Positions 1-64,000 of a DNA stretch of 64,000 nt are shown one piece after another; the first letter of the stretch is position 1, and each line of letters begins with the position of its first letter. This DNA is from Actinomycetota bacterium (GTDB taxonomy: Bacteria > Actinomycetota > Humimicrobiia > Humimicrobiales > Humimicrobiaceae). The notes under the pieces are model-generated. The model was given only the letters and a program-made list of their open reading frames with translations. It had not been told where the DNA came from and did no database searches. Both the position numbers and the translations under genes were made by a program. The stretch spans positions 6,481 through 70,480 of the forward strand of contig VGAZ01000001.1 in the NCBI GenBank assembly GCA_016870615.1. The letters run 5' to 3'.

Positions 1-34
1 GTTTAATAAAAAAATAAGCTGAAAGGGCAAAAAA

Positions 35-709
35 ATGGATGTGAAACTTCTTTTCCAGCCTTCCTACACAATGGCCAATGTGAAGCTTTCTGCAAGCGAA
101 GAAATAAGGGCCGAATCCGGGGCAATGGTTTCAATGAGCGGCGGCATTACTCTTGAAACCAAAATGCAGGGCGGACTTTTTAAGGCTCTCGGCAGATCTC
201 TTCTTGGCGGTGAATCATTTTTTATGAATACCTTTAAAGCTGATGCCGGCGGAGGAGAGATAAACCTTGCGCCTGCTCTTCCGGGCGATATGTTTGTTGT
301 TGAGCTTTCAAAGCCGATGCTTGTACAGTCTGGAAGCTACATTGCCTCAGAAAGCGGCGTTGAAATTGATACAAAGTTTGGCGGCGCAAAAACCTTTTTT
401 GCATCTGAGGGACTTTTTCTATTAAAAGCCACCGGAACAGGCAAGCTTCTTCTTTCCAGTTTTGGCGCAATACATGAAATAATTCTTTCAGACGGTGAAA
501 AATACACAGTTGATACAGGACATTTTGTTGCATTTGACGAAGGAGTTGGATTTAATGTAAGGCGAATCGGCGGAATGAAATCCACGCTTTTTAGCGGAGA
601 GGGTCTTGTAGTTGATATTACTGGTCCCGGAAGAATACTTATACAGTCAAGATCGCAGGATTCATTCCTTGGCTGGCTTGTGCCGAAACTTCCAAAGAGC
701 AATAAATGA
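35..709 (+). CDS. AIM24 family protein (TIGR00266/DUF124)
   Basis: The 224-aa product has the N-terminal pattern typical of AIM24/TIGR00266 proteins. The whole sequence is Gly-rich and beta-strand-like. Confidence 0.65.
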   Translation: MDVKLLFQPSYTMANVKLSASEEIRAESGAMVSMSGGITLETKMQGGLFKALGRSLLGGESFFMNTFKADAGGGEINLAPALPGDMFVVELSKPMLVQSGSYIASESGVEIDTKFGGAKTFFASEGLFLLKATGTGKLLLSSFGAIHEIILSDGEKYTVDTGHFVAFDEGVGFNVRRIGGMKSTLFSGEGLVVDITGPGRILIQSRSQDSFLGWLVPKLPKSNK

Positions 710-771
710 TTATTTGCTGCACAATAAAATATAATAGGTAAAAAATACAAAACTCAATATTTGGAGGGATA

Positions 772-1464
772 ATGGAGCTGTTAAAGAGCCTGGGTTTTAT
801 AGCCGGGAGCTATCTTGTCGGAGCAATACCATTCTGCTATGTCCTCGGTAAATTGGTCAGCGGAAAAAAGCTCACTGAAATCGGGGATAAAAACCCAGGA
901 GGCTGGAACCTTGTTTTCAATGTCTCAAAATTCTGGGGATTTGTAGGTATAATGCTTGACATGGCCAAAGGTTATTTTGCATATTTTTTGGCTTTTTTAT
1001 TTACAGGTGACTGGTTTTTAGGGGCACTTGGCACTTATCATAACCAGCTCATTGCAATACTTGCAGGATGCGCCGCAGTTGCGGGCCATAATTATCCTCC
1101 ATATATGAAATTTAAAGGCGGAAAAGGCATTGCAACATGGGGAGGTTTTGTAATAGCAGCTCACTATATTAGCCTTCCATTTGGGGCAATAGGCCATCTT
1201 TACGGACTTCTTATTGCCGCGGCAGGCCTGCTTGCCGGACTTCTTTTTGCAAGAAATATGATATGGTCCATTTCGCTTGGAATAATATTTTCAGGTATAT
1301 CACTCTGGCTGTTTTCAGGCTCGGCAGTATTCCTGGCTTCAATAATTATTCTTCTTATTATAATGATACCCAGGCAGATTAACCGCAGCATAAGCCTGGG
1401 GCTTAATTTCAAGTTCAGGAAAGAAGCAACTCTGGGGGATTTGTTTAAACCTAAAATAAGGTAA
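772..1464 (+). CDS. PlsY-family glycerol-3-phosphate acyltransferase-like membrane protein (divergent)
   Basis: It is a multi-TM protein with the PlsY signature HxxPxxxKFKGGKGxAT (HNYPPYMKFKGGKGIATWGG). The N-terminal SGNxGATN motif is replaced by KNPGGWN. Confidence 0.6.
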   Translation: MELLKSLGFIAGSYLVGAIPFCYVLGKLVSGKKLTEIGDKNPGGWNLVFNVSKFWGFVGIMLDMAKGYFAYFLAFLFTGDWFLGALGTYHNQLIAILAGCAAVAGHNYPPYMKFKGGKGIATWGGFVIAAHYISLPFGAIGHLYGLLIAAAGLLAGLLFARNMIWSISLGIIFSGISLWLFSGSAVFLASIIILLIIMIPRQINRSISLGLNFKFRKEATLGDLFKPKIR

Positions 1465-1478
1465 AAGAAAATTTTATG

Positions 1479-2675
1479 TTATTTTATAATGCTGTAGCTG
1501 TCCTCAACAAGCTCGGCTTCATCTGAAGAAACAACATCATAAACCCTGCCTTTCCAGAGCACACCCTTTTTATATTTTGCCTGCAGATAGCTGTTAACTG
1601 CAATTACCAGCATATAGCAAACCGAAACAGGCATAAATAATATATCCAGCAGCCGTAGCCTGAGCCTCATTGCAAGCACAATCTTTATTGTAAATATTAG
1701 CAGTATCTGTACGATGTTTAAAAGTATAAGCAAACCGGACCAGTTTAAAAACAGTACTCCTAAAGGAAGCAGCACAAACGGCAAAAGGAATATTGCTGAA
1801 AAAGCAGTTAATGCTAAAACTTCCATAAAAATATTGTAATTAAAAGCCGCATAGACAAACTTTGAAAAACCCTGCATTACTTCCTTAAAGTTGCGGTACA
1901 TCCTGCAGAACACATTATCGTTGCCATCAAAAATCATGAATTTAAAACCACATCTCTTAATCTGTTTTGAGAGATGAATATCTTCCAGCACTTCTGATTT
2001 TATTGACTGGTGGCCGCCCATTTTTTCATAAACATGGCGCCTGAACATGAAAAACTGCCCTATTCCCGTGCTGAAAAACCCGCCCCTTGCATACTTTACA
2101 AGCAATAGCGGCATGAAGGAAAGAATTGCAAAATTAATAAAAGGGACTGTCATTCTTTCATGGAATGTAACAGTTATCTGTTTGGGGTAAACTGAGATTG
2201 CATCAAGTTTTCCGGCAAGCAGGGCCGCCAGTGATTTGGAAACAGTATTTGACAAATGCACAGTATCAGCATCTGTAAATATGAAATAATCCCCTGCCGC
2301 ATGGACGGAAAGCTGCTGGCATGCCCAGCATTTGCCCATCCAGCCTTTTTGCAAAGGTTCGCCGTTTACAAGCTTTATGCGGCTGTCTTTTTGGGCCATA
2401 TGCCTTACTATCTCTGAAGTTTTATCAGTTGAATTATCATCAAGCACAATTATCTCAATATTCTTATAATCCTGCTTTAAAAAGGATGCCACGCATCTGT
2501 AAATATTTGCTTCCTCATTGCGCGCAGGTATGAGTACAGAAACAAGAGGGGGTTTTGATAATATGTTATCCGGAAGGCAAAATTTCTGTATATTGCAAAA
2601 AAGAAACATATTGATTATAAAATTAATCAGTATGAATCCTAAAATGGCAGTTATTATATAATGATAATACAGCAT
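1479..2675 (-). CDS. glycosyltransferase family 2, membrane-anchored
   Basis: It has a GT2 core (VSVLIPARNEEANI..., DDNSTDKT, TDADT) and several C-terminal TM helices. Confidence 0.75.
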   Translation of the reverse strand: MLYYHYIITAILGFILINFIINMFLFCNIQKFCLPDNILSKPPLVSVLIPARNEEANIYRCVASFLKQDYKNIEIIVLDDNSTDKTSEIVRHMAQKDSRIKLVNGEPLQKGWMGKCWACQQLSVHAAGDYFIFTDADTVHLSNTVSKSLAALLAGKLDAISVYPKQITVTFHERMTVPFINFAILSFMPLLLVKYARGGFFSTGIGQFFMFRRHVYEKMGGHQSIKSEVLEDIHLSKQIKRCGFKFMIFDGNDNVFCRMYRNFKEVMQGFSKFVYAAFNYNIFMEVLALTAFSAIFLLPFVLLPLGVLFLNWSGLLILLNIVQILLIFTIKIVLAMRLRLRLLDILFMPVSVCYMLVIAVNSYLQAKYKKGVLWKGRVYDVVSSDEAELVEDSYSIIK

Positions 2676-2847
2676 CTTTAGTTAACTGGATAAATATTTT
2701 TAAGCTTGCTGAAAAACTCTTAAGCTTTTTATAAATACTTTGCCAAATATTATTCTACATTTTATATCTAAGACGCTTATTTTTTCTTATAGTTTTAAAA
2801 AAATATAATAATTTATTAATAAGTGAATAGAAGCAGGAGGTTATTTT

Positions 2848-3246
2848 TTATTGCTGCTTGCTCTCAGCCCTGCTTAAGAAATCATCAAGATTGACCACAA
2901 ACCTGCTGTGGGTTCCCTCGCCTATTTTTTCTACATCATCATAAGCCTCGATTCTAAATTTCAGTTTTGCCCCATCAACCTCAGTAAGCTCAGCTTTTGC
3001 AGTTACCGACATGCCTACAGGCGTTGCCGCTATATGCCTTATATCAACTCTGGTTCCCACAGATGCATATCCCTGGCAAAGCTTGCTGTCCACGCAATTA
3101 ATTGCGGCAGCTTCCATTAGCCCTATCATTGCCGGAGTTGCAAAAACCCTGACTGTCCCGCTTCCATATTTTAATGCTGTATTTTCATCTGTGACTCTTG
3201 AAATTGCCTGGCCCTGAATGCCGGGCTTTAAATTAAATTCACTCAT
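2848..3246 (-). CDS. hotdog-fold thioesterase, FlK (fluoroacetyl-CoA thioesterase)-like family
   Basis: Blocks VFATPAMIGLMEAAAI, GTRVDIRHIAATPVGMSVTAKAEL and DDVEKIGEGTHSRFVV are collinear with my recollection of the FlK thioesterase motifs. Confidence 0.65.
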   Translation of the reverse strand: MSEFNLKPGIQGQAISRVTDENTALKYGSGTVRVFATPAMIGLMEAAAINCVDSKLCQGYASVGTRVDIRHIAATPVGMSVTAKAELTEVDGAKLKFRIEAYDDVEKIGEGTHSRFVVNLDDFLSRAESKQQ

Positions 3247-3551
3247 TTAGCCCCCAATTATATAATAGATTATTTTTAAATATTACAGCTTAATTCCCGC
3301 TTAATTATTATCCGGATAATTATAAATAATTTTTTGTGATGTTACACTTAAAAAGTTTTTAAATCCTGCAAAACACAAAAAACTATTCCCTGTGCAACAA
3401 TCAAGGTGGCAATCTTCTATCATGCCTTAATCGAATAGAAAGTAATTACTGTAAATATAAAAAAATAATTGCTGGCACAGTTTTATTTCCAGCAATATTG
3501 ATTATTTTTGAATTGGCATTATCATAAAACCATTTAACCGGATTTCATAAC

Positions 3552-4526
3552 TTAGTAGGCATATAATTTGCCGTACGGGCGGTGTGAATGAGGGGAAAGC
3601 TTGACAAAGTTTTTTAACCTGCCTGAAATCATTTTTTCATAATCAGCTTTAAAAAAACTGCAGTAATTATTTATATATTGCTTGAGGACTTCAATATCAT
3701 TTTTATCAGGTTCTGCCTTTTTTACTTCTTTTCCAATTTTATACTCATCCACATCCCCGCATATAAATATTTTTCCGCCATGCATGCCAGTTCCTGCAAA
3801 ATCCCCTACAACAGAGCTTGAGGATGTTGAGTAAAATTTTTCAAAATAATATGTTTTTTCAAATTTCTTGCCGCCAGTGTCTTCAATATTTTTATCTTCA
3901 CCTAAATCTTCAGGTCCGCTGCCGGCGCTGCCTTGTTGCCCGAGCACAATTATAAGGCCGCCTGCCATATATTCCCCAAGAAAATTTCCTGCCCTTCCGC
4001 CAATGACTATTACAGGAAATTTATCAAGATAGGATTTCATGTGGATCCCGCTTCTCCAGCCGACATTATCCCTGATATAAATTTCTCCGCCGCGCATTGA
4101 ATACCCCGTAATATCTCCGCTGCTGCCATGGACTATTATTTTTCCGCTGTTCATAGTATTGGCCAACCCGTCCTGGGCATTTCCAAAAACCTCAATCTGC
4201 GGCCCGTCCATAAAAGCGGCCATATCATTTCCAGGCACACCGTATATTTTTATTTTAAAATTGCCTTTAATGCCATCACCGATATATCGCTGGCCTATTA
4301 CATTTTTTAAAGAAATTGTAAGCGGGCCATCTTTTTCTTGCGGCTGCCCGTAAATTTTATTATTTACAGCCTGCAGGTTTTGGGATTTCGCTGCGTCTGC
4401 GTATTTTACAGGCGCCGCATTTTTAATTATTTCTTTTAATGCACTGTTCAGTATGCGGTAATGCATATCTTTTGCATCAATTTCATACTCCATATTTTTA
4501 TGCATTTTAACCTCAGGCATCTTCAT
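3552..4526 (-). CDS. glutamate synthase GXGXG-domain protein (GltB domain 3 homolog)
   Basis: It carries repeated G-x-G-x-G beta-helix motifs (KIYGVPGNDMAAFMDGPQIEVFGNAQDGLANTMNSGKIIVHGSSGD...IVIGGRAGNFLGEYMAGGLIIVLG). It is the last gene of the split glutamate synthase cluster. Confidence 0.8.
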   Translation of the reverse strand: MKMPEVKMHKNMEYEIDAKDMHYRILNSALKEIIKNAAPVKYADAAKSQNLQAVNNKIYGQPQEKDGPLTISLKNVIGQRYIGDGIKGNFKIKIYGVPGNDMAAFMDGPQIEVFGNAQDGLANTMNSGKIIVHGSSGDITGYSMRGGEIYIRDNVGWRSGIHMKSYLDKFPVIVIGGRAGNFLGEYMAGGLIIVLGQQGSAGSGPEDLGEDKNIEDTGGKKFEKTYYFEKFYSTSSSSVVGDFAGTGMHGGKIFICGDVDEYKIGKEVKKAEPDKNDIEVLKQYINNYCSFFKADYEKMISGRLKNFVKLSPHSHRPYGKLYAY

Positions 4527-4588
4527 TTTTATAAATTTCCTTTCAATTAGCTTAAAGGCGCAAAAATAAAAAAAGGGGCTATTTCTTT

Positions 4589-5995
4589 TTATACCTCAAT
4601 TCCTTCACCTACCACAAGATGTTTCCTGTAATCTGCAGGCAGCTGTATAAGGCCGAAATCTTCCTTTACAATATTTTCCCCTATTTCAGATACATCAACA
4701 TTATTATTTATAAGCCCCCAGTAAATCCCGGCTCTTTCAATTGCGCCTATAAGTATTGCCCCGACTGCCCTGTTTTGCCTTACAACAATTTTACGGTATA
4801 TTTTCCTGTCCGTATCATGTGATTTATATACTTTTAAATCTTTGTTTTTGTCATCATATTCAATGCTGCTCTGCCCAAGCGAAATCATGGGCATGCCAAG
4901 TATTTCAACAGAGTTCATTAAAAATCCCCCTGGATATGCAGTATCTATGCCTGACATATTACTGCCTGCAACTTCACCTTGCTTAACTGCTATTGGCCAT
5001 ATGGCCATGTTTTTGTCGCTGCCGGAAAGCACGTCATGGCTTTTTACAATATCCCCCGCAGCATATATATTGTCAATTGATGTTTTCATCCTGCTGTCAG
5101 TAATTATCCCGGCATCTGTTTTAATGCCGCTGTTTTTTAAATATCCTGTATCCGGCAAAACCCCGACAGCCAGTATAAGCAAATCAGACGGTATCTTTCT
5201 TCCATTGCTGAGCTTAAAAGAATTAATGCTGTTATTTTCTGTATATATTTCTTCAATTGTCTGGCCGCAGTATATGCTGCTGCCTGACTTCTTTATTGCC
5301 TCAATGAGTATGCCGGAAGCAGTTTCATCAAATGAAGCAGACAGCAGTTTATCAGAAAGCTCTACTATATTTATATTTAAATGCAGCCCAAGCAATGCTT
5401 CAGCAGCTTTTAAACCTATAAGGCCTCCTCCAAGTATAGATGCGGTTTTTATTGAATACTCATTGATATATTTTCTTATCATGATTGCATCATCAAGTGT
5501 TGTGAGGGTAAAAATTCCCTTTACGGAACTCATTGCCTCATCCAGGCTTAGGGTTTTACCTGTTTTATCGATAACCCTTATTTCTGGAATTATTGGCCTG
5601 CCTCCGCTTGCAATAAGAAGCTTATTATATAAATACTGGTTTCCCTGCTCTGTTATAGCTAAATTATCACTGCTCTTTATTGATACAACATTTTGGTTTG
5701 TTTTTAAATCTATATTGTTTTCTTCATAGAAATTGCTTTTTTTAAAATAAAGATTGCCGGGTTCAAGCCTTCCGGCAAGATAGTATGTTGTGAGAGGCTT
5801 TGAGTAATTACTGTATTTTTCCTTTGTCAGAACGGTAATTGGCGAATTTTTATCATTTTTCCTTATATTTTCTGCAGCAGAAAGCCCTGCAGCAGAATTG
5901 CCTATTATAAGGTAGTCTGTATTAAGAATGTTTTTATTTTTAACCATTTTTATATTCATTCCTTTCGCGCTTCCCGAAGCGCTGAACGCTTTCAA
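4589..5995 (-). CDS. FAD-dependent pyridine nucleotide-disulfide oxidoreductase (probable electron-donating subunit of the glutamate synthase complex)
   Basis: It has an N-terminal FAD Rossmann motif DYLIIGNSAAGLSAAE, a second dinucleotide motif ILGGGLIGLKAAE, and AAGDIV. The real start is probably M13 or M17 of the listed ORF. Confidence 0.75.
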   Translation of the reverse strand: MKAFSASGSAKGMNIKMVKNKNILNTDYLIIGNSAAGLSAAENIRKNDKNSPITVLTKEKYSNYSKPLTTYYLAGRLEPGNLYFKKSNFYEENNIDLKTNQNVVSIKSSDNLAITEQGNQYLYNKLLIASGGRPIIPEIRVIDKTGKTLSLDEAMSSVKGIFTLTTLDDAIMIRKYINEYSIKTASILGGGLIGLKAAEALLGLHLNINIVELSDKLLSASFDETASGILIEAIKKSGSSIYCGQTIEEIYTENNSINSFKLSNGRKIPSDLLILAVGVLPDTGYLKNSGIKTDAGIITDSRMKTSIDNIYAAGDIVKSHDVLSGSDKNMAIWPIAVKQGEVAGSNMSGIDTAYPGGFLMNSVEILGMPMISLGQSSIEYDDKNKDLKVYKSHDTDRKIYRKIVVRQNRAVGAILIGAIERAGIYWGLINNNVDVSEIGENIVKEDFGLIQLPADYRKHLVVGEGIEV

Positions 5996-6014
5996 GATAA
6001 AGATACGGCCCTTT

Positions 6015-6455
6015 TTATATTTCCTTAATTTTTAGCGCCTCATTCGGGCAGTTCTTTACGCACACAGGCTCTTCTTCGTCAAAGCACAAATCACATTTTG
6101 AAGCAACTTTTTTTGATTTTATATCTCTTTTTATCACTCCGTAAGGGCATACCATTATACAGCTCCAGCAGCCGACGCATTTTTCTTCATCGCATATAAC
6201 AACGCCTGTATTCTCGTTTTTTGCCATTGCCCCGGAAATGCATGCGCCTGTACACGGGGCATCCTCGCAATGCCTGCACTGTATTGCAAAAGAGTTGCTT
6301 CCTATTTCCTCGACAAGAACCCTTGCCAGGGTGCCGGGCTGGTCCTCCCTGAAAGCTTTAAGTATTTTTTTGCTTTTTGAATGTTTTACCTGGCAGTATA
6401 TCTCACATAACCTGCATCCTATGCAGTACTGCTCATCTATAAAAATCTTTTTCAA
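6015..6455 (-). CDS. 4Fe-4S ferredoxin (multi-cluster)
   Basis: It has several CxxCxxCxxxCP-like motifs: CIGCRLCEIYC, CVGCWSCIMVCPYG and CDLCFDEEEPVCVKNCP. Confidence 0.8.
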   Translation of the reverse strand: MKKIFIDEQYCIGCRLCEIYCQVKHSKSKKILKAFREDQPGTLARVLVEEIGSNSFAIQCRHCEDAPCTGACISGAMAKNENTGVVICDEEKCVGCWSCIMVCPYGVIKRDIKSKKVASKCDLCFDEEEPVCVKNCPNEALKIKEI

Positions 6456-6510
6456 TTAGAGTCCGCCTTTACTAATAATCTTTTTGGACATTACAGTTTT
6501 CTTTACACTG

Positions 6511-8031
6511 CTACCATGCCTGCCCCGCGTGTTTTATTCCAAGTATTGAAAGTTCGATTTCGCTTAAATTAATTCCCCTTAAATGTTCCCTGTTTCCCCT
6601 TAAGCTTTCAATTGCATTTATTCCTGCCCCTCCAAGCATTTCCTTTATCTCATGTGACCATGCCCGCAAAAGCCCGGAAAGCCTTTTTGTCCCTATTGAA
6701 GGGTTAAGCCTTTTTGTAAGGTATGGATCCTGCGTTGCAATGCCCCAGTTGCATTTTCCTGTATAGCATTTCTGGCAAAGGTGGCAGCCAAGCGCAATAA
6801 GCGCTGCTGTCCCGATATATACAGCGTCTGCCCCAAGAGCAATTGCCTTAATAATGTCAGAGCTTGAGCGGATGCTTCCTGCAATAATGATTGCAGCTTT
6901 ATGCCTTATTCCTTCCTCCCGCAGGCGGGTATCCACCGCTGCAAGAGCCAGTTCTATTGGTATTCCCACATTGTCCCTGATTGCCTGCGGAGCAGCTCCT
7001 GTACCTCCCCTGAATCCGTCTATTGCTACAAAATCTGCGCCTGCGCGCACTATGCCGCTTGCAATAGGGGCAATATTGTGGACTGCTGACACTTTAACGC
7101 CAACGGGCTTTAAATAATCCGTGGCTTCCTTAATGGCATAAATAAGCTGGGCCAAATCCTCTATTGAATATATATCATGATGCGGGGCGGGAGATATTGC
7201 ATCTGAACCCTCCGGAATCATGCGCGTGCTGGAAATATCGGCGGTAACTTTTTCCCCGGGCAAATGCCCGCCTATGCCGGGTTTTGCCCCCTGCCCTATT
7301 TTAATCTCAACTGCAGCCGCGCTTCTTAAGTACTGCCTGTTTACGCCAAATCTTCCTGATGCAACTTGCACTATTGTGTTTTTTGCAAAATGCTGCAGGT
7401 CTTTATGCATTCCGCCCTCGCCTGTATTATAAAAGGTTCCAAATGAATATGCTGCAGACGCCAGCGATTTGCATGCATTAAGGCTTATTGAGCCATAAGA
7501 CATCGCGCTAAAAAGTATTGGCGTTGAAAGCTCAAGATGGGGCCCGAGTTTTGATTTTAATTTAAATCCGCTGTCATTTTTTTCAATTTCAAGCTTTTCA
7601 GGTTTTGCGCCTATAAATGTTTTTATCTCCATTGGTTCACGGAGCGGGTCTATCGATGGATTTGTAACCTGCGCCGCATTAAAAAGGATATGGTCCCAGT
7701 ATACAGTATGCGGTTTGTCTGAACCCATGCCTGTAAGAAGCACTCCTCCTGTTTCTGCCTGCTTATATATATTTTTTATGTGAGCTTGCTGCCAGTTGGA
7801 ATTATCCTTAAATTCTGCAGCTTTTTTTCTTATGGTGATAGCTTCGGTGGGACAAAGTGATTCGCATCTGTGGCACCCTACACATTTGCTGGCCTCGCTA
7901 AGCACTGTTTTATCATCAGCATCATACTCGTGCGCATCATTTGAGCACTGCCTTACGCATACCTCACAGGATATGCATTTATTTAAATCCCTTTCAACAA
8001 CAAATTCAGACTGGTTTAATTTTAATGGCAT
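6511..8031 (-). CDS. gltB: archaeal-type glutamate synthase large subunit domain 2 (FMN-binding), with N-terminal 2x[4Fe-4S] ferredoxin domain
   Basis: N-terminal CISCEVCVRQC and CVGCHRCESLCP motifs are followed by a GltS FMN-domain TIM barrel (LELSTPILFSAMSYGSIS, GEGGMH, QVASGRFGV, IKIGQGAKPGIGGHLPG, CHLCQKCYTGKC). Confidence 0.85.
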   Translation of the reverse strand: MPLKLNQSEFVVERDLNKCISCEVCVRQCSNDAHEYDADDKTVLSEASKCVGCHRCESLCPTEAITIRKKAAEFKDNSNWQQAHIKNIYKQAETGGVLLTGMGSDKPHTVYWDHILFNAAQVTNPSIDPLREPMEIKTFIGAKPEKLEIEKNDSGFKLKSKLGPHLELSTPILFSAMSYGSISLNACKSLASAAYSFGTFYNTGEGGMHKDLQHFAKNTIVQVASGRFGVNRQYLRSAAAVEIKIGQGAKPGIGGHLPGEKVTADISSTRMIPEGSDAISPAPHHDIYSIEDLAQLIYAIKEATDYLKPVGVKVSAVHNIAPIASGIVRAGADFVAIDGFRGGTGAAPQAIRDNVGIPIELALAAVDTRLREEGIRHKAAIIIAGSIRSSSDIIKAIALGADAVYIGTAALIALGCHLCQKCYTGKCNWGIATQDPYLTKRLNPSIGTKRLSGLLRAWSHEIKEMLGGAGINAIESLRGNREHLRGINLSEIELSILGIKHAGQAW

Positions 8032-8034
8032 TTT

Positions 8035-9168
8035 TTAATCCTTTTTCTTCACGCGGCCTATAACAGGGATACCGCCTTGGGGCCGCCATACAATATCAGG
8101 CTGCGGGCAAACTTTTATTATTGCCGACTCCTCACTTGAAACATACAAATAGTCATTTTTTCTTGCTGCAACCATGGGGCGAAGTTTAATCCTGTCGTTT
8201 AATGCATACATGAAATCATTATGCCCGGCAATAATACTGAAAGGCCCGTTAATAAGCGCTCCTCCATACATTATCCTTAAAGTGCTTGCAAGCTCCCTGT
8301 CATCTTCAGGCATTTCCTCAATACGTTCCCAGAGGGGCGCTGCAAGTATCATGTTCAATAATTCAATATCCATATTTTTTTTCCTGGCAAGAAGGTCAAA
8401 AAGATATGTTATTACTTCAGTATCAGTAGAGAGGCTGCACTCATAACCCAGGCTTGCCACATATCTCTGGTTCCTTCCGTATGATGAAATTTCACCATTA
8501 TGCACAATTGAGAAGTTAAGCAGCCCAAAAGGATGCGCGCCTCCCCACCAGCCAACGCTGTTTGTGGGAAACCTGCCATGGGAGGTCCACAAGTAACCTT
8601 TATATTCATCCAGCCTGAAATAATGGCCTATGTCCTCCGGAAATCCCACACCTTTAAATATACCCATATTTTTACCGCTCGAAATAATATATGCGCCGCT
8701 AACCCGGGCGTTCATTTTAAGCACAAAATCAACTATAAAATCATCCTCTGAAAAATTATCAACAGGGACGTTTCTCTCATACAGGCTGTAAATATCCTTG
8801 AGCTTTAAAAAATACCTGAAAATCATCGGGGGATTTTCTATGGCCGGGGATCTTTTTGTGGGCAGCTCCTCAAAATACAGGACTGCAAAACTTTTTTTAA
8901 GTATATCCTCCATCCTGTTTCGCGCATCACTATCGTCATAAAGTATATGAAATGCCCAGTCATTTTTATACTGGGGATATATGCCATATGCTGCAAACCC
9001 CCCGCCAAGCCCGTTTGAGCGGTCATGCATCATTTCAATACCGTCAATTATCGTCCTGCCGTCAAAACAGCTGCCGCTTTCATTTAAAACGCCAAATACG
9101 GCGCAGCCTGAAGGAACCCTGTAGCCTGGATAATCAGATTTTTTATTTTTTATTAAAGATATACTCAT
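8035..9168 (-). CDS. class II (Ntn) glutamine amidotransferase domain protein (glutamate synthase domain 1 homolog)
   Basis: The nucleophile Cys sits in SGCAVFGVL after a short propeptide, within a GATase-2 fold. It is the first gene of the cluster. Confidence 0.85.
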   Translation of the reverse strand: MSISLIKNKKSDYPGYRVPSGCAVFGVLNESGSCFDGRTIIDGIEMMHDRSNGLGGGFAAYGIYPQYKNDWAFHILYDDSDARNRMEDILKKSFAVLYFEELPTKRSPAIENPPMIFRYFLKLKDIYSLYERNVPVDNFSEDDFIVDFVLKMNARVSGAYIISSGKNMGIFKGVGFPEDIGHYFRLDEYKGYLWTSHGRFPTNSVGWWGGAHPFGLLNFSIVHNGEISSYGRNQRYVASLGYECSLSTDTEVITYLFDLLARKKNMDIELLNMILAAPLWERIEEMPEDDRELASTLRIMYGGALINGPFSIIAGHNDFMYALNDRIKLRPMVAARKNDYLYVSSEESAIIKVCPQPDIVWRPQGGIPVIGRVKKKD

Positions 9169-9475
9169 TTTTATTATATGTACTCTGCCAAATATTGCTG
9201 TAAAAATAAAAAAGCCCCAAAAGACGTATCTGTCTGTTGCGGCTTCATTACCACTTTACCTTGCATAAAATACAGCTTTGTAAAAATATGCTTAAAGTAA
9301 TTAATAATATATTTACATTTTAAAAGTGTATGATAACTGTTTTTTCAAAAAAGTCAAATTTAAGTCAAATTTTTAAAGCCGGGCCAGGTAATAAACCCGG
9401 CTAAAAAGCATAAAATTAAAACTATATATTATTTACAGTAAAAATATTTTTAAATTTTTGCGCCAGACTGGTTAA

Positions 9476-10483
9476 TCAGGAATATATTTTCTTCATGTCT
9501 TCAAGAGTAAGCGGCTCATAATCAGCTGCATGCCCTGCAGTACCGAAGTCTATCATCTTGCCTTTAACAACCTCATAAACTGCCTTCCTGGCTGCCCCAA
9601 AGTAAGTTCTCGGATCAAATTCAGCCGGATTTTCTGCAAAGAATTTTCTTATTGCCCCGGTCATTGCAAGCCTTCCATCTGTGTCTACATTTATCTTCTT
9701 TATTCCAAGCTTAATGGCTTCCTGTATTGCTGACATGGGGACGCCGACTGCATCCGGCATCTTACCGCCATAATTATTAACCAAATCTATAAGCTCCTTT
9801 GGAACTGATGATGAGCCATGCATGACAAGCGGTGTACCGGGTGCTTTCTCCCGCACCTGCTTTATTATTTCCATCTTTATCATATCTTTTGCCACTTCCG
9901 GATCAACCTTGAACTTATATGCGCCATGGCTTGTGCCGATTGCAAGAGCAAGGGCATCGACACCGGTAATTTTTATAAACTTCGCAGCTTCATCCGGGTC
10001 AGTCAGTTTAACTTTTCCCGAACCCACGCCATCTTCAATCCCGCCAAGTGTGCCCAGCTCGCCTTCCACTGTTACGCCAAGATTGTGCGCATAATCAACG
10101 ACAGCTTTTGTAACTTCCACATTTTCATCAAATGTAGTGGGGGTTTTGCTGTCCTCTTTTAAAGAACCGTCAATCATAACTGAAGTAAAACCAAGCTCTA
10201 TTGCAAGCTTGCAAGTATCAAGGCTGTTTCCGTGGTCAAGGTGCAGGGCAACAGGTATTTCCGGGTTGTCTTCTATGGCTGCAGCGACCATGTGCTTTAT
10301 ATAATACATATTTGTATATTTTAAAGCGCCACGGCTGGCCTGTACTATTACAGGCGACTGGGTTTCTTTGGCGGCCATCATAATCCCCTGTATCTGTTCC
10401 ATATTATTGACATTGAAAGCCCCAACCCCATAGTTTTTTTTCATTGCTTCATCGAGAATCTGTTTCATTGGAACAAGCGGCAT
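9476..10483 (-). CDS. fba: fructose-1,6-bisphosphate aldolase, class II
   Basis: Motifs NYGVGAFNVNNMEQ, PVIVQASRGA, ALHLDHG, MIDGS and HGSSSVP fit class II FBA. Confidence 0.9.
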   Translation of the reverse strand: MPLVPMKQILDEAMKKNYGVGAFNVNNMEQIQGIMMAAKETQSPVIVQASRGALKYTNMYYIKHMVAAAIEDNPEIPVALHLDHGNSLDTCKLAIELGFTSVMIDGSLKEDSKTPTTFDENVEVTKAVVDYAHNLGVTVEGELGTLGGIEDGVGSGKVKLTDPDEAAKFIKITGVDALALAIGTSHGAYKFKVDPEVAKDMIKMEIIKQVREKAPGTPLVMHGSSSVPKELIDLVNNYGGKMPDAVGVPMSAIQEAIKLGIKKINVDTDGRLAMTGAIRKFFAENPAEFDPRTYFGAARKAVYEVVKGKMIDFGTAGHAADYEPLTLEDMKKIYS

Positions 10484-10602
10484 GATAAATCCTCCTGAAA
10501 TAAAAAATAATAATAGTATCTGTTATAAAATATACTTGGCAGAATCACTTTAAAAAATCCCAAATAATAATACAACAGTAATCATATTAAAGAAATAAAA
10601 AA

Positions 10603-11319
10603 TTAAATCTTCTTCATTGCGTTTGAAAGCACAATGGCATCTGCAACTTCCCTCATGGTTTTACGGTTATCCATTGCAAATTTCTGTATTTTCTTGAATG
10701 CTTCATCCTCAGAAATAGAAAGTTCCTTCATTATTACGCCCTTAGCTTTTTCCACTGATTTTCTTGTTTGTAGCTCTTCTTTTATAACCTGTGTCTCTAC
10801 AACAAGCCTGTAATTCTCGATAACTATTGCAGCCTGGTCAGCAACAGTTGAAAGTATGCTTATTTCATAGTCAGTGAATTTGTGGGGCGATGAAGTATAA
10901 ATATTTAAAGCGCCAATTACTTTGTTTTTCAGGTGCAGCGGCACAGAAAGCATGGAAACCAGCCCTTCTTTGACTGCAATGTCCTTGAATTTATAATTTT
11001 CACATTCCAGTATATTTTCTACAGCCAGGGGCTCATTCTCAAGCACGACTTTTCCCGCTATACCTTCCCCCACTTTTAATGGGTTTTTATTTATGTATTC
11101 CTTGCTTATGCTTTGTGTAGCTTTAATTGTCAGCTCCTGTTTTCCAGGATCCAGCAGCATCAGTGAGCATATTTTTGAGCCCAGGGTTTCAGCAGTAACA
11201 TTTACAATGAGCTTTAAAATATCATCAAGGTACAAATCCGAAGTAATTGCTTCACTTATTTTAAGAAGGGCATTTACAATTTCCCTTGAGCTGCTGTCAT
11301 TTCCAGCGCCAGCCGGCAT
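10603..11319 (-). CDS. GAF and ANTAR domain-containing RNA-binding antiterminator-type regulator
   Basis: A GAF-like N-terminal domain is followed by a C-terminal ANTAR helix set (VEKAKGVIMKELSISEDEAFKKIQKFAMDNRKTMREVADAIV). Confidence 0.7.
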   Translation of the reverse strand: MPAGAGNDSSSREIVNALLKISEAITSDLYLDDILKLIVNVTAETLGSKICSLMLLDPGKQELTIKATQSISKEYINKNPLKVGEGIAGKVVLENEPLAVENILECENYKFKDIAVKEGLVSMLSVPLHLKNKVIGALNIYTSSPHKFTDYEISILSTVADQAAIVIENYRLVVETQVIKEELQTRKSVEKAKGVIMKELSISEDEAFKKIQKFAMDNRKTMREVADAIVLSNAMKKI

Positions 11320-11549
11320 TTATTTATCCTTTTTTTAAAATTAAATAAAAAGTTTCAAAGGTTATTATACAATATATAATTTTAAATTTGGATTATTGAT
11401 TTTTATAAAAGCCGCACAAAAAAGCCGCAGGCAAAGCTTTACAAAAAACCCGGATAAAGTTAAAATTCATGATTGCTGACTGATAATTTAACTTCAGCCA
11501 GGATAAAATGTTGCTGTTACCGGCAGCAGGGTTTAAAATCACCCTTTTA

Positions 11550-11625
11550 GGCGCATTCGTCTAGTGGCCCAGGACATAGCCCTCTCACGGCTAAAACAGG
11601 GGTTCGAGTCCCCTATGCGCTACCA
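11550..11625 (+). tRNA. tRNA-Glu (anticodon CUC)
   Basis: Folded by hand into a cloverleaf: 7-bp acceptor stem GGCGCAU/AUGCGCU, D-arm GUCU..GGAC, anticodon stem UAGCC/GGCUA with loop CUCUCAC, T-arm AGGGG-UUCGAGU-CCCCU, and an encoded CCA. It closely resembles bacterial tRNA-Glu. Confidence 0.85.
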
Positions 11626-12326
11626 GTACATTTTGATAAAAAATCAAAAAGTAATTTCGAATTGTTTTCTAGATTTCTTAAGATTGTTTTTTGCCATTTT
11701 TTTGGTAGGGAATTAAATATATCTGAAATCTTTTTTTTCTGTGTTTTGTTGCCTAATAAAAATTCTCCGATTTCTTTAGCCGATGTTAAATCCCGTAGCT
11801 GCTTTTCCTTACTTGAGCGTCTTTCAAATATGATAAATTTATGGAGCACATACGCAGCAGGTTCAGGAACTACAACTGTCATATCCAGGTATTTAACTTT
11901 TATTGTATGAGATTGAAGAAGATTTAGAAATCTTAAGCCCTGGGCATTAATATGTAATTTTGGAATCCTGTATGGCTCGTTGCCTTTGCCCTTTCCAAGA
12001 TCGGCAGTTAAAAATTCCAGCTCAAGTTCCGGATGAACATATTTAGTATAGCCAGTCATATAATTTTGAAGAGGTATGAAATCTAAATCTTCTAATATTT
12101 CCGGTATATTTATCTCTTTTTTCATCCTGGGAGGATTTGGAATTAAAAAATCAATATCTAAAGTCCTAAGAAGTGGTATCTCGGGAGCGTTGGAAAAATA
12201 ATCTTTGTAGAAATAGTGGCACCAGCTTCCAATAAGAATAATATCTTGCAGAACGCCTGCATTATGAAGTGTATTTAATATTTTGAAAAACAGATTACTT
12301 TTTCTTTTCACTGGATATCTTTTCAA
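11613..12326 (-). CDS. nucleotidyltransferase-fold protein (AbiEii-like GS...DIDF motif), putative toxin or defence effector
   Basis: LIGSW...RTLDIDFLIP resembles the hG[GS]...[DE]h[DE]h pattern of the minimal NTase fold. The gene overlaps the upstream small ORF by 32 nt and abuts the 3' end of tRNA-Glu. Confidence 0.4.
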   Translation of the reverse strand: MKRYPVKRKSNLFFKILNTLHNAGVLQDIILIGSWCHYFYKDYFSNAPEIPLLRTLDIDFLIPNPPRMKKEINIPEILEDLDFIPLQNYMTGYTKYVHPELELEFLTADLGKGKGNEPYRIPKLHINAQGLRFLNLLQSHTIKVKYLDMTVVVPEPAAYVLHKFIIFERRSSKEKQLRDLTSAKEIGEFLLGNKTQKKKISDIFNSLPKKWQKTILRNLENNSKLLFDFLSKCTGSA

Positions 12327-12609
12327 GTTTTAATACATCTCTTTTAACCTGGTTGAATAGCTTTTGAAGCTTTCTTCTTTCTTTTATGCTGCCTTCAAGC
12401 TTAGAGATTTCATCTTCATTTAATTTTCCTAAATATTTAAAAACATTTTTCTTATCATCTCTATAATTTAGATAATAATAAACATGCCCCTTTATTTTCT
12501 TTTTTATCAAGCTTCCTTTTTGATACTTCTTTAATTTATTCTCATAGTTTTTTTTAAGGTTAATTAACCTGTTTAACTCTTCTTTTAAAATACCATTTAA
12601 AACTTCCAT
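12295..12609 (-). CDS. small Lys-rich coiled-coil protein, putative partner or antitoxin of the NTase-fold protein
   Basis: It is 104 aa and translationally coupled to the NTase gene. It has strong coiled-coil character and a KGHVYYYLNYRDDKKNVFKYLGKL segment that could be a wing/HTH. I recognise no family. Confidence 0.35.
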   Translation of the reverse strand: MEVLNGILKEELNRLINLKKNYENKLKKYQKGSLIKKKIKGHVYYYLNYRDDKKNVFKYLGKLNEDEISKLEGSIKERRKLQKLFNQVKRDVLKLEKISSEKKK

Positions 12610-12624
12610 AATTACCCGCTAATT

Positions 12625-12717
12625 TTACCAGACAATTTATTTTTTTTAATATGCTGTCTGGTAAATTCTTTAACGTGTTACCAGACAATTATTAATTTAT
12701 TATTATATGTCTGGTAA
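12625..12717. promoter_or_regulatory. two tandem copies of a 10-bp-arm palindrome TTACCAGACA-N20-TGTCTGGTAA, a candidate operator upstream of the small-protein/NTase operon
   Basis: Arms lie at 12625-12634 with 12655-12664 and at 12678-12687 with 12708-12717. Both AT-rich spacers are 20 nt. A further AGTTTACAACTT / AAGTTGTAAACT palindrome lies near 12795-12850. Confidence 0.5.
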
Positions 12718-12953
12718 CTAATGTCAATATGGGAATAGGTATATTTGAATAGGTATGTCTATATTTTATTATATTTTATATTTTACTTTAATTCATAGTT
12801 TACAACTTATTTAAAATCTCAATTATTAAGTTGTCAACAAGTTGTAAACTATTCTGTGTATTATTGCCTGTCATTACTTAAGAATAACTCCCTGTATATT
12901 TTAATTTCTTAATAATTAGTTTGAAATATTGTAACTTGGGGGCTACCAGTTAT

Positions 12954-13298
12954 TTATTCATAATATTTTAAAATTCTGTCTTTACTGTGATTACTCTGTT
13001 TACCTTTAAAATATATTTCAATAAATTCTATTTTTTGTTCTTCTGTAAAAAATGCATAGATTATCCTGATACCACTATTTGAGCCACTGCCTTTTAGAGA
13101 TCTACAACGGAATTTTTTGACTTTAAAAATTTCAGTTTTTATACCAAGATCACTGATTGGAAAGACCCTTGATGGAAAACCCCTTGGGTGCTTATTTAAA
13201 AATTGCTTTAATAAATTCAAATCTTCTTTCAGGCTTGGATATTTCTTTAATAGTTTTTCAAAATCTTTTTTAAACTCCGAAAGACTATCAAACTCCAT
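12954..13298 (-). CDS. RelE/ParE-superfamily type II toxin (HigB-like)
   Basis: It is 114 aa. The N-terminal FKKDFEKLLKKYPSLKEDL and C-terminal GIRIIYAFFTEEQKIEFIEIYFKGKQ segments match the RelE/ParE fold pattern. It lies immediately downstream of the XRE-Panacea gene, with a 3-nt gap. Confidence 0.55.
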   Translation of the reverse strand: MEFDSLSEFKKDFEKLLKKYPSLKEDLNLLKQFLNKHPRGFPSRVFPISDLGIKTEIFKVKKFRCRSLKGSGSNSGIRIIYAFFTEEQKIEFIEIYFKGKQSNHSKDRILKYYE

Positions 13299-13301
13299 AT
13301 A

Positions 13302-14060
13302 CTAATACTCCCTGACTGAGTGCATATCTTTTCTGTAGAAAACAGCTTCATAATCAATAATCTCAAGGTCAGGAGTAATTTCATAGGGTATATCCTCATG
13401 TGAATAATCTTCGATTTGATTAGCGTTCATCGAGGATAACCTTTCAATCACATTATCAATAATTTCTTTATCTCTAGCAGTTAATAAGCTTATATCAGCC
13501 CTTACCAATGGAATGTATTTTATTTGCCTGTAATTATGATAATCAATACTCGTCTTTAAGATTTTTTTACTTTCCAGTAACTCTTTTTCTATTTCTTCAA
13601 AATGGCAGGGAGCCGGGCCATGCTCTATTTTTCTATATAATTCTCCTGTTAAGTACTCCTCATTTAACTCATAGTAATCAAAATCAATAAAGTACAATAA
13701 TTTATATATAACAGTTTTTCCAACATTAATTTTTGAACCACATTTTTCTACTATGTAAAGTAAGATTTGCTTAAACTTTCCTTTATTAAATATAGGTTTT
13801 TCTTCTTTACTTTTTAAATTTAATTCTTTATCACATTTATTCTTGTAAAGTAGTTCCTCTATGGATAAATCAAACAATTTTGCAAATAATGCCAACTCAT
13901 AACTGGAAACCTCCCTTTTGCCTGATTCAATTAAAGATATTGCAGACCTTGGTATATTCATATTTTCTGAAAGTTTTTCTTGAGAATACCCAAATTCTTC
14001 TCTATATTTTTTTATGAGTTCACCTAATTCTTTATTATTATTTATTTCTAGATTATGCAT
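13302..14060 (-). CDS. HTH-XRE plus Panacea (DUF4065, SocA-like) domain antitoxin
   Basis: An N-terminal XRE HTH (GYSQEKLSENMNIPRSAISLIESGKR) is followed by a Panacea-domain block (GKTVIYKLLYFIDFDYYELNEEYLTGELYRKIEHGPAP). Confidence 0.65.
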   Translation of the reverse strand: MHNLEINNNKELGELIKKYREEFGYSQEKLSENMNIPRSAISLIESGKREVSSYELALFAKLFDLSIEELLYKNKCDKELNLKSKEEKPIFNKGKFKQILLYIVEKCGSKINVGKTVIYKLLYFIDFDYYELNEEYLTGELYRKIEHGPAPCHFEEIEKELLESKKILKTSIDYHNYRQIKYIPLVRADISLLTARDKEIIDNVIERLSSMNANQIEDYSHEDIPYEITPDLEIIDYEAVFYRKDMHSVREY

Positions 14061-14269
14061 TTTACCTCCTAATACTTGAAATAATACAATATGTTAGAAA
14101 TAAAGGCAAGTATTGTTAGAAAATAAAACAAAATAATTGTATAAAAATTGATATTATATTAATAAGAACTTCATAACATGCAGTGACGCATTCTGCTTAT
14201 TTATTGCAGTTTTCAATTTAATATAGGTTTTAAGGCAGTATTTGTCCTATCTGGTTTTTGCTTATATTA

Positions 14270-15076
14270 TCAGTAAACCCTTTTTTTCCTTGCAAGCTGT
14301 ATTATAATGCCAAGAACTATCAAGGCCATGCCGGTTATAACTGTTATTATTATGCCAAGGGCAGGGGTGCTTGCATCAGAAAGCCTTTTTAAAAGAATTC
14401 CAAGAAGCGACCATACAACAACAAGGCAATAGAACATATCATTTCTTGTAAATATCACAAGCAGCGCAATTATTATTCCCACAGCAATTACAAGAACTGC
14501 CCAGAACTGCTCACTTAAATTAAATCCGTTCCAGCCAATGTCTACAAGCAGGGCAGTGACATTTGCAATTGTTGCAATTGTAATCCAGCCCATGTATACA
14601 CTGAAGGCAAGATGCGCAAGCCCTTTTTCAGCTCCGCCTGCATCAGATTTTCCTATTCTTAACCTCAGATATATTGACAGCAGCATTATAAAAAGAAGTA
14701 CCATAAATATAAGGGAGAGCCACAAAATTTCATAATGCCAGGCAAAAATCCAGCCAATATTAAATAGTGAAGAAAGAAAAAACAGTATGCCGATTTTTTC
14801 CAATATGCCTACGCCGCCCGATCTTTTGCTAAAGGCAATTACCAGCTGGTATATAATATAAATACCAAGCAATAAATAAATAATGCCCCATATTGAAAAG
14901 GTTATACCTGCAGGTACAAATAAGTTCGGGTACTGGTCAGAAAGCTGGCCTGTTGTTTTATTATTTATTGGTAGTATTGTTGCAAGAGCATTTACTGCCA
15001 CTGTTGCTATAAAAGCAATTAGGTTTAACAGGGACAAAAATATTTTCGCCTGCCTGGAGTATGCGCCATTACTCAT
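14270..15076 (-). CDS. polytopic membrane protein, N-terminal region TspO/MBR-like (tentative)
   Basis: It has eight or more predicted TM helices. The DQYPNLFVPAGITFSIWGIIYLLLGIY segment resembles the TspO ligand-binding helix region, but the assignment is weak. Confidence 0.3.
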   Translation of the reverse strand: MSNGAYSRQAKIFLSLLNLIAFIATVAVNALATILPINNKTTGQLSDQYPNLFVPAGITFSIWGIIYLLLGIYIIYQLVIAFSKRSGGVGILEKIGILFFLSSLFNIGWIFAWHYEILWLSLIFMVLLFIMLLSIYLRLRIGKSDAGGAEKGLAHLAFSVYMGWITIATIANVTALLVDIGWNGFNLSEQFWAVLVIAVGIIIALLVIFTRNDMFYCLVVVWSLLGILLKRLSDASTPALGIIITVITGMALIVLGIIIQLARKKRVY

Positions 15077-15469
15077 TTTTCTTCTCCTTTTTTATAATGT
15101 TTTGCATTTGTCTGCAATTTATATAATATTCTACATTTTTTTATAAATTATAGATAAATATACCAGAAATTTTTATTAACAGGTAATCAAATATCAAAAA
15201 ACCTGTTCCTGCATTTAAATTCTTAAGCTAAAAAAGCTTATAACTGTGGTTTAACCGGCATAATTAATATTAATTTTTAATAACATTTTTAATGCCATCT
15301 TTTTCACTTCGCTCAAGTCATATAAAGGCATGAAATAGGAAAAAATATAAAACCCCTTTTTATATATAATGATAGTATTTATAATTAATAAATATATATA
15401 TATTTTTATAAAAAATAAATTAATAAATATATTGATTTTAATATAATATTAATATATAATTTAGAGACT

Positions 15470-15658
15470 ATGATTAAAAGAATTAAAATATTTAAAGATT
15501 ATTTTACCGGGCAAAAAGGCGCTTCTGCCACTGAATACGGGGTAATTATTGCAGGGGTGGCAATTGCACTTATCTTTGTTTTCTTTACAGTCACAGGAGC
15601 TTTTAACAGGGGATTTGAAGTAATTGTAAATACTCTTAATAATGCAGTAAACAGGTAG
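15470..15658 (+). CDS. flp: Flp family type IVb pilin
   Basis: The 62-aa product carries the Flp motif G-A-S-A-T-E-Y-G-V-I-I-A followed by a hydrophobic helix. It is preferred over the overlapping minus-strand ORF. Confidence 0.65.
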   Translation: MIKRIKIFKDYFTGQKGASATEYGVIIAGVAIALIFVFFTVTGAFNRGFEVIVNTLNNAVNR

Positions 15659-15776
15659 CTGCTGTATCATACTGATAAATCCCAGTTATTTTCAGGCTGC
15701 CTGCATTTATTACTTAATAATATATTTTACATATTTGCAGCAACACTAAAGATTTAATAAAACCTGTAAAATGACC

Positions 15777-16439
15777 TTATCCTGCTGTGGGCACCTTCCT
15801 GTAAATCATATGAAGTATTATGCCTTTTACAATTATTATTATAAAAAACCCTATTGTAAGCATAAATATTAAAAACGTTGCCTGCTGCCATTTCCACTCA
15901 TTTCCCCACACAAGAAACCTGTATCCATAACTCCATAAATACAGAAATGGGGGAAGGACAATAACTGCAAAAAGAGAAGAAACGACATTCTGGTTCACTT
16001 TATGTTTTTTCTTTAAAGTATATTTATAAGTGAAACCTATGCAGAGAGCGGCTGCAAGCACTATAGAAAACTGCAGCGGCATAAGCACAACTGATATGCC
16101 CATTGCCGTGGCTATGCCGCCGCCTCCCCTGAACCTGTAGAAAACCGGCCAGTTATGGCCGGCTAGTACTGCAAGGCTTGCAATGACAATTGTCAGCATA
16201 TCAAGACCGATCAAAATACCTATTCCGGGAACAAGCGCGCCTTTGCCGCAGTCAAAAATAAATGTGGGCAATGCAGCCTTAAAACCGTACTGCCTGCCTG
16301 CCCCGGCAGTTCCTGGCCTGTCAATTTTACCAAACCCATCTTTTTTTAATATCCTGGCAATAACATATCCAAAAACCACAGAGCCAAGAAGATAACTTGC
16401 AATTATATAAAAAATCCTGAAATAGATGCTTTCAACCAT
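15777..16439 (-). CDS. PlsY-family acyltransferase-like membrane protein, second divergent paralog
   Basis: It has the GHNWPVFYRFRGGGGIATAMG motif and PlsY-like TM topology. The N-terminal SGNxGATN motif is again non-canonical (RPGTAGAGRQ). Confidence 0.55.
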   Translation of the reverse strand: MVESIYFRIFYIIASYLLGSVVFGYVIARILKKDGFGKIDRPGTAGAGRQYGFKAALPTFIFDCGKGALVPGIGILIGLDMLTIVIASLAVLAGHNWPVFYRFRGGGGIATAMGISVVLMPLQFSIVLAAALCIGFTYKYTLKKKHKVNQNVVSSLFAVIVLPPFLYLWSYGYRFLVWGNEWKWQQATFLIFMLTIGFFIIIIVKGIILHMIYRKVPTAG

Positions 16440-16641
16440 TACCGCCCCTCAGATATTATTTAAAATTTTTTTTATTATAACAGAATAAGAATTATAAAAT
16501 CAGGTTTTTAATAAATTTTTAATATACATATTAAAACATTAGTAATATATAAGCGTCTATTTAGTCAATAAATATTTATCATTTAAAATTAAATATGTGT
16601 ATACTTAAAAATTAAAAAAATATTATTGAAAGGAATAAATA

Positions 16642-18066
16642 ATGGAAGATTTCTGGCTGCCGGTAAAAGACTTTATTTTCCTCTCTGTTTTCCTGCTTAT
16701 TGCTATCATACTTAAAAATAAAATTGGTTTTTTCAAAAAATTCCTGGTGCCAACTGCAATAATTGGCGGATTTATCGGCCTGATATACAGGTCCATACTC
16801 GAGTTTACAACAGGCGCGCAAGATCTTGCCGTACTTAAACTGAATCCTGATTTGCTGGGCAAACTCGTTTACCACCTTATGGCTATAGGGTTTATTTCAC
16901 TGGCTTTAAAAGAGCGATCAGCAACCTTAAAACATAATAAAAAAGACAATGTAAATACGGGTCTTGCAATTACCAGCGCATATCTTATCCAGGGTATTTT
17001 TGGATTTGCAATATCACTTCTTCTTGCATATACAATCCTTCCCAATCTTTTTCCCCCGTTCGGGCTCCTTCTGCCCCTTGGATTTGCCCAGGGCCCGGGA
17101 CAGGCATATTCTATAGGCACAAGCTGGGAAGCACTTGGATTTATAAATGGAGGAAATATTGGGCTTTCAATTGCAACTATAGGATATCTTTGGGCCATAT
17201 TTTTTGGAATACCTCTTCTTAATTTCCTTGTACGCAGGAAAGAAAGGCTCGGGCTCGTGGGCCTTGAGAAAGATTATAAAGAAACTCATGCGCCAGGCAA
17301 TAATCTTGAAGAAAAACATACTGAAAATATTCCAAGAAAAATATTTATTGACAGTCTTTCAGTGCAGATAGTGCTTATTGGAATCGTTTATGTTATCACG
17401 TATTTTGTTCTTAAGGGAATCACACTTGCTTTAAGCCCGCTCGGCAATTACGGCGATACTGTTTCACAGCTTCTGTGGGGCTTTCACTTTGTTATCGGCA
17501 CAATGATAGCAATACTTGTAAGAATTATACTTAATGCCCTTAAGCGTAAAAACTTTCTTCATATAAATTACCCTGATAATTATACCCTGCAGAGAATTTC
17601 TTCAGCTTCATTTGATTATATGATTGTTGCAGCAATTGCAGCAATATCCGTTGTTACCTTTAAAGAAAACTGGATAGCAATACTTATAGTAACAACAGCA
17701 GGAGGCATTATTACCACATTGTATGCAGTTCTTCTATGCAGGAGGATATTTAAAAGTTATGTAATAGAGCATATCGTCTCCCTTTACGGCACCTGGACAG
17801 GTACAATTTCAACAGGAGTTGCGCTTTTGCGTGAAGTTGACCCCGAGTCAAAATCAAATGCTGCTGAAAATCTGGTTCTTGGCAGCGCTGTGGCGCTTCC
17901 GCTGGGGGTGCCGCTGATGTTTATCCTTGGGCTTGCAATAAACGGCTACAGGGTAAACAATCCCATGCTTTACCTTTATACACTGATTATATTTATAGCA
18001 TTTTTTACAGTACTTTTACTTATTATGATTATAAAAAGAAAAAGGAACGAAAAAAGCGCAGCCTGA
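16642..18066 (+). CDS. gltS: sodium/glutamate symporter GltS-family membrane transporter
   Basis: The N-terminal FLVPTAIIGGFIGL segment is comparable to GltS YTIPEPVAGGLLVAL. It has about 12 TM helices and a central hydrophilic loop, and is about 470 aa. Confidence 0.55.
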   Translation: MEDFWLPVKDFIFLSVFLLIAIILKNKIGFFKKFLVPTAIIGGFIGLIYRSILEFTTGAQDLAVLKLNPDLLGKLVYHLMAIGFISLALKERSATLKHNKKDNVNTGLAITSAYLIQGIFGFAISLLLAYTILPNLFPPFGLLLPLGFAQGPGQAYSIGTSWEALGFINGGNIGLSIATIGYLWAIFFGIPLLNFLVRRKERLGLVGLEKDYKETHAPGNNLEEKHTENIPRKIFIDSLSVQIVLIGIVYVITYFVLKGITLALSPLGNYGDTVSQLLWGFHFVIGTMIAILVRIILNALKRKNFLHINYPDNYTLQRISSASFDYMIVAAIAAISVVTFKENWIAILIVTTAGGIITTLYAVLLCRRIFKSYVIEHIVSLYGTWTGTISTGVALLREVDPESKSNAAENLVLGSAVALPLGVPLMFILGLAINGYRVNNPMLYLYTLIIFIAFFTVLLLIMIIKRKRNEKSAA

Positions 18067-18101
18067 TTTATTTTAAAAATCTTTTATGAATAGTACTGGT
18101 C

Positions 18102-19472
18102 TTAGAAAACGGTATTTTGGTCACTTAACTTAACCATTATATTGAATTTTTTAACTTGCCTCCACACAAAAACAAAGGTTATAAGTATAGAGAAGAAATT
18201 TGATACAGGCACAGCCATCCATATGCCGCTCAGTTCAAAAAAAAGCGGAAGCACTATAATTGCGGGTATAAGCAAAAGAAGCTGTCGCGAAAGTATTATA
18301 ATAAGCGAAGGAACAGTTTTGCCTATAGCCTGGAAAAAACTTCCGCCCAGTATCTGAAACCCTATAAAAGGCAGGAAAATTACTATAATCCTGATGGGGG
18401 TAATACCCATCTGCAGAAGCATTTCGTTATCTGTAAATATTCCAAGAATCTGTCTTGGAGCAAACATTAAAAGAACAAATCCCGTGCCTGCAATTACAAT
18501 TGTCCATATTACTGCCTCTTTTAAAACAGTTTTTATCCTGTCGTATTGCCTGGCTCCATAATTAAAACTTACAAGTGTTGAAAAGCCCTGGGCAATGCCA
18601 ATTATGGGCATTTCAATCAAATTTAAAACCCTCAGCCCAATTCCCATTATGGCTATGTACATATTATTGCCATAATGAAGTATGCTCCTGTTAAAAATTA
18701 AAAACACCACACTTCCCACAACCTGGAGGGCAAAGGAAGGAAATCCGACAGCAATAATCTCTTTTGATAGATCCGGGTAAAGCCTGAATAATTTCAATTT
18801 AAAATGGTAAATGCTTTTTGAGGATTTAAAAAAACTAATAATATACGCAGCGCTCATAAACTGGCTTATTATAGTAGCAATAGCAGCTCCCCTTACGCCC
18901 ATGCCAAAACCAAAAATAAATACAGGGTCAAGTATAATATTGCAGACAGCCCCAATAAGCATGGCATACATGGCAGCCCTTGGCTTGCCCTCTGCCCTTA
19001 TAAGATTATTTGAACTGATGGCAAAAGAAAAAGAAATAAAGCCTATAAGTATTATTGACATATAATCTTTTGCCAGTTTCAGGGTTTCGGTTGAGGCGCC
19101 AAAAAAATAAAGTATTTTATCTATGAATATATATGCAAGAACCATAAGAACTGAGCTCAAAACCAAATTAAGAAGTATGCCTGTGCCGGCAGTCTTTAAT
19201 GCCTTTTCTGAGTTGCCGGCCCCTAAAGACCTTGATATGACGGATGCCGAGCCTATTCCAACCATAATGCCGACTGCCATAATTATAAGCTGTATGGGCA
19301 GTACTATTGTAAGGGCAGTAATTCCCAGGGGTCCAACTCCCCTTCCAACAAACAGCGTATCTACAATGTTGTATAGCGCGCTTACAAGCATTCCAATTAT
19401 CGCAGGGCTTGAAAACCTGAAAAGCAGGCTCCTCAGATTGCCGTTTAAGATTTGCTGTCTTTGTTCTTCCAT
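18102..19472 (-). CDS. MATE family efflux transporter
   Basis: It has 12 TM helices and the N-terminal MATE signature (PAIIGMLVSALYNIVDTLFVGRGVGPLGITALTIV). Confidence 0.85.
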   Translation of the reverse strand: MEEQRQQILNGNLRSLLFRFSSPAIIGMLVSALYNIVDTLFVGRGVGPLGITALTIVLPIQLIIMAVGIMVGIGSASVISRSLGAGNSEKALKTAGTGILLNLVLSSVLMVLAYIFIDKILYFFGASTETLKLAKDYMSIILIGFISFSFAISSNNLIRAEGKPRAAMYAMLIGAVCNIILDPVFIFGFGMGVRGAAIATIISQFMSAAYIISFFKSSKSIYHFKLKLFRLYPDLSKEIIAVGFPSFALQVVGSVVFLIFNRSILHYGNNMYIAIMGIGLRVLNLIEMPIIGIAQGFSTLVSFNYGARQYDRIKTVLKEAVIWTIVIAGTGFVLLMFAPRQILGIFTDNEMLLQMGITPIRIIVIFLPFIGFQILGGSFFQAIGKTVPSLIIILSRQLLLLIPAIIVLPLFFELSGIWMAVPVSNFFSILITFVFVWRQVKKFNIMVKLSDQNTVF

Positions 19473-19504
19473 TTAAATTTTTTAACAAAAATAGAGATTA
19501 AAAT

Positions 19505-19551
19505 AATTCAGTTTCCGATAGAGGCAAGACCTCTTTGCCGGAAACTGAATA
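19505..19551 (-). terminator. intrinsic terminator of hppA
   Basis: An 11-bp stem TTCAGTTTCCG / CGGAAACTGAA encloses an inner AGAGG-CAAGA-CCTCT hairpin. A U-rich tract follows on the minus strand. Confidence 0.5.
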
Positions 19552-19576
19552 CTGGTGTTTAAAATAATATATTTAT

Positions 19577-21706
19577 TTAGAAATGAAACAGTTTGCCGGA
19601 GAGGTCCGCCACAAGCACCGCTGTTTCTATTGCCACAACACTTATAAGCTTTATCAGTATATTCATTGAGGGCCCTGCAGTATCCTTTAAAGGATCCCCT
19701 ACAGTATCGCCAACAACTGATGCTGCATGCTCCGGGGTCCCGCTTTTGCCTTCTTCCTCGATTTTTTTCTTTGCATTATCAAGCGCCCCGCCGGCATTTG
19801 CCATGTATATGCCCTGGGCAAAGCCTGAAAGCAGGGTTCCGACTATAAGCGCAACAACACCACCCGGGCCAAGAAGAATACCTGTTACTACCGGTATTGT
19901 AAAAACAAGTATGCCCGGCAGTATTATACCTCTCTGGGCTGAGCGCGTAACTATTGAAATAAATGTTTTCGGGTCACCCTGGGACTTGCCTGCAAGTATG
20001 CCTTTTATCTGTTTTCTTGCCTCTACAACAACTTTATTGGCTGCATTTCCCACTGCCTTAATAAGCATTGAAGTAAACATAAACGGCAATATAATTCCAA
20101 TAAATAAGCCCACCAGGATTTTAGGGTCTTTAATGAAATCAAGGATGACTGCTGATGTTAAAAGTTCAATTTTTGAGAAATATGCCTGTCCAAGAGCAAG
20201 CGCCGTAATTGCCGCGCTGCCGATTAAAAGGCCCTTTCCTATGGCTGCAGTTGTATTTCCAACAGCATCAAGCTTATCGGTGATCTTTCTTACGCCTGCC
20301 GGCTGCTCAGACATTTCAGCTATGCCCCCTGCATTGTCTGCAATAGGTCCGTAAACATCAATAGTTATTACAAATGCAGAAGTGCTAAGCATGGCTACTG
20401 CTGCAATAGCAACTCCGTACAGCCCTACCTGGAAATTTGTGCTTCCACCGGATATGTAGAAAGAAAAAAGCATTACAGCAATGACTGTAAGCGCAGGCAG
20501 TATCGTGCTTTCCATTCCATATGCAAGCCCGTTAACCACAAGAGTGGCGGGCCCTGATTTTGCGCTTTCTGAAATGCTTCTTGTTGGCCTGTATCTTGCA
20601 TCAGTATAAAGCAGCGTAAAGAGCCCTATTAAAAAACCTGCGGCCAGCCCTCCAAGGCAGCAATAATAAAGGAAATTATAACTTGCGCCTATTACATACC
20701 TTATAATAAAAAATGCCAGGGCCATTATAATGACAACTGTTATCAAAAGGCCTGAAAGTGTTGTTCCTGTAAGCATCGAGACAGTTGCATTTGCCTTATA
20801 TCTTGCAATTACCAGTTTCATTATAAGGATTGCAATTATTGAAGCCAGTGCCCCTGCAGCTGCTATTACCATGGGCAGCAATAAACTGTTTAACATAACA
20901 GGAAGGCCCTTAAAAGCAACAAAACCTAGAAATTGCGCAGCTATTATTGCCCCCACCCAGGATTCCAGGGCATCCGCTTTCATACCCCCGACATCGCCTA
21001 CATTATCGCCTACATTATCAGCTATTGTTGCAGGGTTTCTCGGGTCGTCTTCTTTAAGCCCTGATTCAACTTTTCCAACGTAATCAGCGCCCATATCCGC
21101 AGCTTTTGTAAATATCCCGCCGCCGGTCCTCATAAAAAAGGCTGCAAAAGAAGTTCCTATTGTAAACGTGATAAGTATGGTTACAATTCTCTGCATGTCT
21201 GCTATCTGGTCAAGACCGCCCCGTCCATACCACCAGTAAAGGATGTTAAACCACAATGCCGTGTGCAAAAGCGCAACTGTTCCCAGCATCATGCCTGACG
21301 AAGATGCAGCAGTAAAAGCAACATTCATAGCTTCGCCAAGCCCCTTTTCCCTGGCTGCATGAGTTACCCTGGAATTTGATGTTGTAGATATCCATAAGCC
21401 AAGGTATCCGATGAGCAGGCTAAATATCATGCCTGTAGCAAAAGCGGGTATTGACTCAATATAGAGAAAACCAAAATATACCATAACACCAAGCAATGCA
21501 GTTATAACAAAAAAGAAAATAACTATGACTTTAAGCTGCTGCATAAAATATGCCTTGCTGCCTATAAAAATCGCATGCGAGATTTCTGCCATTTTCCCGG
21601 AGCCGCGGCTTTTCTTACTTACAAGCAACGCAAAAACAATAGCCATAATAAGGGAAAGTGCAGCGCCTATAAAAGGGATGATTCTTATCAAAAGTAATTT
21701 TGTCAT
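19577..21706 (-). CDS. hppA: membrane-bound proton/sodium-translocating pyrophosphatase
   Basis: It is 709 aa and polytopic, with the hallmark DNVGDNVGDVGGMKADALE motif and the GDTVGDPLKDTAGPS motif. Confidence 0.95.
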   Translation of the reverse strand: MTKLLLIRIIPFIGAALSLIMAIVFALLVSKKSRGSGKMAEISHAIFIGSKAYFMQQLKVIVIFFFVITALLGVMVYFGFLYIESIPAFATGMIFSLLIGYLGLWISTTSNSRVTHAAREKGLGEAMNVAFTAASSSGMMLGTVALLHTALWFNILYWWYGRGGLDQIADMQRIVTILITFTIGTSFAAFFMRTGGGIFTKAADMGADYVGKVESGLKEDDPRNPATIADNVGDNVGDVGGMKADALESWVGAIIAAQFLGFVAFKGLPVMLNSLLLPMVIAAAGALASIIAILIMKLVIARYKANATVSMLTGTTLSGLLITVVIIMALAFFIIRYVIGASYNFLYYCCLGGLAAGFLIGLFTLLYTDARYRPTRSISESAKSGPATLVVNGLAYGMESTILPALTVIAVMLFSFYISGGSTNFQVGLYGVAIAAVAMLSTSAFVITIDVYGPIADNAGGIAEMSEQPAGVRKITDKLDAVGNTTAAIGKGLLIGSAAITALALGQAYFSKIELLTSAVILDFIKDPKILVGLFIGIILPFMFTSMLIKAVGNAANKVVVEARKQIKGILAGKSQGDPKTFISIVTRSAQRGIILPGILVFTIPVVTGILLGPGGVVALIVGTLLSGFAQGIYMANAGGALDNAKKKIEEEGKSGTPEHAASVVGDTVGDPLKDTAGPSMNILIKLISVVAIETAVLVADLSGKLFHF

Positions 21707-21967
21707 TAAGTGCCCTCTTTTTTTTATTGCTGATACTATGCTTAGATTAAATAACCAAACTTTTCAAAAATACTATATAGATACAAAAGTTTTCCTCTTA
21801 TAAAAATCATAAGATTATAACAAAAAAGAACTGATAAATATATAGTTAAATCTTCTTTCACGTGTTGATTTGAATTGGAATATTTATAAATGCTTTTGCC
21901 GGTATTTTAAATATTTAAAAAACTATTTTTGCTGCAGGATAAGCGCGCTATATAAAATATAAATATA

Positions 21968-23212
21968 TTATTTAACCGTTTTTTTTCTTTTGCCCTTATT
22001 GTTAAGAATTAATTTACTGAAGACCTCTACAGTGTCCTTTATGCTGTTATTCCAGGAAAAAACTTCCTCTACCCTTTTTTTATTTTTCCCGCCCAGCATT
22101 CTTGTCTGCTCAGGATTATCTATTGCCCAAAGGATTTTTTCTGCAAGATTTAGGGCACTGTCGCCCTGCGCATAAATTCCCCCGTCTTCAAGAAACCGCC
22201 GGTTATTCTTTGAATCAAAGCACACAACAGCAAGACCGGCTCCCATATAATTAATGACTTTTCCACTTGCCTCGCCTGCCTTGTCAACCTTAGGCTCAAC
22301 TGCTACATCGCTTATTTGCAGGTAATCAGGAAGATCAAAATAATCCACCATCCCGCTCATATATACATTTTTTTCAACTCCCAGCCCCCTTATCCTTTTT
22401 TGGGTTTCTTCCACAGGGTACCCGACTATAAGAAAATGAATATCTTTTCTTTTTTTTAGCACCATCGGTATTGCATCAACCAGGTTCCATATTCCTTTGG
22501 CTTCAAGAAGCGCCCCGGTAAAAATTACAAGCGGACAGTTTTGCGGAATGCCAAGTTCTTTCCTGAATCCTTTCTTGGCGGGCCTGTTGAAAAAATCAGT
22601 ATGCACGCCATCAATAACAACTTTAACTTTTTCAGGGTTTATCTTAAACCTGTTTTTAATTATATCCCCGTTTGATACTGAGCTGCAGATAAAGAAATCC
22701 GGCATCCTGCAAATAAATTTTTCAAAATTATGGAAAAACCATTTAACAGCGCCGCCTTTTAACCAGTTAAACGTACCAAGCTCAGAAGTAAGGCTTCCCT
22801 GCACGTCAAATACAAGCGGCACTTTACCAAAAGATATAAGATATTTTACAAGCCCCCCGACAAATGCGCCTTCGTGAAGATGGCCGTATATAATATCAGG
22901 TTTTTCCTTAAGATATACTGAAGCTGCCTTAAAAAAAAGAAGTATGTCAATATAGAATTTATGCCAGGAGGGCCCTGCTTCAAGCTTTTTATACCACGGA
23001 ATATTTATAATCCTTCTTATATCAAGGCCTTCAAGATCCCTGCCGTTATGGTATGTACATATAATATTATAATGATTGTAATTCTTAAGTGCAGCCATTT
23101 CACCAAGAATCCGCATATGGCAGCCTCTATCTGCAAAAAATGGCGTTGGCACAATGTTTAAGACTTTAATAGTTTTTAATTTTTCTCCAGGCATTAAAAT
23201 GCTTTCCTTCAA
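21968..23212 (-). CDS. glycosyltransferase family 4 (GT-B, group 1)
   Basis: A GT4 fold is supported by the N-terminal NIVPTPFFADRGCHMRI segment and C-terminal VIFTGALLEAKGI and EASGKVINYMGAGLAVV motifs. Confidence 0.75.
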   Translation of the reverse strand: MKESILMPGEKLKTIKVLNIVPTPFFADRGCHMRILGEMAALKNYNHYNIICTYHNGRDLEGLDIRRIINIPWYKKLEAGPSWHKFYIDILLFFKAASVYLKEKPDIIYGHLHEGAFVGGLVKYLISFGKVPLVFDVQGSLTSELGTFNWLKGGAVKWFFHNFEKFICRMPDFFICSSVSNGDIIKNRFKINPEKVKVVIDGVHTDFFNRPAKKGFRKELGIPQNCPLVIFTGALLEAKGIWNLVDAIPMVLKKRKDIHFLIVGYPVEETQKRIRGLGVEKNVYMSGMVDYFDLPDYLQISDVAVEPKVDKAGEASGKVINYMGAGLAVVCFDSKNNRRFLEDGGIYAQGDSALNLAEKILWAIDNPEQTRMLGGKNKKRVEEVFSWNNSIKDTVEVFSKLILNNKGKRKKTVK

Positions 23213-23422
23213 TATTTAATTGTATAAAAATATTACTTATATATTTTATGGATTTGATTTAATTTACTATGCATTATAACATGAATATTTTTAAAGAATA
23301 AACTGTAAAAAATTATCCCCGAAGGTTATAATTAACAAATAATAATATGCTATTAATATGGATTTATGACTGATTTTACAATCAGCTAATAATTCTTCAT
23401 ATTTATAAAGAAAGGAATTTTT

Positions 23423-24409
23423 ATGGGCATTTTTGGAATTCTACTTTTTTTGGCCGGTATTGTCATGCTGGTTATCAGTATCGTCAGCGCGCTTCCTGTA
23501 ATTTTTATTATTAGTATTGTGTTTATAGCTGTTGGCTTTCTTTTCTTTTTGTTTGCCGGTTTTCGCACAGTAAGGCCCACCCAGAAGGGAATTGTTGAAA
23601 GATTCGGCAAATATATGAGGACAAGGGATGCCGGGCTTACATGGATAATTCCCATGGTTGAAAAAATGTACAGGGTAAATATTACTGAACAGATGGTTGA
23701 CATACCTCCTCAGATGGTTATAACCCAGGACAAACTTAATGCTTCAGTTGATGCTGTTGTTTACTACAAGATAAAAGATGTAAAAGCAAGCATATACAAT
23801 GTTGATGATCACAGGGCGCAGCTTACAAGCCTTGCAAGAACAACTTTAAGGGCTGTTATCGGGAATATGACCCTTACAGATGCAAATGAAAAACGGGCAT
23901 CTATAAATGAAAAAGTTGAAATAGTGCTTGATAAAGAAACTGCAAGTTACGGAGTTGAGGTGCTGAGATGCGAAATTCAGAAAATAGAGCCGCCTGCAGA
24001 TGTACAGGCATCTATGAATAATGTTGTAAAGGCTGAGCAGGAAAAAATTGCAGCAAGGGATTATGCAACCGCCACGGAAACAAGGGCAGACGGCGAAAAA
24101 AGGGCTGAGATCAAAAAGGCTGAAGGTGTAAAACAGGGCCTGATTCTTTCCGCTGAAGGACAGGGAGAAGGCATAAAAATTGTAGCAAATGCTGAAGCTG
24201 ACAGGATAAAAATAGTAAATGAAGCTGCAGACAAGTACTTTATCGGCAATGCGCAGGTTTTAAGAAAACTTGAAACTGTTGAAGCATCCCTTAAGGAAAA
24301 TGTGAAGTTTATAATTGATTCTGATAAAGTTGCAACCATAGTAACTGACGCTGCAGGGGTTTCGCCTATTCCTGTGGAGAAAAAGCAGGGCTCTTCTGCA
24401 AAACAGTAA
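23423..24409 (+). CDS. SPFH/band-7 (stomatin/HflC-like) domain protein
   Basis: An N-terminal TM helix is followed by an SPFH core (PTQKGIVERFGKYMRTRDAGLTWIIPMVEKMYRVNITEQ) and a coiled-coil tail. Confidence 0.85.
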   Translation: MGIFGILLFLAGIVMLVISIVSALPVIFIISIVFIAVGFLFFLFAGFRTVRPTQKGIVERFGKYMRTRDAGLTWIIPMVEKMYRVNITEQMVDIPPQMVITQDKLNASVDAVVYYKIKDVKASIYNVDDHRAQLTSLARTTLRAVIGNMTLTDANEKRASINEKVEIVLDKETASYGVEVLRCEIQKIEPPADVQASMNNVVKAEQEKIAARDYATATETRADGEKRAEIKKAEGVKQGLILSAEGQGEGIKIVANAEADRIKIVNEAADKYFIGNAQVLRKLETVEASLKENVKFIIDSDKVATIVTDAAGVSPIPVEKKQGSSAKQ

Positions 24410-24543
24410 ATGGGTTTAAAGCTAAAAAAAATTTAATTTATATTTGAATTCTTTGTGTTAAGTTTTTACAGTTGTGGCCAGACATAGAATTGTGACGATA
24501 TAAGTTTTAAATTATCATATTTTTAAGAATTACCGGAATTTAA

Positions 24544-24571
24544 AAACAGGCTTTTTGGCCTGTTTTTAATT
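24544..24571. terminator. bidirectional intrinsic terminator (AAACAGGC-loop-GCCTGTTT with flanking A and T runs)
   Basis: A perfect 8-bp stem has an A-run upstream and a T-run downstream. It lies between the SPFH gene (+) and a small minus-strand ORF. Confidence 0.5.
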
Positions 24572-25219
24572 TGATTCCTGATTTTCTATTTATTGCGCCT
24601 TACTTTTCTTTTTGCTGCAAAATAAAAATAATTATCCACCACAAGATACATAAATATAGCCAGGCATATGACAAAAGCTGTCGGCCTTAATACATATAAC
24701 AGGTCGCTGATAAATAAATCTAACATCTTATTTCATTCCTTTTATTCAAATATAATTATCAAAATACTTTTATAATTATATTTGTATTTTATTATTGTTT
24801 TTAATTTATAAAATTATTATATTACTTTACTAATATTAAAGTCAATAAAATATTTATATAATTATTATACATATATAATATTATTTATATCTTTTTATTA
24901 GTTTTTACAGCTATCTGGAGTTTGCAAATAATTTAAAATAAATTTAATCCTTATAAGAATAGACTATTTCCTGCAGCTGTATTGTCACATCATACTACTG
25001 AATATATCTTATGCAGCTTATAGATAGAATGTATAAAAGCTAGAATCTGCAAAACAGCGGGCCTGCCTTGTTAATAATATAAAGGAACCTTTTTTATGGC
25101 GCTGTATTTATTAAAAAGGATAAGCCTGAAAGAAATAAAGCAGGGAGCCATGCTTTTTTATACTGTTTTGTATACTTAACTGAGAAAAAAGAATGTTTGT
25201 AAATTTGAAGACAAAAAAA

Positions 25220-25652
25220 TTAGAGCTGGCCTGTAAGCCGAGTCCTGTTCTGATGGCCGGCAAATAAATTACCGGATACCAGCGGCAGTCATCCATCTGG
25301 GATAAATATTGCTATTTATCTCAAGCGGCCTTACCCGGAAGAAGAGCGGGCAACTCCATTTCTTCCCTATTTGGCCTTGCTTCGGGTGCGGTTTTCAAGG
25401 CCAGCCTGTTGCCAGGCTGCCGGTGAGCTCTTAACTCGCCATTTCACCCTTACCTGCCTGTAAAATAATTATATATTAAAGACAGGCGGTATATTTTCTG
25501 CTGCACTTTCGCTGAAGGCGCATTTACATAAGCCTCCGCCGGGTGTTACCCGGCACCCTGCCCTGTAAAGCTCGGACTTTCCTCCCGGGCTTACCTTTAA
25601 AAGCAAAATCGCAGATAAAAGTATATACCCGGGCGACTGCCCGGCCAACTCT
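25220..25652 (-). ncRNA. rnpB: RNase P RNA, bacterial type A
   Basis: The reverse complement contains GGAGGAAAGTCCGAGC...ACAGGGCAGGGTGCCGGGTAACACCCGG, CAGGTAAGGGTGAAATGG...GTTAAGAGCTCACC, AGCAAGGCCAAATAGGG, GCTTGAG, AGATGGATGACTG and ACAGAAC...CGGCTTA. These are collinear with universally conserved regions of E. coli M1 RNA. The P1 termini pair (GAGTTGGCC / GGCCAGCTC). Confidence 0.85.
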
Positions 25653-25826
25653 TAATAATATGATATATGTAATTTTTAAAAAATCAAGCCGGAAGGAAAT
25701 ATCCAGACATGTCTATCCCTTCCCTGCAAAATAGCGCTTAGCAATACACAATCATTATTTTTGCGCAGTTTAAAAACATAGAAAAGTATGATAAAAGAAA
25801 GGTTTGCCTGATTCTGATTTTAAAAC

Positions 25827-26357
25827 CTAAGACTTATCTTCAATTGTACCGAATTTAATATTATTGCCGTTTAAAAGAGTCTTATTTCCCCCAATGCCGT
25901 AAATTTCCCTGTCAAGAGCAATATTTACAAGCCTGTCTGCAGCACTGTTCTGTTCCCGCGGAATAAGCCTCAAATCCACAATCTCATAATCCTTAAGCCT
26001 TTTTACAATCTTTTTATAGATCTCAAAGAGGTTTTCATCCTTTATTTTCCAGATTCTTTTCAGCTGATTGTGAACAAGCTTGCTGTCGGTATTTATTATA
26101 ATGCGCCTTACATTATAATTATTTTTATATTTCTTTATAACATCAAGCACTTTTTCAAGTGACCTGTATTCTGCAACATTATTAGTACATTGGCCTACAT
26201 ACTCTGCAATTTCCTCAATTATATTATCATTTTTATCATAAACAACTGCGCCCACTGCAGACGGCCCGGGATTTCCTCTTGAGCCGCCGTCAAAATATAT
26301 TTTTAAATATTCAAAATTAAGATCCGCCAAAATGACTTCCCCATCAGTAAGATTCAT
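25827..26357 (-). CDS. rnhA: ribonuclease H (type 1)
   Basis: The FDGGSRGNPGPSAVGAVV motif and a downstream TNNVAEY...L acidic-residue arrangement fit RNase HI. Confidence 0.8.
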   Translation of the reverse strand: MNLTDGEVILADLNFEYLKIYFDGGSRGNPGPSAVGAVVYDKNDNIIEEIAEYVGQCTNNVAEYRSLEKVLDVIKKYKNNYNVRRIIINTDSKLVHNQLKRIWKIKDENLFEIYKKIVKRLKDYEIVDLRLIPREQNSAADRLVNIALDREIYGIGGNKTLLNGNNIKFGTIEDKS

Positions 26358-27108
26358 ATATTTTTAATGCTTCTTCAATTTTGTCACTGTTTATTACAAG
26401 CATTCTTGAACACATTGGGCATTTATGTATTTTCTGCCCGTCTTTTATATTCTGCAATTCCCCTGCAGAAATCTGCACACTGCAGGCCTGGCAGAAATTA
26501 TTCTTCATAATTGAAACTGCAATTCCGTCTTTTCTTTTTCTGAGCTCATCATATTTTTTCAGTATTTCTGCAGGTATTTTCTTTATTACATCCAGCCTTA
26601 TATTTTTAAGCTCTGATATTACTTTTTCAATCTCTTTAACGTTTGCTTCGATATGGCGGTTTAATTCTTCAAATTCCTTTTCAATAAGGTTTTTTTTCTC
26701 TGTAAGCTCTAAAAAAGCTGGGCGCTTTTCATCTATTTCTATCATCAGTTTTAATTCCCTGTCTTCCAGGTTTTCGTTTGACTGTTTTAACTGCTTTATT
26801 TCTTCCTGGTAATTCATAAGCTCCTTGGCGCTTGTAATTGTTCCACTGAATAATTTTTCATCTATTCTTTTAATCTTATCTTCCTGCATTTTTATAGTAT
26901 CTGCAGCCTTCTTTCTGTCATGTTCAAGGGCTTCAAGCCCACTTCCAGAAATACTGCAGCTTTCCTTAACATTTTCATATTCATTTTTTAGCTTAAGAAG
27001 CTGCTCGTTTTTTTTAATCCTGTTGATTTCAAAAGCCTTTTTATAAATGATTTTCTCAATAGCCTGGAGTTCCACAAGTTTTGTAATATCAAAATTTTTT
27101 TCAGTCAA
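26344..27108 (-). CDS. COG1579-type coiled-coil protein with C-terminal C4 zinc ribbon
   Basis: A long heptad-repeat region ends in CQACSVQIS...HKCPMCSRMLV. It is the conserved partner of Nif3 and RNase H in many bacteria. Confidence 0.7.
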   Translation of the reverse strand: MTEKNFDITKLVELQAIEKIIYKKAFEINRIKKNEQLLKLKNEYENVKESCSISGSGLEALEHDRKKAADTIKMQEDKIKRIDEKLFSGTITSAKELMNYQEEIKQLKQSNENLEDRELKLMIEIDEKRPAFLELTEKKNLIEKEFEELNRHIEANVKEIEKVISELKNIRLDVIKKIPAEILKKYDELRKRKDGIAVSIMKNNFCQACSVQISAGELQNIKDGQKIHKCPMCSRMLVINSDKIEEALKIYESY

Positions 27109-28240
27109 TACAGTACCTCCACCTGGTATATCCGGTTTTGCTTTTAAATATTTCCAAATCTTTGTAGTCTTTTAAACTGTTGCTGAGAATATCATGCATA
27201 AGCCTGATTGCAAATTTTTCACTTTCACCATGGCCAAGTTCAATAAGCACTTTTCCGCATTCCACAATTTCGGTAACCCTGCTGTATTTAAGTTCACCAA
27301 CTATGATAACATCACAGTCCAGTTCCCCAACCGAGAGCCTGTCTGTAAAAGAATTTGCGCTTCCATTTATAAATGCTGCCCTTTTTACAGGAAAATTATC
27401 AATATCAATGTCTTGCGGGCATGCAAGCCTTATGCATTCAAGTTCAAGATTTTTCTTAATGCCCTCTATAAAACCAGGCAGCATTTGCGCAGGTTCGACA
27501 CTTCCATTACATGCAAGCCCAAAAGTATCAGGCATGTTTTCAAGTTTAAATATATCGTAAGCAGGTTCTTCATACGGATGCGCCTTTATTACCGACATGG
27601 TCAGTTTATCAAGATTTTTCTCCTCAACAATGCATTCTATTTTTATTTCATCAACAAAATTTACAGCACCCATTTTACCTGAATAAGGATTTGCATTTTT
27701 AAGGGGCATAAAAGTGCCCATGCCTTTTGTATTGAAGCTGCAGCTGCTGTAATTTGCATAGTTTCCGCCTCCGTTTTCAAAAATTGTATTTCTAACGCCA
27801 TCTTCTGCTTCAGGGGGGACAAAAACAGAAAACTTATACCACTTCTGCCCGGCTTTCTCCAGGAGCTTTATGTCTTTAAGGCCGATTATCCTGGCAATAC
27901 TATCGTTTAAGCCCCCGTGCATGGCATCAAAATTTGTATGTGCAATATAAGCTGCAATGTTATTTTCAATAAGCTTAAACAACATGCTGCCTTTTATATC
28001 ACTGCTTAATATATTCTTTATAGGATTAAATATAAGGGGATGGTGCGCTATTATAAGGTCTGCTGAACCTGATAAAGCTTCATTTATTACGCTGCTGTTT
28101 ATATCAAGAGTTACCAGGACTTTGCTTATATTATTTTCCGGCCTGCCGATCTGCAGGCCCACAGGATCACCTGGCAGCGCGATATCTCTGTTAAATACTT
28201 TATCCAGAATGGCTGCAAGCTCATTAAGTAACATAGGCAA
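27101..28240 (-). CDS. Nif3 family (GTP cyclohydrolase I type 2 homolog, YqfO-like) dinuclear metal centre protein
   Basis: The N-terminal Nif3 signature (ALPGDPVGLQIGRPENNISKVLVTLDINSSVINEA...ADLIIAHHPLIF) is followed by a C-terminal segment with metal ligands (GHGESEK). Confidence 0.85.
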   Translation of the reverse strand: MPMLLNELAAILDKVFNRDIALPGDPVGLQIGRPENNISKVLVTLDINSSVINEALSGSADLIIAHHPLIFNPIKNILSSDIKGSMLFKLIENNIAAYIAHTNFDAMHGGLNDSIARIIGLKDIKLLEKAGQKWYKFSVFVPPEAEDGVRNTIFENGGGNYANYSSCSFNTKGMGTFMPLKNANPYSGKMGAVNFVDEIKIECIVEEKNLDKLTMSVIKAHPYEEPAYDIFKLENMPDTFGLACNGSVEPAQMLPGFIEGIKKNLELECIRLACPQDIDIDNFPVKRAAFINGSANSFTDRLSVGELDCDVIIVGELKYSRVTEIVECGKVLIELGHGESEKFAIRLMHDILSNSLKDYKDLEIFKSKTGYTRWRYCID

Positions 28241-28498
28241 ACATAAAATCTAATTGCAAAATAAAAAGAACATAATAAAAGAATATAATAATATAAAATT
28301 AAAAATAATGGTATAAGAATAAGAGTTAGGTGTGTTTCTTGCAGGTCCTGGAGTACTATTCTGGGGTATTTCCAGGCTGCAGAAGGCGGATTTAAAAAAA
28401 GAAGAAACAGAAGGAAGAGAAAAAACAGGGTGGTATTTAAAGGCATGGCACTCACAGGAGGGACAGTAAAACTGTTCCCTCCTGTTTTTAATAATTAT

Positions 28499-28801
28499 TT
28501 AAACAATCTGTATTTTTTTCCCCTTTGTATCTCCTTTAAAATCTTCCACTGCATGTTCCCATGCTTCCAGCCCTATATCATCATTATAATAAAGGGGCGA
28601 TTCATTTAAATGCGCCAGGGCAATTTTGCCTGTTATTAAAAGGTCATCATTGGTTACATTCGTATGAGAGTCAACTGTTCCATGCTCCAGTTCAATGTTT
28701 ATACCTTCAAGGTATTCTTCAGGTGTAAACCCAGCTTTAGCAAAATCTATTCCCAGCTGACTGGCAACTTCCTTTGCTTCATCCAGTGTAAATTTTCTCA
28801 T
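28499..28801 (-). CDS. conserved hypothetical small acidic protein
   Basis: The 100-aa ORF shows clear coding bias. The INIELEHGT motif suggests a conserved DUF, but I could not assign a family. Confidence 0.35.
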   Translation of the reverse strand: MRKFTLDEAKEVASQLGIDFAKAGFTPEEYLEGINIELEHGTVDSHTNVTNDDLLITGKIALAHLNESPLYYNDDIGLEAWEHAVEDFKGDTKGKKIQIV

Positions 28802-28942
28802 CTTCTTTTCTCCTTTTCTTACTTATCAATTGATAATTTTACATATTTAATTCACTTTAAGTACCATAACCGCCCTAAGTGCCTGCCGCCTGCCAGTACT
28901 AAAATGCATAGGTTACAAAAACAATCTCTGCCCGCACTGCCA

Positions 28943-31162
<2,220 letters not shown>

Positions 31163-31165
31163 TTA

Positions 31166-31591
31166 TCAGTTTTTATTTTTTTCCAGGCATTTTGGACAAA
31201 TTCCTTTAAAATAAACATTTTTATCTTTTATTTTAAAATATTTTAAAGAATCAACAGCCAGGTTATCAATGTCTGCTTCAAAATCATAAATGGTGCCGCA
31301 GGATTCACATTTGAAATGCCCATGACTGTGAACTTTAGAATCATATCTTGTTTCATTATCTTCAATAGTTAATACTTTTGCTAAGTTTGTGCTTTTAAAT
31401 AATTCCAGCGTATTATAAACTGTGGCTTTTGACAGGGTTGGTATCTCCTTTATTAGGCTGTTAAATATAGTATCGACTGTGGGATGATTTATATTTTCAT
31501 TTATATACTGGAGTATTTTAATCCTCTGGTAAGAAGGCTTTATATTTTTTTCAATAAGTATTTTTGAAAGATTGTCTATTTTCTGGTTCAA
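31166..31591 (-). CDS. perR: Fur-family peroxide-responsive repressor (PerR-like)
   Basis: A Fur-fold DNA-binding helix (TLSKATVYNTLELF), an HSHGHF metal site and CxxC...CxxC structural Zn motifs support the call. It lies directly upstream of katG and is preceded by a Per box. Confidence 0.75.
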   Translation of the reverse strand: MNQKIDNLSKILIEKNIKPSYQRIKILQYINENINHPTVDTIFNSLIKEIPTLSKATVYNTLELFKSTNLAKVLTIEDNETRYDSKVHSHGHFKCESCGTIYDFEADIDNLAVDSLKYFKIKDKNVYFKGICPKCLEKNKN

Positions 31592-31641
31592 TTATTCCAC
31601 CCTTAATTAATAATCATTAAATATTTGTAATTAAATAAAAT

Positions 31642-31656
31642 TTATAATCATTATAA
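31642..31656. promoter_or_regulatory. Per box (TTATAATCATTATAA) in the perR-katG promoter
   Basis: It matches the 7-1-7 PerR operator consensus TTATAATNATTATAA exactly and lies about 50 nt upstream of the perR start. Confidence 0.55.
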
Positions 31657-31908
31657 TATTATTATAGTTATAATTTATGAGTTGTCAATGTTTTATTAGC
31701 GGATTAAACTGGTGGTTTTATTTTTATGTTATTTTATTTGTAAAAACTTGCTCACATAAGCTTATATCCCCCAATAAATGCAATTGAGGCTCGTGCTTTT
31801 TCTCAAAGAATTATTAGCTGGCCATAGCAAACGATGGAACCAGGATTGCAACTTCAGATTAGGTATTATTTATACCTGAATTAAATATTAAATATGTCAT
31901 AAAAGATT

Positions 31909-32328
31909 TCACTTTTTAATATTAAATATATTCCTGAGCATTTCTCTTTCAGTTGTCCTGTAAATATAATAATCTGAATCTATTGTTATTATCTCTTTTA
32001 TTCCCAGTCTTTCAGATATGATAACAAGTGTTGCATCTGCCAAATCCATTGGTATATCAGAATACTTTTCTGAAAGCTTAATTATTTTATCTATTTCTCC
32101 TGTTTGTATATCTTCAATTTTTAATCCGCCAAGTCTTATCCATTTTAAAAAATCTATTTGTGCACCTACATTGAAATCGAGCATGTGGCATGTCTCTGTT
32201 ATGACTGGCCAGCTGGTTGTAAGCAATCCTTTATAGTTCTTAATGAGCTCTTTTATTTTCTCATGATATTTATCATTTTTATTAAATAATGCTATAAGTG
32301 GCCCTGCATCAATGAGAGTGTTTTTCAT
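31909..32328 (-). CDS. vapC: PIN-domain ribonuclease toxin VapC
   Basis: It has the N-terminal LIDAGPLIAL motif with the first acidic residue, the PIN fold acidic residues and a C-terminal ITIDSDY motif. It overlaps the upstream small gene by 20 nt. Confidence 0.75.
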   Translation of the reverse strand: MKNTLIDAGPLIALFNKNDKYHEKIKELIKNYKGLLTTSWPVITETCHMLDFNVGAQIDFLKWIRLGGLKIEDIQTGEIDKIIKLSEKYSDIPMDLADATLVIISERLGIKEIITIDSDYYIYRTTEREMLRNIFNIKK

Positions 32329-32554
32329 GAAGTTTTTCCTTCAGTTTTGTTTTATAATTACTGGATAAAGAATTGCTGCTGCCGTATCTTCCAAAAAGGT
32401 CTGCGCCAAGTTTAAATGGCATGAAATCTTTTGAGCGCATGTCATAGTATTCAATTATTGCTTTTTTAATTACTTCAGATTTTGTTGTTTTTTCAATCTC
32501 AGTCAAAGCAGCAATCTTATTTAATATTTCATTGTTTAATCTCACAGTTGTCAT
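32309..32554 (-). CDS. vapB: VapB-type antitoxin (ribbon-helix-helix-like)
   Basis: The 81-aa product has the N-terminal TVRLNNEILNKIAALTEIEKTTKSEVIKKAIIEYY segment consistent with RHH, and is translationally coupled to vapC. Confidence 0.5.
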   Translation of the reverse strand: MTTVRLNNEILNKIAALTEIEKTTKSEVIKKAIIEYYDMRSKDFMPFKLGADLFGRYGSSNSLSSNYKTKLKEKLHEKHSH

Positions 32555-32847
32555 ATTGTTACCTCCGTATTACATATTGTATTACATTTTAATCTGCTGT
32601 CAATAGGACGAAAAAACGATATATTATTTTTAATTGTAATCAGCAAAAAACAAGCTTTATATGACATACATACCGGAATGGCTGGCCCGGGTAGTGAAAT
32701 TTCGAAACAATTTATTTTGGAAATTACCAAGTTTAAAAAATTTTACATAAATTTTAAAATAGCCAGTTTGGTGTAAATCATTATTATGTTATAATAAAAA
32801 AGTGTTATAACTCTTAGTTGATTGATTCTAAAATTTAATTTTATTAT

Positions 32848-33051
32848 TTGGTTGGTACAATGTATACGAAAATTAAAATAGTTTACTGGAAAGGTGAAAA
32901 ATTCTGGTTGGGTAAAATTCTTGAACACCCTGAAATTATGAGCCAAGGTGAAACTATTGAAGAACTTGAAGAAAACCTAAAAGATGCCTATAGGCTAATG
33001 CTAATGGATGATGTGCCCTCAGATTATCAGCTAAAAGAAATCTCAGTATGA
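32848..33051 (+). CDS. hicB: HicB-family antitoxin
   Basis: The 67-aa product has the HicB/UPF0150 pattern (YWKGEKFWLGKILEHPEIMSQGETIEELEENLKDAYRL). Its stop overlaps the hicA start. Confidence 0.6.
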   Translation: MVGTMYTKIKIVYWKGEKFWLGKILEHPEIMSQGETIEELEENLKDAYRLMLMDDVPSDYQLKEISV

Positions 33052-33230
33052 AACGCAGCGAACTTTTGAAGCAAATAAAAAAAGAAGGCTGCATATTTTT
33101 AAGACCTGGTTCAAGACATGATATTTATATAAATCCCAAGACTGGGCAAAAACAACCAGTACCCAGACATTTAGAAATTGATAATGACTTGGCTAAGCAT
33201 ATTAAGAAATATCTTGGTATTATAAAATAG
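33048..33230 (+). CDS. hicA: HicA-family mRNA interferase toxin
   Basis: The 60-aa product matches the HicA/YcfA pattern (SELLKQIKKEGCIFLRPGSRHDIYINPKTGQKQPVPRH...IKKYLGI). Confidence 0.75.
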   Translation: MKRSELLKQIKKEGCIFLRPGSRHDIYINPKTGQKQPVPRHLEIDNDLAKHIKKYLGIIK

Positions 33231-33291
33231 TCCTTGGCTGGAGAGAAAGGATTCGAACCGGCAAGAATCAATTGATAAAATAAGATAAGTA

Positions 33292-33368
33292 TGGTGGGCC
33301 CACCTGGATTCGAACCAGGGACCTCCGCATTATGAGTGCGCTGCTCTAACCAGCTGAGCTATGGGCCC
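33292..33368 (-). tRNA. tRNA-Met (anticodon CAU), elongator-like; tRNA-Ile2(k2CAU) not excluded
   Basis: The reverse complement is GGGCCCATAGCTCAGCTGGTTAGAGCAGCGCACTCATAATGCGGAGGTCCCTGGTTCGAATCCAGGTGGGCCCACCA. It folds into a cloverleaf with anticodon loop CUCAUAA and closely resembles E. coli elongator tRNA-Met. Confidence 0.8.
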
Positions 33369-33501
33369 CAAATAACTTAAATTGCATAATGCAGCAATTG
33401 CATATGTTATAAAAAATTAAAATATAAGTCAAATTGTTTTGGATGATTATTTTGCTTTATCTGTATTTATTTAATGCCTGCTTTTTTCTGCAAAAATGCT
33501 T

Positions 33502-34779
33502 CTATATCCTTGCATCAAGGACATCTTTTTCATACTTAAAGACTTCATCAATCCAGGACAGATCTTGCGGCATGTCCTGTGAACTGCAGTAATAATTCCA
33601 GACTGCGCCAAAAGGCATTGTCTTTGTATCTTCTAAAAGGCCTAGCCTTGCAAACAATTGGCCGCTGCTTTCATATTTTTTAATAAGAGAAACAGGCTCA
33701 AGCAATGCAAAAAGAAGCGCTTTTATTACAGCTCTTGCGCCAATTACCCATGCGCCTATCCTGTTGATTGAGGCATCAAAAAAGTCTGTGCCTATATAAA
33801 CTTTATCCAGTGCGTTCGATATGACAATTTCCCTCATTATATTAATAACTTCATCAGATAATATGGTTACATGGTCGCTGTCCCATCGTATTCCCCTGCT
33901 CAAATGCAGCATTATGCCTTTAATATAGGGAAGCACTGCAGATATTTTATCTGAAACTAATTCTGTCGGATGAAAATGTCCCGTGTCAAAAGTTATAAGC
34001 TTGTCATTTTTAACTGCATATGATAGATAAAACTCATGTGAGCCAACCACATAGCTTTCAGAAGCAATGCCGAAAAGTTTACTTTCCAGTGAATCAATAA
34101 TATTTGATTCGGGGTATTTTATTGAAAAAACTTCATCAAGGGAATCTTTTAGAATCTGCCTGTGCTCAAGCTTTGATAATGTAATATCTTTGGAGCCGTC
34201 CTGTATCCACAAATTGAATATGCATGTCTTTTTTAAACGCTTTCCAAAATAATTTGATATTTCCCTGCATCTCTTGGTGTGTTCAATCCAGAAATCCCTT
34301 ATCTTTTTATCCTTGCTTGAAAGGGTGTACCCGCTTTCTGCAAAAATGTGAGAAAAAGGAGTCGGGTTAAAATCTATGCCTGCACTATTGCTTTCTGCCC
34401 AGTCTGCCCAGCTCTTGAAATGATCAACAGTAATTGCGTTTCGGTCCACCTTTTTGCCTTTAAAATCCCCGTATATTGGGTGAAGGTTAATTTTCTTTGC
34501 GCCTGGTATAAGCGAAAAAGCTTTTTCGATATCCTGCTGCAGTTCAGCCAAATTGCGTGCCCTGCCCTTAAAATTACCTGTAGCAAGTATGCCACCCCCC
34601 AGAGCCGAGCCGGATTCTTCAAAACCCACTACATCGTCCCCCTGCCAGCAGTGTATCGATACCGGAATTTTTTCAAGTTTTTTTAAGACTTTATCTGTAT
34701 TTATACCTAAGCCGGCATAGTATTCTTTGGCATATTCATATTGTTTTTCAATATTTTTCATATGTTCCCTGGTTTGCAT
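33502..34779 (-). CDS. rhaA: L-rhamnose isomerase
   Basis: Similarity to E. coli RhaA is collinear along the whole length (PVSIHCWQGDDVVGFE, GNFKGRARN, DFNPTPFSH, DTGHFHPTE, RWDSDHV, INRIGAWVIG). Confidence 0.9.
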   Translation of the reverse strand: MQTREHMKNIEKQYEYAKEYYAGLGINTDKVLKKLEKIPVSIHCWQGDDVVGFEESGSALGGGILATGNFKGRARNLAELQQDIEKAFSLIPGAKKINLHPIYGDFKGKKVDRNAITVDHFKSWADWAESNSAGIDFNPTPFSHIFAESGYTLSSKDKKIRDFWIEHTKRCREISNYFGKRLKKTCIFNLWIQDGSKDITLSKLEHRQILKDSLDEVFSIKYPESNIIDSLESKLFGIASESYVVGSHEFYLSYAVKNDKLITFDTGHFHPTELVSDKISAVLPYIKGIMLHLSRGIRWDSDHVTILSDEVINIMREIVISNALDKVYIGTDFFDASINRIGAWVIGARAVIKALLFALLEPVSLIKKYESSGQLFARLGLLEDTKTMPFGAVWNYYCSSQDMPQDLSWIDEVFKYEKDVLDARI

Positions 34780-34848
34780 TTCTATGATTAAAAGTTTTAT
34801 AAATAAAATTATTTTTATTATATGTTAATAGAAATTTTTATTAAAGAA

Positions 34849-35580
34849 TCAAATCATATTTTTCTGCCGAAAGCTGAAATATCCGCTCTCAGCGACAATT
34901 AAATGGTCAAGTACCTGTATGCCGACAATCGCGCAGGACTTGCAAAGCCTGTTTGTAATCTCAATATCATCAATGGAGGGTTCAGGGTCACCGCTTGGGT
35001 GATTATGCAGAAATATCACTGAGGCTGCAGATGATTTAATCGCTATTTTTAATACTTCCCTGGGATGAACTATCGATGAAGTCAGGGATCCCTGCGAAAC
35101 AAGCACTTCCTTTATTATTTTGTTTTTAACATTTAAAAGGACAAGCCTGAATTGTTCATTTTTTAAATCTTTAAGCAATGGTATATAATAATTTGCAACT
35201 TCTTCACTGCATTTAAAACTTGTATTGCTTCCGTTCTTTTGTGACACAGCACGCCTGCCAAGCTCAATTGCAGCTACAAGCTGCGCTGCTTTTGCAAGCC
35301 CGATACCCTTTATTTCTGACAGCTCATTAACTGATGCATCCATAAGCCCGCAGAGATTTTCATAACACAGAAGAACTGATTTGGCAAGATCCAGGGCTGA
35401 GGCGCTGCCGCCATTTTTACCTGTTCCTGTCCTTAAAAGTATGGCTATTAGCTCAGAGTCTGAAAGCGCTTCACTGCCAAGCTTTAAAAGCTTTTCCCTG
35501 GGCCTTTCGCTTTGTGGCCATTTATTGATGGGGATGTGTTTAAATTCACTTTTGTTAAAATTTGCCAGTTTTTGCTCCAT
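34849..35580 (-). CDS. radC: RadC-family JAB/MPN domain protein
   Basis: An N-terminal HhH segment is followed by the JAMM motif HNHPSGDPEPSIDD. Confidence 0.85.
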   Translation of the reverse strand: MEQKLANFNKSEFKHIPINKWPQSERPREKLLKLGSEALSDSELIAILLRTGTGKNGGSASALDLAKSVLLCYENLCGLMDASVNELSEIKGIGLAKAAQLVAAIELGRRAVSQKNGSNTSFKCSEEVANYYIPLLKDLKNEQFRLVLLNVKNKIIKEVLVSQGSLTSSIVHPREVLKIAIKSSAASVIFLHNHPSGDPEPSIDDIEITNRLCKSCAIVGIQVLDHLIVAESGYFSFRQKNMI

Positions 35581-35711
35581 TATTTAATATAAGCCGAAGT
35601 TAGCCTGCAACAATCTGCAATGTAACCTTAAATATTAAATAATATAGCATATTTATGTATTTATGTAAATATATAAAATATATTGTATTTTGCAATTCTT
35701 AAGGTATTAAT

Positions 35712-35787
35712 TTCTTTCAAAACTGTTGCTTATGGCTTTTTATTCTGCAGATAATCAATCATTGGCTGCGAAACAAGAGGCACCAGC
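35712..35787. repeat. 76-bp near-identical (about 97%) direct copy of the 3' end (last ~19 codons plus ~17 nt of 3' UTR) of the downstream 1028-aa oxidoreductase gene
   Basis: Region 35712-35787 matches 36074-36148 with two mismatches (TTCTTTCAAAA[C/A]TGTTGCTTATG[G/T]CTTTTTATTCTGCAGATAATCAATCATTGGCTGCGAAACAAGAGGCACCAG). Confidence 0.6.
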
Positions 35788-36039
35788 TTTTTTTTCATTA
35801 ATTAAGATTATGAAATACAATTACATGCATAGGATAGTTTTACTGACTTAGTTAATAATTTGTATTTTTAGAAAAGAGATATATTTCAATTAACAGGCGT
35901 GGCATCTTTTGATAAGCGGACATCGTTAGAAAAAACAGTCCGGTTTTAACTTTTAAATGACAAATTTAAATTTAATATTGACTAATATTTTTTTGTCTTA
36001 TATTATTAAAATGCAGGTTGGAGCAGTCCTTCCTGTTAT

Positions 36040-36073
36040 CAATCGCCCGTTGCAAAAGACGGGCATTATTTTT
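36040..36073 (+). terminator. intrinsic terminator-like hairpin GCCCGU-UGCAAAAGA-CGGGC followed by AUUAUUUUUUU (plus-strand orientation)
   Basis: The stem-loop plus U-tract reads correctly only on the plus strand, although the adjacent large gene is on the minus strand. Confidence 0.35.
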
Positions 36074-36091
36074 TTCTTTCAAAAATGTTGC

Positions 36092-39000
36092 TTATGTCTT
36101 TTTATTCTGCAGATAATCAATCATTGGCTGCGAAACAAGAGGCACCAGGTCCTTAATCATATGGGGCATGAGATTTGCCATTACCTCAGGCATCATCGCG
36201 GGCATCTGCTCCCTCATATAATCAGGCATTGGGATCCTGTCGCCTATTCTTTCAAGCATTACATTCATCACTTTGGGCATCATTTTTGGTAAAAGTATAG
36301 GGAAAAGTACAGGAAATAACCCTTTCATGGCGTTTAATGCTCCTGGAATCTTACCCATAAACCTCATCATGCCGCCCATTTTAAGGGGCATAGAATCAAT
36401 TAATTCAGGCCACATGGTTGCCATAAGCTCTGCAAAACCTTTAGGCGACATAAGTGCAATCATAGCTTCAAATACAGCCCACTGCTTCTGGACTTCAATA
36501 TCTGGATCAGGGTATTCATATCCCAGATAGGAAGAAGCAAACCTTGCAAGATCTACTATTTCAACATCAATATTTTTCTTATCCTTTGTAACCCTGAACT
36601 GGAACTCGCAGCATGGACACAGTGCAACTACTTTTTCCGCACCTGCTGCAAGCGCTTCATCAAGCCTTTCCTTGCCAACCTCTGCCGCCACTGCCGGTTC
36701 TTTAATCAACGTTAAAACGCTTCCGCAGCAATGAGCCTGCTCCCTGTTGTATTCCATCTCAACAAAATCAACCTTTGGCAGTGCCTTTATAACTTCGCGC
36801 GGAGCATCATATACTCCTGAAACCCTTCCTATATGACAGGAATCATGCCAGGTCACCCTGACAGGACTTGCCCCATCATCAGGAAAAGAAAACTGGCCGG
36901 ATTTTATTTTATCTGCAAGCAGCTCGCTGTAATGTACTGCTTTTATATTGTATTCCATGCCCAATTTTTTGGCCCACTCAGGATAAACATTGCGCCACAT
37001 CATATCACATGCCGGGCAGGAAGAAACAACTGTATCTGCCCCTATATCCTGTATTGCTTTTATATTTGATTTCATTGTTTGCTCAAAAACATCCCATTTA
37101 CCTGCAACAAGCATAGGGGTTCCGCAGCAGTTTTCATTTTTTCCTGCGTAAGCAAAATCAATGCCTGCCCTGTCAAGCAGCCTCACTGTTGCCTGGGCTA
37201 TATCCTGCTCAACATAGCTTGCGGTGCATCCCGCAAAATAAGCGATTTTTGCTTTCTTTGCCGGGCCGTATTTATCCTTCAGCTCAGCAGGAAACCATTT
37301 TTCCCTGTCTTTTCTGTATCCTGCCCAGATATCACCCTGGCTCTGAAGAGCAGCTGACATCATCTCAAACGGGGGTATGGTCATTTTCTTTTCAGTATTT
37401 ATAAGCTGGCCCCTCATTTTCATCCAGGATTGCTCAATAGGAAGATTTGCGGAACATTTGAGATTGCATATTTCACATGTCGTGCATGCAAGAAATGAAT
37501 CAACCATATCCTGTGACCACTTTTGACTGCCCTGCATATATAGCCTTAACCAGTACCACCTTCCCCTCGGTCCCTGGCTTTCCCAGCCCCTGCCATAGAA
37601 TTCATCGCATTCCGGGACACAGTATCCACATTGCGAGCAGGCATAAGCATACCAGGCAACATCTGCAGGCACTGATTTTACAGGCTTTAGCGAAGGCTTT
37701 TCTGCAAAGCGCTTTGTTATGCGGTTTGAAAAGGGCCTGATGACTGGTTCGGCCAATTCTGCAAGCTTCATAACAAAATTGATTTTTCCAAATCCAAAAA
37801 CTTTTCCCGGATTAAAGATATTATTCTTATCTTCTGCAGTTTTAAAATCCCTTATTTTGTCATAATGGTTAGCGCCAAGTATGGCTTTTGCCTTATTTGC
37901 AAAATATATTCCAGCAGCAAAAGGTCTTCCCCCATATTTTAATGCTATCTTCATTATTGAAAGTGAAAGGACAAAAACAAAATTATAACTGAATCTTCTT
38001 TCATCACTGGGGATAAAGCCTAAAACAACAACTTCTGGTTCGCTGTTTTTTCCATTTTTTAACAGAACGCCTTCCTTAATTACAGTGTGCTTTATTACTC
38101 TTTTTATTTCCCTGCTTACACCAGAAAGCGATGAAAGGGGTATTATAAATTCTGCAGGCACAAGACTTGGACCCAGTCTTTTTACAACCATGATCTTGAA
38201 CCTGTTTTCCCATTCATGTTTTGCTATAGCATCGTCAAGCCTTGTTGCAGATGCCATTTCAAGCACTTCCGGAAGTTTTTGGTTAATGGTTTCCCTGTCC
38301 TTTTTGCGGAAAGTCAATGTTACAATATAGGCTGAAGGAAGCAGTACCTTCTTTTCAGCGTCATGGCCCAAATGTGTCCTTAAGGGGGAAAGGTTTTTTA
38401 ATTGGGCCATTTCAGGATTAATATAAAGAACGGACCAGAAAGGGATATCCTTTTTAACAATAATTTCAAAAAACTTCTGCAGGTTTTCTTCATCAGGTAT
38501 GCCCACCGAAATTACTTCCATATCTTCAAGTTTCATTACTTTTATTTTCATTGAAGATATTAGCCCGGTAATGCCTTCCGCATCAGCTATATACCCTAAA
38601 TCATCCCCCTTAAATTCTTTTACGCTGCCGTCAGGAAGGACAACTCTTGCGCTTATTACATTATCCTTAAACATCCCGGCCTCATATGCGCCAATTCCAG
38701 TGCCCCCATTTGCAAGCCATCCCCCGGCTGTTGAGCCTGGGTAGCTTGACGGGTAAAGCTTTAAAGTAAGCCCCTTTTTGCCAAGCTCCCTGTCAAGTTT
38801 TTCCCAGATAATGCCCGGCATAACAGTTGCGCTCATCTCTTTTTCATTTATTTCAATTATCTTGCTCATCCTGTAAAAATCAACGACAACGCCATTTGAA
38901 AGCGGAAGCACTCCCCCGTAACCTGAGGTAGCCTTACCTCTCGGGATAAGGGGTATTTTATTATCATTTGCCCACAGGGCAAGTTTTATTAATTCCTCTT

Positions 39001-39178
39001 CTGACTCCGGCTGGACCACCGCAGAAGTAAGCGTATTTCCAATAAAAGGCTTAACAAGGGCAGGAATTGACGCTATATCATGGCTGTACAATTTCCGCTC
39101 TGTTTTATTAAAAGAAACCCTGCCGCCAAGCATACTTTTAAGTTCTTCCATGGCTTTTTTTTGCATATATTCCCCCAA
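36092..39178 (-). CDS. fused FAD-linked oxidase / 2x[4Fe-4S] / double CCG-domain oxidoreductase (YdiJ- or GlcD-GlcF-like 2-hydroxyacid dehydrogenase) with Met-rich C-terminal tail
   Basis: An N-terminal PCMH FAD-binding domain (PLIPRGKATSGYGGVLP) is followed by a ferredoxin segment (CSQCGYCVPECDEF, CTTCEICNLKC), two CCG domains (NCCGTPM, HCCGSVL) and a ~130-aa tail containing more than 25 Met. Confidence 0.8.
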   Translation of the reverse strand: MGEYMQKKAMEELKSMLGGRVSFNKTERKLYSHDIASIPALVKPFIGNTLTSAVVQPESEEELIKLALWANDNKIPLIPRGKATSGYGGVLPLSNGVVVDFYRMSKIIEINEKEMSATVMPGIIWEKLDRELGKKGLTLKLYPSSYPGSTAGGWLANGGTGIGAYEAGMFKDNVISARVVLPDGSVKEFKGDDLGYIADAEGITGLISSMKIKVMKLEDMEVISVGIPDEENLQKFFEIIVKKDIPFWSVLYINPEMAQLKNLSPLRTHLGHDAEKKVLLPSAYIVTLTFRKKDRETINQKLPEVLEMASATRLDDAIAKHEWENRFKIMVVKRLGPSLVPAEFIIPLSSLSGVSREIKRVIKHTVIKEGVLLKNGKNSEPEVVVLGFIPSDERRFSYNFVFVLSLSIMKIALKYGGRPFAAGIYFANKAKAILGANHYDKIRDFKTAEDKNNIFNPGKVFGFGKINFVMKLAELAEPVIRPFSNRITKRFAEKPSLKPVKSVPADVAWYAYACSQCGYCVPECDEFYGRGWESQGPRGRWYWLRLYMQGSQKWSQDMVDSFLACTTCEICNLKCSANLPIEQSWMKMRGQLINTEKKMTIPPFEMMSAALQSQGDIWAGYRKDREKWFPAELKDKYGPAKKAKIAYFAGCTASYVEQDIAQATVRLLDRAGIDFAYAGKNENCCGTPMLVAGKWDVFEQTMKSNIKAIQDIGADTVVSSCPACDMMWRNVYPEWAKKLGMEYNIKAVHYSELLADKIKSGQFSFPDDGASPVRVTWHDSCHIGRVSGVYDAPREVIKALPKVDFVEMEYNREQAHCCGSVLTLIKEPAVAAEVGKERLDEALAAGAEKVVALCPCCEFQFRVTKDKKNIDVEIVDLARFASSYLGYEYPDPDIEVQKQWAVFEAMIALMSPKGFAELMATMWPELIDSMPLKMGGMMRFMGKIPGALNAMKGLFPVLFPILLPKMMPKVMNVMLERIGDRIPMPDYMREQMPAMMPEVMANLMPHMIKDLVPLVSQPMIDYLQNKKT

Positions 39179-39363
39179 ATTAAAAATAATTGATCATTGA
39201 AGAAGTAATATTTTCATGAAAATAATTAAATTGATTAATATATTACAATATTATTATATAATATTATTTATAATATCATATATGTCAAGAAATTTTTAAT
39301 ATTTTAAACATTTTCCGGTTTTGCCTGTGTATTTGATTTATTTTTATTTATAATATTTAAGCT

Positions 39364-40305
39364 ATGTCAAAAAATAATAATTTTAAAAAATTATTGGCAG
39401 AATGTATGCTTTGCCCCCATATGTGCAGGGTAGACAGGGCAGCGGGCCAAAAAGGCTTTTGCAGGGCAGGAAACACTGCCATAATATCGTCTTCTATGGC
39501 CCACCATGGTGAAGAGCCCCCTTTATCCGGTAAATATGGTTCAGGAACAATTTTCTTCTCACACTGCAATATGAAATGTGTTTACTGCCAGAACTACCAG
39601 ATAAGCCAGGAGCACACAGGGAATACTTTTTCAGCTATCCAGATTGCCTCAGAAATGCTTAATCTGCAAGGGCAGGGGTGCCACAATATTAATCTTGTAT
39701 CCCCTACAATTTGGATTCCGCAAATAGCGGAAGCTTTCTTTATTGCAAAAGAATCCGGGCTAAAAATACCTGTTGTTTATAATACCGGGGGATATGAAAG
39801 AAAACAGGTAATTAAGCTGCTGGAGGGGATCATAGACATATATATGCCTGATATAAGATACAGCAGCGACAATATGGCCCAGAAATACTCAGGTGTAAAA
39901 AATTATGTTAAAAATAACCGGCAGTCATTAATAGAGATGTACCGCCAGGTGGGCGGTCTTGTATTTGATGGTAACGGAATTGCAAAAAAAGGGCTGCTTA
40001 TAAGGCTTTTGGTGCTTCCGGGAAATATCGGGGGCGTTAAAGAAACACTTGATTTCATAAAGGATGAATTATCGCCAGATGTATATTTAAGCATAATGGC
40101 GCAGTATCACCCGGAATATATGGCCTTTAATTACCCGGAACTTTCCCGCAGCATTTTACCCGGTGAATACTTCCAGGTAGTGGAGTATGCAGAAAAGCTT
40201 GGCCTTGTAAACGGCTGGATACAGGACTATACTCCGCCTGAAAAAGATTTTTTCAGGCCAGACTTTAACAGGGAAAAAGTTTTTAAGTATTACGAAGACA
40301 AATGA
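39364..40305 (+). CDS. radical SAM protein, PflX (COG1313) family
   Basis: The N-terminal CPHMCRVDRAAGQKGFCRAG segment matches my recollection of the PflX N-terminus, and a CNMKCVYCQN radical SAM triad is present. Confidence 0.65.
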   Translation: MSKNNNFKKLLAECMLCPHMCRVDRAAGQKGFCRAGNTAIISSSMAHHGEEPPLSGKYGSGTIFFSHCNMKCVYCQNYQISQEHTGNTFSAIQIASEMLNLQGQGCHNINLVSPTIWIPQIAEAFFIAKESGLKIPVVYNTGGYERKQVIKLLEGIIDIYMPDIRYSSDNMAQKYSGVKNYVKNNRQSLIEMYRQVGGLVFDGNGIAKKGLLIRLLVLPGNIGGVKETLDFIKDELSPDVYLSIMAQYHPEYMAFNYPELSRSILPGEYFQVVEYAEKLGLVNGWIQDYTPPEKDFFRPDFNREKVFKYYEDK

Positions 40306-40312
40306 ATTAAAC

Positions 40313-42190
40313 TTAATAAGATCTGCCGGCTTTCCATTTCATAAGGCTTTTTGTGTCCATGGTATTAATTACATCATCTTTTTCAAGGCCTGAACGCCTT
40401 GCAACGTCTATACCAAGCTTTATCATGTCAAGATTATCAATTCTGTGAGAATCCGTATCAATTACAACTTTTCCGCCCATTTTTTTAAACTGCCTTACAT
40501 ATTCATCGTTTAAATCAAGCCGCAAAAGATATGAATTTATTTCAAGCGCCTTGCCATACCTGGCCGCAGCCTCAAAGATTTGGCCCATATCAAAAATGTA
40601 TGGCGCTCTTGAGCCAAATACTACTCCTGTTGGATGCGCTATTGCATCAACATGCCTGTTTTTAATTGCGCTTATTACTCTTGCGGTATTTTCATGCCGC
40701 GTATTTAAATAATTGGAATGCATGGAGCCAAGTACAAAATCAATTCCCTCCAGGATTTCGTCACTGTAGTCAAGCCTCCCGACTCCAGTTATGTCCACTT
40801 CAGCTCCAAGAAAGATGTGTGGGCTTTTTATATTCCCCCTGAGTTCTTCAATATATTTTATTTTTTCAAGCAGCCTTGCCTCATCAAGGCCGTTTCCATA
40901 AATATTGCTTACAGAATGATCAGTTATTGCAAAATACTCATATCCGTAATTTATGCATTTTTTGACCAGCTCACCTGTCTCTATTAAGCCATCGCTCCAG
41001 GGTGAATGTATGTGCAAATCCCCTTTGATATCGCCAGTATTTATAAGTTTGGGAAGATTGAAGTTATTTGAAAGGCCAATCTCACCATTATTTTCACGAA
41101 GCTCAGGCTCTATATATTGAATTTTTAGAAAATCATATATACTTTTGTCTGCATCATCAATATCTGCCAAATCCGCGTTATTAATATTATTTATATTTTT
41201 AATTATATCCTCAAAAATACCGGCATCACTTTTGATTCTTTTAGAATCCTTAAAAGTGGCAGGATAATTGCTTGAAGGCCGGGGGCCCGGCCCCCCTGTT
41301 TTTGCAGCAATCATATCTTTAACCGCTGCAACATGCTCTTTGCTGCCGGTTGTCGTAAATAAATCATAACTCCAGCCAGTCTGTGAGCTTATAATTATCT
41401 CAACTTCTATATTAAAAACAGTATCGTATCTTGCACTTATATTATCGTCCCTCTTTTCCATAGAGATGATTTTCCTGGCAAAACCCAGCTGTGCTATTTG
41501 CTTCAACAGTTTTTCACTTAGCGCAAAATCATATTCTTTATTATTAAATGCCGGCAGCAGCAGGATATCTATGTCTTTTATAAAAGATTTTTTACGCCGC
41601 AGGGATCCCGTAATCTGTATTTTTTTTATATCTTTTAGACTCAAAAGATGCGATTTTATATTTTCAATAAAGAATGCCACATATCCTGAAGGAAAAAGCG
41701 TTTTTGTGTTTTCATAATAATCAAGCGAATATATAAACCGCTCAATGTGTATTTTGTTTATTAATAAATCACCCGGCATGGGCGAATCAATTACCCGCTT
41801 GTATACGCTGCCATCAGAAACAGCTTCTTTCAAATCATTTATTGTTTTTGCCCCAAGAGCCTCATAAATATGGAATATGCGCCTTTTGCCAAGGCCGCTT
41901 ATCCTTATAAATTTAATAAGGTCTTCAGAATATTTTTCCTTCAAATCTTCATATTTCTTAATTTTCCCTGTTTTAAAATACTCTTCAATAAGGCTATAAG
42001 CATAAGGAGTTATCCCGGGAAGATTTTCTACAATTTTTTCAGAATAGGCCATGGCTATATCCCCGGTGTAATCCCTTATCGTCCTTGCAGCCTTTGTAAA
42101 ATCCATTACTTTATCAAAATTGCCGCCTTCTTTGTTTTTAAACATTTCAGCAAGGCTTGCAAAAATTGTAGATAGTGTATAATTTAACAT
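40313..42190 (-). CDS. polX: DNA polymerase X family protein with C-terminal PHP phosphoesterase domain
   Basis: Pol-beta-like palm motifs (GSLRRKKSFIKDIDILL) are followed by a PHP domain (DLHIHSPWSDG...AITDHS). Confidence 0.85.
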   Translation of the reverse strand: MLNYTLSTIFASLAEMFKNKEGGNFDKVMDFTKAARTIRDYTGDIAMAYSEKIVENLPGITPYAYSLIEEYFKTGKIKKYEDLKEKYSEDLIKFIRISGLGKRRIFHIYEALGAKTINDLKEAVSDGSVYKRVIDSPMPGDLLINKIHIERFIYSLDYYENTKTLFPSGYVAFFIENIKSHLLSLKDIKKIQITGSLRRKKSFIKDIDILLLPAFNNKEYDFALSEKLLKQIAQLGFARKIISMEKRDDNISARYDTVFNIEVEIIISSQTGWSYDLFTTTGSKEHVAAVKDMIAAKTGGPGPRPSSNYPATFKDSKRIKSDAGIFEDIIKNINNINNADLADIDDADKSIYDFLKIQYIEPELRENNGEIGLSNNFNLPKLINTGDIKGDLHIHSPWSDGLIETGELVKKCINYGYEYFAITDHSVSNIYGNGLDEARLLEKIKYIEELRGNIKSPHIFLGAEVDITGVGRLDYSDEILEGIDFVLGSMHSNYLNTRHENTARVISAIKNRHVDAIAHPTGVVFGSRAPYIFDMGQIFEAAARYGKALEINSYLLRLDLNDEYVRQFKKMGGKVVIDTDSHRIDNLDMIKLGIDVARRSGLEKDDVINTMDTKSLMKWKAGRSY

Positions 42191-42383
42191 AATAGAAAAT
42201 CCTGAAAAATAAAACTAATATAATGTTTCAAGATACAACAGGCAAAAATCTTTAAAACCCGGTTTAGCCTGGATTTTTTAAACACAAAGATAGAAAATTA
42301 TATCATAATCTACAAAAATTTATTGAAGGATATGGTTAAAAAATATAAATTATATTCAGGAAAGGACAAGTACTATAAATAAT

Positions 42384-43037
42384 ATGCAAAACAGTGAAGA
42401 AAAAGACAATTATTTACTTGCCCGACAGAATATGGTTTCTGGCCAGATTATTGCAAGAGGCATTAAAGATGAAAAAGTCATATCTGCAATGCGCAAGGTA
42501 AGGCGCCAGGAATATACTGATGAAGAGATGAGGCAATTTGCCTATGAGGACAGGCCCCTGCCAATCGGCCAGGGACAGACAATATCACAGCCTTATATTG
42601 TTGCATTGATGACAGAGCTTCTTTGCCTTAAAGGGGATGAAAAAGTCCTTGAAATAGGCACAGGTTCCGGTTACCAGACAGCAATAATTGCAGAAATAGC
42701 AGCAGAAGTTTACAGTATTGAAATAATTAAGCCGCTTTATGAGCGTGCAAAAAAAGCCCTTTCAAAATACAATAATATACATTTAAAAAATGATGACGGT
42801 TATAACGGATGGCTCCAGTACAGCCCCTATGACCGCATCATTGCAACCGCTGCCCCCGAGAAAATACCAAAGCCCTTAACAGAGCAGCTAAAAGACGGAG
42901 GCATAATGGTGCTGCCTTGCGGCCCTTCAGGTTTTAGCCAGGTATTATATAAAATAGTTAAAAAAGGCAAAGACTCCATTACAGAGCGTGTATGCGATGT
43001 AGCATTTGTTCCTTTTACTAGAAATATGAGGAAATAG
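42384..43037 (+). CDS. pcm: protein-L-isoaspartate O-methyltransferase
   Basis: It has the SAM motif LEIGTGSGYQTAIIAEI and PCMT-family blocks (TISQPYIVALM, RIIATAAPEKIP). Confidence 0.85.
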   Translation: MQNSEEKDNYLLARQNMVSGQIIARGIKDEKVISAMRKVRRQEYTDEEMRQFAYEDRPLPIGQGQTISQPYIVALMTELLCLKGDEKVLEIGTGSGYQTAIIAEIAAEVYSIEIIKPLYERAKKALSKYNNIHLKNDDGYNGWLQYSPYDRIIATAAPEKIPKPLTEQLKDGGIMVLPCGPSGFSQVLYKIVKKGKDSITERVCDVAFVPFTRNMRK

Positions 43038-43044
43038 TCGTAAT

Positions 43045-44157
43045 ATGAAAACAGCAACTGTAAATCTCCCGCTTCACGGCGGAAAAGCCCCTTACTGGCT
43101 ATTTTGGCGGATGATGCGTCTTTCCAGGCATATACTTATACTTATGGCAGAAGATAAAGGTCCCGCAGAAATAATGAGGAGATTATCAGATCCTTTATGG
43201 TTCCAGGCGCTAGGGTGCGTTCTGGGATTTGACTGGCATTCAAGCGGAGTTACCACAACTGTTTGCGGTGCGCTTAAAGAGGCATCAAAAGGCATAGAGA
43301 AATATACCGGGCTTTATGTGGCCGGCGGCAAAGGCGGCACAAGCAGGAAAACCCCTTTAGAAATACAGGCCGTGCAGGAAAAGTCGGGCAATGATCTTTC
43401 AAATCTTGTTTACAGCAGCAGGATGTCAGCCAAGGTTGACAGCAATGCCCTGCAGGACGGATACCAGCTTTATCATCACAGCTTCTTTTTCACGCCTGAC
43501 GGAAAAAACTGGGCAGTGGTGCAGCAGGGAATGAATGAAAACAACAGGATGGCAAGGCGATACCACTGGAACAGTGAGATATTTTCTGATTTTGTTTGCC
43601 GGCCTCACAGCGCTGTATGCTGCAACAGTACTTCAGAAGTATTAAACCTTGTGGACAGCAGCAGTAGCTGCTGCAGAAATACAATATCTGAGCTTGCTTG
43701 CAGCAAACCCGCACAGGTATTAAAAGATTTTAAACTGCTGCAGGCGTTTGAAGAAAAACACAAAACCCCATTGCAGGTTAAAGAAATAACTTATCCAAAA
43801 AGGCATGACATAAGGCTTTCTGATATGAACACAAACAGGCTGGAAAAAATACTTTTATCATCTTATGAGAAAAAACCCCAGAACTTTGAAAAACTTCTTG
43901 CCATACAGGGGGTGGGGCCAAAAACAATAAGGGCCCTTGCAATGATTTCACAGCTTATATATGGCGTTAAGTACAGCACTGCCGACCCGGTTAAATACAG
44001 TTTTGCGCACGGAGGAAAGGACGGTATTCCCTATCCTGTTGACAGGCAAAATTATGACAGGTCAATAGATATACTGGAAAGAGCGGTAAAATCATCAGGC
44101 ATGCAAAAATCAGAAAAAATCAGCGCTTTAAAAAGGCTTGCATATTTTTACGGTTAA
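43045..44157 (+). CDS. DUF763 (COG1415) family protein
   Basis: The N-terminal LPLHGGKAPYWLFWRM segment is recognised from memory as the DUF763 signature, so confidence is moderate. The start is 8 nt after the pcm stop. Confidence 0.5.
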   Translation: MKTATVNLPLHGGKAPYWLFWRMMRLSRHILILMAEDKGPAEIMRRLSDPLWFQALGCVLGFDWHSSGVTTTVCGALKEASKGIEKYTGLYVAGGKGGTSRKTPLEIQAVQEKSGNDLSNLVYSSRMSAKVDSNALQDGYQLYHHSFFFTPDGKNWAVVQQGMNENNRMARRYHWNSEIFSDFVCRPHSAVCCNSTSEVLNLVDSSSSCCRNTISELACSKPAQVLKDFKLLQAFEEKHKTPLQVKEITYPKRHDIRLSDMNTNRLEKILLSSYEKKPQNFEKLLAIQGVGPKTIRALAMISQLIYGVKYSTADPVKYSFAHGGKDGIPYPVDRQNYDRSIDILERAVKSSGMQKSEKISALKRLAYFYG

Positions 44158-44438
44158 CCAGCTCCGCCATTTTACATATATGTCATTTCTACCCTTATAT
44201 AAAAACATAAACTGGTTTAATTATTCTTCACTTATATTTAACATTTTTTCAATCTTAACTGTAAGTACATCTCATTTAGATAAAGAGGAATTTACAAAAA
44301 AAGAAAAATAATTTACTGGAAGACTCCATGAATAATTTTTTATCACAGTTATAATTTTTTTCTCTTATATTATTGCTATTTATTATGCAGTGATCCATTT
44401 TTCTGGACTTTATATCAGTAAATACTAAAATTACTAAT

Positions 44439-45434
44439 ATGAATAGCAAAGAAAAACTTAATAAAGTAAATAAAAGAAATAAAACATGCCAAGAAAATAA
44501 ACCGGCAGTAAAGCACCACAACAGGTTTAAACAACTGGCATATTTTGCAGCTTTTAAAGCCAGGAGCAGGTTAAATAAAAATTACAGAAAGCCGCTTCTC
44601 TGCAGTTTTAAGCTTACTGGAAACTGCAACCTTAAGTGCCTGCACTGTCCTTTCTGGAAAAAAGAAAAACCTGCCGATATGAATTATTTTGAAGTAACCA
44701 GCATACTTGATATGCTTCATTTAGATGGTGTCAGGATAGTTATTTTTGAAGGCGGTGAGCCACTCCTCTGGAAGGATAGGGAAAACAATAAAGATATTGG
44801 CAATATAATAAGCTATGCGCAAAAGCTATTTTTCTGTACTGGTGTTACAACTAACGGCACTCTCGACCTTGGGCGGTTTTTACCGGATATCTTTTTTATA
44901 AGCGTAGACGGGCTGGAAGATACACATGACAGGATAAGGGGTAAAAGCTTTAAAAAGATTATTGAAAATCTTGAAAAGAATATCAAATCAAAAAAAATAA
45001 TTACCAATATCTGCATATCAAAAGCTAATTACAATGAGATTGAAGAAGTCATTAAATTCTTAAATGACAGAGTATATGGAATCACTATTCAGTTTTTTTA
45101 CCCTTATGAAGGCCTTGATGATTTAAGGCTTACAAATAATGCCAAAGATGAAGTACTGAAAAAATTGCTTGGCTTAAAAAAGCAGGGGTATAAAATCCTT
45201 GACAGCGCATCATGCTTAAAAAGAATGGCCCATAATACCTGGCGGTGCAGTGACTTTCTTGTATCAAGCGTTGAGCAGGACGGTACAGTAAGTTACGGCT
45301 GTTACCTGAAAAATAAAGTTGAAAATGTTATTTGCAGCGAATGCGGTTTTGCTGTCCATTGCGAAATATCCCTTGCATATAACCTGGATATCGATGCACT
45401 TAAAACCGCAAAAGGCATTTTCTGGGACCGCTAA
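44439..45434 (+). CDS. radical SAM protein with C-terminal Cys-rich (SPASM/twitch-like) region
   Basis: It has a CNLKCLHCPF radical SAM triad with a GGEPLL glycine-rich SAM motif, and C-terminal cysteines (WRCSDF...YGCY...CSECGFAVHC). Confidence 0.6.
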   Translation: MNSKEKLNKVNKRNKTCQENKPAVKHHNRFKQLAYFAAFKARSRLNKNYRKPLLCSFKLTGNCNLKCLHCPFWKKEKPADMNYFEVTSILDMLHLDGVRIVIFEGGEPLLWKDRENNKDIGNIISYAQKLFFCTGVTTNGTLDLGRFLPDIFFISVDGLEDTHDRIRGKSFKKIIENLEKNIKSKKIITNICISKANYNEIEEVIKFLNDRVYGITIQFFYPYEGLDDLRLTNNAKDEVLKKLLGLKKQGYKILDSASCLKRMAHNTWRCSDFLVSSVEQDGTVSYGCYLKNKVENVICSECGFAVHCEISLAYNLDIDALKTAKGIFWDR

Positions 45435-45440
45435 AAAAAT

Positions 45441-45848
45441 GATGCTATAAGCGAAGTTTCACTTGAAGAGGAATTAAATAGCAGAAGTTCTGCAAGACAA
45501 TACAGCCCATTAGACCTGGAACTGGAAGATATAAGCCAGCTTTTATGGGCAGCGCAGAGTGTAACTGAAAAATCTGCAAGCATCATTAAAGCACCCTTGC
45601 TGCCTGGCCAATACCCCAGGCACCTGCTGGTTTCTTGTGCGGCAGTAATTTACCACAGTGGCGCTCATATCAGAAGAAAGTTGTGTAAAAACATCATCAT
45701 ACACATCAACAAAACAAGAAAAAGGCTTAGACTCTGGGTAAAGGCTGCCAATATCTTTCCAGCCAAAATCCGGCTCCTTCCGGCTTTGCCATTTATATAT
45801 GCACTGCTGCATTACCCACAATCCAGCAATAATCCTGAACTGCCATAA
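45441..45848 (+). pseudogene. truncated or frameshifted nitroreductase / SagB-type dehydrogenase family remnant
   Basis: The in-frame translation ELNSRSSARQYSPLDLELEDISQLLWAAQSVTEKSASIIKAPLLPGQYP matches the N-terminal signature of nitroreductase-fold proteins. There is no in-frame ATG (ATGATG lies in another frame). The similarity then decays and the ORF stops about 135 codons in. Confidence 0.35.
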
Positions 45849-45856
45849 TAATGCCC

Positions 45857-46495
45857 TTATCGTTTTACCGCTTCAACAAATTTTTTAGCAGCAGCTGATG
45901 CATCCGGAGCATATATTTCTATACCATACATGTCAGCAAAATGCTGTGTAACAGGGGCCCCGCCTACTGCAAGGGCAACTTTGTCCCTGAGCCCTGCATC
46001 CTCTATAGCCTTTATATGGGCAGGAATGTTGGCAAGAGTTGTTGTTAAAAGGCCTGAAAATGCAACAATGTCGGGGCTGTTTTCTTTTATTGCAGTTACA
46101 AAAGTTTCATAATCAACATCTATGCCAAGATCTATTACCTTAAAACCCTGCCCCTCTGCCATTGTTATAACAAGGTTTTTGCCTATATCATGAAGGTCGC
46201 CTTTTACAGTGCCTATTAAAAGCGTTCCTTTTTCTGAAATATGTTCTGAGCCTTTAAGAAGCGGCTTTATATAATCCATTGCTGTTTTCATTGCCTTTGC
46301 AGCAAGAAGCATATCAGGCATGTATAGCTCGCCTGAACCGAATTTATCCCCCACCTCTATCATTGCAGCAGAAAGGGCATTGTTTATAATATCATCAAGA
46401 GGCTGGCCTTTATCTATTGCATCCTTAACAAGCCCCTGCATGTCTTTATAATTACCTGCAACTACTGCATCGTAAATTTCCTTCAATTCTGACAT
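45857..46495 (-). CDS. methyltransferase cognate corrinoid protein (B12-binding)
   Basis: An N-terminal B12-binding-2 helical cap is followed by a Rossmann B12 domain with the DxHxxG motif (GDLHDIGKN). Confidence 0.85.
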   Translation of the reverse strand: MSELKEIYDAVVAGNYKDMQGLVKDAIDKGQPLDDIINNALSAAMIEVGDKFGSGELYMPDMLLAAKAMKTAMDYIKPLLKGSEHISEKGTLLIGTVKGDLHDIGKNLVITMAEGQGFKVIDLGIDVDYETFVTAIKENSPDIVAFSGLLTTTLANIPAHIKAIEDAGLRDKVALAVGGAPVTQHFADMYGIEIYAPDASAAAKKFVEAVKR

Positions 46496-46539
46496 TTATC
46501 TCTCCTTTACTTTTATTAATTGCAAAGATTATTAATTTT

Positions 46540-47643
46540 TTAATATGCTCCGTATTTATGTATTGCATTTATATATGCAATTACATTTTCATGCGGTATG
46601 TAATTCACTACTGAGTGGGAAACAGTTGCAACATAACCGTAACCCGGTTTTAAAACTTCCATGTGAGCCTTTACATCTGCATCAACGTCTTCAGGTGTGC
46701 CTTTTGACAATGGAAACTCTATATCAACATTGCCTGAAAGGCAGAGCCTGCTTCCATATCTTTTTTTATACTCAACATAATCAACTCCATAGGGATCCAT
46801 TGGATTAAGGCAGTCAAGGCCTATTTCTATAAGGTCCTCTACTATATCATCTATCCTGCCGTCGGAATGAAACATTATTGGTATTCCTGCATTTAAAGCA
46901 GGCTCAAAAACACGGGCCATTCTTTTTACCCACATTTCCTTAAATATTTTAGGAGGTATAAAAAGACCGGTTTTAAAAGCAACATCATCAGCTGGAAATA
47001 CAAAATCCACACCCGCATCAACAAGTGCTTTAGTTAGGTTTACAAAATGCTCGCATGATACTTCAAGCATATCCTCAACAAGTTCCCTGTCCTCGTATAC
47101 CATCATCATAAAATCATTCATGCCTACAACAAATTCATAAGGAGTTTGCAGCATGCATCCATAAAGCGCAGATACGCCGATTTTTGAATTTCTTTTGTTT
47201 ATAGCATCTTTATATTCCTTAACATACCCTGCGGCACTATTTATGCTATTCTCCGAATCAAGCACCAGTGCGTCAAAATCCTTCCTTGTCTTTACTGACC
47301 TGTCATAAGCAGGTACAAGCTCACCCTTTTCATTATATTTTTTAAAGGGAGTCCAGATGCCCCCGTCAAACATCATTGCGTCCTGGCCCACAATATTGCA
47401 CAAATCTATGAAATCATCAGGAAACATGGGCCTGCCCTGTTCTGCATCCGCGCCTTTGGCAGGATCCCCGCCATATGATAAAGTATTTCCTGCAAACCTG
47501 CCAAGCAGCTTTTCAACATGCTGGTCCTCATAAAGGACTTCAAAATTTGGAACCCTGTCAACAGGCTTTCTCTTAAACGCTGCCAAAAGTCTTTCCTTGT
47601 CCGGTCCGCCTTTAAAGGGTTCTATTGTTTTTGTGTTTATCAT
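46540..47643 (-). CDS. uroporphyrinogen decarboxylase (UroD/MtaA/CmuA) family methyltransferase
   Basis: It is 367 aa with a UroD-fold TIM barrel (N-terminal VDRVP, C-terminal FHSDGRI...LNPMDP). It lies beside a corrinoid protein. Confidence 0.7.
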   Translation of the reverse strand: MINTKTIEPFKGGPDKERLLAAFKRKPVDRVPNFEVLYEDQHVEKLLGRFAGNTLSYGGDPAKGADAEQGRPMFPDDFIDLCNIVGQDAMMFDGGIWTPFKKYNEKGELVPAYDRSVKTRKDFDALVLDSENSINSAAGYVKEYKDAINKRNSKIGVSALYGCMLQTPYEFVVGMNDFMMMVYEDRELVEDMLEVSCEHFVNLTKALVDAGVDFVFPADDVAFKTGLFIPPKIFKEMWVKRMARVFEPALNAGIPIMFHSDGRIDDIVEDLIEIGLDCLNPMDPYGVDYVEYKKRYGSRLCLSGNVDIEFPLSKGTPEDVDADVKAHMEVLKPGYGYVATVSHSVVNYIPHENVIAYINAIHKYGAY

Positions 47644-47802
47644 TTTTACAAACCTCCGTAACTGCCTGTTATAGTATTAGAAAAGATGAGTTAAATAATA
47701 TTTTTATTATATGCAATTTATAGCAGATATGCAATAAATCATGCTAATTTTGCAATAAATTTTTACTGCATACCCGTTTGATAATGAACGCGGCCATAAA
47801 AA

Positions 47803-48123
47803 TCAATCCAGGTGAAACACCTCTTCGAGCATCTCTATTTCAGGGCCCAGCGTATTTTTATCTTCCTTGATAAAGTATTTTTCCATATGCTCCTGCCACT
47901 TTTTATTGAGCTGTGTGCTGCTTATCTTTTCCATGGAAGCGTTAAAGTCATCAGCTTCAAGATATGCAAAAAGAGTGCCGTCCCCGCGGAAATATATTGA
48001 ATAATTTCTAATGCCTGAATCACTTATTACTTTTGCAAACTCGGGCCATATCTGGTCATGTGCCTTTTTATATTCAGCCTTAAGCTCAGGTTTGATTTTA
48101 AAAACAAATGCCGCCCTTGCCAT
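47803..48123 (-). CDS. rhaM: L-rhamnose mutarotase
   Basis: It is collinear with E. coli RhaM as I recall it (AAFVFKIKP, HDQIWPEF, NYSIYF, EEVFHL). Confidence 0.85.
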   Translation of the reverse strand: MARAAFVFKIKPELKAEYKKAHDQIWPEFAKVISDSGIRNYSIYFRGDGTLFAYLEADDFNASMEKISSTQLNKKWQEHMEKYFIKEDKNTLGPEIEMLEEVFHLD

Positions 48124-48182
48124 TAACGCAACCTCCTAAATAGAAATATTTGACTATATTTAAACCGGTAAATGCCCCAACT

Positions 48183-49163
48183 TTATTTGAAAATAAGATC
48201 TGTTATAAGATCCATATTATCTGCAAACCTGTATCCTTTGATGTTTTCGTCGATTATCTTCTCATTTTTAAGAAGCTTTGATGCAAGGTCCTGGAATTTG
48301 TGCGTCAGTTTTACTCCAAGAGCAAGGGATTTTGCCCTGTCATCCCTTGGGGCTATTATATCTATCGCGCACCAGCCATCATAATTTGTTTTATTAAGAT
48401 AATAATAAAATTCTAGTATTTCCCAGAAATTTACAGTCCCGAAAATCATGTCTGGGTCTGCATCCTTGTAATTTTCATTGATATGTATCTGGTAAAGCTT
48501 TCCCCAGTAATCAAGAAGCGCAACAGACTCCCCTATGCCTTCTGCTGCAACAAGAGCATGGCCGATATCAAGGGCGCATCCGACATTATCAAGCCCGACA
48601 TCGTGAATAAACGCCATTGCTTTTCCTGTGTCCCCTATATACTGTTTCTGCCTCGGATCCTTAAGCTTTGCCTCAATGGCAATTTTCATATCCTTTGCAT
48701 ATTCGCCTATTTCCCTTACAGTTTCAACCAAATATTTCCAGCCCTGCACATAATTAACCTGGAAAACATAATCATAACCGTCATGCGCGGGCCACAGAAG
48801 CACACTTTGCGCATTTACCGCTTTTGCAAAATCAATGGCCTCCTTAAACAGCTTTACAGCTTCTTTCCTTATTTTTTGATCATTGGCGCAGAAAGAGCCA
48901 TGCCTCCATTTCCTGTCAGCAAAACATTCTACTGCCACATTTGAGACCTTAAGACCGTAATCGCCTATTTTTTTAACCAGCTTATCTGGGTCATTTGGAA
49001 GAGGAGCTGTTGGATAAAAAGTAAACAAACCGTCAAGCCCCTTTATTTTGGACATAATTTCAAGCTGCTGTTCCACACTCATTTCGTCATAATAACCCCC
49101 GGGAACATATCTTTCAGCATAGGTACCAAGACACCATAGATGCGCATCCACATTCAGTTTCAT
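48183..49163 (-). CDS. sugar phosphate isomerase/epimerase (xylose isomerase-like TIM barrel) family protein
   Basis: It has an AP-endonuclease-2/XI-like TIM barrel pattern (VLLWPAHDGYDY, ALDIGHALVAAEG, YQIHINENY). Confidence 0.6.
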   Translation of the reverse strand: MKLNVDAHLWCLGTYAERYVPGGYYDEMSVEQQLEIMSKIKGLDGLFTFYPTAPLPNDPDKLVKKIGDYGLKVSNVAVECFADRKWRHGSFCANDQKIRKEAVKLFKEAIDFAKAVNAQSVLLWPAHDGYDYVFQVNYVQGWKYLVETVREIGEYAKDMKIAIEAKLKDPRQKQYIGDTGKAMAFIHDVGLDNVGCALDIGHALVAAEGIGESVALLDYWGKLYQIHINENYKDADPDMIFGTVNFWEILEFYYYLNKTNYDGWCAIDIIAPRDDRAKSLALGVKLTHKFQDLASKLLKNEKIIDENIKGYRFADNMDLITDLIFK

Positions 49164-49238
49164 AACTATTGCCTCCAGTCATTAAGTAAATAATAAATCA
49201 ATAATCTCTATGGTATTTTTTACCATAGAGGCGGTAAT

Positions 49239-50423
49239 TTATGCCTTTTTATTTAAACCATCAATTATTTTATTAAGGGCATTCCTGTAATAGGTAAAAT
49301 TATCCCATGTGCAGTCCTGTGACACAAAATGGTCTATATGCGGGATATATCTTCCCTTTTTTAAAAGCTCTGCAGCTATTGAAAGCTCCGCGTCTATTTT
49401 TGCCCTGGTGGAGCCTTCAAAAAGCACGCGCTTATCTATTCCACCCATGAGCTGGAAATCCGGGAAATTTTTCCTTATGCGCAGCATATCATTTCCGGCA
49501 GCCCTTTCAAAAGGATACATTCCTGTAACGCCTGTCTCAACAATTAAGGGGATAAGGTCCTCAACATAGCCGTCGCTGTCTGTAAGGATTATGTCAATAC
49601 CTGCCTCTTTTGCAAAATTGACAATTTTTTTATAGCGGGGCCTTAAAAATTCCCTGAAATGAGCAGGCGATATAAGGGAGCCTCCCTTGCCTGCCATATC
49701 CTCCCATATAAGTATGCAGTCCACTTTAACATCATTTACTATTGCACCGTAATACTCCAGAAGGAAATTACAAAATGTTTCGCATATATCATGAATGAGT
49801 TCAGGGTCATCATACATTACCATCATATAATCAGTAAGCCCCATTATCTGCCTTGGAAAGCCTAAAAAACCGCCGTTTGTTCCTCCAAGGCGTATGGGAA
49901 AATCCCTGTCCTTTAGCCTTGCGGCAAGGTTATCCCAGTCTGGCGGAAGCCGTTTCTTTATTGTATTGCTGCTGTAATGCTGTTTATACTCCTGCCAGCT
50001 TTTTTTGTCTTTTACCGGGTGGGCAAGCTCCATTGGAAGTGATGTTATATGTATGTCGTTTTTTAATGTGACGCCGTATTCGTCTTTATATATTATATGG
50101 GTATCAGTTTTGTCGATTTCTTCTATTTTAAACATGGGGCTGTAGTCCACCGGAAATTTTGTAAGATACTGGTCAAGCCCAAACACCGGCTGCACATTGA
50201 CATCGCCTGCTTTTTCCATATCAGCATAAATATTCTTATTTGCCATTATTGCTATGCCGTCAGATATTTTATCAGGCACAGGCTCTATCATTTTAAGGCC
50301 CTGGTCAAACCACCGCCTGATGGTGCCTGCCCAGTAACCAAATTCCACCATGGGGACCTGGACACCGCTATAGTCACCATCTGCCATGCGCATTACAGAT
50401 AAAAATTTTTCTCTTGAGTTCAT
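49239..50423 (-). CDS. UroD/MtaA-family methyltransferase (paralog 2)
   Basis: It is a paralog of 55354..56628 (EFGYWAGT, CILIWEDMAGKGGSLISP, ILTDSDG). The start is trimmed to MNSREKF by analogy with the paralog's MDTREKF; the listed ORF extends to 50483. Confidence 0.65.
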   Translation of the reverse strand: MNSREKFLSVMRMADGDYSGVQVPMVEFGYWAGTIRRWFDQGLKMIEPVPDKISDGIAIMANKNIYADMEKAGDVNVQPVFGLDQYLTKFPVDYSPMFKIEEIDKTDTHIIYKDEYGVTLKNDIHITSLPMELAHPVKDKKSWQEYKQHYSSNTIKKRLPPDWDNLAARLKDRDFPIRLGGTNGGFLGFPRQIMGLTDYMMVMYDDPELIHDICETFCNFLLEYYGAIVNDVKVDCILIWEDMAGKGGSLISPAHFREFLRPRYKKIVNFAKEAGIDIILTDSDGYVEDLIPLIVETGVTGMYPFERAAGNDMLRIRKNFPDFQLMGGIDKRVLFEGSTRAKIDAELSIAAELLKKGRYIPHIDHFVSQDCTWDNFTYYRNALNKIIDGLNKKA

Positions 50424-50445
50424 AATCATTATTAATCTAATTATA

Positions 50446-51426
50446 TCAATACAGTTGCAAATGCCTTTTGTTCCTGAATGCATCTATTGCTATAACAAGA
50501 ACCAGCAAAGCGCCTTTTACAACCATTCTCAGGAATACAGGAACATTTAGAAGCACCATTCCGTTTGTAATTGTCTGGATAATTATAAGGGCTATAAAAA
50601 CTCCAAGATAGTTACCCCTGCCGCCACCGACAACCACTCCGCCAAGAACTACAATAGTAAGAACCTCAAGCTCTGCACCCGTGCCATACTCTGGCCTTCC
50701 TGAGCCAAGCTGAGAGATAAGCAATAGCCCTGCTACAGAACAGAAAAAACCGCTTATAACATATGATAATATTTTTATACGGTCAACAGGTATACCGGCA
50801 AGCCTGGCAAGTGTTTCGTTGCCTCCAATGGTAAAAAGATCCCTTCCGAACCTTGTGAACTTTAATATGAGAGTTAAAGCTACAAATGCAATGATTATAT
50901 AAAGAGTAGTTATTGGAAATACATTACCAAGATAAATCCTTCCAAAATTCTGCACAAATACATTATATACCCTGGGATTTAAATCAGCCCAGAAATAGCA
51001 AACTCCCCTGAAAATAGCAAGTGTGCCCAGCGTTGTAATAATAGGGTTTATTCCCACTTTTGTAATTATAAGCCCGTTAATTAAGCCTACAGTGCATCCT
51101 ATTGCTATAGCTATAAGAAAGACCCAGGGAGTAGCTACCTCTATTCCTTTCATTAACAGTACTGAGCTCACTATGCCTGCAAGACCTGCAGTTGAACCAA
51201 TTGCTAGATCAAAACCTCCACCAATCATTACAACAGTCACTCCTGCTGCTAGAATCCCAAATACTGCAAAATTATTATAAATTCCTTTAATGTTCTGTAT
51301 TGTAAGGAATTTATCGCTTGTAAGGGAAAATAGCAGCATCATAACAATATAAATTCCTATCAGTGTAGGTGTTGGTGTTCTTAAAAAACTTAAAAACCCA
51401 GAATATTTTTTCACAGCTTTTTCCAT
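50446..51426 (-). CDS. sugar ABC transporter permease (CUT2/RbsC-like)
   Basis: It has about 9 TM helices and a BPD_transp_2 pattern. Confidence 0.8.
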   Translation of the reverse strand: MEKAVKKYSGFLSFLRTPTPTLIGIYIVMMLLFSLTSDKFLTIQNIKGIYNNFAVFGILAAGVTVVMIGGGFDLAIGSTAGLAGIVSSVLLMKGIEVATPWVFLIAIAIGCTVGLINGLIITKVGINPIITTLGTLAIFRGVCYFWADLNPRVYNVFVQNFGRIYLGNVFPITTLYIIIAFVALTLILKFTRFGRDLFTIGGNETLARLAGIPVDRIKILSYVISGFFCSVAGLLLISQLGSGRPEYGTGAELEVLTIVVLGGVVVGGGRGNYLGVFIALIIIQTITNGMVLLNVPVFLRMVVKGALLVLVIAIDAFRNKRHLQLY

Positions 51427-52410
51427 TTATGTTCTCCTCCTGGCAACTGCCTGCCTAATTTCATATGTTGAAACTACAAGTATCAGGACAGAACCCTGTA
51501 CCATTTGAATGTAAAAATAGTAAATATTCATTATTGTAAGGAAATTATAAAGCACACTTAAAATAAACACTCCTGCAAGTGTTCCAAGTATCTGTCCCCT
51601 GCCTCCTCCCAGGGCAGTTCCGCCCAGTATAATAGCTGATATAATCACAAGTTCCTGGCCCTGTCCGTGCTGCGGCATCCCGACCGCAGATAAAGACGTA
51701 AGCACCAGTCCGCCAAGAGCAGCCGCTGCTCCACAAAATAAAAAGCCGATAAATTTCACTTTTTTAACATTTATGCCTGAAAGAAACGAAGCGAGCGGAT
51801 TTGCCCCAATAGCATATATCCTCCTGCCCCATTTTGAATGATTCATAATAATATAAGTTATGATAAATACTGCTACCAAAAGAACTATTGGAAACGGGAT
51901 AACTTTAAATACAAAACCCCTGCCAATATAATCTATGACCGTATTTAGGGCAAGTTTGGATTCCCCGTTTGTAATAGTGTAACCTATGCCTCTCCATATA
52001 AACATTGTACCTATGGTAGCAATAATAGAATTTACCCCTACAACTGTTACAAGCATTCCATTAAATGCACCCATTGCAAATCCGCCGGCAAGCGCAATTA
52101 TCACTACAAGCCAGCCCGGCAAACCCTTTTCAAGCAGTAAAGCAGTAAGGCACGCTGTAAGGCCGATATTTCCGCCAATGGAAAAATCTATTTCTCCGGA
52201 AACCATTACCATTGTAAGTATTGCAGCAATTATCCCGACAAATGAAAGATTATTAATCATTGGAATAAGATTCAATTTAGAAAAGAAAAATGGCCTTCCC
52301 ACATATGAAAATAATGCAAACATTACAACAAGAATAAGAAAAAGTATTGCTGTATTATTTAATCTTACTTTCTTTTTTTGTAAAACATCAACAGTCTTAT
52401 CATCTACCAT
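51427..52410 (-). CDS. sugar ABC transporter permease (CUT2/RbsC-like), second copy
   Basis: It is homologous to the adjacent permease, and its start abuts the stop of the upstream gene. Confidence 0.8.
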   Translation of the reverse strand: MVDDKTVDVLQKKKVRLNNTAILFLILVVMFALFSYVGRPFFFSKLNLIPMINNLSFVGIIAAILTMVMVSGEIDFSIGGNIGLTACLTALLLEKGLPGWLVVIIALAGGFAMGAFNGMLVTVVGVNSIIATIGTMFIWRGIGYTITNGESKLALNTVIDYIGRGFVFKVIPFPIVLLVAVFIITYIIMNHSKWGRRIYAIGANPLASFLSGINVKKVKFIGFLFCGAAAALGGLVLTSLSAVGMPQHGQGQELVIISAIILGGTALGGGRGQILGTLAGVFILSVLYNFLTIMNIYYFYIQMVQGSVLILVVSTYEIRQAVARRRT

Positions 52411-52427
52411 AAACCCTCCCTATATTA

Positions 52428-53921
52428 TTACAGGCATGCTGAACGAAGCAGACCTTCTTCTGAGGCATCGCATATTTTATATTCTTCCGTAAACCTTCCC
52501 TTGCTCATAACTATTATTCTATCAGCAATAGAAAGAATTTCCGGAAGCTCTGAGCTTATCATGATTATTGAAGAGCCTTTTTCACATAAATCCTGCATCA
52601 ATTTATATATTTCAATTTTTGCGCCTACATCAACTCCTCTTGTGGGCTCATTTAAAATTATTATTTGCGAACCACTTTCAAGCCATTTGGCAAGAACGAC
52701 TTTCTGCTGGTTTCCCCCTGAAAGGCTGTTTACCTCCTGTTCAACTGAAGGTGTTCTTATCCCTATTTCATCTACCCAATTACCAGCTTTCCTGCGTTCC
52801 TGGTTCCTGGCTATCAGAAAACTTTTTCCAAGTTCTTTAATGTTTGCAAGGGTTATGTTTTCTTTAACGCCCATCATAAGCGCAAGGCCCTCAATTTTCC
52901 TGTCAAGGGGCACCAGTCCAATTTTTGCATCCCTTGCCATGCCCGGACTTTTAATTCTAAGTTTTTTACCGTTAACTATTATCTCTCCATTTTTTATCTT
53001 ATTTGCACCAAAAAGGGCTTTAACAAGTGAACTCCTGCCTGAACCAAGCAGGCCAAATATTCCAAGTATCTCACCTTTCCTTAGCTTAAAACTTATATTG
53101 TCAAACCCTTCAGCACCAAGATTATTAACTTCCATGACCACGCCACCAATGGGTACGTGCCTTTTGGGATACATGTCTTTTATGTCCCTTCCAACCATCA
53201 TTTCCACAAGTTTATTGGAATCAGATTCTTTTGTTTTAAGTGTTCCGACTTTTTTCCCGTCCCTAAGCACTGTTACCCTATCAGTTATTTCAAAAATTTC
53301 TTTCAGCCTGTGTGAAATATATATTATTGCAACACCTTTTGTTTTTAAGGCCTGTATTATCTTAAAAAGGGATTGTGTTTCCTCTTCTGAAAGAGCTGCA
53401 GTGGGTTCATCCATGACAAGTATTTTTGCTTCCTGTGAAATTGCTTTGGCAATTTCCACAATCTGTTTTTCAGAAACAGTCAAATCTCCAATTATTGCAT
53501 TGGGATCAAGTTTAACATTCATAACAGCAAGCAGCTCCTCAGCTTTTTTATTCATGCCTTTCCAGTCTATGATCTTTAATGGTCCTTTTACCAGCTGTTC
53601 ACCAATAAAAATATTTTCAGCCACTGTAAGATTATTTATAGTATTTAACTCCTGGTATATTACCCTTATGCCTGAAGACATAGCTTCAGCAGGACCCTTT
53701 ATTTCAAATTTCTGGCCATCAATAAAAATATCTCCAGAGTCTTTTATGTAATTGCCCGCAAGTATTTTTATAAGGGTTGACTTGCCTGCACCATTTTCCC
53801 CAAGTATCCCCAGTACTTCACCTTTATACAAATCAATTGAGACATTGTCTAATGCTACAACTCCAGGAAAAGTTTTCGTAATATTTTCCATTCGCAAAAC
53901 TATTCCATTACTGTCTGACAC
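52428..53921 (-). CDS. sugar ABC transporter ATP-binding protein, duplicated ATPase (RbsA/MglA-like)
   Basis: It has two NBDs: Walker A GENGAGKST, signature LSVSEKQ, and a second degenerate Walker A GLLGSGRS with LSGGNQQK. Confidence 0.9.
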   Translation of the reverse strand: MSDSNGIVLRMENITKTFPGVVALDNVSIDLYKGEVLGILGENGAGKSTLIKILAGNYIKDSGDIFIDGQKFEIKGPAEAMSSGIRVIYQELNTINNLTVAENIFIGEQLVKGPLKIIDWKGMNKKAEELLAVMNVKLDPNAIIGDLTVSEKQIVEIAKAISQEAKILVMDEPTAALSEEETQSLFKIIQALKTKGVAIIYISHRLKEIFEITDRVTVLRDGKKVGTLKTKESDSNKLVEMMVGRDIKDMYPKRHVPIGGVVMEVNNLGAEGFDNISFKLRKGEILGIFGLLGSGRSSLVKALFGANKIKNGEIIVNGKKLRIKSPGMARDAKIGLVPLDRKIEGLALMMGVKENITLANIKELGKSFLIARNQERRKAGNWVDEIGIRTPSVEQEVNSLSGGNQQKVVLAKWLESGSQIIILNEPTRGVDVGAKIEIYKLMQDLCEKGSSIIMISSELPEILSIADRIIVMSKGRFTEEYKICDASEEGLLRSACL

Positions 53922-54046
53922 TTTATCACCACCCGTATAGCAAAATTGAGGAGACTGGCTAAAACAGCCTCCCCAATTTTTTGATAATTTATGACATTGT
54001 TAATATCATTTCTGGCATATCATGTTTTATTATACTAATATACTAT

Positions 54047-55138
54047 TTATTCAGGATACCATTCATCAATATTATCTTTATTTATTACAACATTTTCAAC
54101 ATAAAGGAATGGCGGAACAATTTGGCCCATCATAAGTGCAACTGCTGCAGGTACAAGATACTCCCCATATCTTTCAGGGAAAAACGCAACTGAACCGTCT
54201 GTAAGTCCATCACGGATTTGCTGCTTGCCAACATCATCACAGCCCATTGTAACTATAAACCATTTTTCAGGATCCCATCTGCCTGCAGTCTGTATGGCTG
54301 CAATACAACCGCTCATGGTCTGCTCATTAATTGATGTCATTGCAACATATTGTGCATCAGGTATTGTTGAAAGTATGTCTGTCATAGCTTTGTTGGCCTG
54401 CTCTGCTTCGCCGGCTCCGCCGTCTGCCCTGTAAGTAATAGGATCAATTTTTTCTGCACCATATTTGTCAACAAAAGCCTGGTAAAAACCTTCTGATCTC
54501 AGCATAAGGATATCGCCACCGGCAGGAAATTGCATAAGCACTATTGCATCAAGCATATCAATTCCGCCCATTGCTTCTACTGCCGCTACTGCATATTCTC
54601 CACCAAGATAAGAAACATAGAAATTGTTAACACCCATAAATGGTGCGCCAGGTGTTGGTACGTCAACAGCTATAATCGGTATTCCTGCCTGGCCGAATTT
54701 TGTAGCTATAATACTGTTTACTTTGGCATCAAACTGGAAGTTAATGAGAACATCAGGACTTTTTGCAAGCATGATATCTGCATTTTTAAGCCCGATTGTT
54801 GCATCATACTGGTTGTCAGCATAATATAGGTCTCCAGGTGCGCCACCTGCTAAAGCCCACTGTTTCTGGACATCTGACCAAACTGATTCGCAGAAAGGTA
54901 TTCCACCCATTATGTTTGTAAAGGCAAGTGTTTTGCCTGCTGCAGGTGCATCAGGATATGCTTCACCTTTTTTAGCTACTTCCCTGAGCATTTCGTAATA
55001 ATCATATGCAGCCTCTCCAATAACTTCAGCTGCTTTGGTTTCTTCGGCTTTTTGTGCCTGTACACAACCTGAAAAAGAAATTGTTGCCGCCAGTACTACA
55101 ACTAGAATTGCTGCCAATAATACTACAGTTTTTTTCAT
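54047..55138 (-). CDS. ABC transporter substrate-binding lipoprotein, periplasmic sugar-binding (type I PBP) family
   Basis: A signal peptide with lipobox FSGC is followed by a PBP type I fold. Confidence 0.75.
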   Translation of the reverse strand: MKKTVVLLAAILVVVLAATISFSGCVQAQKAEETKAAEVIGEAAYDYYEMLREVAKKGEAYPDAPAAGKTLAFTNIMGGIPFCESVWSDVQKQWALAGGAPGDLYYADNQYDATIGLKNADIMLAKSPDVLINFQFDAKVNSIIATKFGQAGIPIIAVDVPTPGAPFMGVNNFYVSYLGGEYAVAAVEAMGGIDMLDAIVLMQFPAGGDILMLRSEGFYQAFVDKYGAEKIDPITYRADGGAGEAEQANKAMTDILSTIPDAQYVAMTSINEQTMSGCIAAIQTAGRWDPEKWFIVTMGCDDVGKQQIRDGLTDGSVAFFPERYGEYLVPAAVALMMGQIVPPFLYVENVVINKDNIDEWYPE

Positions 55139-55353
55139 TTTTCCTCCTTTTTATTAATTGGTTTTTATAAAATGATTTTTGCCTGTTATTTTCACATTCT
55201 CCTTTCAATTAAGTTTTTAACATAAAAATAGAATAGCTTTTGACCATAAGAGATTTCAGAATGAAATATAATTTAGAAAAACGATTTTCTAAAAATACCA
55301 TACAATATTTATTTTGTCAATATTTTGTCATTTAGTGTCATTTAAATAATTTT

Positions 55354-56628
55354 TTATATACCATCAATCATACTGTTTAATTGTTCCCTGTAATACTTAA
55401 AATTGCCCCAGGGTACTTCCGGGGGAATCAAATGGTCACCGAAAGGTATGTATCCCCCCTGCTTTAAAAGCCATTGGACCGGCTCAAGTATTTCATCAAT
55501 TCTTTCTTTGCCTTTGGCAATTTCAAGCTTTGGAATGCCACCCATAATAAAAAGGCCGGGGTAATCTTTTCTAAGCTTTACAACATCCATGCCTGCGCTT
55601 ACTTCCATAGGGTAAAGCCCTGTTACCCCTGCATCTATAAATATTGGAACAAGTTCATTGCAGTCTCCATCTGTATCAACAAGAAAAATATCAATTTTTT
55701 TACTCTTTAAAAAATTCGATATTTTTTTGTAGTACGGCGCCATAAACTCCCTGATTAGAACAGGGGAAACCATAGAACCTTTACCGGATGATATATCCTC
55801 CCAAATATTGCATAAATCTATATCAGTATAAACAAGTATTTCTTCCCAGAGAGCAATCCATATGTCGGTTAGCCGGTCAAGAATATCTTTTATAAGGTCG
55901 GGATGGTCATAATAAAAAAGAAATAAATTTTCATAACCTATAAGATGAGTTAAAGTGCCAAATATGCCATTGGGATAACCCCCTACTGCAAGAGGATAAT
56001 CCCTTCCCTTATATTCCTTAACTAGTTCATCCCAGTTTGCCGGAAGCCTGTCTTTTATATTATCAAGTCGCATTCTCTGGCTTTTAATCTCCTCCCATGA
56101 CTTCCAGTCTTTTATCGGCCAGTCAAGCCCTGCCGGAAGCACCTGTTCTGATTTTGAAAACCTCCTGGTGCATCCGTCAAGGTCTATATAGTCAATATAT
56201 TTTTCATCTTCAAAAATAATTTTGGTTTCAAATTGCGGATAAAAAAGCTGTTCTGCGCAAACTATTATCTGCACTTCATCCATTTTAAAATAGTTTTTAA
56301 CGTCTTTATCAACTGCAAAACCCTGGGTGGGCCAGTAAAGCCCCCCTGCGCATACAGGCATGCCATCTGGAAGCTTTACTCCATCGGGCTGGTTAAACAT
56401 TTTTTCAAAAAGGTTTTTGTCTTTTTTTAAAAAATGCCTCCACACTGCAGTATAAAGTGAAGCAGTGCTATTAACTATATTTACAGGCACAACAGGATAA
56501 TTATTTAACGGCAGTCCCTCGCAGTACCAGTTATTCAGCGTTTTACCCCAATACCCAAATTCCCATTTTACTGAACTTGCTTTCTGCTTAAAGTGCGCGC
56601 ATTCTATAAATTTCTCTCTTGTGTCCAT
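55354..56628 (-). CDS. UroD/MtaA-family methyltransferase (paralog 3)
   Basis: It is 424 aa and similar to 49239..50423 along its whole length. Confidence 0.7.
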   Translation of the reverse strand: MDTREKFIECAHFKQKASSVKWEFGYWGKTLNNWYCEGLPLNNYPVVPVNIVNSTASLYTAVWRHFLKKDKNLFEKMFNQPDGVKLPDGMPVCAGGLYWPTQGFAVDKDVKNYFKMDEVQIIVCAEQLFYPQFETKIIFEDEKYIDYIDLDGCTRRFSKSEQVLPAGLDWPIKDWKSWEEIKSQRMRLDNIKDRLPANWDELVKEYKGRDYPLAVGGYPNGIFGTLTHLIGYENLFLFYYDHPDLIKDILDRLTDIWIALWEEILVYTDIDLCNIWEDISSGKGSMVSPVLIREFMAPYYKKISNFLKSKKIDIFLVDTDGDCNELVPIFIDAGVTGLYPMEVSAGMDVVKLRKDYPGLFIMGGIPKLEIAKGKERIDEILEPVQWLLKQGGYIPFGDHLIPPEVPWGNFKYYREQLNSMIDGI

Positions 56629-56662
56629 AGATCACCTGTTGCAAAGATTTTTAAATTTTATT

Positions 56663-58070
56663 TTAAAGAAGTCCTTTTTTCCTGTAATACTCTGTGGCTT
56701 CTTTTAATATACTGTCAATTTCTTTGTCCTGCTGGGGAGTTAGAGGAACAGGCTTATGTGTCGCCACTATTTCCTCATATTTTTCTTTTGCCTTATCAAG
56801 AGCTGTTTTTTTGCCGGTGTTAATCCATTCCTGATAAGATGATTTATCAAACATTTTCGGCATATAATCTTCTGTTTTCCACATGGTCCTTGTCTGTTTG
56901 GAATTCAGGAAAGTTCCGCTGCTTGCCACTTCCTTAATTACGTCAAGTCCTATTGTTTCATCATTTACAGTAAATCCTTCAACAATGCGGCCTATTGTCT
57001 TTGCTATATCATCATCAAGTATTGCAAGAACCGGATTGTATGCAAGCTCTGCAGTAACCCCGCCGTGAAGGACTATAAGATTGGCGCCTGAAAGTGCAGA
57101 TGCCGTTGCAAGCGGAAGCTTTTCGGCCCCAAGCTGGTAGTCAATTATTTTTGCATTGGAAAAAGCTGAACCGGTATTGTTTACCGGTATATTATAGTGA
57201 TAGTGCCATATCTGGTTATATGCCATCTGGTGAAGCGCAATAGCAGCAGTGCCGAAGTTTAAATCGCCAGTCTGCATATTCATTGCAGACACAAAATTAT
57301 TTGCAATAATTCCGCATCCCGGTTTTATGCATTGCAGAAGCACAATAATTGCAAGAAGCTCTGCGTTGTGGGAAACAGATGCGCCTGCAATCGTAATCGG
57401 ATGAGAGCCGCCCATTATTGAGCCGGAGGCTATATATATTGGAAATCCTGCATCAAGATAATGAAAAGCGGCATTGCACGGATCCTCTGCAAGTGACAGC
57501 GGCGCCGCACCTTCAACACAGCCCATTATCTGGGCGCCCACAGCCTGCGCAATTTTAGTTTCCCATATAAAAGAGTCTGTTGGCTGAGCTCCCCTTGAGG
57601 CAGCTCATTACGGGTGGAACTCCCTCCAGTTCGAAATAAGGGGTATATGAAGGAAAGACATTTACTGAATCAAGATAGTCCGACACCATAACACCAATAT
57701 TATTCTGCTCAAGGGTTGGCATTGTAACAATTCCTGTATCAATATCAACATGCCTTGCGCCTGCCGAGTTCATGAAATACATTGTATTGCCGCCAAGCCT
57801 TATGCTTTTTTCGCTATCTCTGGCCTTAAGATAAAAACTTGAAGGTGTTTTTGAAATTGCCCACTGCACCAGGCTCGGGGGTATTTTTGCTGTCATTGAT
57901 GCGTAATCTACAATGCAGCCATGCTCTTCAAGTAGCTTTAAAGCCTTTTGTGATTCATACTTAAAACCTACTTCTTCCAGAACATTCAGCGATGCAGTGT
58001 GTATCTGTTCTATCTGTGAACTGGAAAGCACCTTTACAGGCTCAAAATTTAATTTATATCCTTTTTGCAT
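56663..58070 (-). pseudogene. MttB-superfamily (trimethylamine/glycine betaine-type) methyltransferase, interrupted by a frameshift
   Basis: The N-terminal 171 aa (LSSSQIEQIHTASLNVLEEVGFKYES...) and the C-terminal 292 aa are collinear with MttB/MtgB proteins but lie in different frames. The upstream ORF stops at TAA (57555). The downstream frame is open from 57604, giving a 50-nt overlap. Confidence 0.7.
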
Positions 58071-58178
58071 AATTATCTGTTCCTTTCACTTATCTTAAAG
58101 ACACTGAAGTTCATAAAAAACTTTTGAAATCAAGATTTTTACCTTTATAAAAACAAAGAGAAAAATCCCATGTTTAAA

Positions 58179-58823
58179 TTAATCAATGCCCATAAATCTT
58201 CTGCAGATTTTTACACCTTCAGGGGCTGTTGAGCCATAACCGTCTGCTCCAATGGAGTCGGCAAATTCCTGGTTTATGGGGCTTCCCCCAACAATTATCT
58301 TTACCCTGTCTCTTATACCTGCATCTTTTAAACCTTCGATTACTTTTTTCTGTTCCATAGCAGTTGTTGTAAGAAGAGCCGACATTGCAAGTATGTCTGC
58401 ATTTTCCTCCTTTACAGCTTTTAAAAAATCTTCACCTTTTACATTTATGCCAAGATCAATAACTTTAAAGCCGGCAGCATACAAAAGCGTTGCAACCATG
58501 CCCTTGCCTATTGAATGAATATCTCCAAACACTGTACCTATAACAACTTTACCCACAGAAGACTCACTGCCTCCCTGTTTTTGGATCGCCTCATTTATGA
58601 CTGGAAATGCTTTTTTTAAAACTTCAGAAGCGCAAACAAGATCAGGCAGGAACAGGTCGCCTTTGCCAAACCGCTCACCCACATCCCTGATTGCCTCAGT
58701 TAAAGCATTTGCAGCCTTAAGAGGATCTGTTCCGGATTCAATAGCATCTTTTGCAGTCTCCTCTGCATTGTCTATATCAAAATTAAGTACAATGTCTTTT
58801 AACTGCTGTACAAAATCTGCCAT
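58179..58823 (-). CDS. methyltransferase cognate corrinoid protein (B12-binding), second copy
   Basis: It has a B12-binding-2 cap and the DxHxxG motif (GDIHSIGKG). Confidence 0.85.
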   Translation of the reverse strand: MADFVQQLKDIVLNFDIDNAEETAKDAIESGTDPLKAANALTEAIRDVGERFGKGDLFLPDLVCASEVLKKAFPVINEAIQKQGGSESSVGKVVIGTVFGDIHSIGKGMVATLLYAAGFKVIDLGINVKGEDFLKAVKEENADILAMSALLTTTAMEQKKVIEGLKDAGIRDRVKIIVGGSPINQEFADSIGADGYGSTAPEGVKICRRFMGID

Positions 58824-58903
58824 CGCGGGCCTCCTTTTTTGATTGTTTTTTATTATTTAATTTCAATTGATACTTTTTATAAATATATTTTCCGTTTTAA
58901 TCC

Positions 58904-59938
58904 TTATTTCGGGACAGCTGTGGATCCCCTGACTATAATTTCCGTTTCAAGAACAATATTCTTATTTTCCACCTTTTTACCTTCAATTATATCAAGCAAC
59001 AGATTTGCTGCTGTTGCCCCCATTATTTTTTTGGGCTGCTTTACAGTAGTTAGTGGAGGGTCTGAAAATTCACATATTATCTCATTATTAAAACCCATAA
59101 CTGATACATCCCCCGGAACCTTTAAGCCAAATTCCTTAAATGCATGAATTGCGCCTATTGCAAGAAAATCAGCAAGATTAAGGTATGCAGTTGCAATCTT
59201 TTTTTCCTCAACTCTTCTTTTAATAAGTTTGTATGTGGCCTTGAGCTCGTCAAGGCGCATAAGATCGTCTATTATTACAATATCCGGGTCATATTCAATA
59301 TTATTTTTTGCAAGGCCTGCACAATAACCTTCATACCTTCTTCTTATTGTTGTCTGGTTTTTAAAAGGAAAAGTTATAAAGCCTATTTTTCTATGGCCAA
59401 GGTCATAAAGGTACTGGAAGGCATTCTGCATGGCGGCCTTGTTGTCTATAAGCACAGATGGTATTTCGCTGTTCTTAAGCTCCCTGTCAAGAACTACAAC
59501 CGGTATATTTGAAAGATGGGCTTTTTTAATATGATCATATGAATCATAACCGCAAAAAAACATAAGACCGTCAATTGTCTGGTCTATCATAGCATTCATC
59601 TGCCGCTCTTCCTCATAAATGTCATAGAATGTACATCCGAGTATAAGGGTATAGTTTCTGGCACGTGCGGCCTCTTCAATGCCACGCAGCACCTGGGCAA
59701 AAAATGGCTGTGCTATATCTGGAAGGATTACCCCAAGAGTGCGTGTACTTTTTGTGCGCAGCCCCCTTGCAATAATATTAGGCCTGTAATTAAGTTTTTT
59801 TATTGCCTTTTTTACAGCGTCAGCCGTTTTATCTGAAACAAACTTGGTTTGGTTTATAACATGAGAGACTGTTGATATTACAACGCCGGACTCTTTGGCT
59901 ATATCTTTTATGGATGGTTTTTTAACAGATTTATTCAT
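58904..59938 (-). CDS. LacI family transcriptional regulator
   Basis: An N-terminal HTH (IKDIAKESGVVISTVSHVIN) is followed by a periplasmic-binding-like effector domain. Confidence 0.85.
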   Translation of the reverse strand: MNKSVKKPSIKDIAKESGVVISTVSHVINQTKFVSDKTADAVKKAIKKLNYRPNIIARGLRTKSTRTLGVILPDIAQPFFAQVLRGIEEAARARNYTLILGCTFYDIYEEERQMNAMIDQTIDGLMFFCGYDSYDHIKKAHLSNIPVVVLDRELKNSEIPSVLIDNKAAMQNAFQYLYDLGHRKIGFITFPFKNQTTIRRRYEGYCAGLAKNNIEYDPDIVIIDDLMRLDELKATYKLIKRRVEEKKIATAYLNLADFLAIGAIHAFKEFGLKVPGDVSVMGFNNEIICEFSDPPLTTVKQPKKIMGATAANLLLDIIEGKKVENKNIVLETEIIVRGSTAVPK

Positions 59939-60104
59939 GTGTTAATATATAACAGAAAAACGTTTTTCTGTCAATATATGTTAATTAAATAATCCTCCAG
60001 TATATTTTTTATAATAGTGCGGATATTATGCTATTATTAAATACAATAATTAATAAAACCAGCAGTATAGTTGCCTTTTAAAAAAACTAAAGGTTTATTA
60101 AAAA

Positions 60105-61829
60105 ATGGATAAAAAAGAAATAGTTTCTGTTTTAAATAAAATAAGCATACTGTATGAGCTAAAAGGCGAAAACTTCTTTAAAATACGGGCATACCAGGCT
60201 GCTGCAAGGGCGCTTGAACTATCTGATATCAATATAGATAGCAATACTTTAGAAAGTGAACTCATTTCAATAAAAGGAGTAGGCAAAAGCATAGCCGCCC
60301 AGATAATTGAGCTTTCCAAAAACGAGTTGCCTGATTTATATAAAAACCTTAAATCATCAATTCCTGCCGGTCTTCTGGAAATGCTTAAAATACAAAAACT
60401 TGGGCCCAAAAAAATAAAATTTCTTTATGATGAAATGGGCATTTCAGATATTGGCCAGCTTGAATCAGCATGCATTGAAAACAGGATTGCAGGGCTTCCA
60501 AATTTCGGCAAAAAAACGCAGGACAATATACTTCACGGCATTGAACTGGTAAAGAAATTCAGTGAAGCCTTTCTTTACAGCATTGCTGCAGGCCAGGCAG
60601 AAACAATAGTGGAAAAATTACAAAGCTCAGGGCATATTACACATATCAGCATTGCAGGAAGCCTCAGGAGAAAAAAAGGCGTGGTAAAGGATATTGATAT
60701 AGTGGCCTGCACACAAAACCCTGGTGATGCAATGGATATTTTCACAGGGCTTTCCCAGGTAAGTGAAATTACAGCAAAGGGGGAAACAAAGTCATCAGTA
60801 AGGCTGAAATCAGGTATTAATGCAGATTTAAGGATTGTTGAAAACTTCCAGTATCCTTATGCGCTTCATCATTTTACAGGCAGCAAGGAACATAATACTG
60901 CAATGAGGTCACTTGCAAAAAAATCAGGCATTAAGATGAACGAATACGGGCTGTTTAAAAATGATAAGCTGATTAAATGCAGGGATGAAAAGGAAATATT
61001 TTCTGTATTTAATATGGAATATATTGAACCTGAATTAAGGGAAAATACCGGCGAGATTGAAGCAGCAGCTTCTCGTAGTCTGCCCGGCATCATAGATGAT
61101 AAAGATATCCTGGGGCTTTTCCATTTCCACACTGATTACTCAGATGGAAATATGAGCTTAAGACAGGCAACTGTGCGCCTTATTGAAATGGGTTTCTCTT
61201 ACTGCGGCATTTCCGATCATTCAAAAACAGCTGCTTATGCCGGGGGGATTGCAGATGAAAAAATTGCTGCATATATTGAAAACACTAATATTGTAAAGAA
61301 CGAATTTAAAGAATTTACAATATTTAGCGGAATTGAGTCTGACATCCTTGCAGACGGCAGCCTTGACTACAGTGACGAAATACTTTCACTTTTTGACTTT
61401 GTAATAATAGCGGTTCATTCCAGTTTTAACATGAACCGCAAAGCAATGACAGAGCGGATAATAAAAGGGATGCAAAACAGGTTTGCAACAATACTGGCTC
61501 ATCCAACCGGCAGGCTTTTGCTTGCAAGGGATCCTTATGATGTTGATATAAACGAAATTATTGATGCTGCCAGTGCTTATAATGTTGATATAGAAATAAA
61601 TGCAAGCCCCTTCAGGCTTGATCTTGACTGGCAGAACTGCAAGTATGCAAAAGAAAAAAATGTGAAAATTTTTATAAACCCCGATGCCCACAGCCTTGAA
61701 GGATTTAATGATTACAGATACGGCGTAAATGTTGCAAGAAAAGGCTGGCTTGAAAAAACAGATATTGTAAACACCTGGCAAGCTGATAAAGTGGCTCTTC
61801 ATTTAAGCCGTAAAAAACAGGCCAAATAA
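60105..61829 (+). CDS. polX: DNA polymerase X family protein with PHP domain (second paralog)
   Basis: It has HhH motifs, the GSLRRKKGVVKDIDIV palm and a PHP domain (HFHTDYSDG...ISDHS). Confidence 0.85.
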   Translation: MDKKEIVSVLNKISILYELKGENFFKIRAYQAAARALELSDINIDSNTLESELISIKGVGKSIAAQIIELSKNELPDLYKNLKSSIPAGLLEMLKIQKLGPKKIKFLYDEMGISDIGQLESACIENRIAGLPNFGKKTQDNILHGIELVKKFSEAFLYSIAAGQAETIVEKLQSSGHITHISIAGSLRRKKGVVKDIDIVACTQNPGDAMDIFTGLSQVSEITAKGETKSSVRLKSGINADLRIVENFQYPYALHHFTGSKEHNTAMRSLAKKSGIKMNEYGLFKNDKLIKCRDEKEIFSVFNMEYIEPELRENTGEIEAAASRSLPGIIDDKDILGLFHFHTDYSDGNMSLRQATVRLIEMGFSYCGISDHSKTAAYAGGIADEKIAAYIENTNIVKNEFKEFTIFSGIESDILADGSLDYSDEILSLFDFVIIAVHSSFNMNRKAMTERIIKGMQNRFATILAHPTGRLLLARDPYDVDINEIIDAASAYNVDIEINASPFRLDLDWQNCKYAKEKNVKIFINPDAHSLEGFNDYRYGVNVARKGWLEKTDIVNTWQADKVALHLSRKKQAK

Positions 61830-62038
61830 AGTTCCGTTCGCAGTCATTTATATAAATAATATTCTCCTCCATAATTATAAAGTTCCAAAAACCCTTACGG
61901 AAAACTATTAAAATTATATCTTCCTGCCTCTAATATTTAACATAGATTTAACCTGCAATTAACCTATATGAAAAAATAACAGTATAAAATCCCTTTAAAT
62001 TTAAAAAATATTATCAAAAAAGTTAGAAAGGGTATTTT

Positions 62039-63298
62039 ATGGAACCGGAAATGGCAATTGATTTTATCTGGATTCTGCTTGCTGCTTTTCTTGTTTTTTT
62101 AATGCATGCAGGATTTACGCTTGTTGAGGTTGGATTTACGCGGGCCAAAAATTCAGTGAATATTATCATGAAAAACTTCATGACCATTTCACTGGGACTG
62201 TTAATCTATTTTCTTATAGGTTATGGGCTGATGTTCGGCACGTCTGCAGGCGGATTTATAGGCACTGATAATTTTATATTAAGGCTTGCAGGAAACGGAG
62301 ATACTTCAAATTTTGTTATATGGCTTTTCCAGGCAGTATTTGCCGCAACTGGTGCAACAATAGTATCAGGAGCAATGGCTGAGAGAACAAAATTCCCCAG
62401 CTACCTTGTATTTTGCCTGGTGATTACTGCTTTTGTATACCCGGTGGTGGGCCACTGGGTGTGGGGCGGCGGATGGCTTGCTGATATGGGCTTTATTGAT
62501 TTTGCAGGTTCAACAGTCGTTCACTCAGTTGGCGGTTTTTCAGCTCTTGCAGGCGCCATGATTCTTGGCCCAAGACTGGGCAAATATAATAAAGACAAAT
62601 CATCCAATGCTTTTCCCGGGCATAATATACCGCTTGCTGCGCTCGGTGTCTTGATTCTATGGTTTGGATGGTTCGGGTTTAATGCCGGAAGCACACTATC
62701 CGGTTCAAGCCCTGCAATTTCTTTTATTGCGGTAAATACTGCACTTGCAGGAGCTGCAGGGGCGCTGGGTTCAATGGCTTATGTGTGGATAAAGTATAAA
62801 AAGCCTGATGCATCAATGGTTTTAAACGGCGCGCTTGCGGGCCTTGTGGGCATAACTGCAGGATGTGCAGTGGTGTCACCTGTTAGCGCTATGATAATAG
62901 GATTTATAGCTGGTATAATTGTCGTTGTTTCAGTTGAACTGTTTGACCGAAAATTGCGTATTGATGATCCTGTAGGCGCTATATCTGTGCATGGCATATG
63001 CGGCGTATTTGGAACTCTTGCTGTCGGGTTTTTTGCCCAGTCTTCATATGTAGAGATTGCCGGTTTTCCAGGGGCAAGCGGGCTTTTCTTTGGCGGAGGA
63101 GCTAAACTTTTATTGACACAGCTTATAGGCTCAGCAAGCGCAGTGGCCTGGAGCTTTTCTATAATGCTTGTTTTATTTGTTGCAATGAAATATACAATAG
63201 GCCTGAGGGTGTCAAGAAATGAAGAACTGAAAGGCCTTGACATACCCGAGCATGGAATGGAAGCATACAGCGGATTCCAGATTTTTACAAACGAATAG
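62039..63298 (+). CDS. amtB: ammonium transporter
   Basis: An Amt/MEP fold is supported by 11 TM helices and conserved FAATGATIVSGAMAER and FGFNAGS segments. Confidence 0.9.
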   Translation: MEPEMAIDFIWILLAAFLVFLMHAGFTLVEVGFTRAKNSVNIIMKNFMTISLGLLIYFLIGYGLMFGTSAGGFIGTDNFILRLAGNGDTSNFVIWLFQAVFAATGATIVSGAMAERTKFPSYLVFCLVITAFVYPVVGHWVWGGGWLADMGFIDFAGSTVVHSVGGFSALAGAMILGPRLGKYNKDKSSNAFPGHNIPLAALGVLILWFGWFGFNAGSTLSGSSPAISFIAVNTALAGAAGALGSMAYVWIKYKKPDASMVLNGALAGLVGITAGCAVVSPVSAMIIGFIAGIIVVVSVELFDRKLRIDDPVGAISVHGICGVFGTLAVGFFAQSSYVEIAGFPGASGLFFGGGAKLLLTQLIGSASAVAWSFSIMLVLFVAMKYTIGLRVSRNEELKGLDIPEHGMEAYSGFQIFTNE

Positions 63299-63354
63299 AA
63301 TAATGTATTTTATTAAATAAAAAATATTGTCAAATTATTTACAGGGAGAAGAAA

Positions 63355-63696
63355 ATGAAATTAATTATAGCGATGATACAGCCTCATAAGCTTCCTGATG
63401 TTAAAAAAGCTCTTTTTGAAGAGGACGTATTCAAAATGACTGTAACCAATGTGCTGGGATGCGGACAGCAGAAAGGCTATACTGAAACATACAGGGGCGT
63501 AATATATGAGGTGAATCTTTTAAAGAAGGTAAGGCTTGAAATAGCAGTAAACGATGATTTTGTCGAAAGGACAATAAAAGCTATTAAAAAAGGGGCATAT
63601 ACCGGTAATATAGGGGATGGAAAGATATTTGTTCTTGATTTGCCCAGATGCATCAGGATAAGGACAGGCGAAGAAGGCCATGATGCAATAGGCTAA
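63355..63696 (+). CDS. glnK: nitrogen regulatory protein P-II
   Basis: The 113-aa product has a T-loop region GYTETYRG and a C-terminal DGKIFV motif. It is adjacent to amtB. Confidence 0.9.
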
Positions 63697-63724
63697 GCAG
63701 AATAACTGCTCTATTCTATTGATT

Positions 63725-63790
63725 AAAGCAGGCAATAAAGAAGTGCTTGAACTTTGCAGTTAAAAGAAGCCCTTTATTGCCTGCTTCTTA
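63725..63790 (+). terminator. long stem-loop (15-bp arms AAGCAGGCAATAAAG / CTTTATTGCCTGCTT) after glnK
   Basis: A perfect 15-bp inverted repeat with a ~22-nt loop is followed by a T-rich tract. Confidence 0.45.
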
Positions 63791-64000
63791 TTATGCAAAA
63801 TGATATATTATGTTCTTGAATAAAATGATAATTATCCCGGATAAAATAAGATGCAAAATAAGCAGGAAAATTTAAATTACTGTAAACAATTTTTAGAAAA
63901 ATATATAATTAAGAATTATTTCTACAAATCTTAATGTTTTAAAAAATGAAGAAATCAAATTTTGATCTTTACGCGCCGGCATTTAATAATATAGATAAGA

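Follow-up and report, generated by a model that had tools for sequence, protein, structure and literature searches.

The MttB-family methyltransferase gene that appears as two adjacent open reading frames in the window (by which we mean the whole 64-kb stretch of DNA that was analysed) lacks exactly 41 nt of its coding sequence, and the split reflects either a gene broken in an ordinary way or a flaw of the assembly, and not an instance of programmed frameshifting. We assign a probability of roughly 0.55 to a very recent, strain-specific deletion that caused loss of function, which would make the locus a pseudogene. The initial annotation had named both a pseudogene and an assembly indel as candidates, and both are still live explanations.

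As written in the window, the upstream ORF (58070..57555, minus strand) encodes 171 amino acids and ends at a TAA stop (57557-57555), and the downstream ORF (57541..56663, minus strand), which opens with an internal GTG at 57541, encodes 292. The ORF listing and a three-frame translation place the second in the +1 frame relative to the first, in agreement with the initial description of two adjacent reading frames out of register with each other, the upstream one closed by TAA. Both match Pfam PF06253 (MTTB, gathering cut-off 25), the N-terminal part over profile positions 26-154 (73.8 bits, E = 9e-21) and the C-terminal part over positions 217-490 (178.1 bits, E = 2e-52), which bears out the family assignment; and since a tblastn search of the 64-kb window found no second MttB-type sequence, this is indeed the only such gene of its cluster. 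The +1 frame is open already from 57604, and the stretch in which both frames can be read, initially put at 50 nt, is real but measures 47 nt by three-frame translation (57604..57558).

The two ORFs had been thought to cover a complete protein, and this they do not do. When the intact product of the closest relative, P0001, was compared with the window by tblastn, its residues 1-157 matched an N-terminal part of native codons 1-157 ending in ...VPPVMSC (57600..58070, minus strand; 99.4% identity), and its residues 172-482 matched, at 57598-56666 and in the +1 frame, a C-terminal part comprising native codons 172-482 and the stop (56663..57598, minus strand; 99.7% identity). Where P0001 reads ...VPPVMSC-PVSCAQRHRFSTKP-SRGAQPTDSF..., the window carries VPPVMSC in frame 0 but continues as SRGAQPTDSF in the +1 frame, such that 14 residues (158-171, PVSCAQRHRFSTKP) are absent; the halves are therefore not collinear and complete with respect to MttB-family proteins, but lack 14 conserved codons. 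Beyond codon 157 the upstream ORF continues into an out-of-frame tail, LKGSSANRLFYMGN, and the TAA stop (57555..57599, minus strand; three-frame translation and comparison with P0001), and the same bases read in the +1 frame give native residues 172-186. The predicted product, as the gene stands, would consist of 157 native residues and a 14-residue nonsense tail. A protein search that used the conceptual fusion of both ORFs as its query returned 398 relatives, among which the full-length homologs (n = 114) are about 482 residues long (482-483) and essentially all continuous, as against only 468 for the fusion.

Nucleotide alignments locate the lesion directly. Relative to four intact contigs (L001-L004), exactly 41 nt are missing at 57601/57598, and the same 41-nt gap appears against an intact allele, termed B, that shares the window's flanking variants (L036, L034/L041). 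The deletion removes codons 158-171 and thereby shifts the reading frame by +1; when the 41 nt are re-inserted, a single 482-codon ORF is restored, which is 1 nt different from that of L036. The frame change is this gap and not a 1-nt shift. Suspicion had initially fallen on an indel in the run of Ts at 57553-57556, and although that run (TTTT) exists, nothing beyond its existence favors a single-base homopolymer sequencing error: the run overlaps the stop codon and lies about 45 nt downstream of the lesion, the window is identical to the intact alleles in the +1 frame from 57598 onward, and the 41-nt gap accounts fully for the change of frame. We accordingly give this explanation no weight at all.

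The deletion junction, TG/CC/T (57598..57601, minus strand; from DNA alignments with L001-L004 and with allele B in L034/L036/L041), contains a 2-nt CC microhomology at 57600-57599, on account of which three placements of the deletion are equivalent (gene nt 471-511, 472-512 or 473-513). The window reads GAGCTGCCTCAAGG across the junction, and the allele B version of the region is GAGCTGCCCGGTATCATGCGCTCAAAGGCACCGTTTCTCAACAAAACCCTCAAGG. A search for the 41 nt relocated elsewhere in the window found no match with up to 3 mismatches, nor did a script that allowed up to 8. Direct or inverted repeats were also considered as an explanation for the deletion, and only the 2-nt CC microhomology was found; the site is flanked by a GAGCT/AGCTC inverted repeat, but the deletion endpoints are not set by it.

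The gene is continuous on more than a dozen contigs at 99.6-100% identity. Four independent metagenome contigs encode P0001 itself, in a neighbourhood that runs LacI, corrinoid protein, MttB, URO-D-like, and further contigs were retrieved with the adjacent URO-D-like and corrinoid proteins, which are identical, as look-up queries. Over the 3.4 kb compared with L003, all 7 substitutions fall within 57566-57708, around the gap. The intact alleles A and B show 12 differences, every one synonymous and within gene nt 453-510 (a 58-nt block), and four synonymous third-position variants taken from the mismatch lists (57618, 57615, 57612 and 57609; 57609..57618, minus strand) mark the window as allele B. 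Its flanking variants occur together with an intact 482-codon gene in two independent assemblies, L036 (Logan run SRR7052952) and L034/L041 (IMG 3300020221), and the window gene amounts to allele B minus 41 nt, with the 5' part of the block retained and the 3' part corresponding to the deleted stretch. The variant patch beside the deletion was considered as a sign of error-prone repair or of sequencing error and was rejected on the grounds that the same variants, all synonymous, are present in intact allele B (L034, L036).

Dense substitutions of this sort were seen twice among contigs that are otherwise 99.9-100% identical: at window 57561-57618 in the MttB gene (gene nt 453-510; 12 in 58 nt) and at window 55546-55639 in the URO-D-like gene (15 in 94 nt). 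By their sequence, both blocks look like short recombination tracts from diverged relatives, and the MttB block is similar to L005 in its 3' half. The population that carries the alleles appears to be one of Lake Tanganyika Actinomycetota; the Lake Tanganyika contigs come from Illumina sequencing and metaSPAdes assembly (PMC8245535). In a scan of genome contigs (28 loci), the closest relatives were mostly MAGs of uncultured Actinomycetota and Candidatus Humimicrobiaceae, the best of them with 94% amino acid identity to P0001.

The segment that is lost is highly conserved. S160, R164, R166 and K170 are invariant in 114/114 full-length homologs and A162 is present in 113/114, and a gap at residues 158-171 is not a common state among these 114; a second alignment of this region comprised 48 sequences. 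In an AlphaFold model of the intact allele (mean pLDDT 83.5, pTM 0.87), residues 157-167 form a TIM-barrel helix that leads into the next strand, and Foldseek comparison of the intact P0001 model with MtgB (9YCE, 2QNE) and MttB (7XCL) gave TM-scores of 0.86-0.88. A complete, collinear TIM-barrel domain is thus present in intact P0001 (TM-score 0.88 to MtgB) and missing from the gene as it stands in the window.

Because both frames are open over 47 nt, it might be supposed that the split is bridged during translation (a programmed frameshift was among the options named in the initial annotation): a programmed +1 ribosomal frameshift within the overlap (e.g., on CUC-UUU-U) would yield an MttB of about 468 residues, or the two ORFs might be made separately and assemble into a working enzyme of two pieces. 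The overlap does contain a TTTT run (CTC TTT TAT) that would let tRNA-Phe re-pair in the +1 frame. However, this generic run is the only slippery feature, and shuffled sequences fold as well as the RNA of the overlap region (z = -0.08), which leaves no stimulatory structure. Nor is the arrangement conserved: the split is absent at this site in all 114 full-length homologs and in more than 45 loci (the 28 genome loci and the contigs from look-ups of P0001 and of the URO-D-like and corrinoid proteins), including alleles with identical flanks, and the disruptions found elsewhere are scattered (residues ~100, 135, 164, 176 and 217) without a conserved site. A shifted product would still be deprived of 14 residues of a conserved barrel helix, five of them invariant by our count, and would carry up to 14 wrong residues; and for a two-piece enzyme, no obvious Shine-Dalgarno sequence was seen, on reading by eye, before the downstream GTG or ATG. 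We regard either form of this proposal as very improbable.

There remains the question of where the 41 nt were lost. We infer that the deletion is present in cells, and not only in the assembly, and that it entails loss of function. Independent contigs cover 21.6 kb of the window at 99.6-100% identity, with long stretches at 100%, and nowhere else in that coverage does the window stand alone in an indel, which argues against a noisy assembly. A real deletion is also favored by the 2-nt CC microhomology at its junction, and by the occurrence of other inactivating lesions in the group, namely a 13-nt deletion in PolX (Ga0194127_10005589) and a TGA at R164 in L033. Its probable origin would be a CC microhomology-mediated deletion inside a recombination-prone, strain-variable block: the loss of 41 bp from allele B would remove codons 158-171, shift the frame by +1 and end translation at a TAA once 157 native residues and 14 from the wrong frame had been made, which would disable the only substrate-activating methyltransferase of the operon.

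Alternatively, allele B may be intact in the organism, with the 41 nt having been dropped by an assembler, scaffolder, contig merger or polisher in the course of resolving the 58-nt block and its 12 strain differences. One observation against a pseudogene concerns position: each end of the deletion is no more than 1 nt away from a site at which A and B differ (gene nt 471 and 510), so that its edges coincide with the strain-variable block, as do only 10 of 1408 random placements (0.7%). Among the public contigs searched, the deletion allele is also unique to the window. Its junction has 0 matches in JGI metagenome contigs, as has the flanking patch pattern; none of the 171-, 287- and 292-aa products could be retrieved by exact look-up; when the 171-aa product was the query of a homology search, other truncated MttB fragments came back, none with the window's tail; and every one of the near-identical contigs that cover the deletion site is intact. 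Moreover, because the MttB-family gene shows no further decay, there is no independent sign of relaxed selection.

Other assemblies are seen to falter in this gene. At the edges of the block, L047 breaks off at 57619 and L039 begins at gene nt 511, which, together with the position of the deletion ends, is the pattern to be expected of an assembly or consensus artefact in a mixed population; elsewhere, the gene is split over two contigs in L029/L032, and L030 has a 100-N gap with a duplicated flank. L036, from run SRR7052952, carries the intact B allele at one position off the repaired window gene, and L053, from that same run, matches another part of the window at 100% identity. Where MttB is called as split in further public assemblies (L054, L055), error is evidently the cause. 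Set against this artefact are the otherwise indel-free state of the window and three further points: a junction k-mer that no read contains cannot be generated by a de Bruijn-graph assembler (which applies if the window was assembled in this way), the two ends share only 2 nt and hence too little for overlap-based joining, and a comparable frameshifting deletion of 13 nt occurs in an independent Illumina/metaSPAdes contig. We consider an artefact a serious contender, though its chances fall somewhat short of even.

Two potential sources of biological evidence were examined and set aside. Logan contigs that end at the junction could have been traces of the deletion allele in other read sets, but the A/B polymorphism explains these breaks: the final A/B variant immediately precedes the start of L039, and the end of L047 immediately precedes the first. 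The split MttB relatives P0122 and P0123 lie on long contigs with several broken genes and are probably assembly noise. Damage to the gene in other MAGs and contigs takes several forms. In L030 (2018-3618) it is mis-scaffolded, with the 100-N gap and a duplication of residues 279-296; in L054 and L055, which are long ENA contigs and probably noisy assemblies, it is frameshifted at residues ~176 and ~217, and the corrinoid gene of L054 is truncated as well.

Inactivating lesions were observed in two related contigs. In L033 (200-1648; JGI 3300009166, Ga0105100_10094194), a more distant relative which comes from another sample and has 78% nucleotide identity, an in-frame TGA occupies the codon of the invariant Arg164, for which 28 other loci use AGA, AGG or CGN, and the gene is called as products of 163 and 287 residues; this TGA falls among the very 14 codons that the window has lost. 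In the near-identical L041 (1621-1632; JGI 3300020221, Ga0194127_10005589), 13 nt corresponding to window 61193-61205 are deleted from a PolX/PHP DNA polymerase gene, the 574-aa product of which is intact in the window and split into 392 and 132 aa in L041; it is a second short, frame-breaking deletion from the same population. If the 41-nt deletion and the TGA of L033 are taken as two independent lesions in the same 14 codons, they would imply a mutational or recombinational hotspot, or selection in some strains for loss of the pathway, and helix 158-171, with its variable and recombination-prone DNA block, would then be a recurrent target for switching the methyltransferase off; this we think very unlikely. 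That lesions in codons 158-171 are decoded is a weaker possibility.

The gene belongs to a conserved operon consisting of a LacI regulator, a corrinoid protein, MttB, a URO-D/MtaA-like methyltransferase and an ABC transporter. At the head of the syntenic block stands the LacI-family regulator (58904..59938, minus strand; 344 aa; Pfam LacI and Peripla_BP_1/3), which has the same position in L001, L002, L034 and L036. It is followed by the intact cognate corrinoid (B12-binding) protein (58179..58823, minus strand; 214 aa; Pfam B12-binding and B12-binding_2; NCBIfam methyltransferase cognate corrinoid protein, 186 bits), the same product of which occurs on 18 other contigs. Immediately downstream of MttB, an intact gene of 424 codons (55354..56628, minus strand; Pfam URO-D, with a weak NCBIfam MtaA/CmuA match) encodes a URO-D/MtaA-like product that is identical on 9 other contigs and is presumed to be the methylcorrinoid methyltransferase. 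The transporter genes include a periplasmic solute-binding lipoprotein (54047..55138, minus strand; 363 aa; Pfam Peripla_BP_4) and an ABC ATPase (52428-53921). The wider cluster (45857-59938) is of unusual composition and holds two corrinoid proteins, three URO-D/MtaA-like genes, a xylose-isomerase-like TIM-barrel gene, a sugar-type ABC transporter and the LacI regulator. Within the same population, the signal-peptide and linker region of the lipoprotein (window 55009-55130) is replaced in L001 (7984-8145) by an unrelated cassette that is 42 nt longer, with the mature domain identical.

Elsewhere in the window, a bacterial class A RNase P RNA (25218-25652, minus strand; 294 bits) fills much of an apparently gene-free gap at 24409-25827, and there are genes for tRNA-Glu(CTC) (11550-11625, plus strand) and tRNA-Met(CAT) (33292-33368, minus strand). 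Between 28943 and 33230, a KatG catalase-peroxidase gene adjoins a gene for a Fur-family regulator, after which come small ORFs that, by eye, look like toxin-antitoxin pairs.

The split has little significance beyond annotation, which should read as a disrupted MttB-family gene with an internal 41-bp deletion, and not as two genes or as a candidate for recoding. If the deletion is real, the corrinoid methyl-transfer operon of this strain is intact except for its sole substrate-activating methyltransferase, which has been lost; this would be a small case of strain-level metabolic polymorphism in an uncultured freshwater population of Actinomycetota. If it is an artefact, it serves as a caution that short strain-variable blocks can yield frame-breaking lesions in metagenome contigs that are otherwise base-perfect. 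The subfamily to which the enzyme belongs is of greater interest than the split, given that the ligands of MtgB are not conserved and that the transporter and regulator are of the sugar type.

Among known systems, the locus resembles ordinary strain-specific pseudogenes formed by short deletions, which likewise have a frame-breaking internal deletion with minimal microhomology and are otherwise identical to functional alleles in the population; the only distinctive point here is the position of the deletion, exactly inside a block of synonymous differences between strains. Genes with programmed +1 frameshifts of the prfB/RF2 type also have overlapping frames of which the upstream one ends in a stop, but in the present case the site is not conserved in orthologs, the shifted product is without conserved sequence, and there is no stop-adjacent slippery motif of the CUU-UGA type with an upstream Shine-Dalgarno sequence.

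The product of the intact gene belongs to the MttB superfamily and is a member without pyrrolysine. The pyrrolysine-containing trimethylamine methyltransferase MttB of Methanosarcina barkeri (7XCL) is of the same superfamily (PF06253) and fold (TM-score 0.87), but here there is no in-frame UAG, and the interruption, at residue 157/172, is a deletion rather than a recoded stop. The initial annotation had already discounted an amber-pyrrolysine arrangement from the TAA stop, and we too rejected that reading: in an HMM alignment the pyrrolysine position corresponds to F317, an invariant Phe of the C-terminal part that lies a long way downstream, and no tRNA-Pyl was found in the 64-kb window. The score against the trimethylamine equivalog TIGR02369 is 285 bits, below its cut-off of 525. 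Another parallel is MtgB, the glycine betaine:corrinoid methyltransferase of Desulfitobacterium hafniense (2QNE, 9YCE), which has the same TIM-barrel fold (TM-score 0.88), 24-25% identity to P0001 and a profile match at E = 2e-68, is likewise without pyrrolysine, and is encoded in an operon of similar logic, with an adjacent cognate corrinoid protein and methylcorrinoid methyltransferase. It differs from this locus in that here a sugar-type ABC transporter and a LacI regulator are present and the window gene is broken by the 41-nt deletion. The residues of MtgB that bind glycine betaine (Y97, R312, H348 and F356; PMC13080624) align to A103, N311, L348 and E355 in our enzyme, in an HMM-based alignment in which the adjacent H349 could replace H348. 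Since these ligands are not conserved, the substrate is probably different from glycine betaine, and, as far as sequence comparison can indicate, it is probably neither trimethylamine nor glycine betaine.
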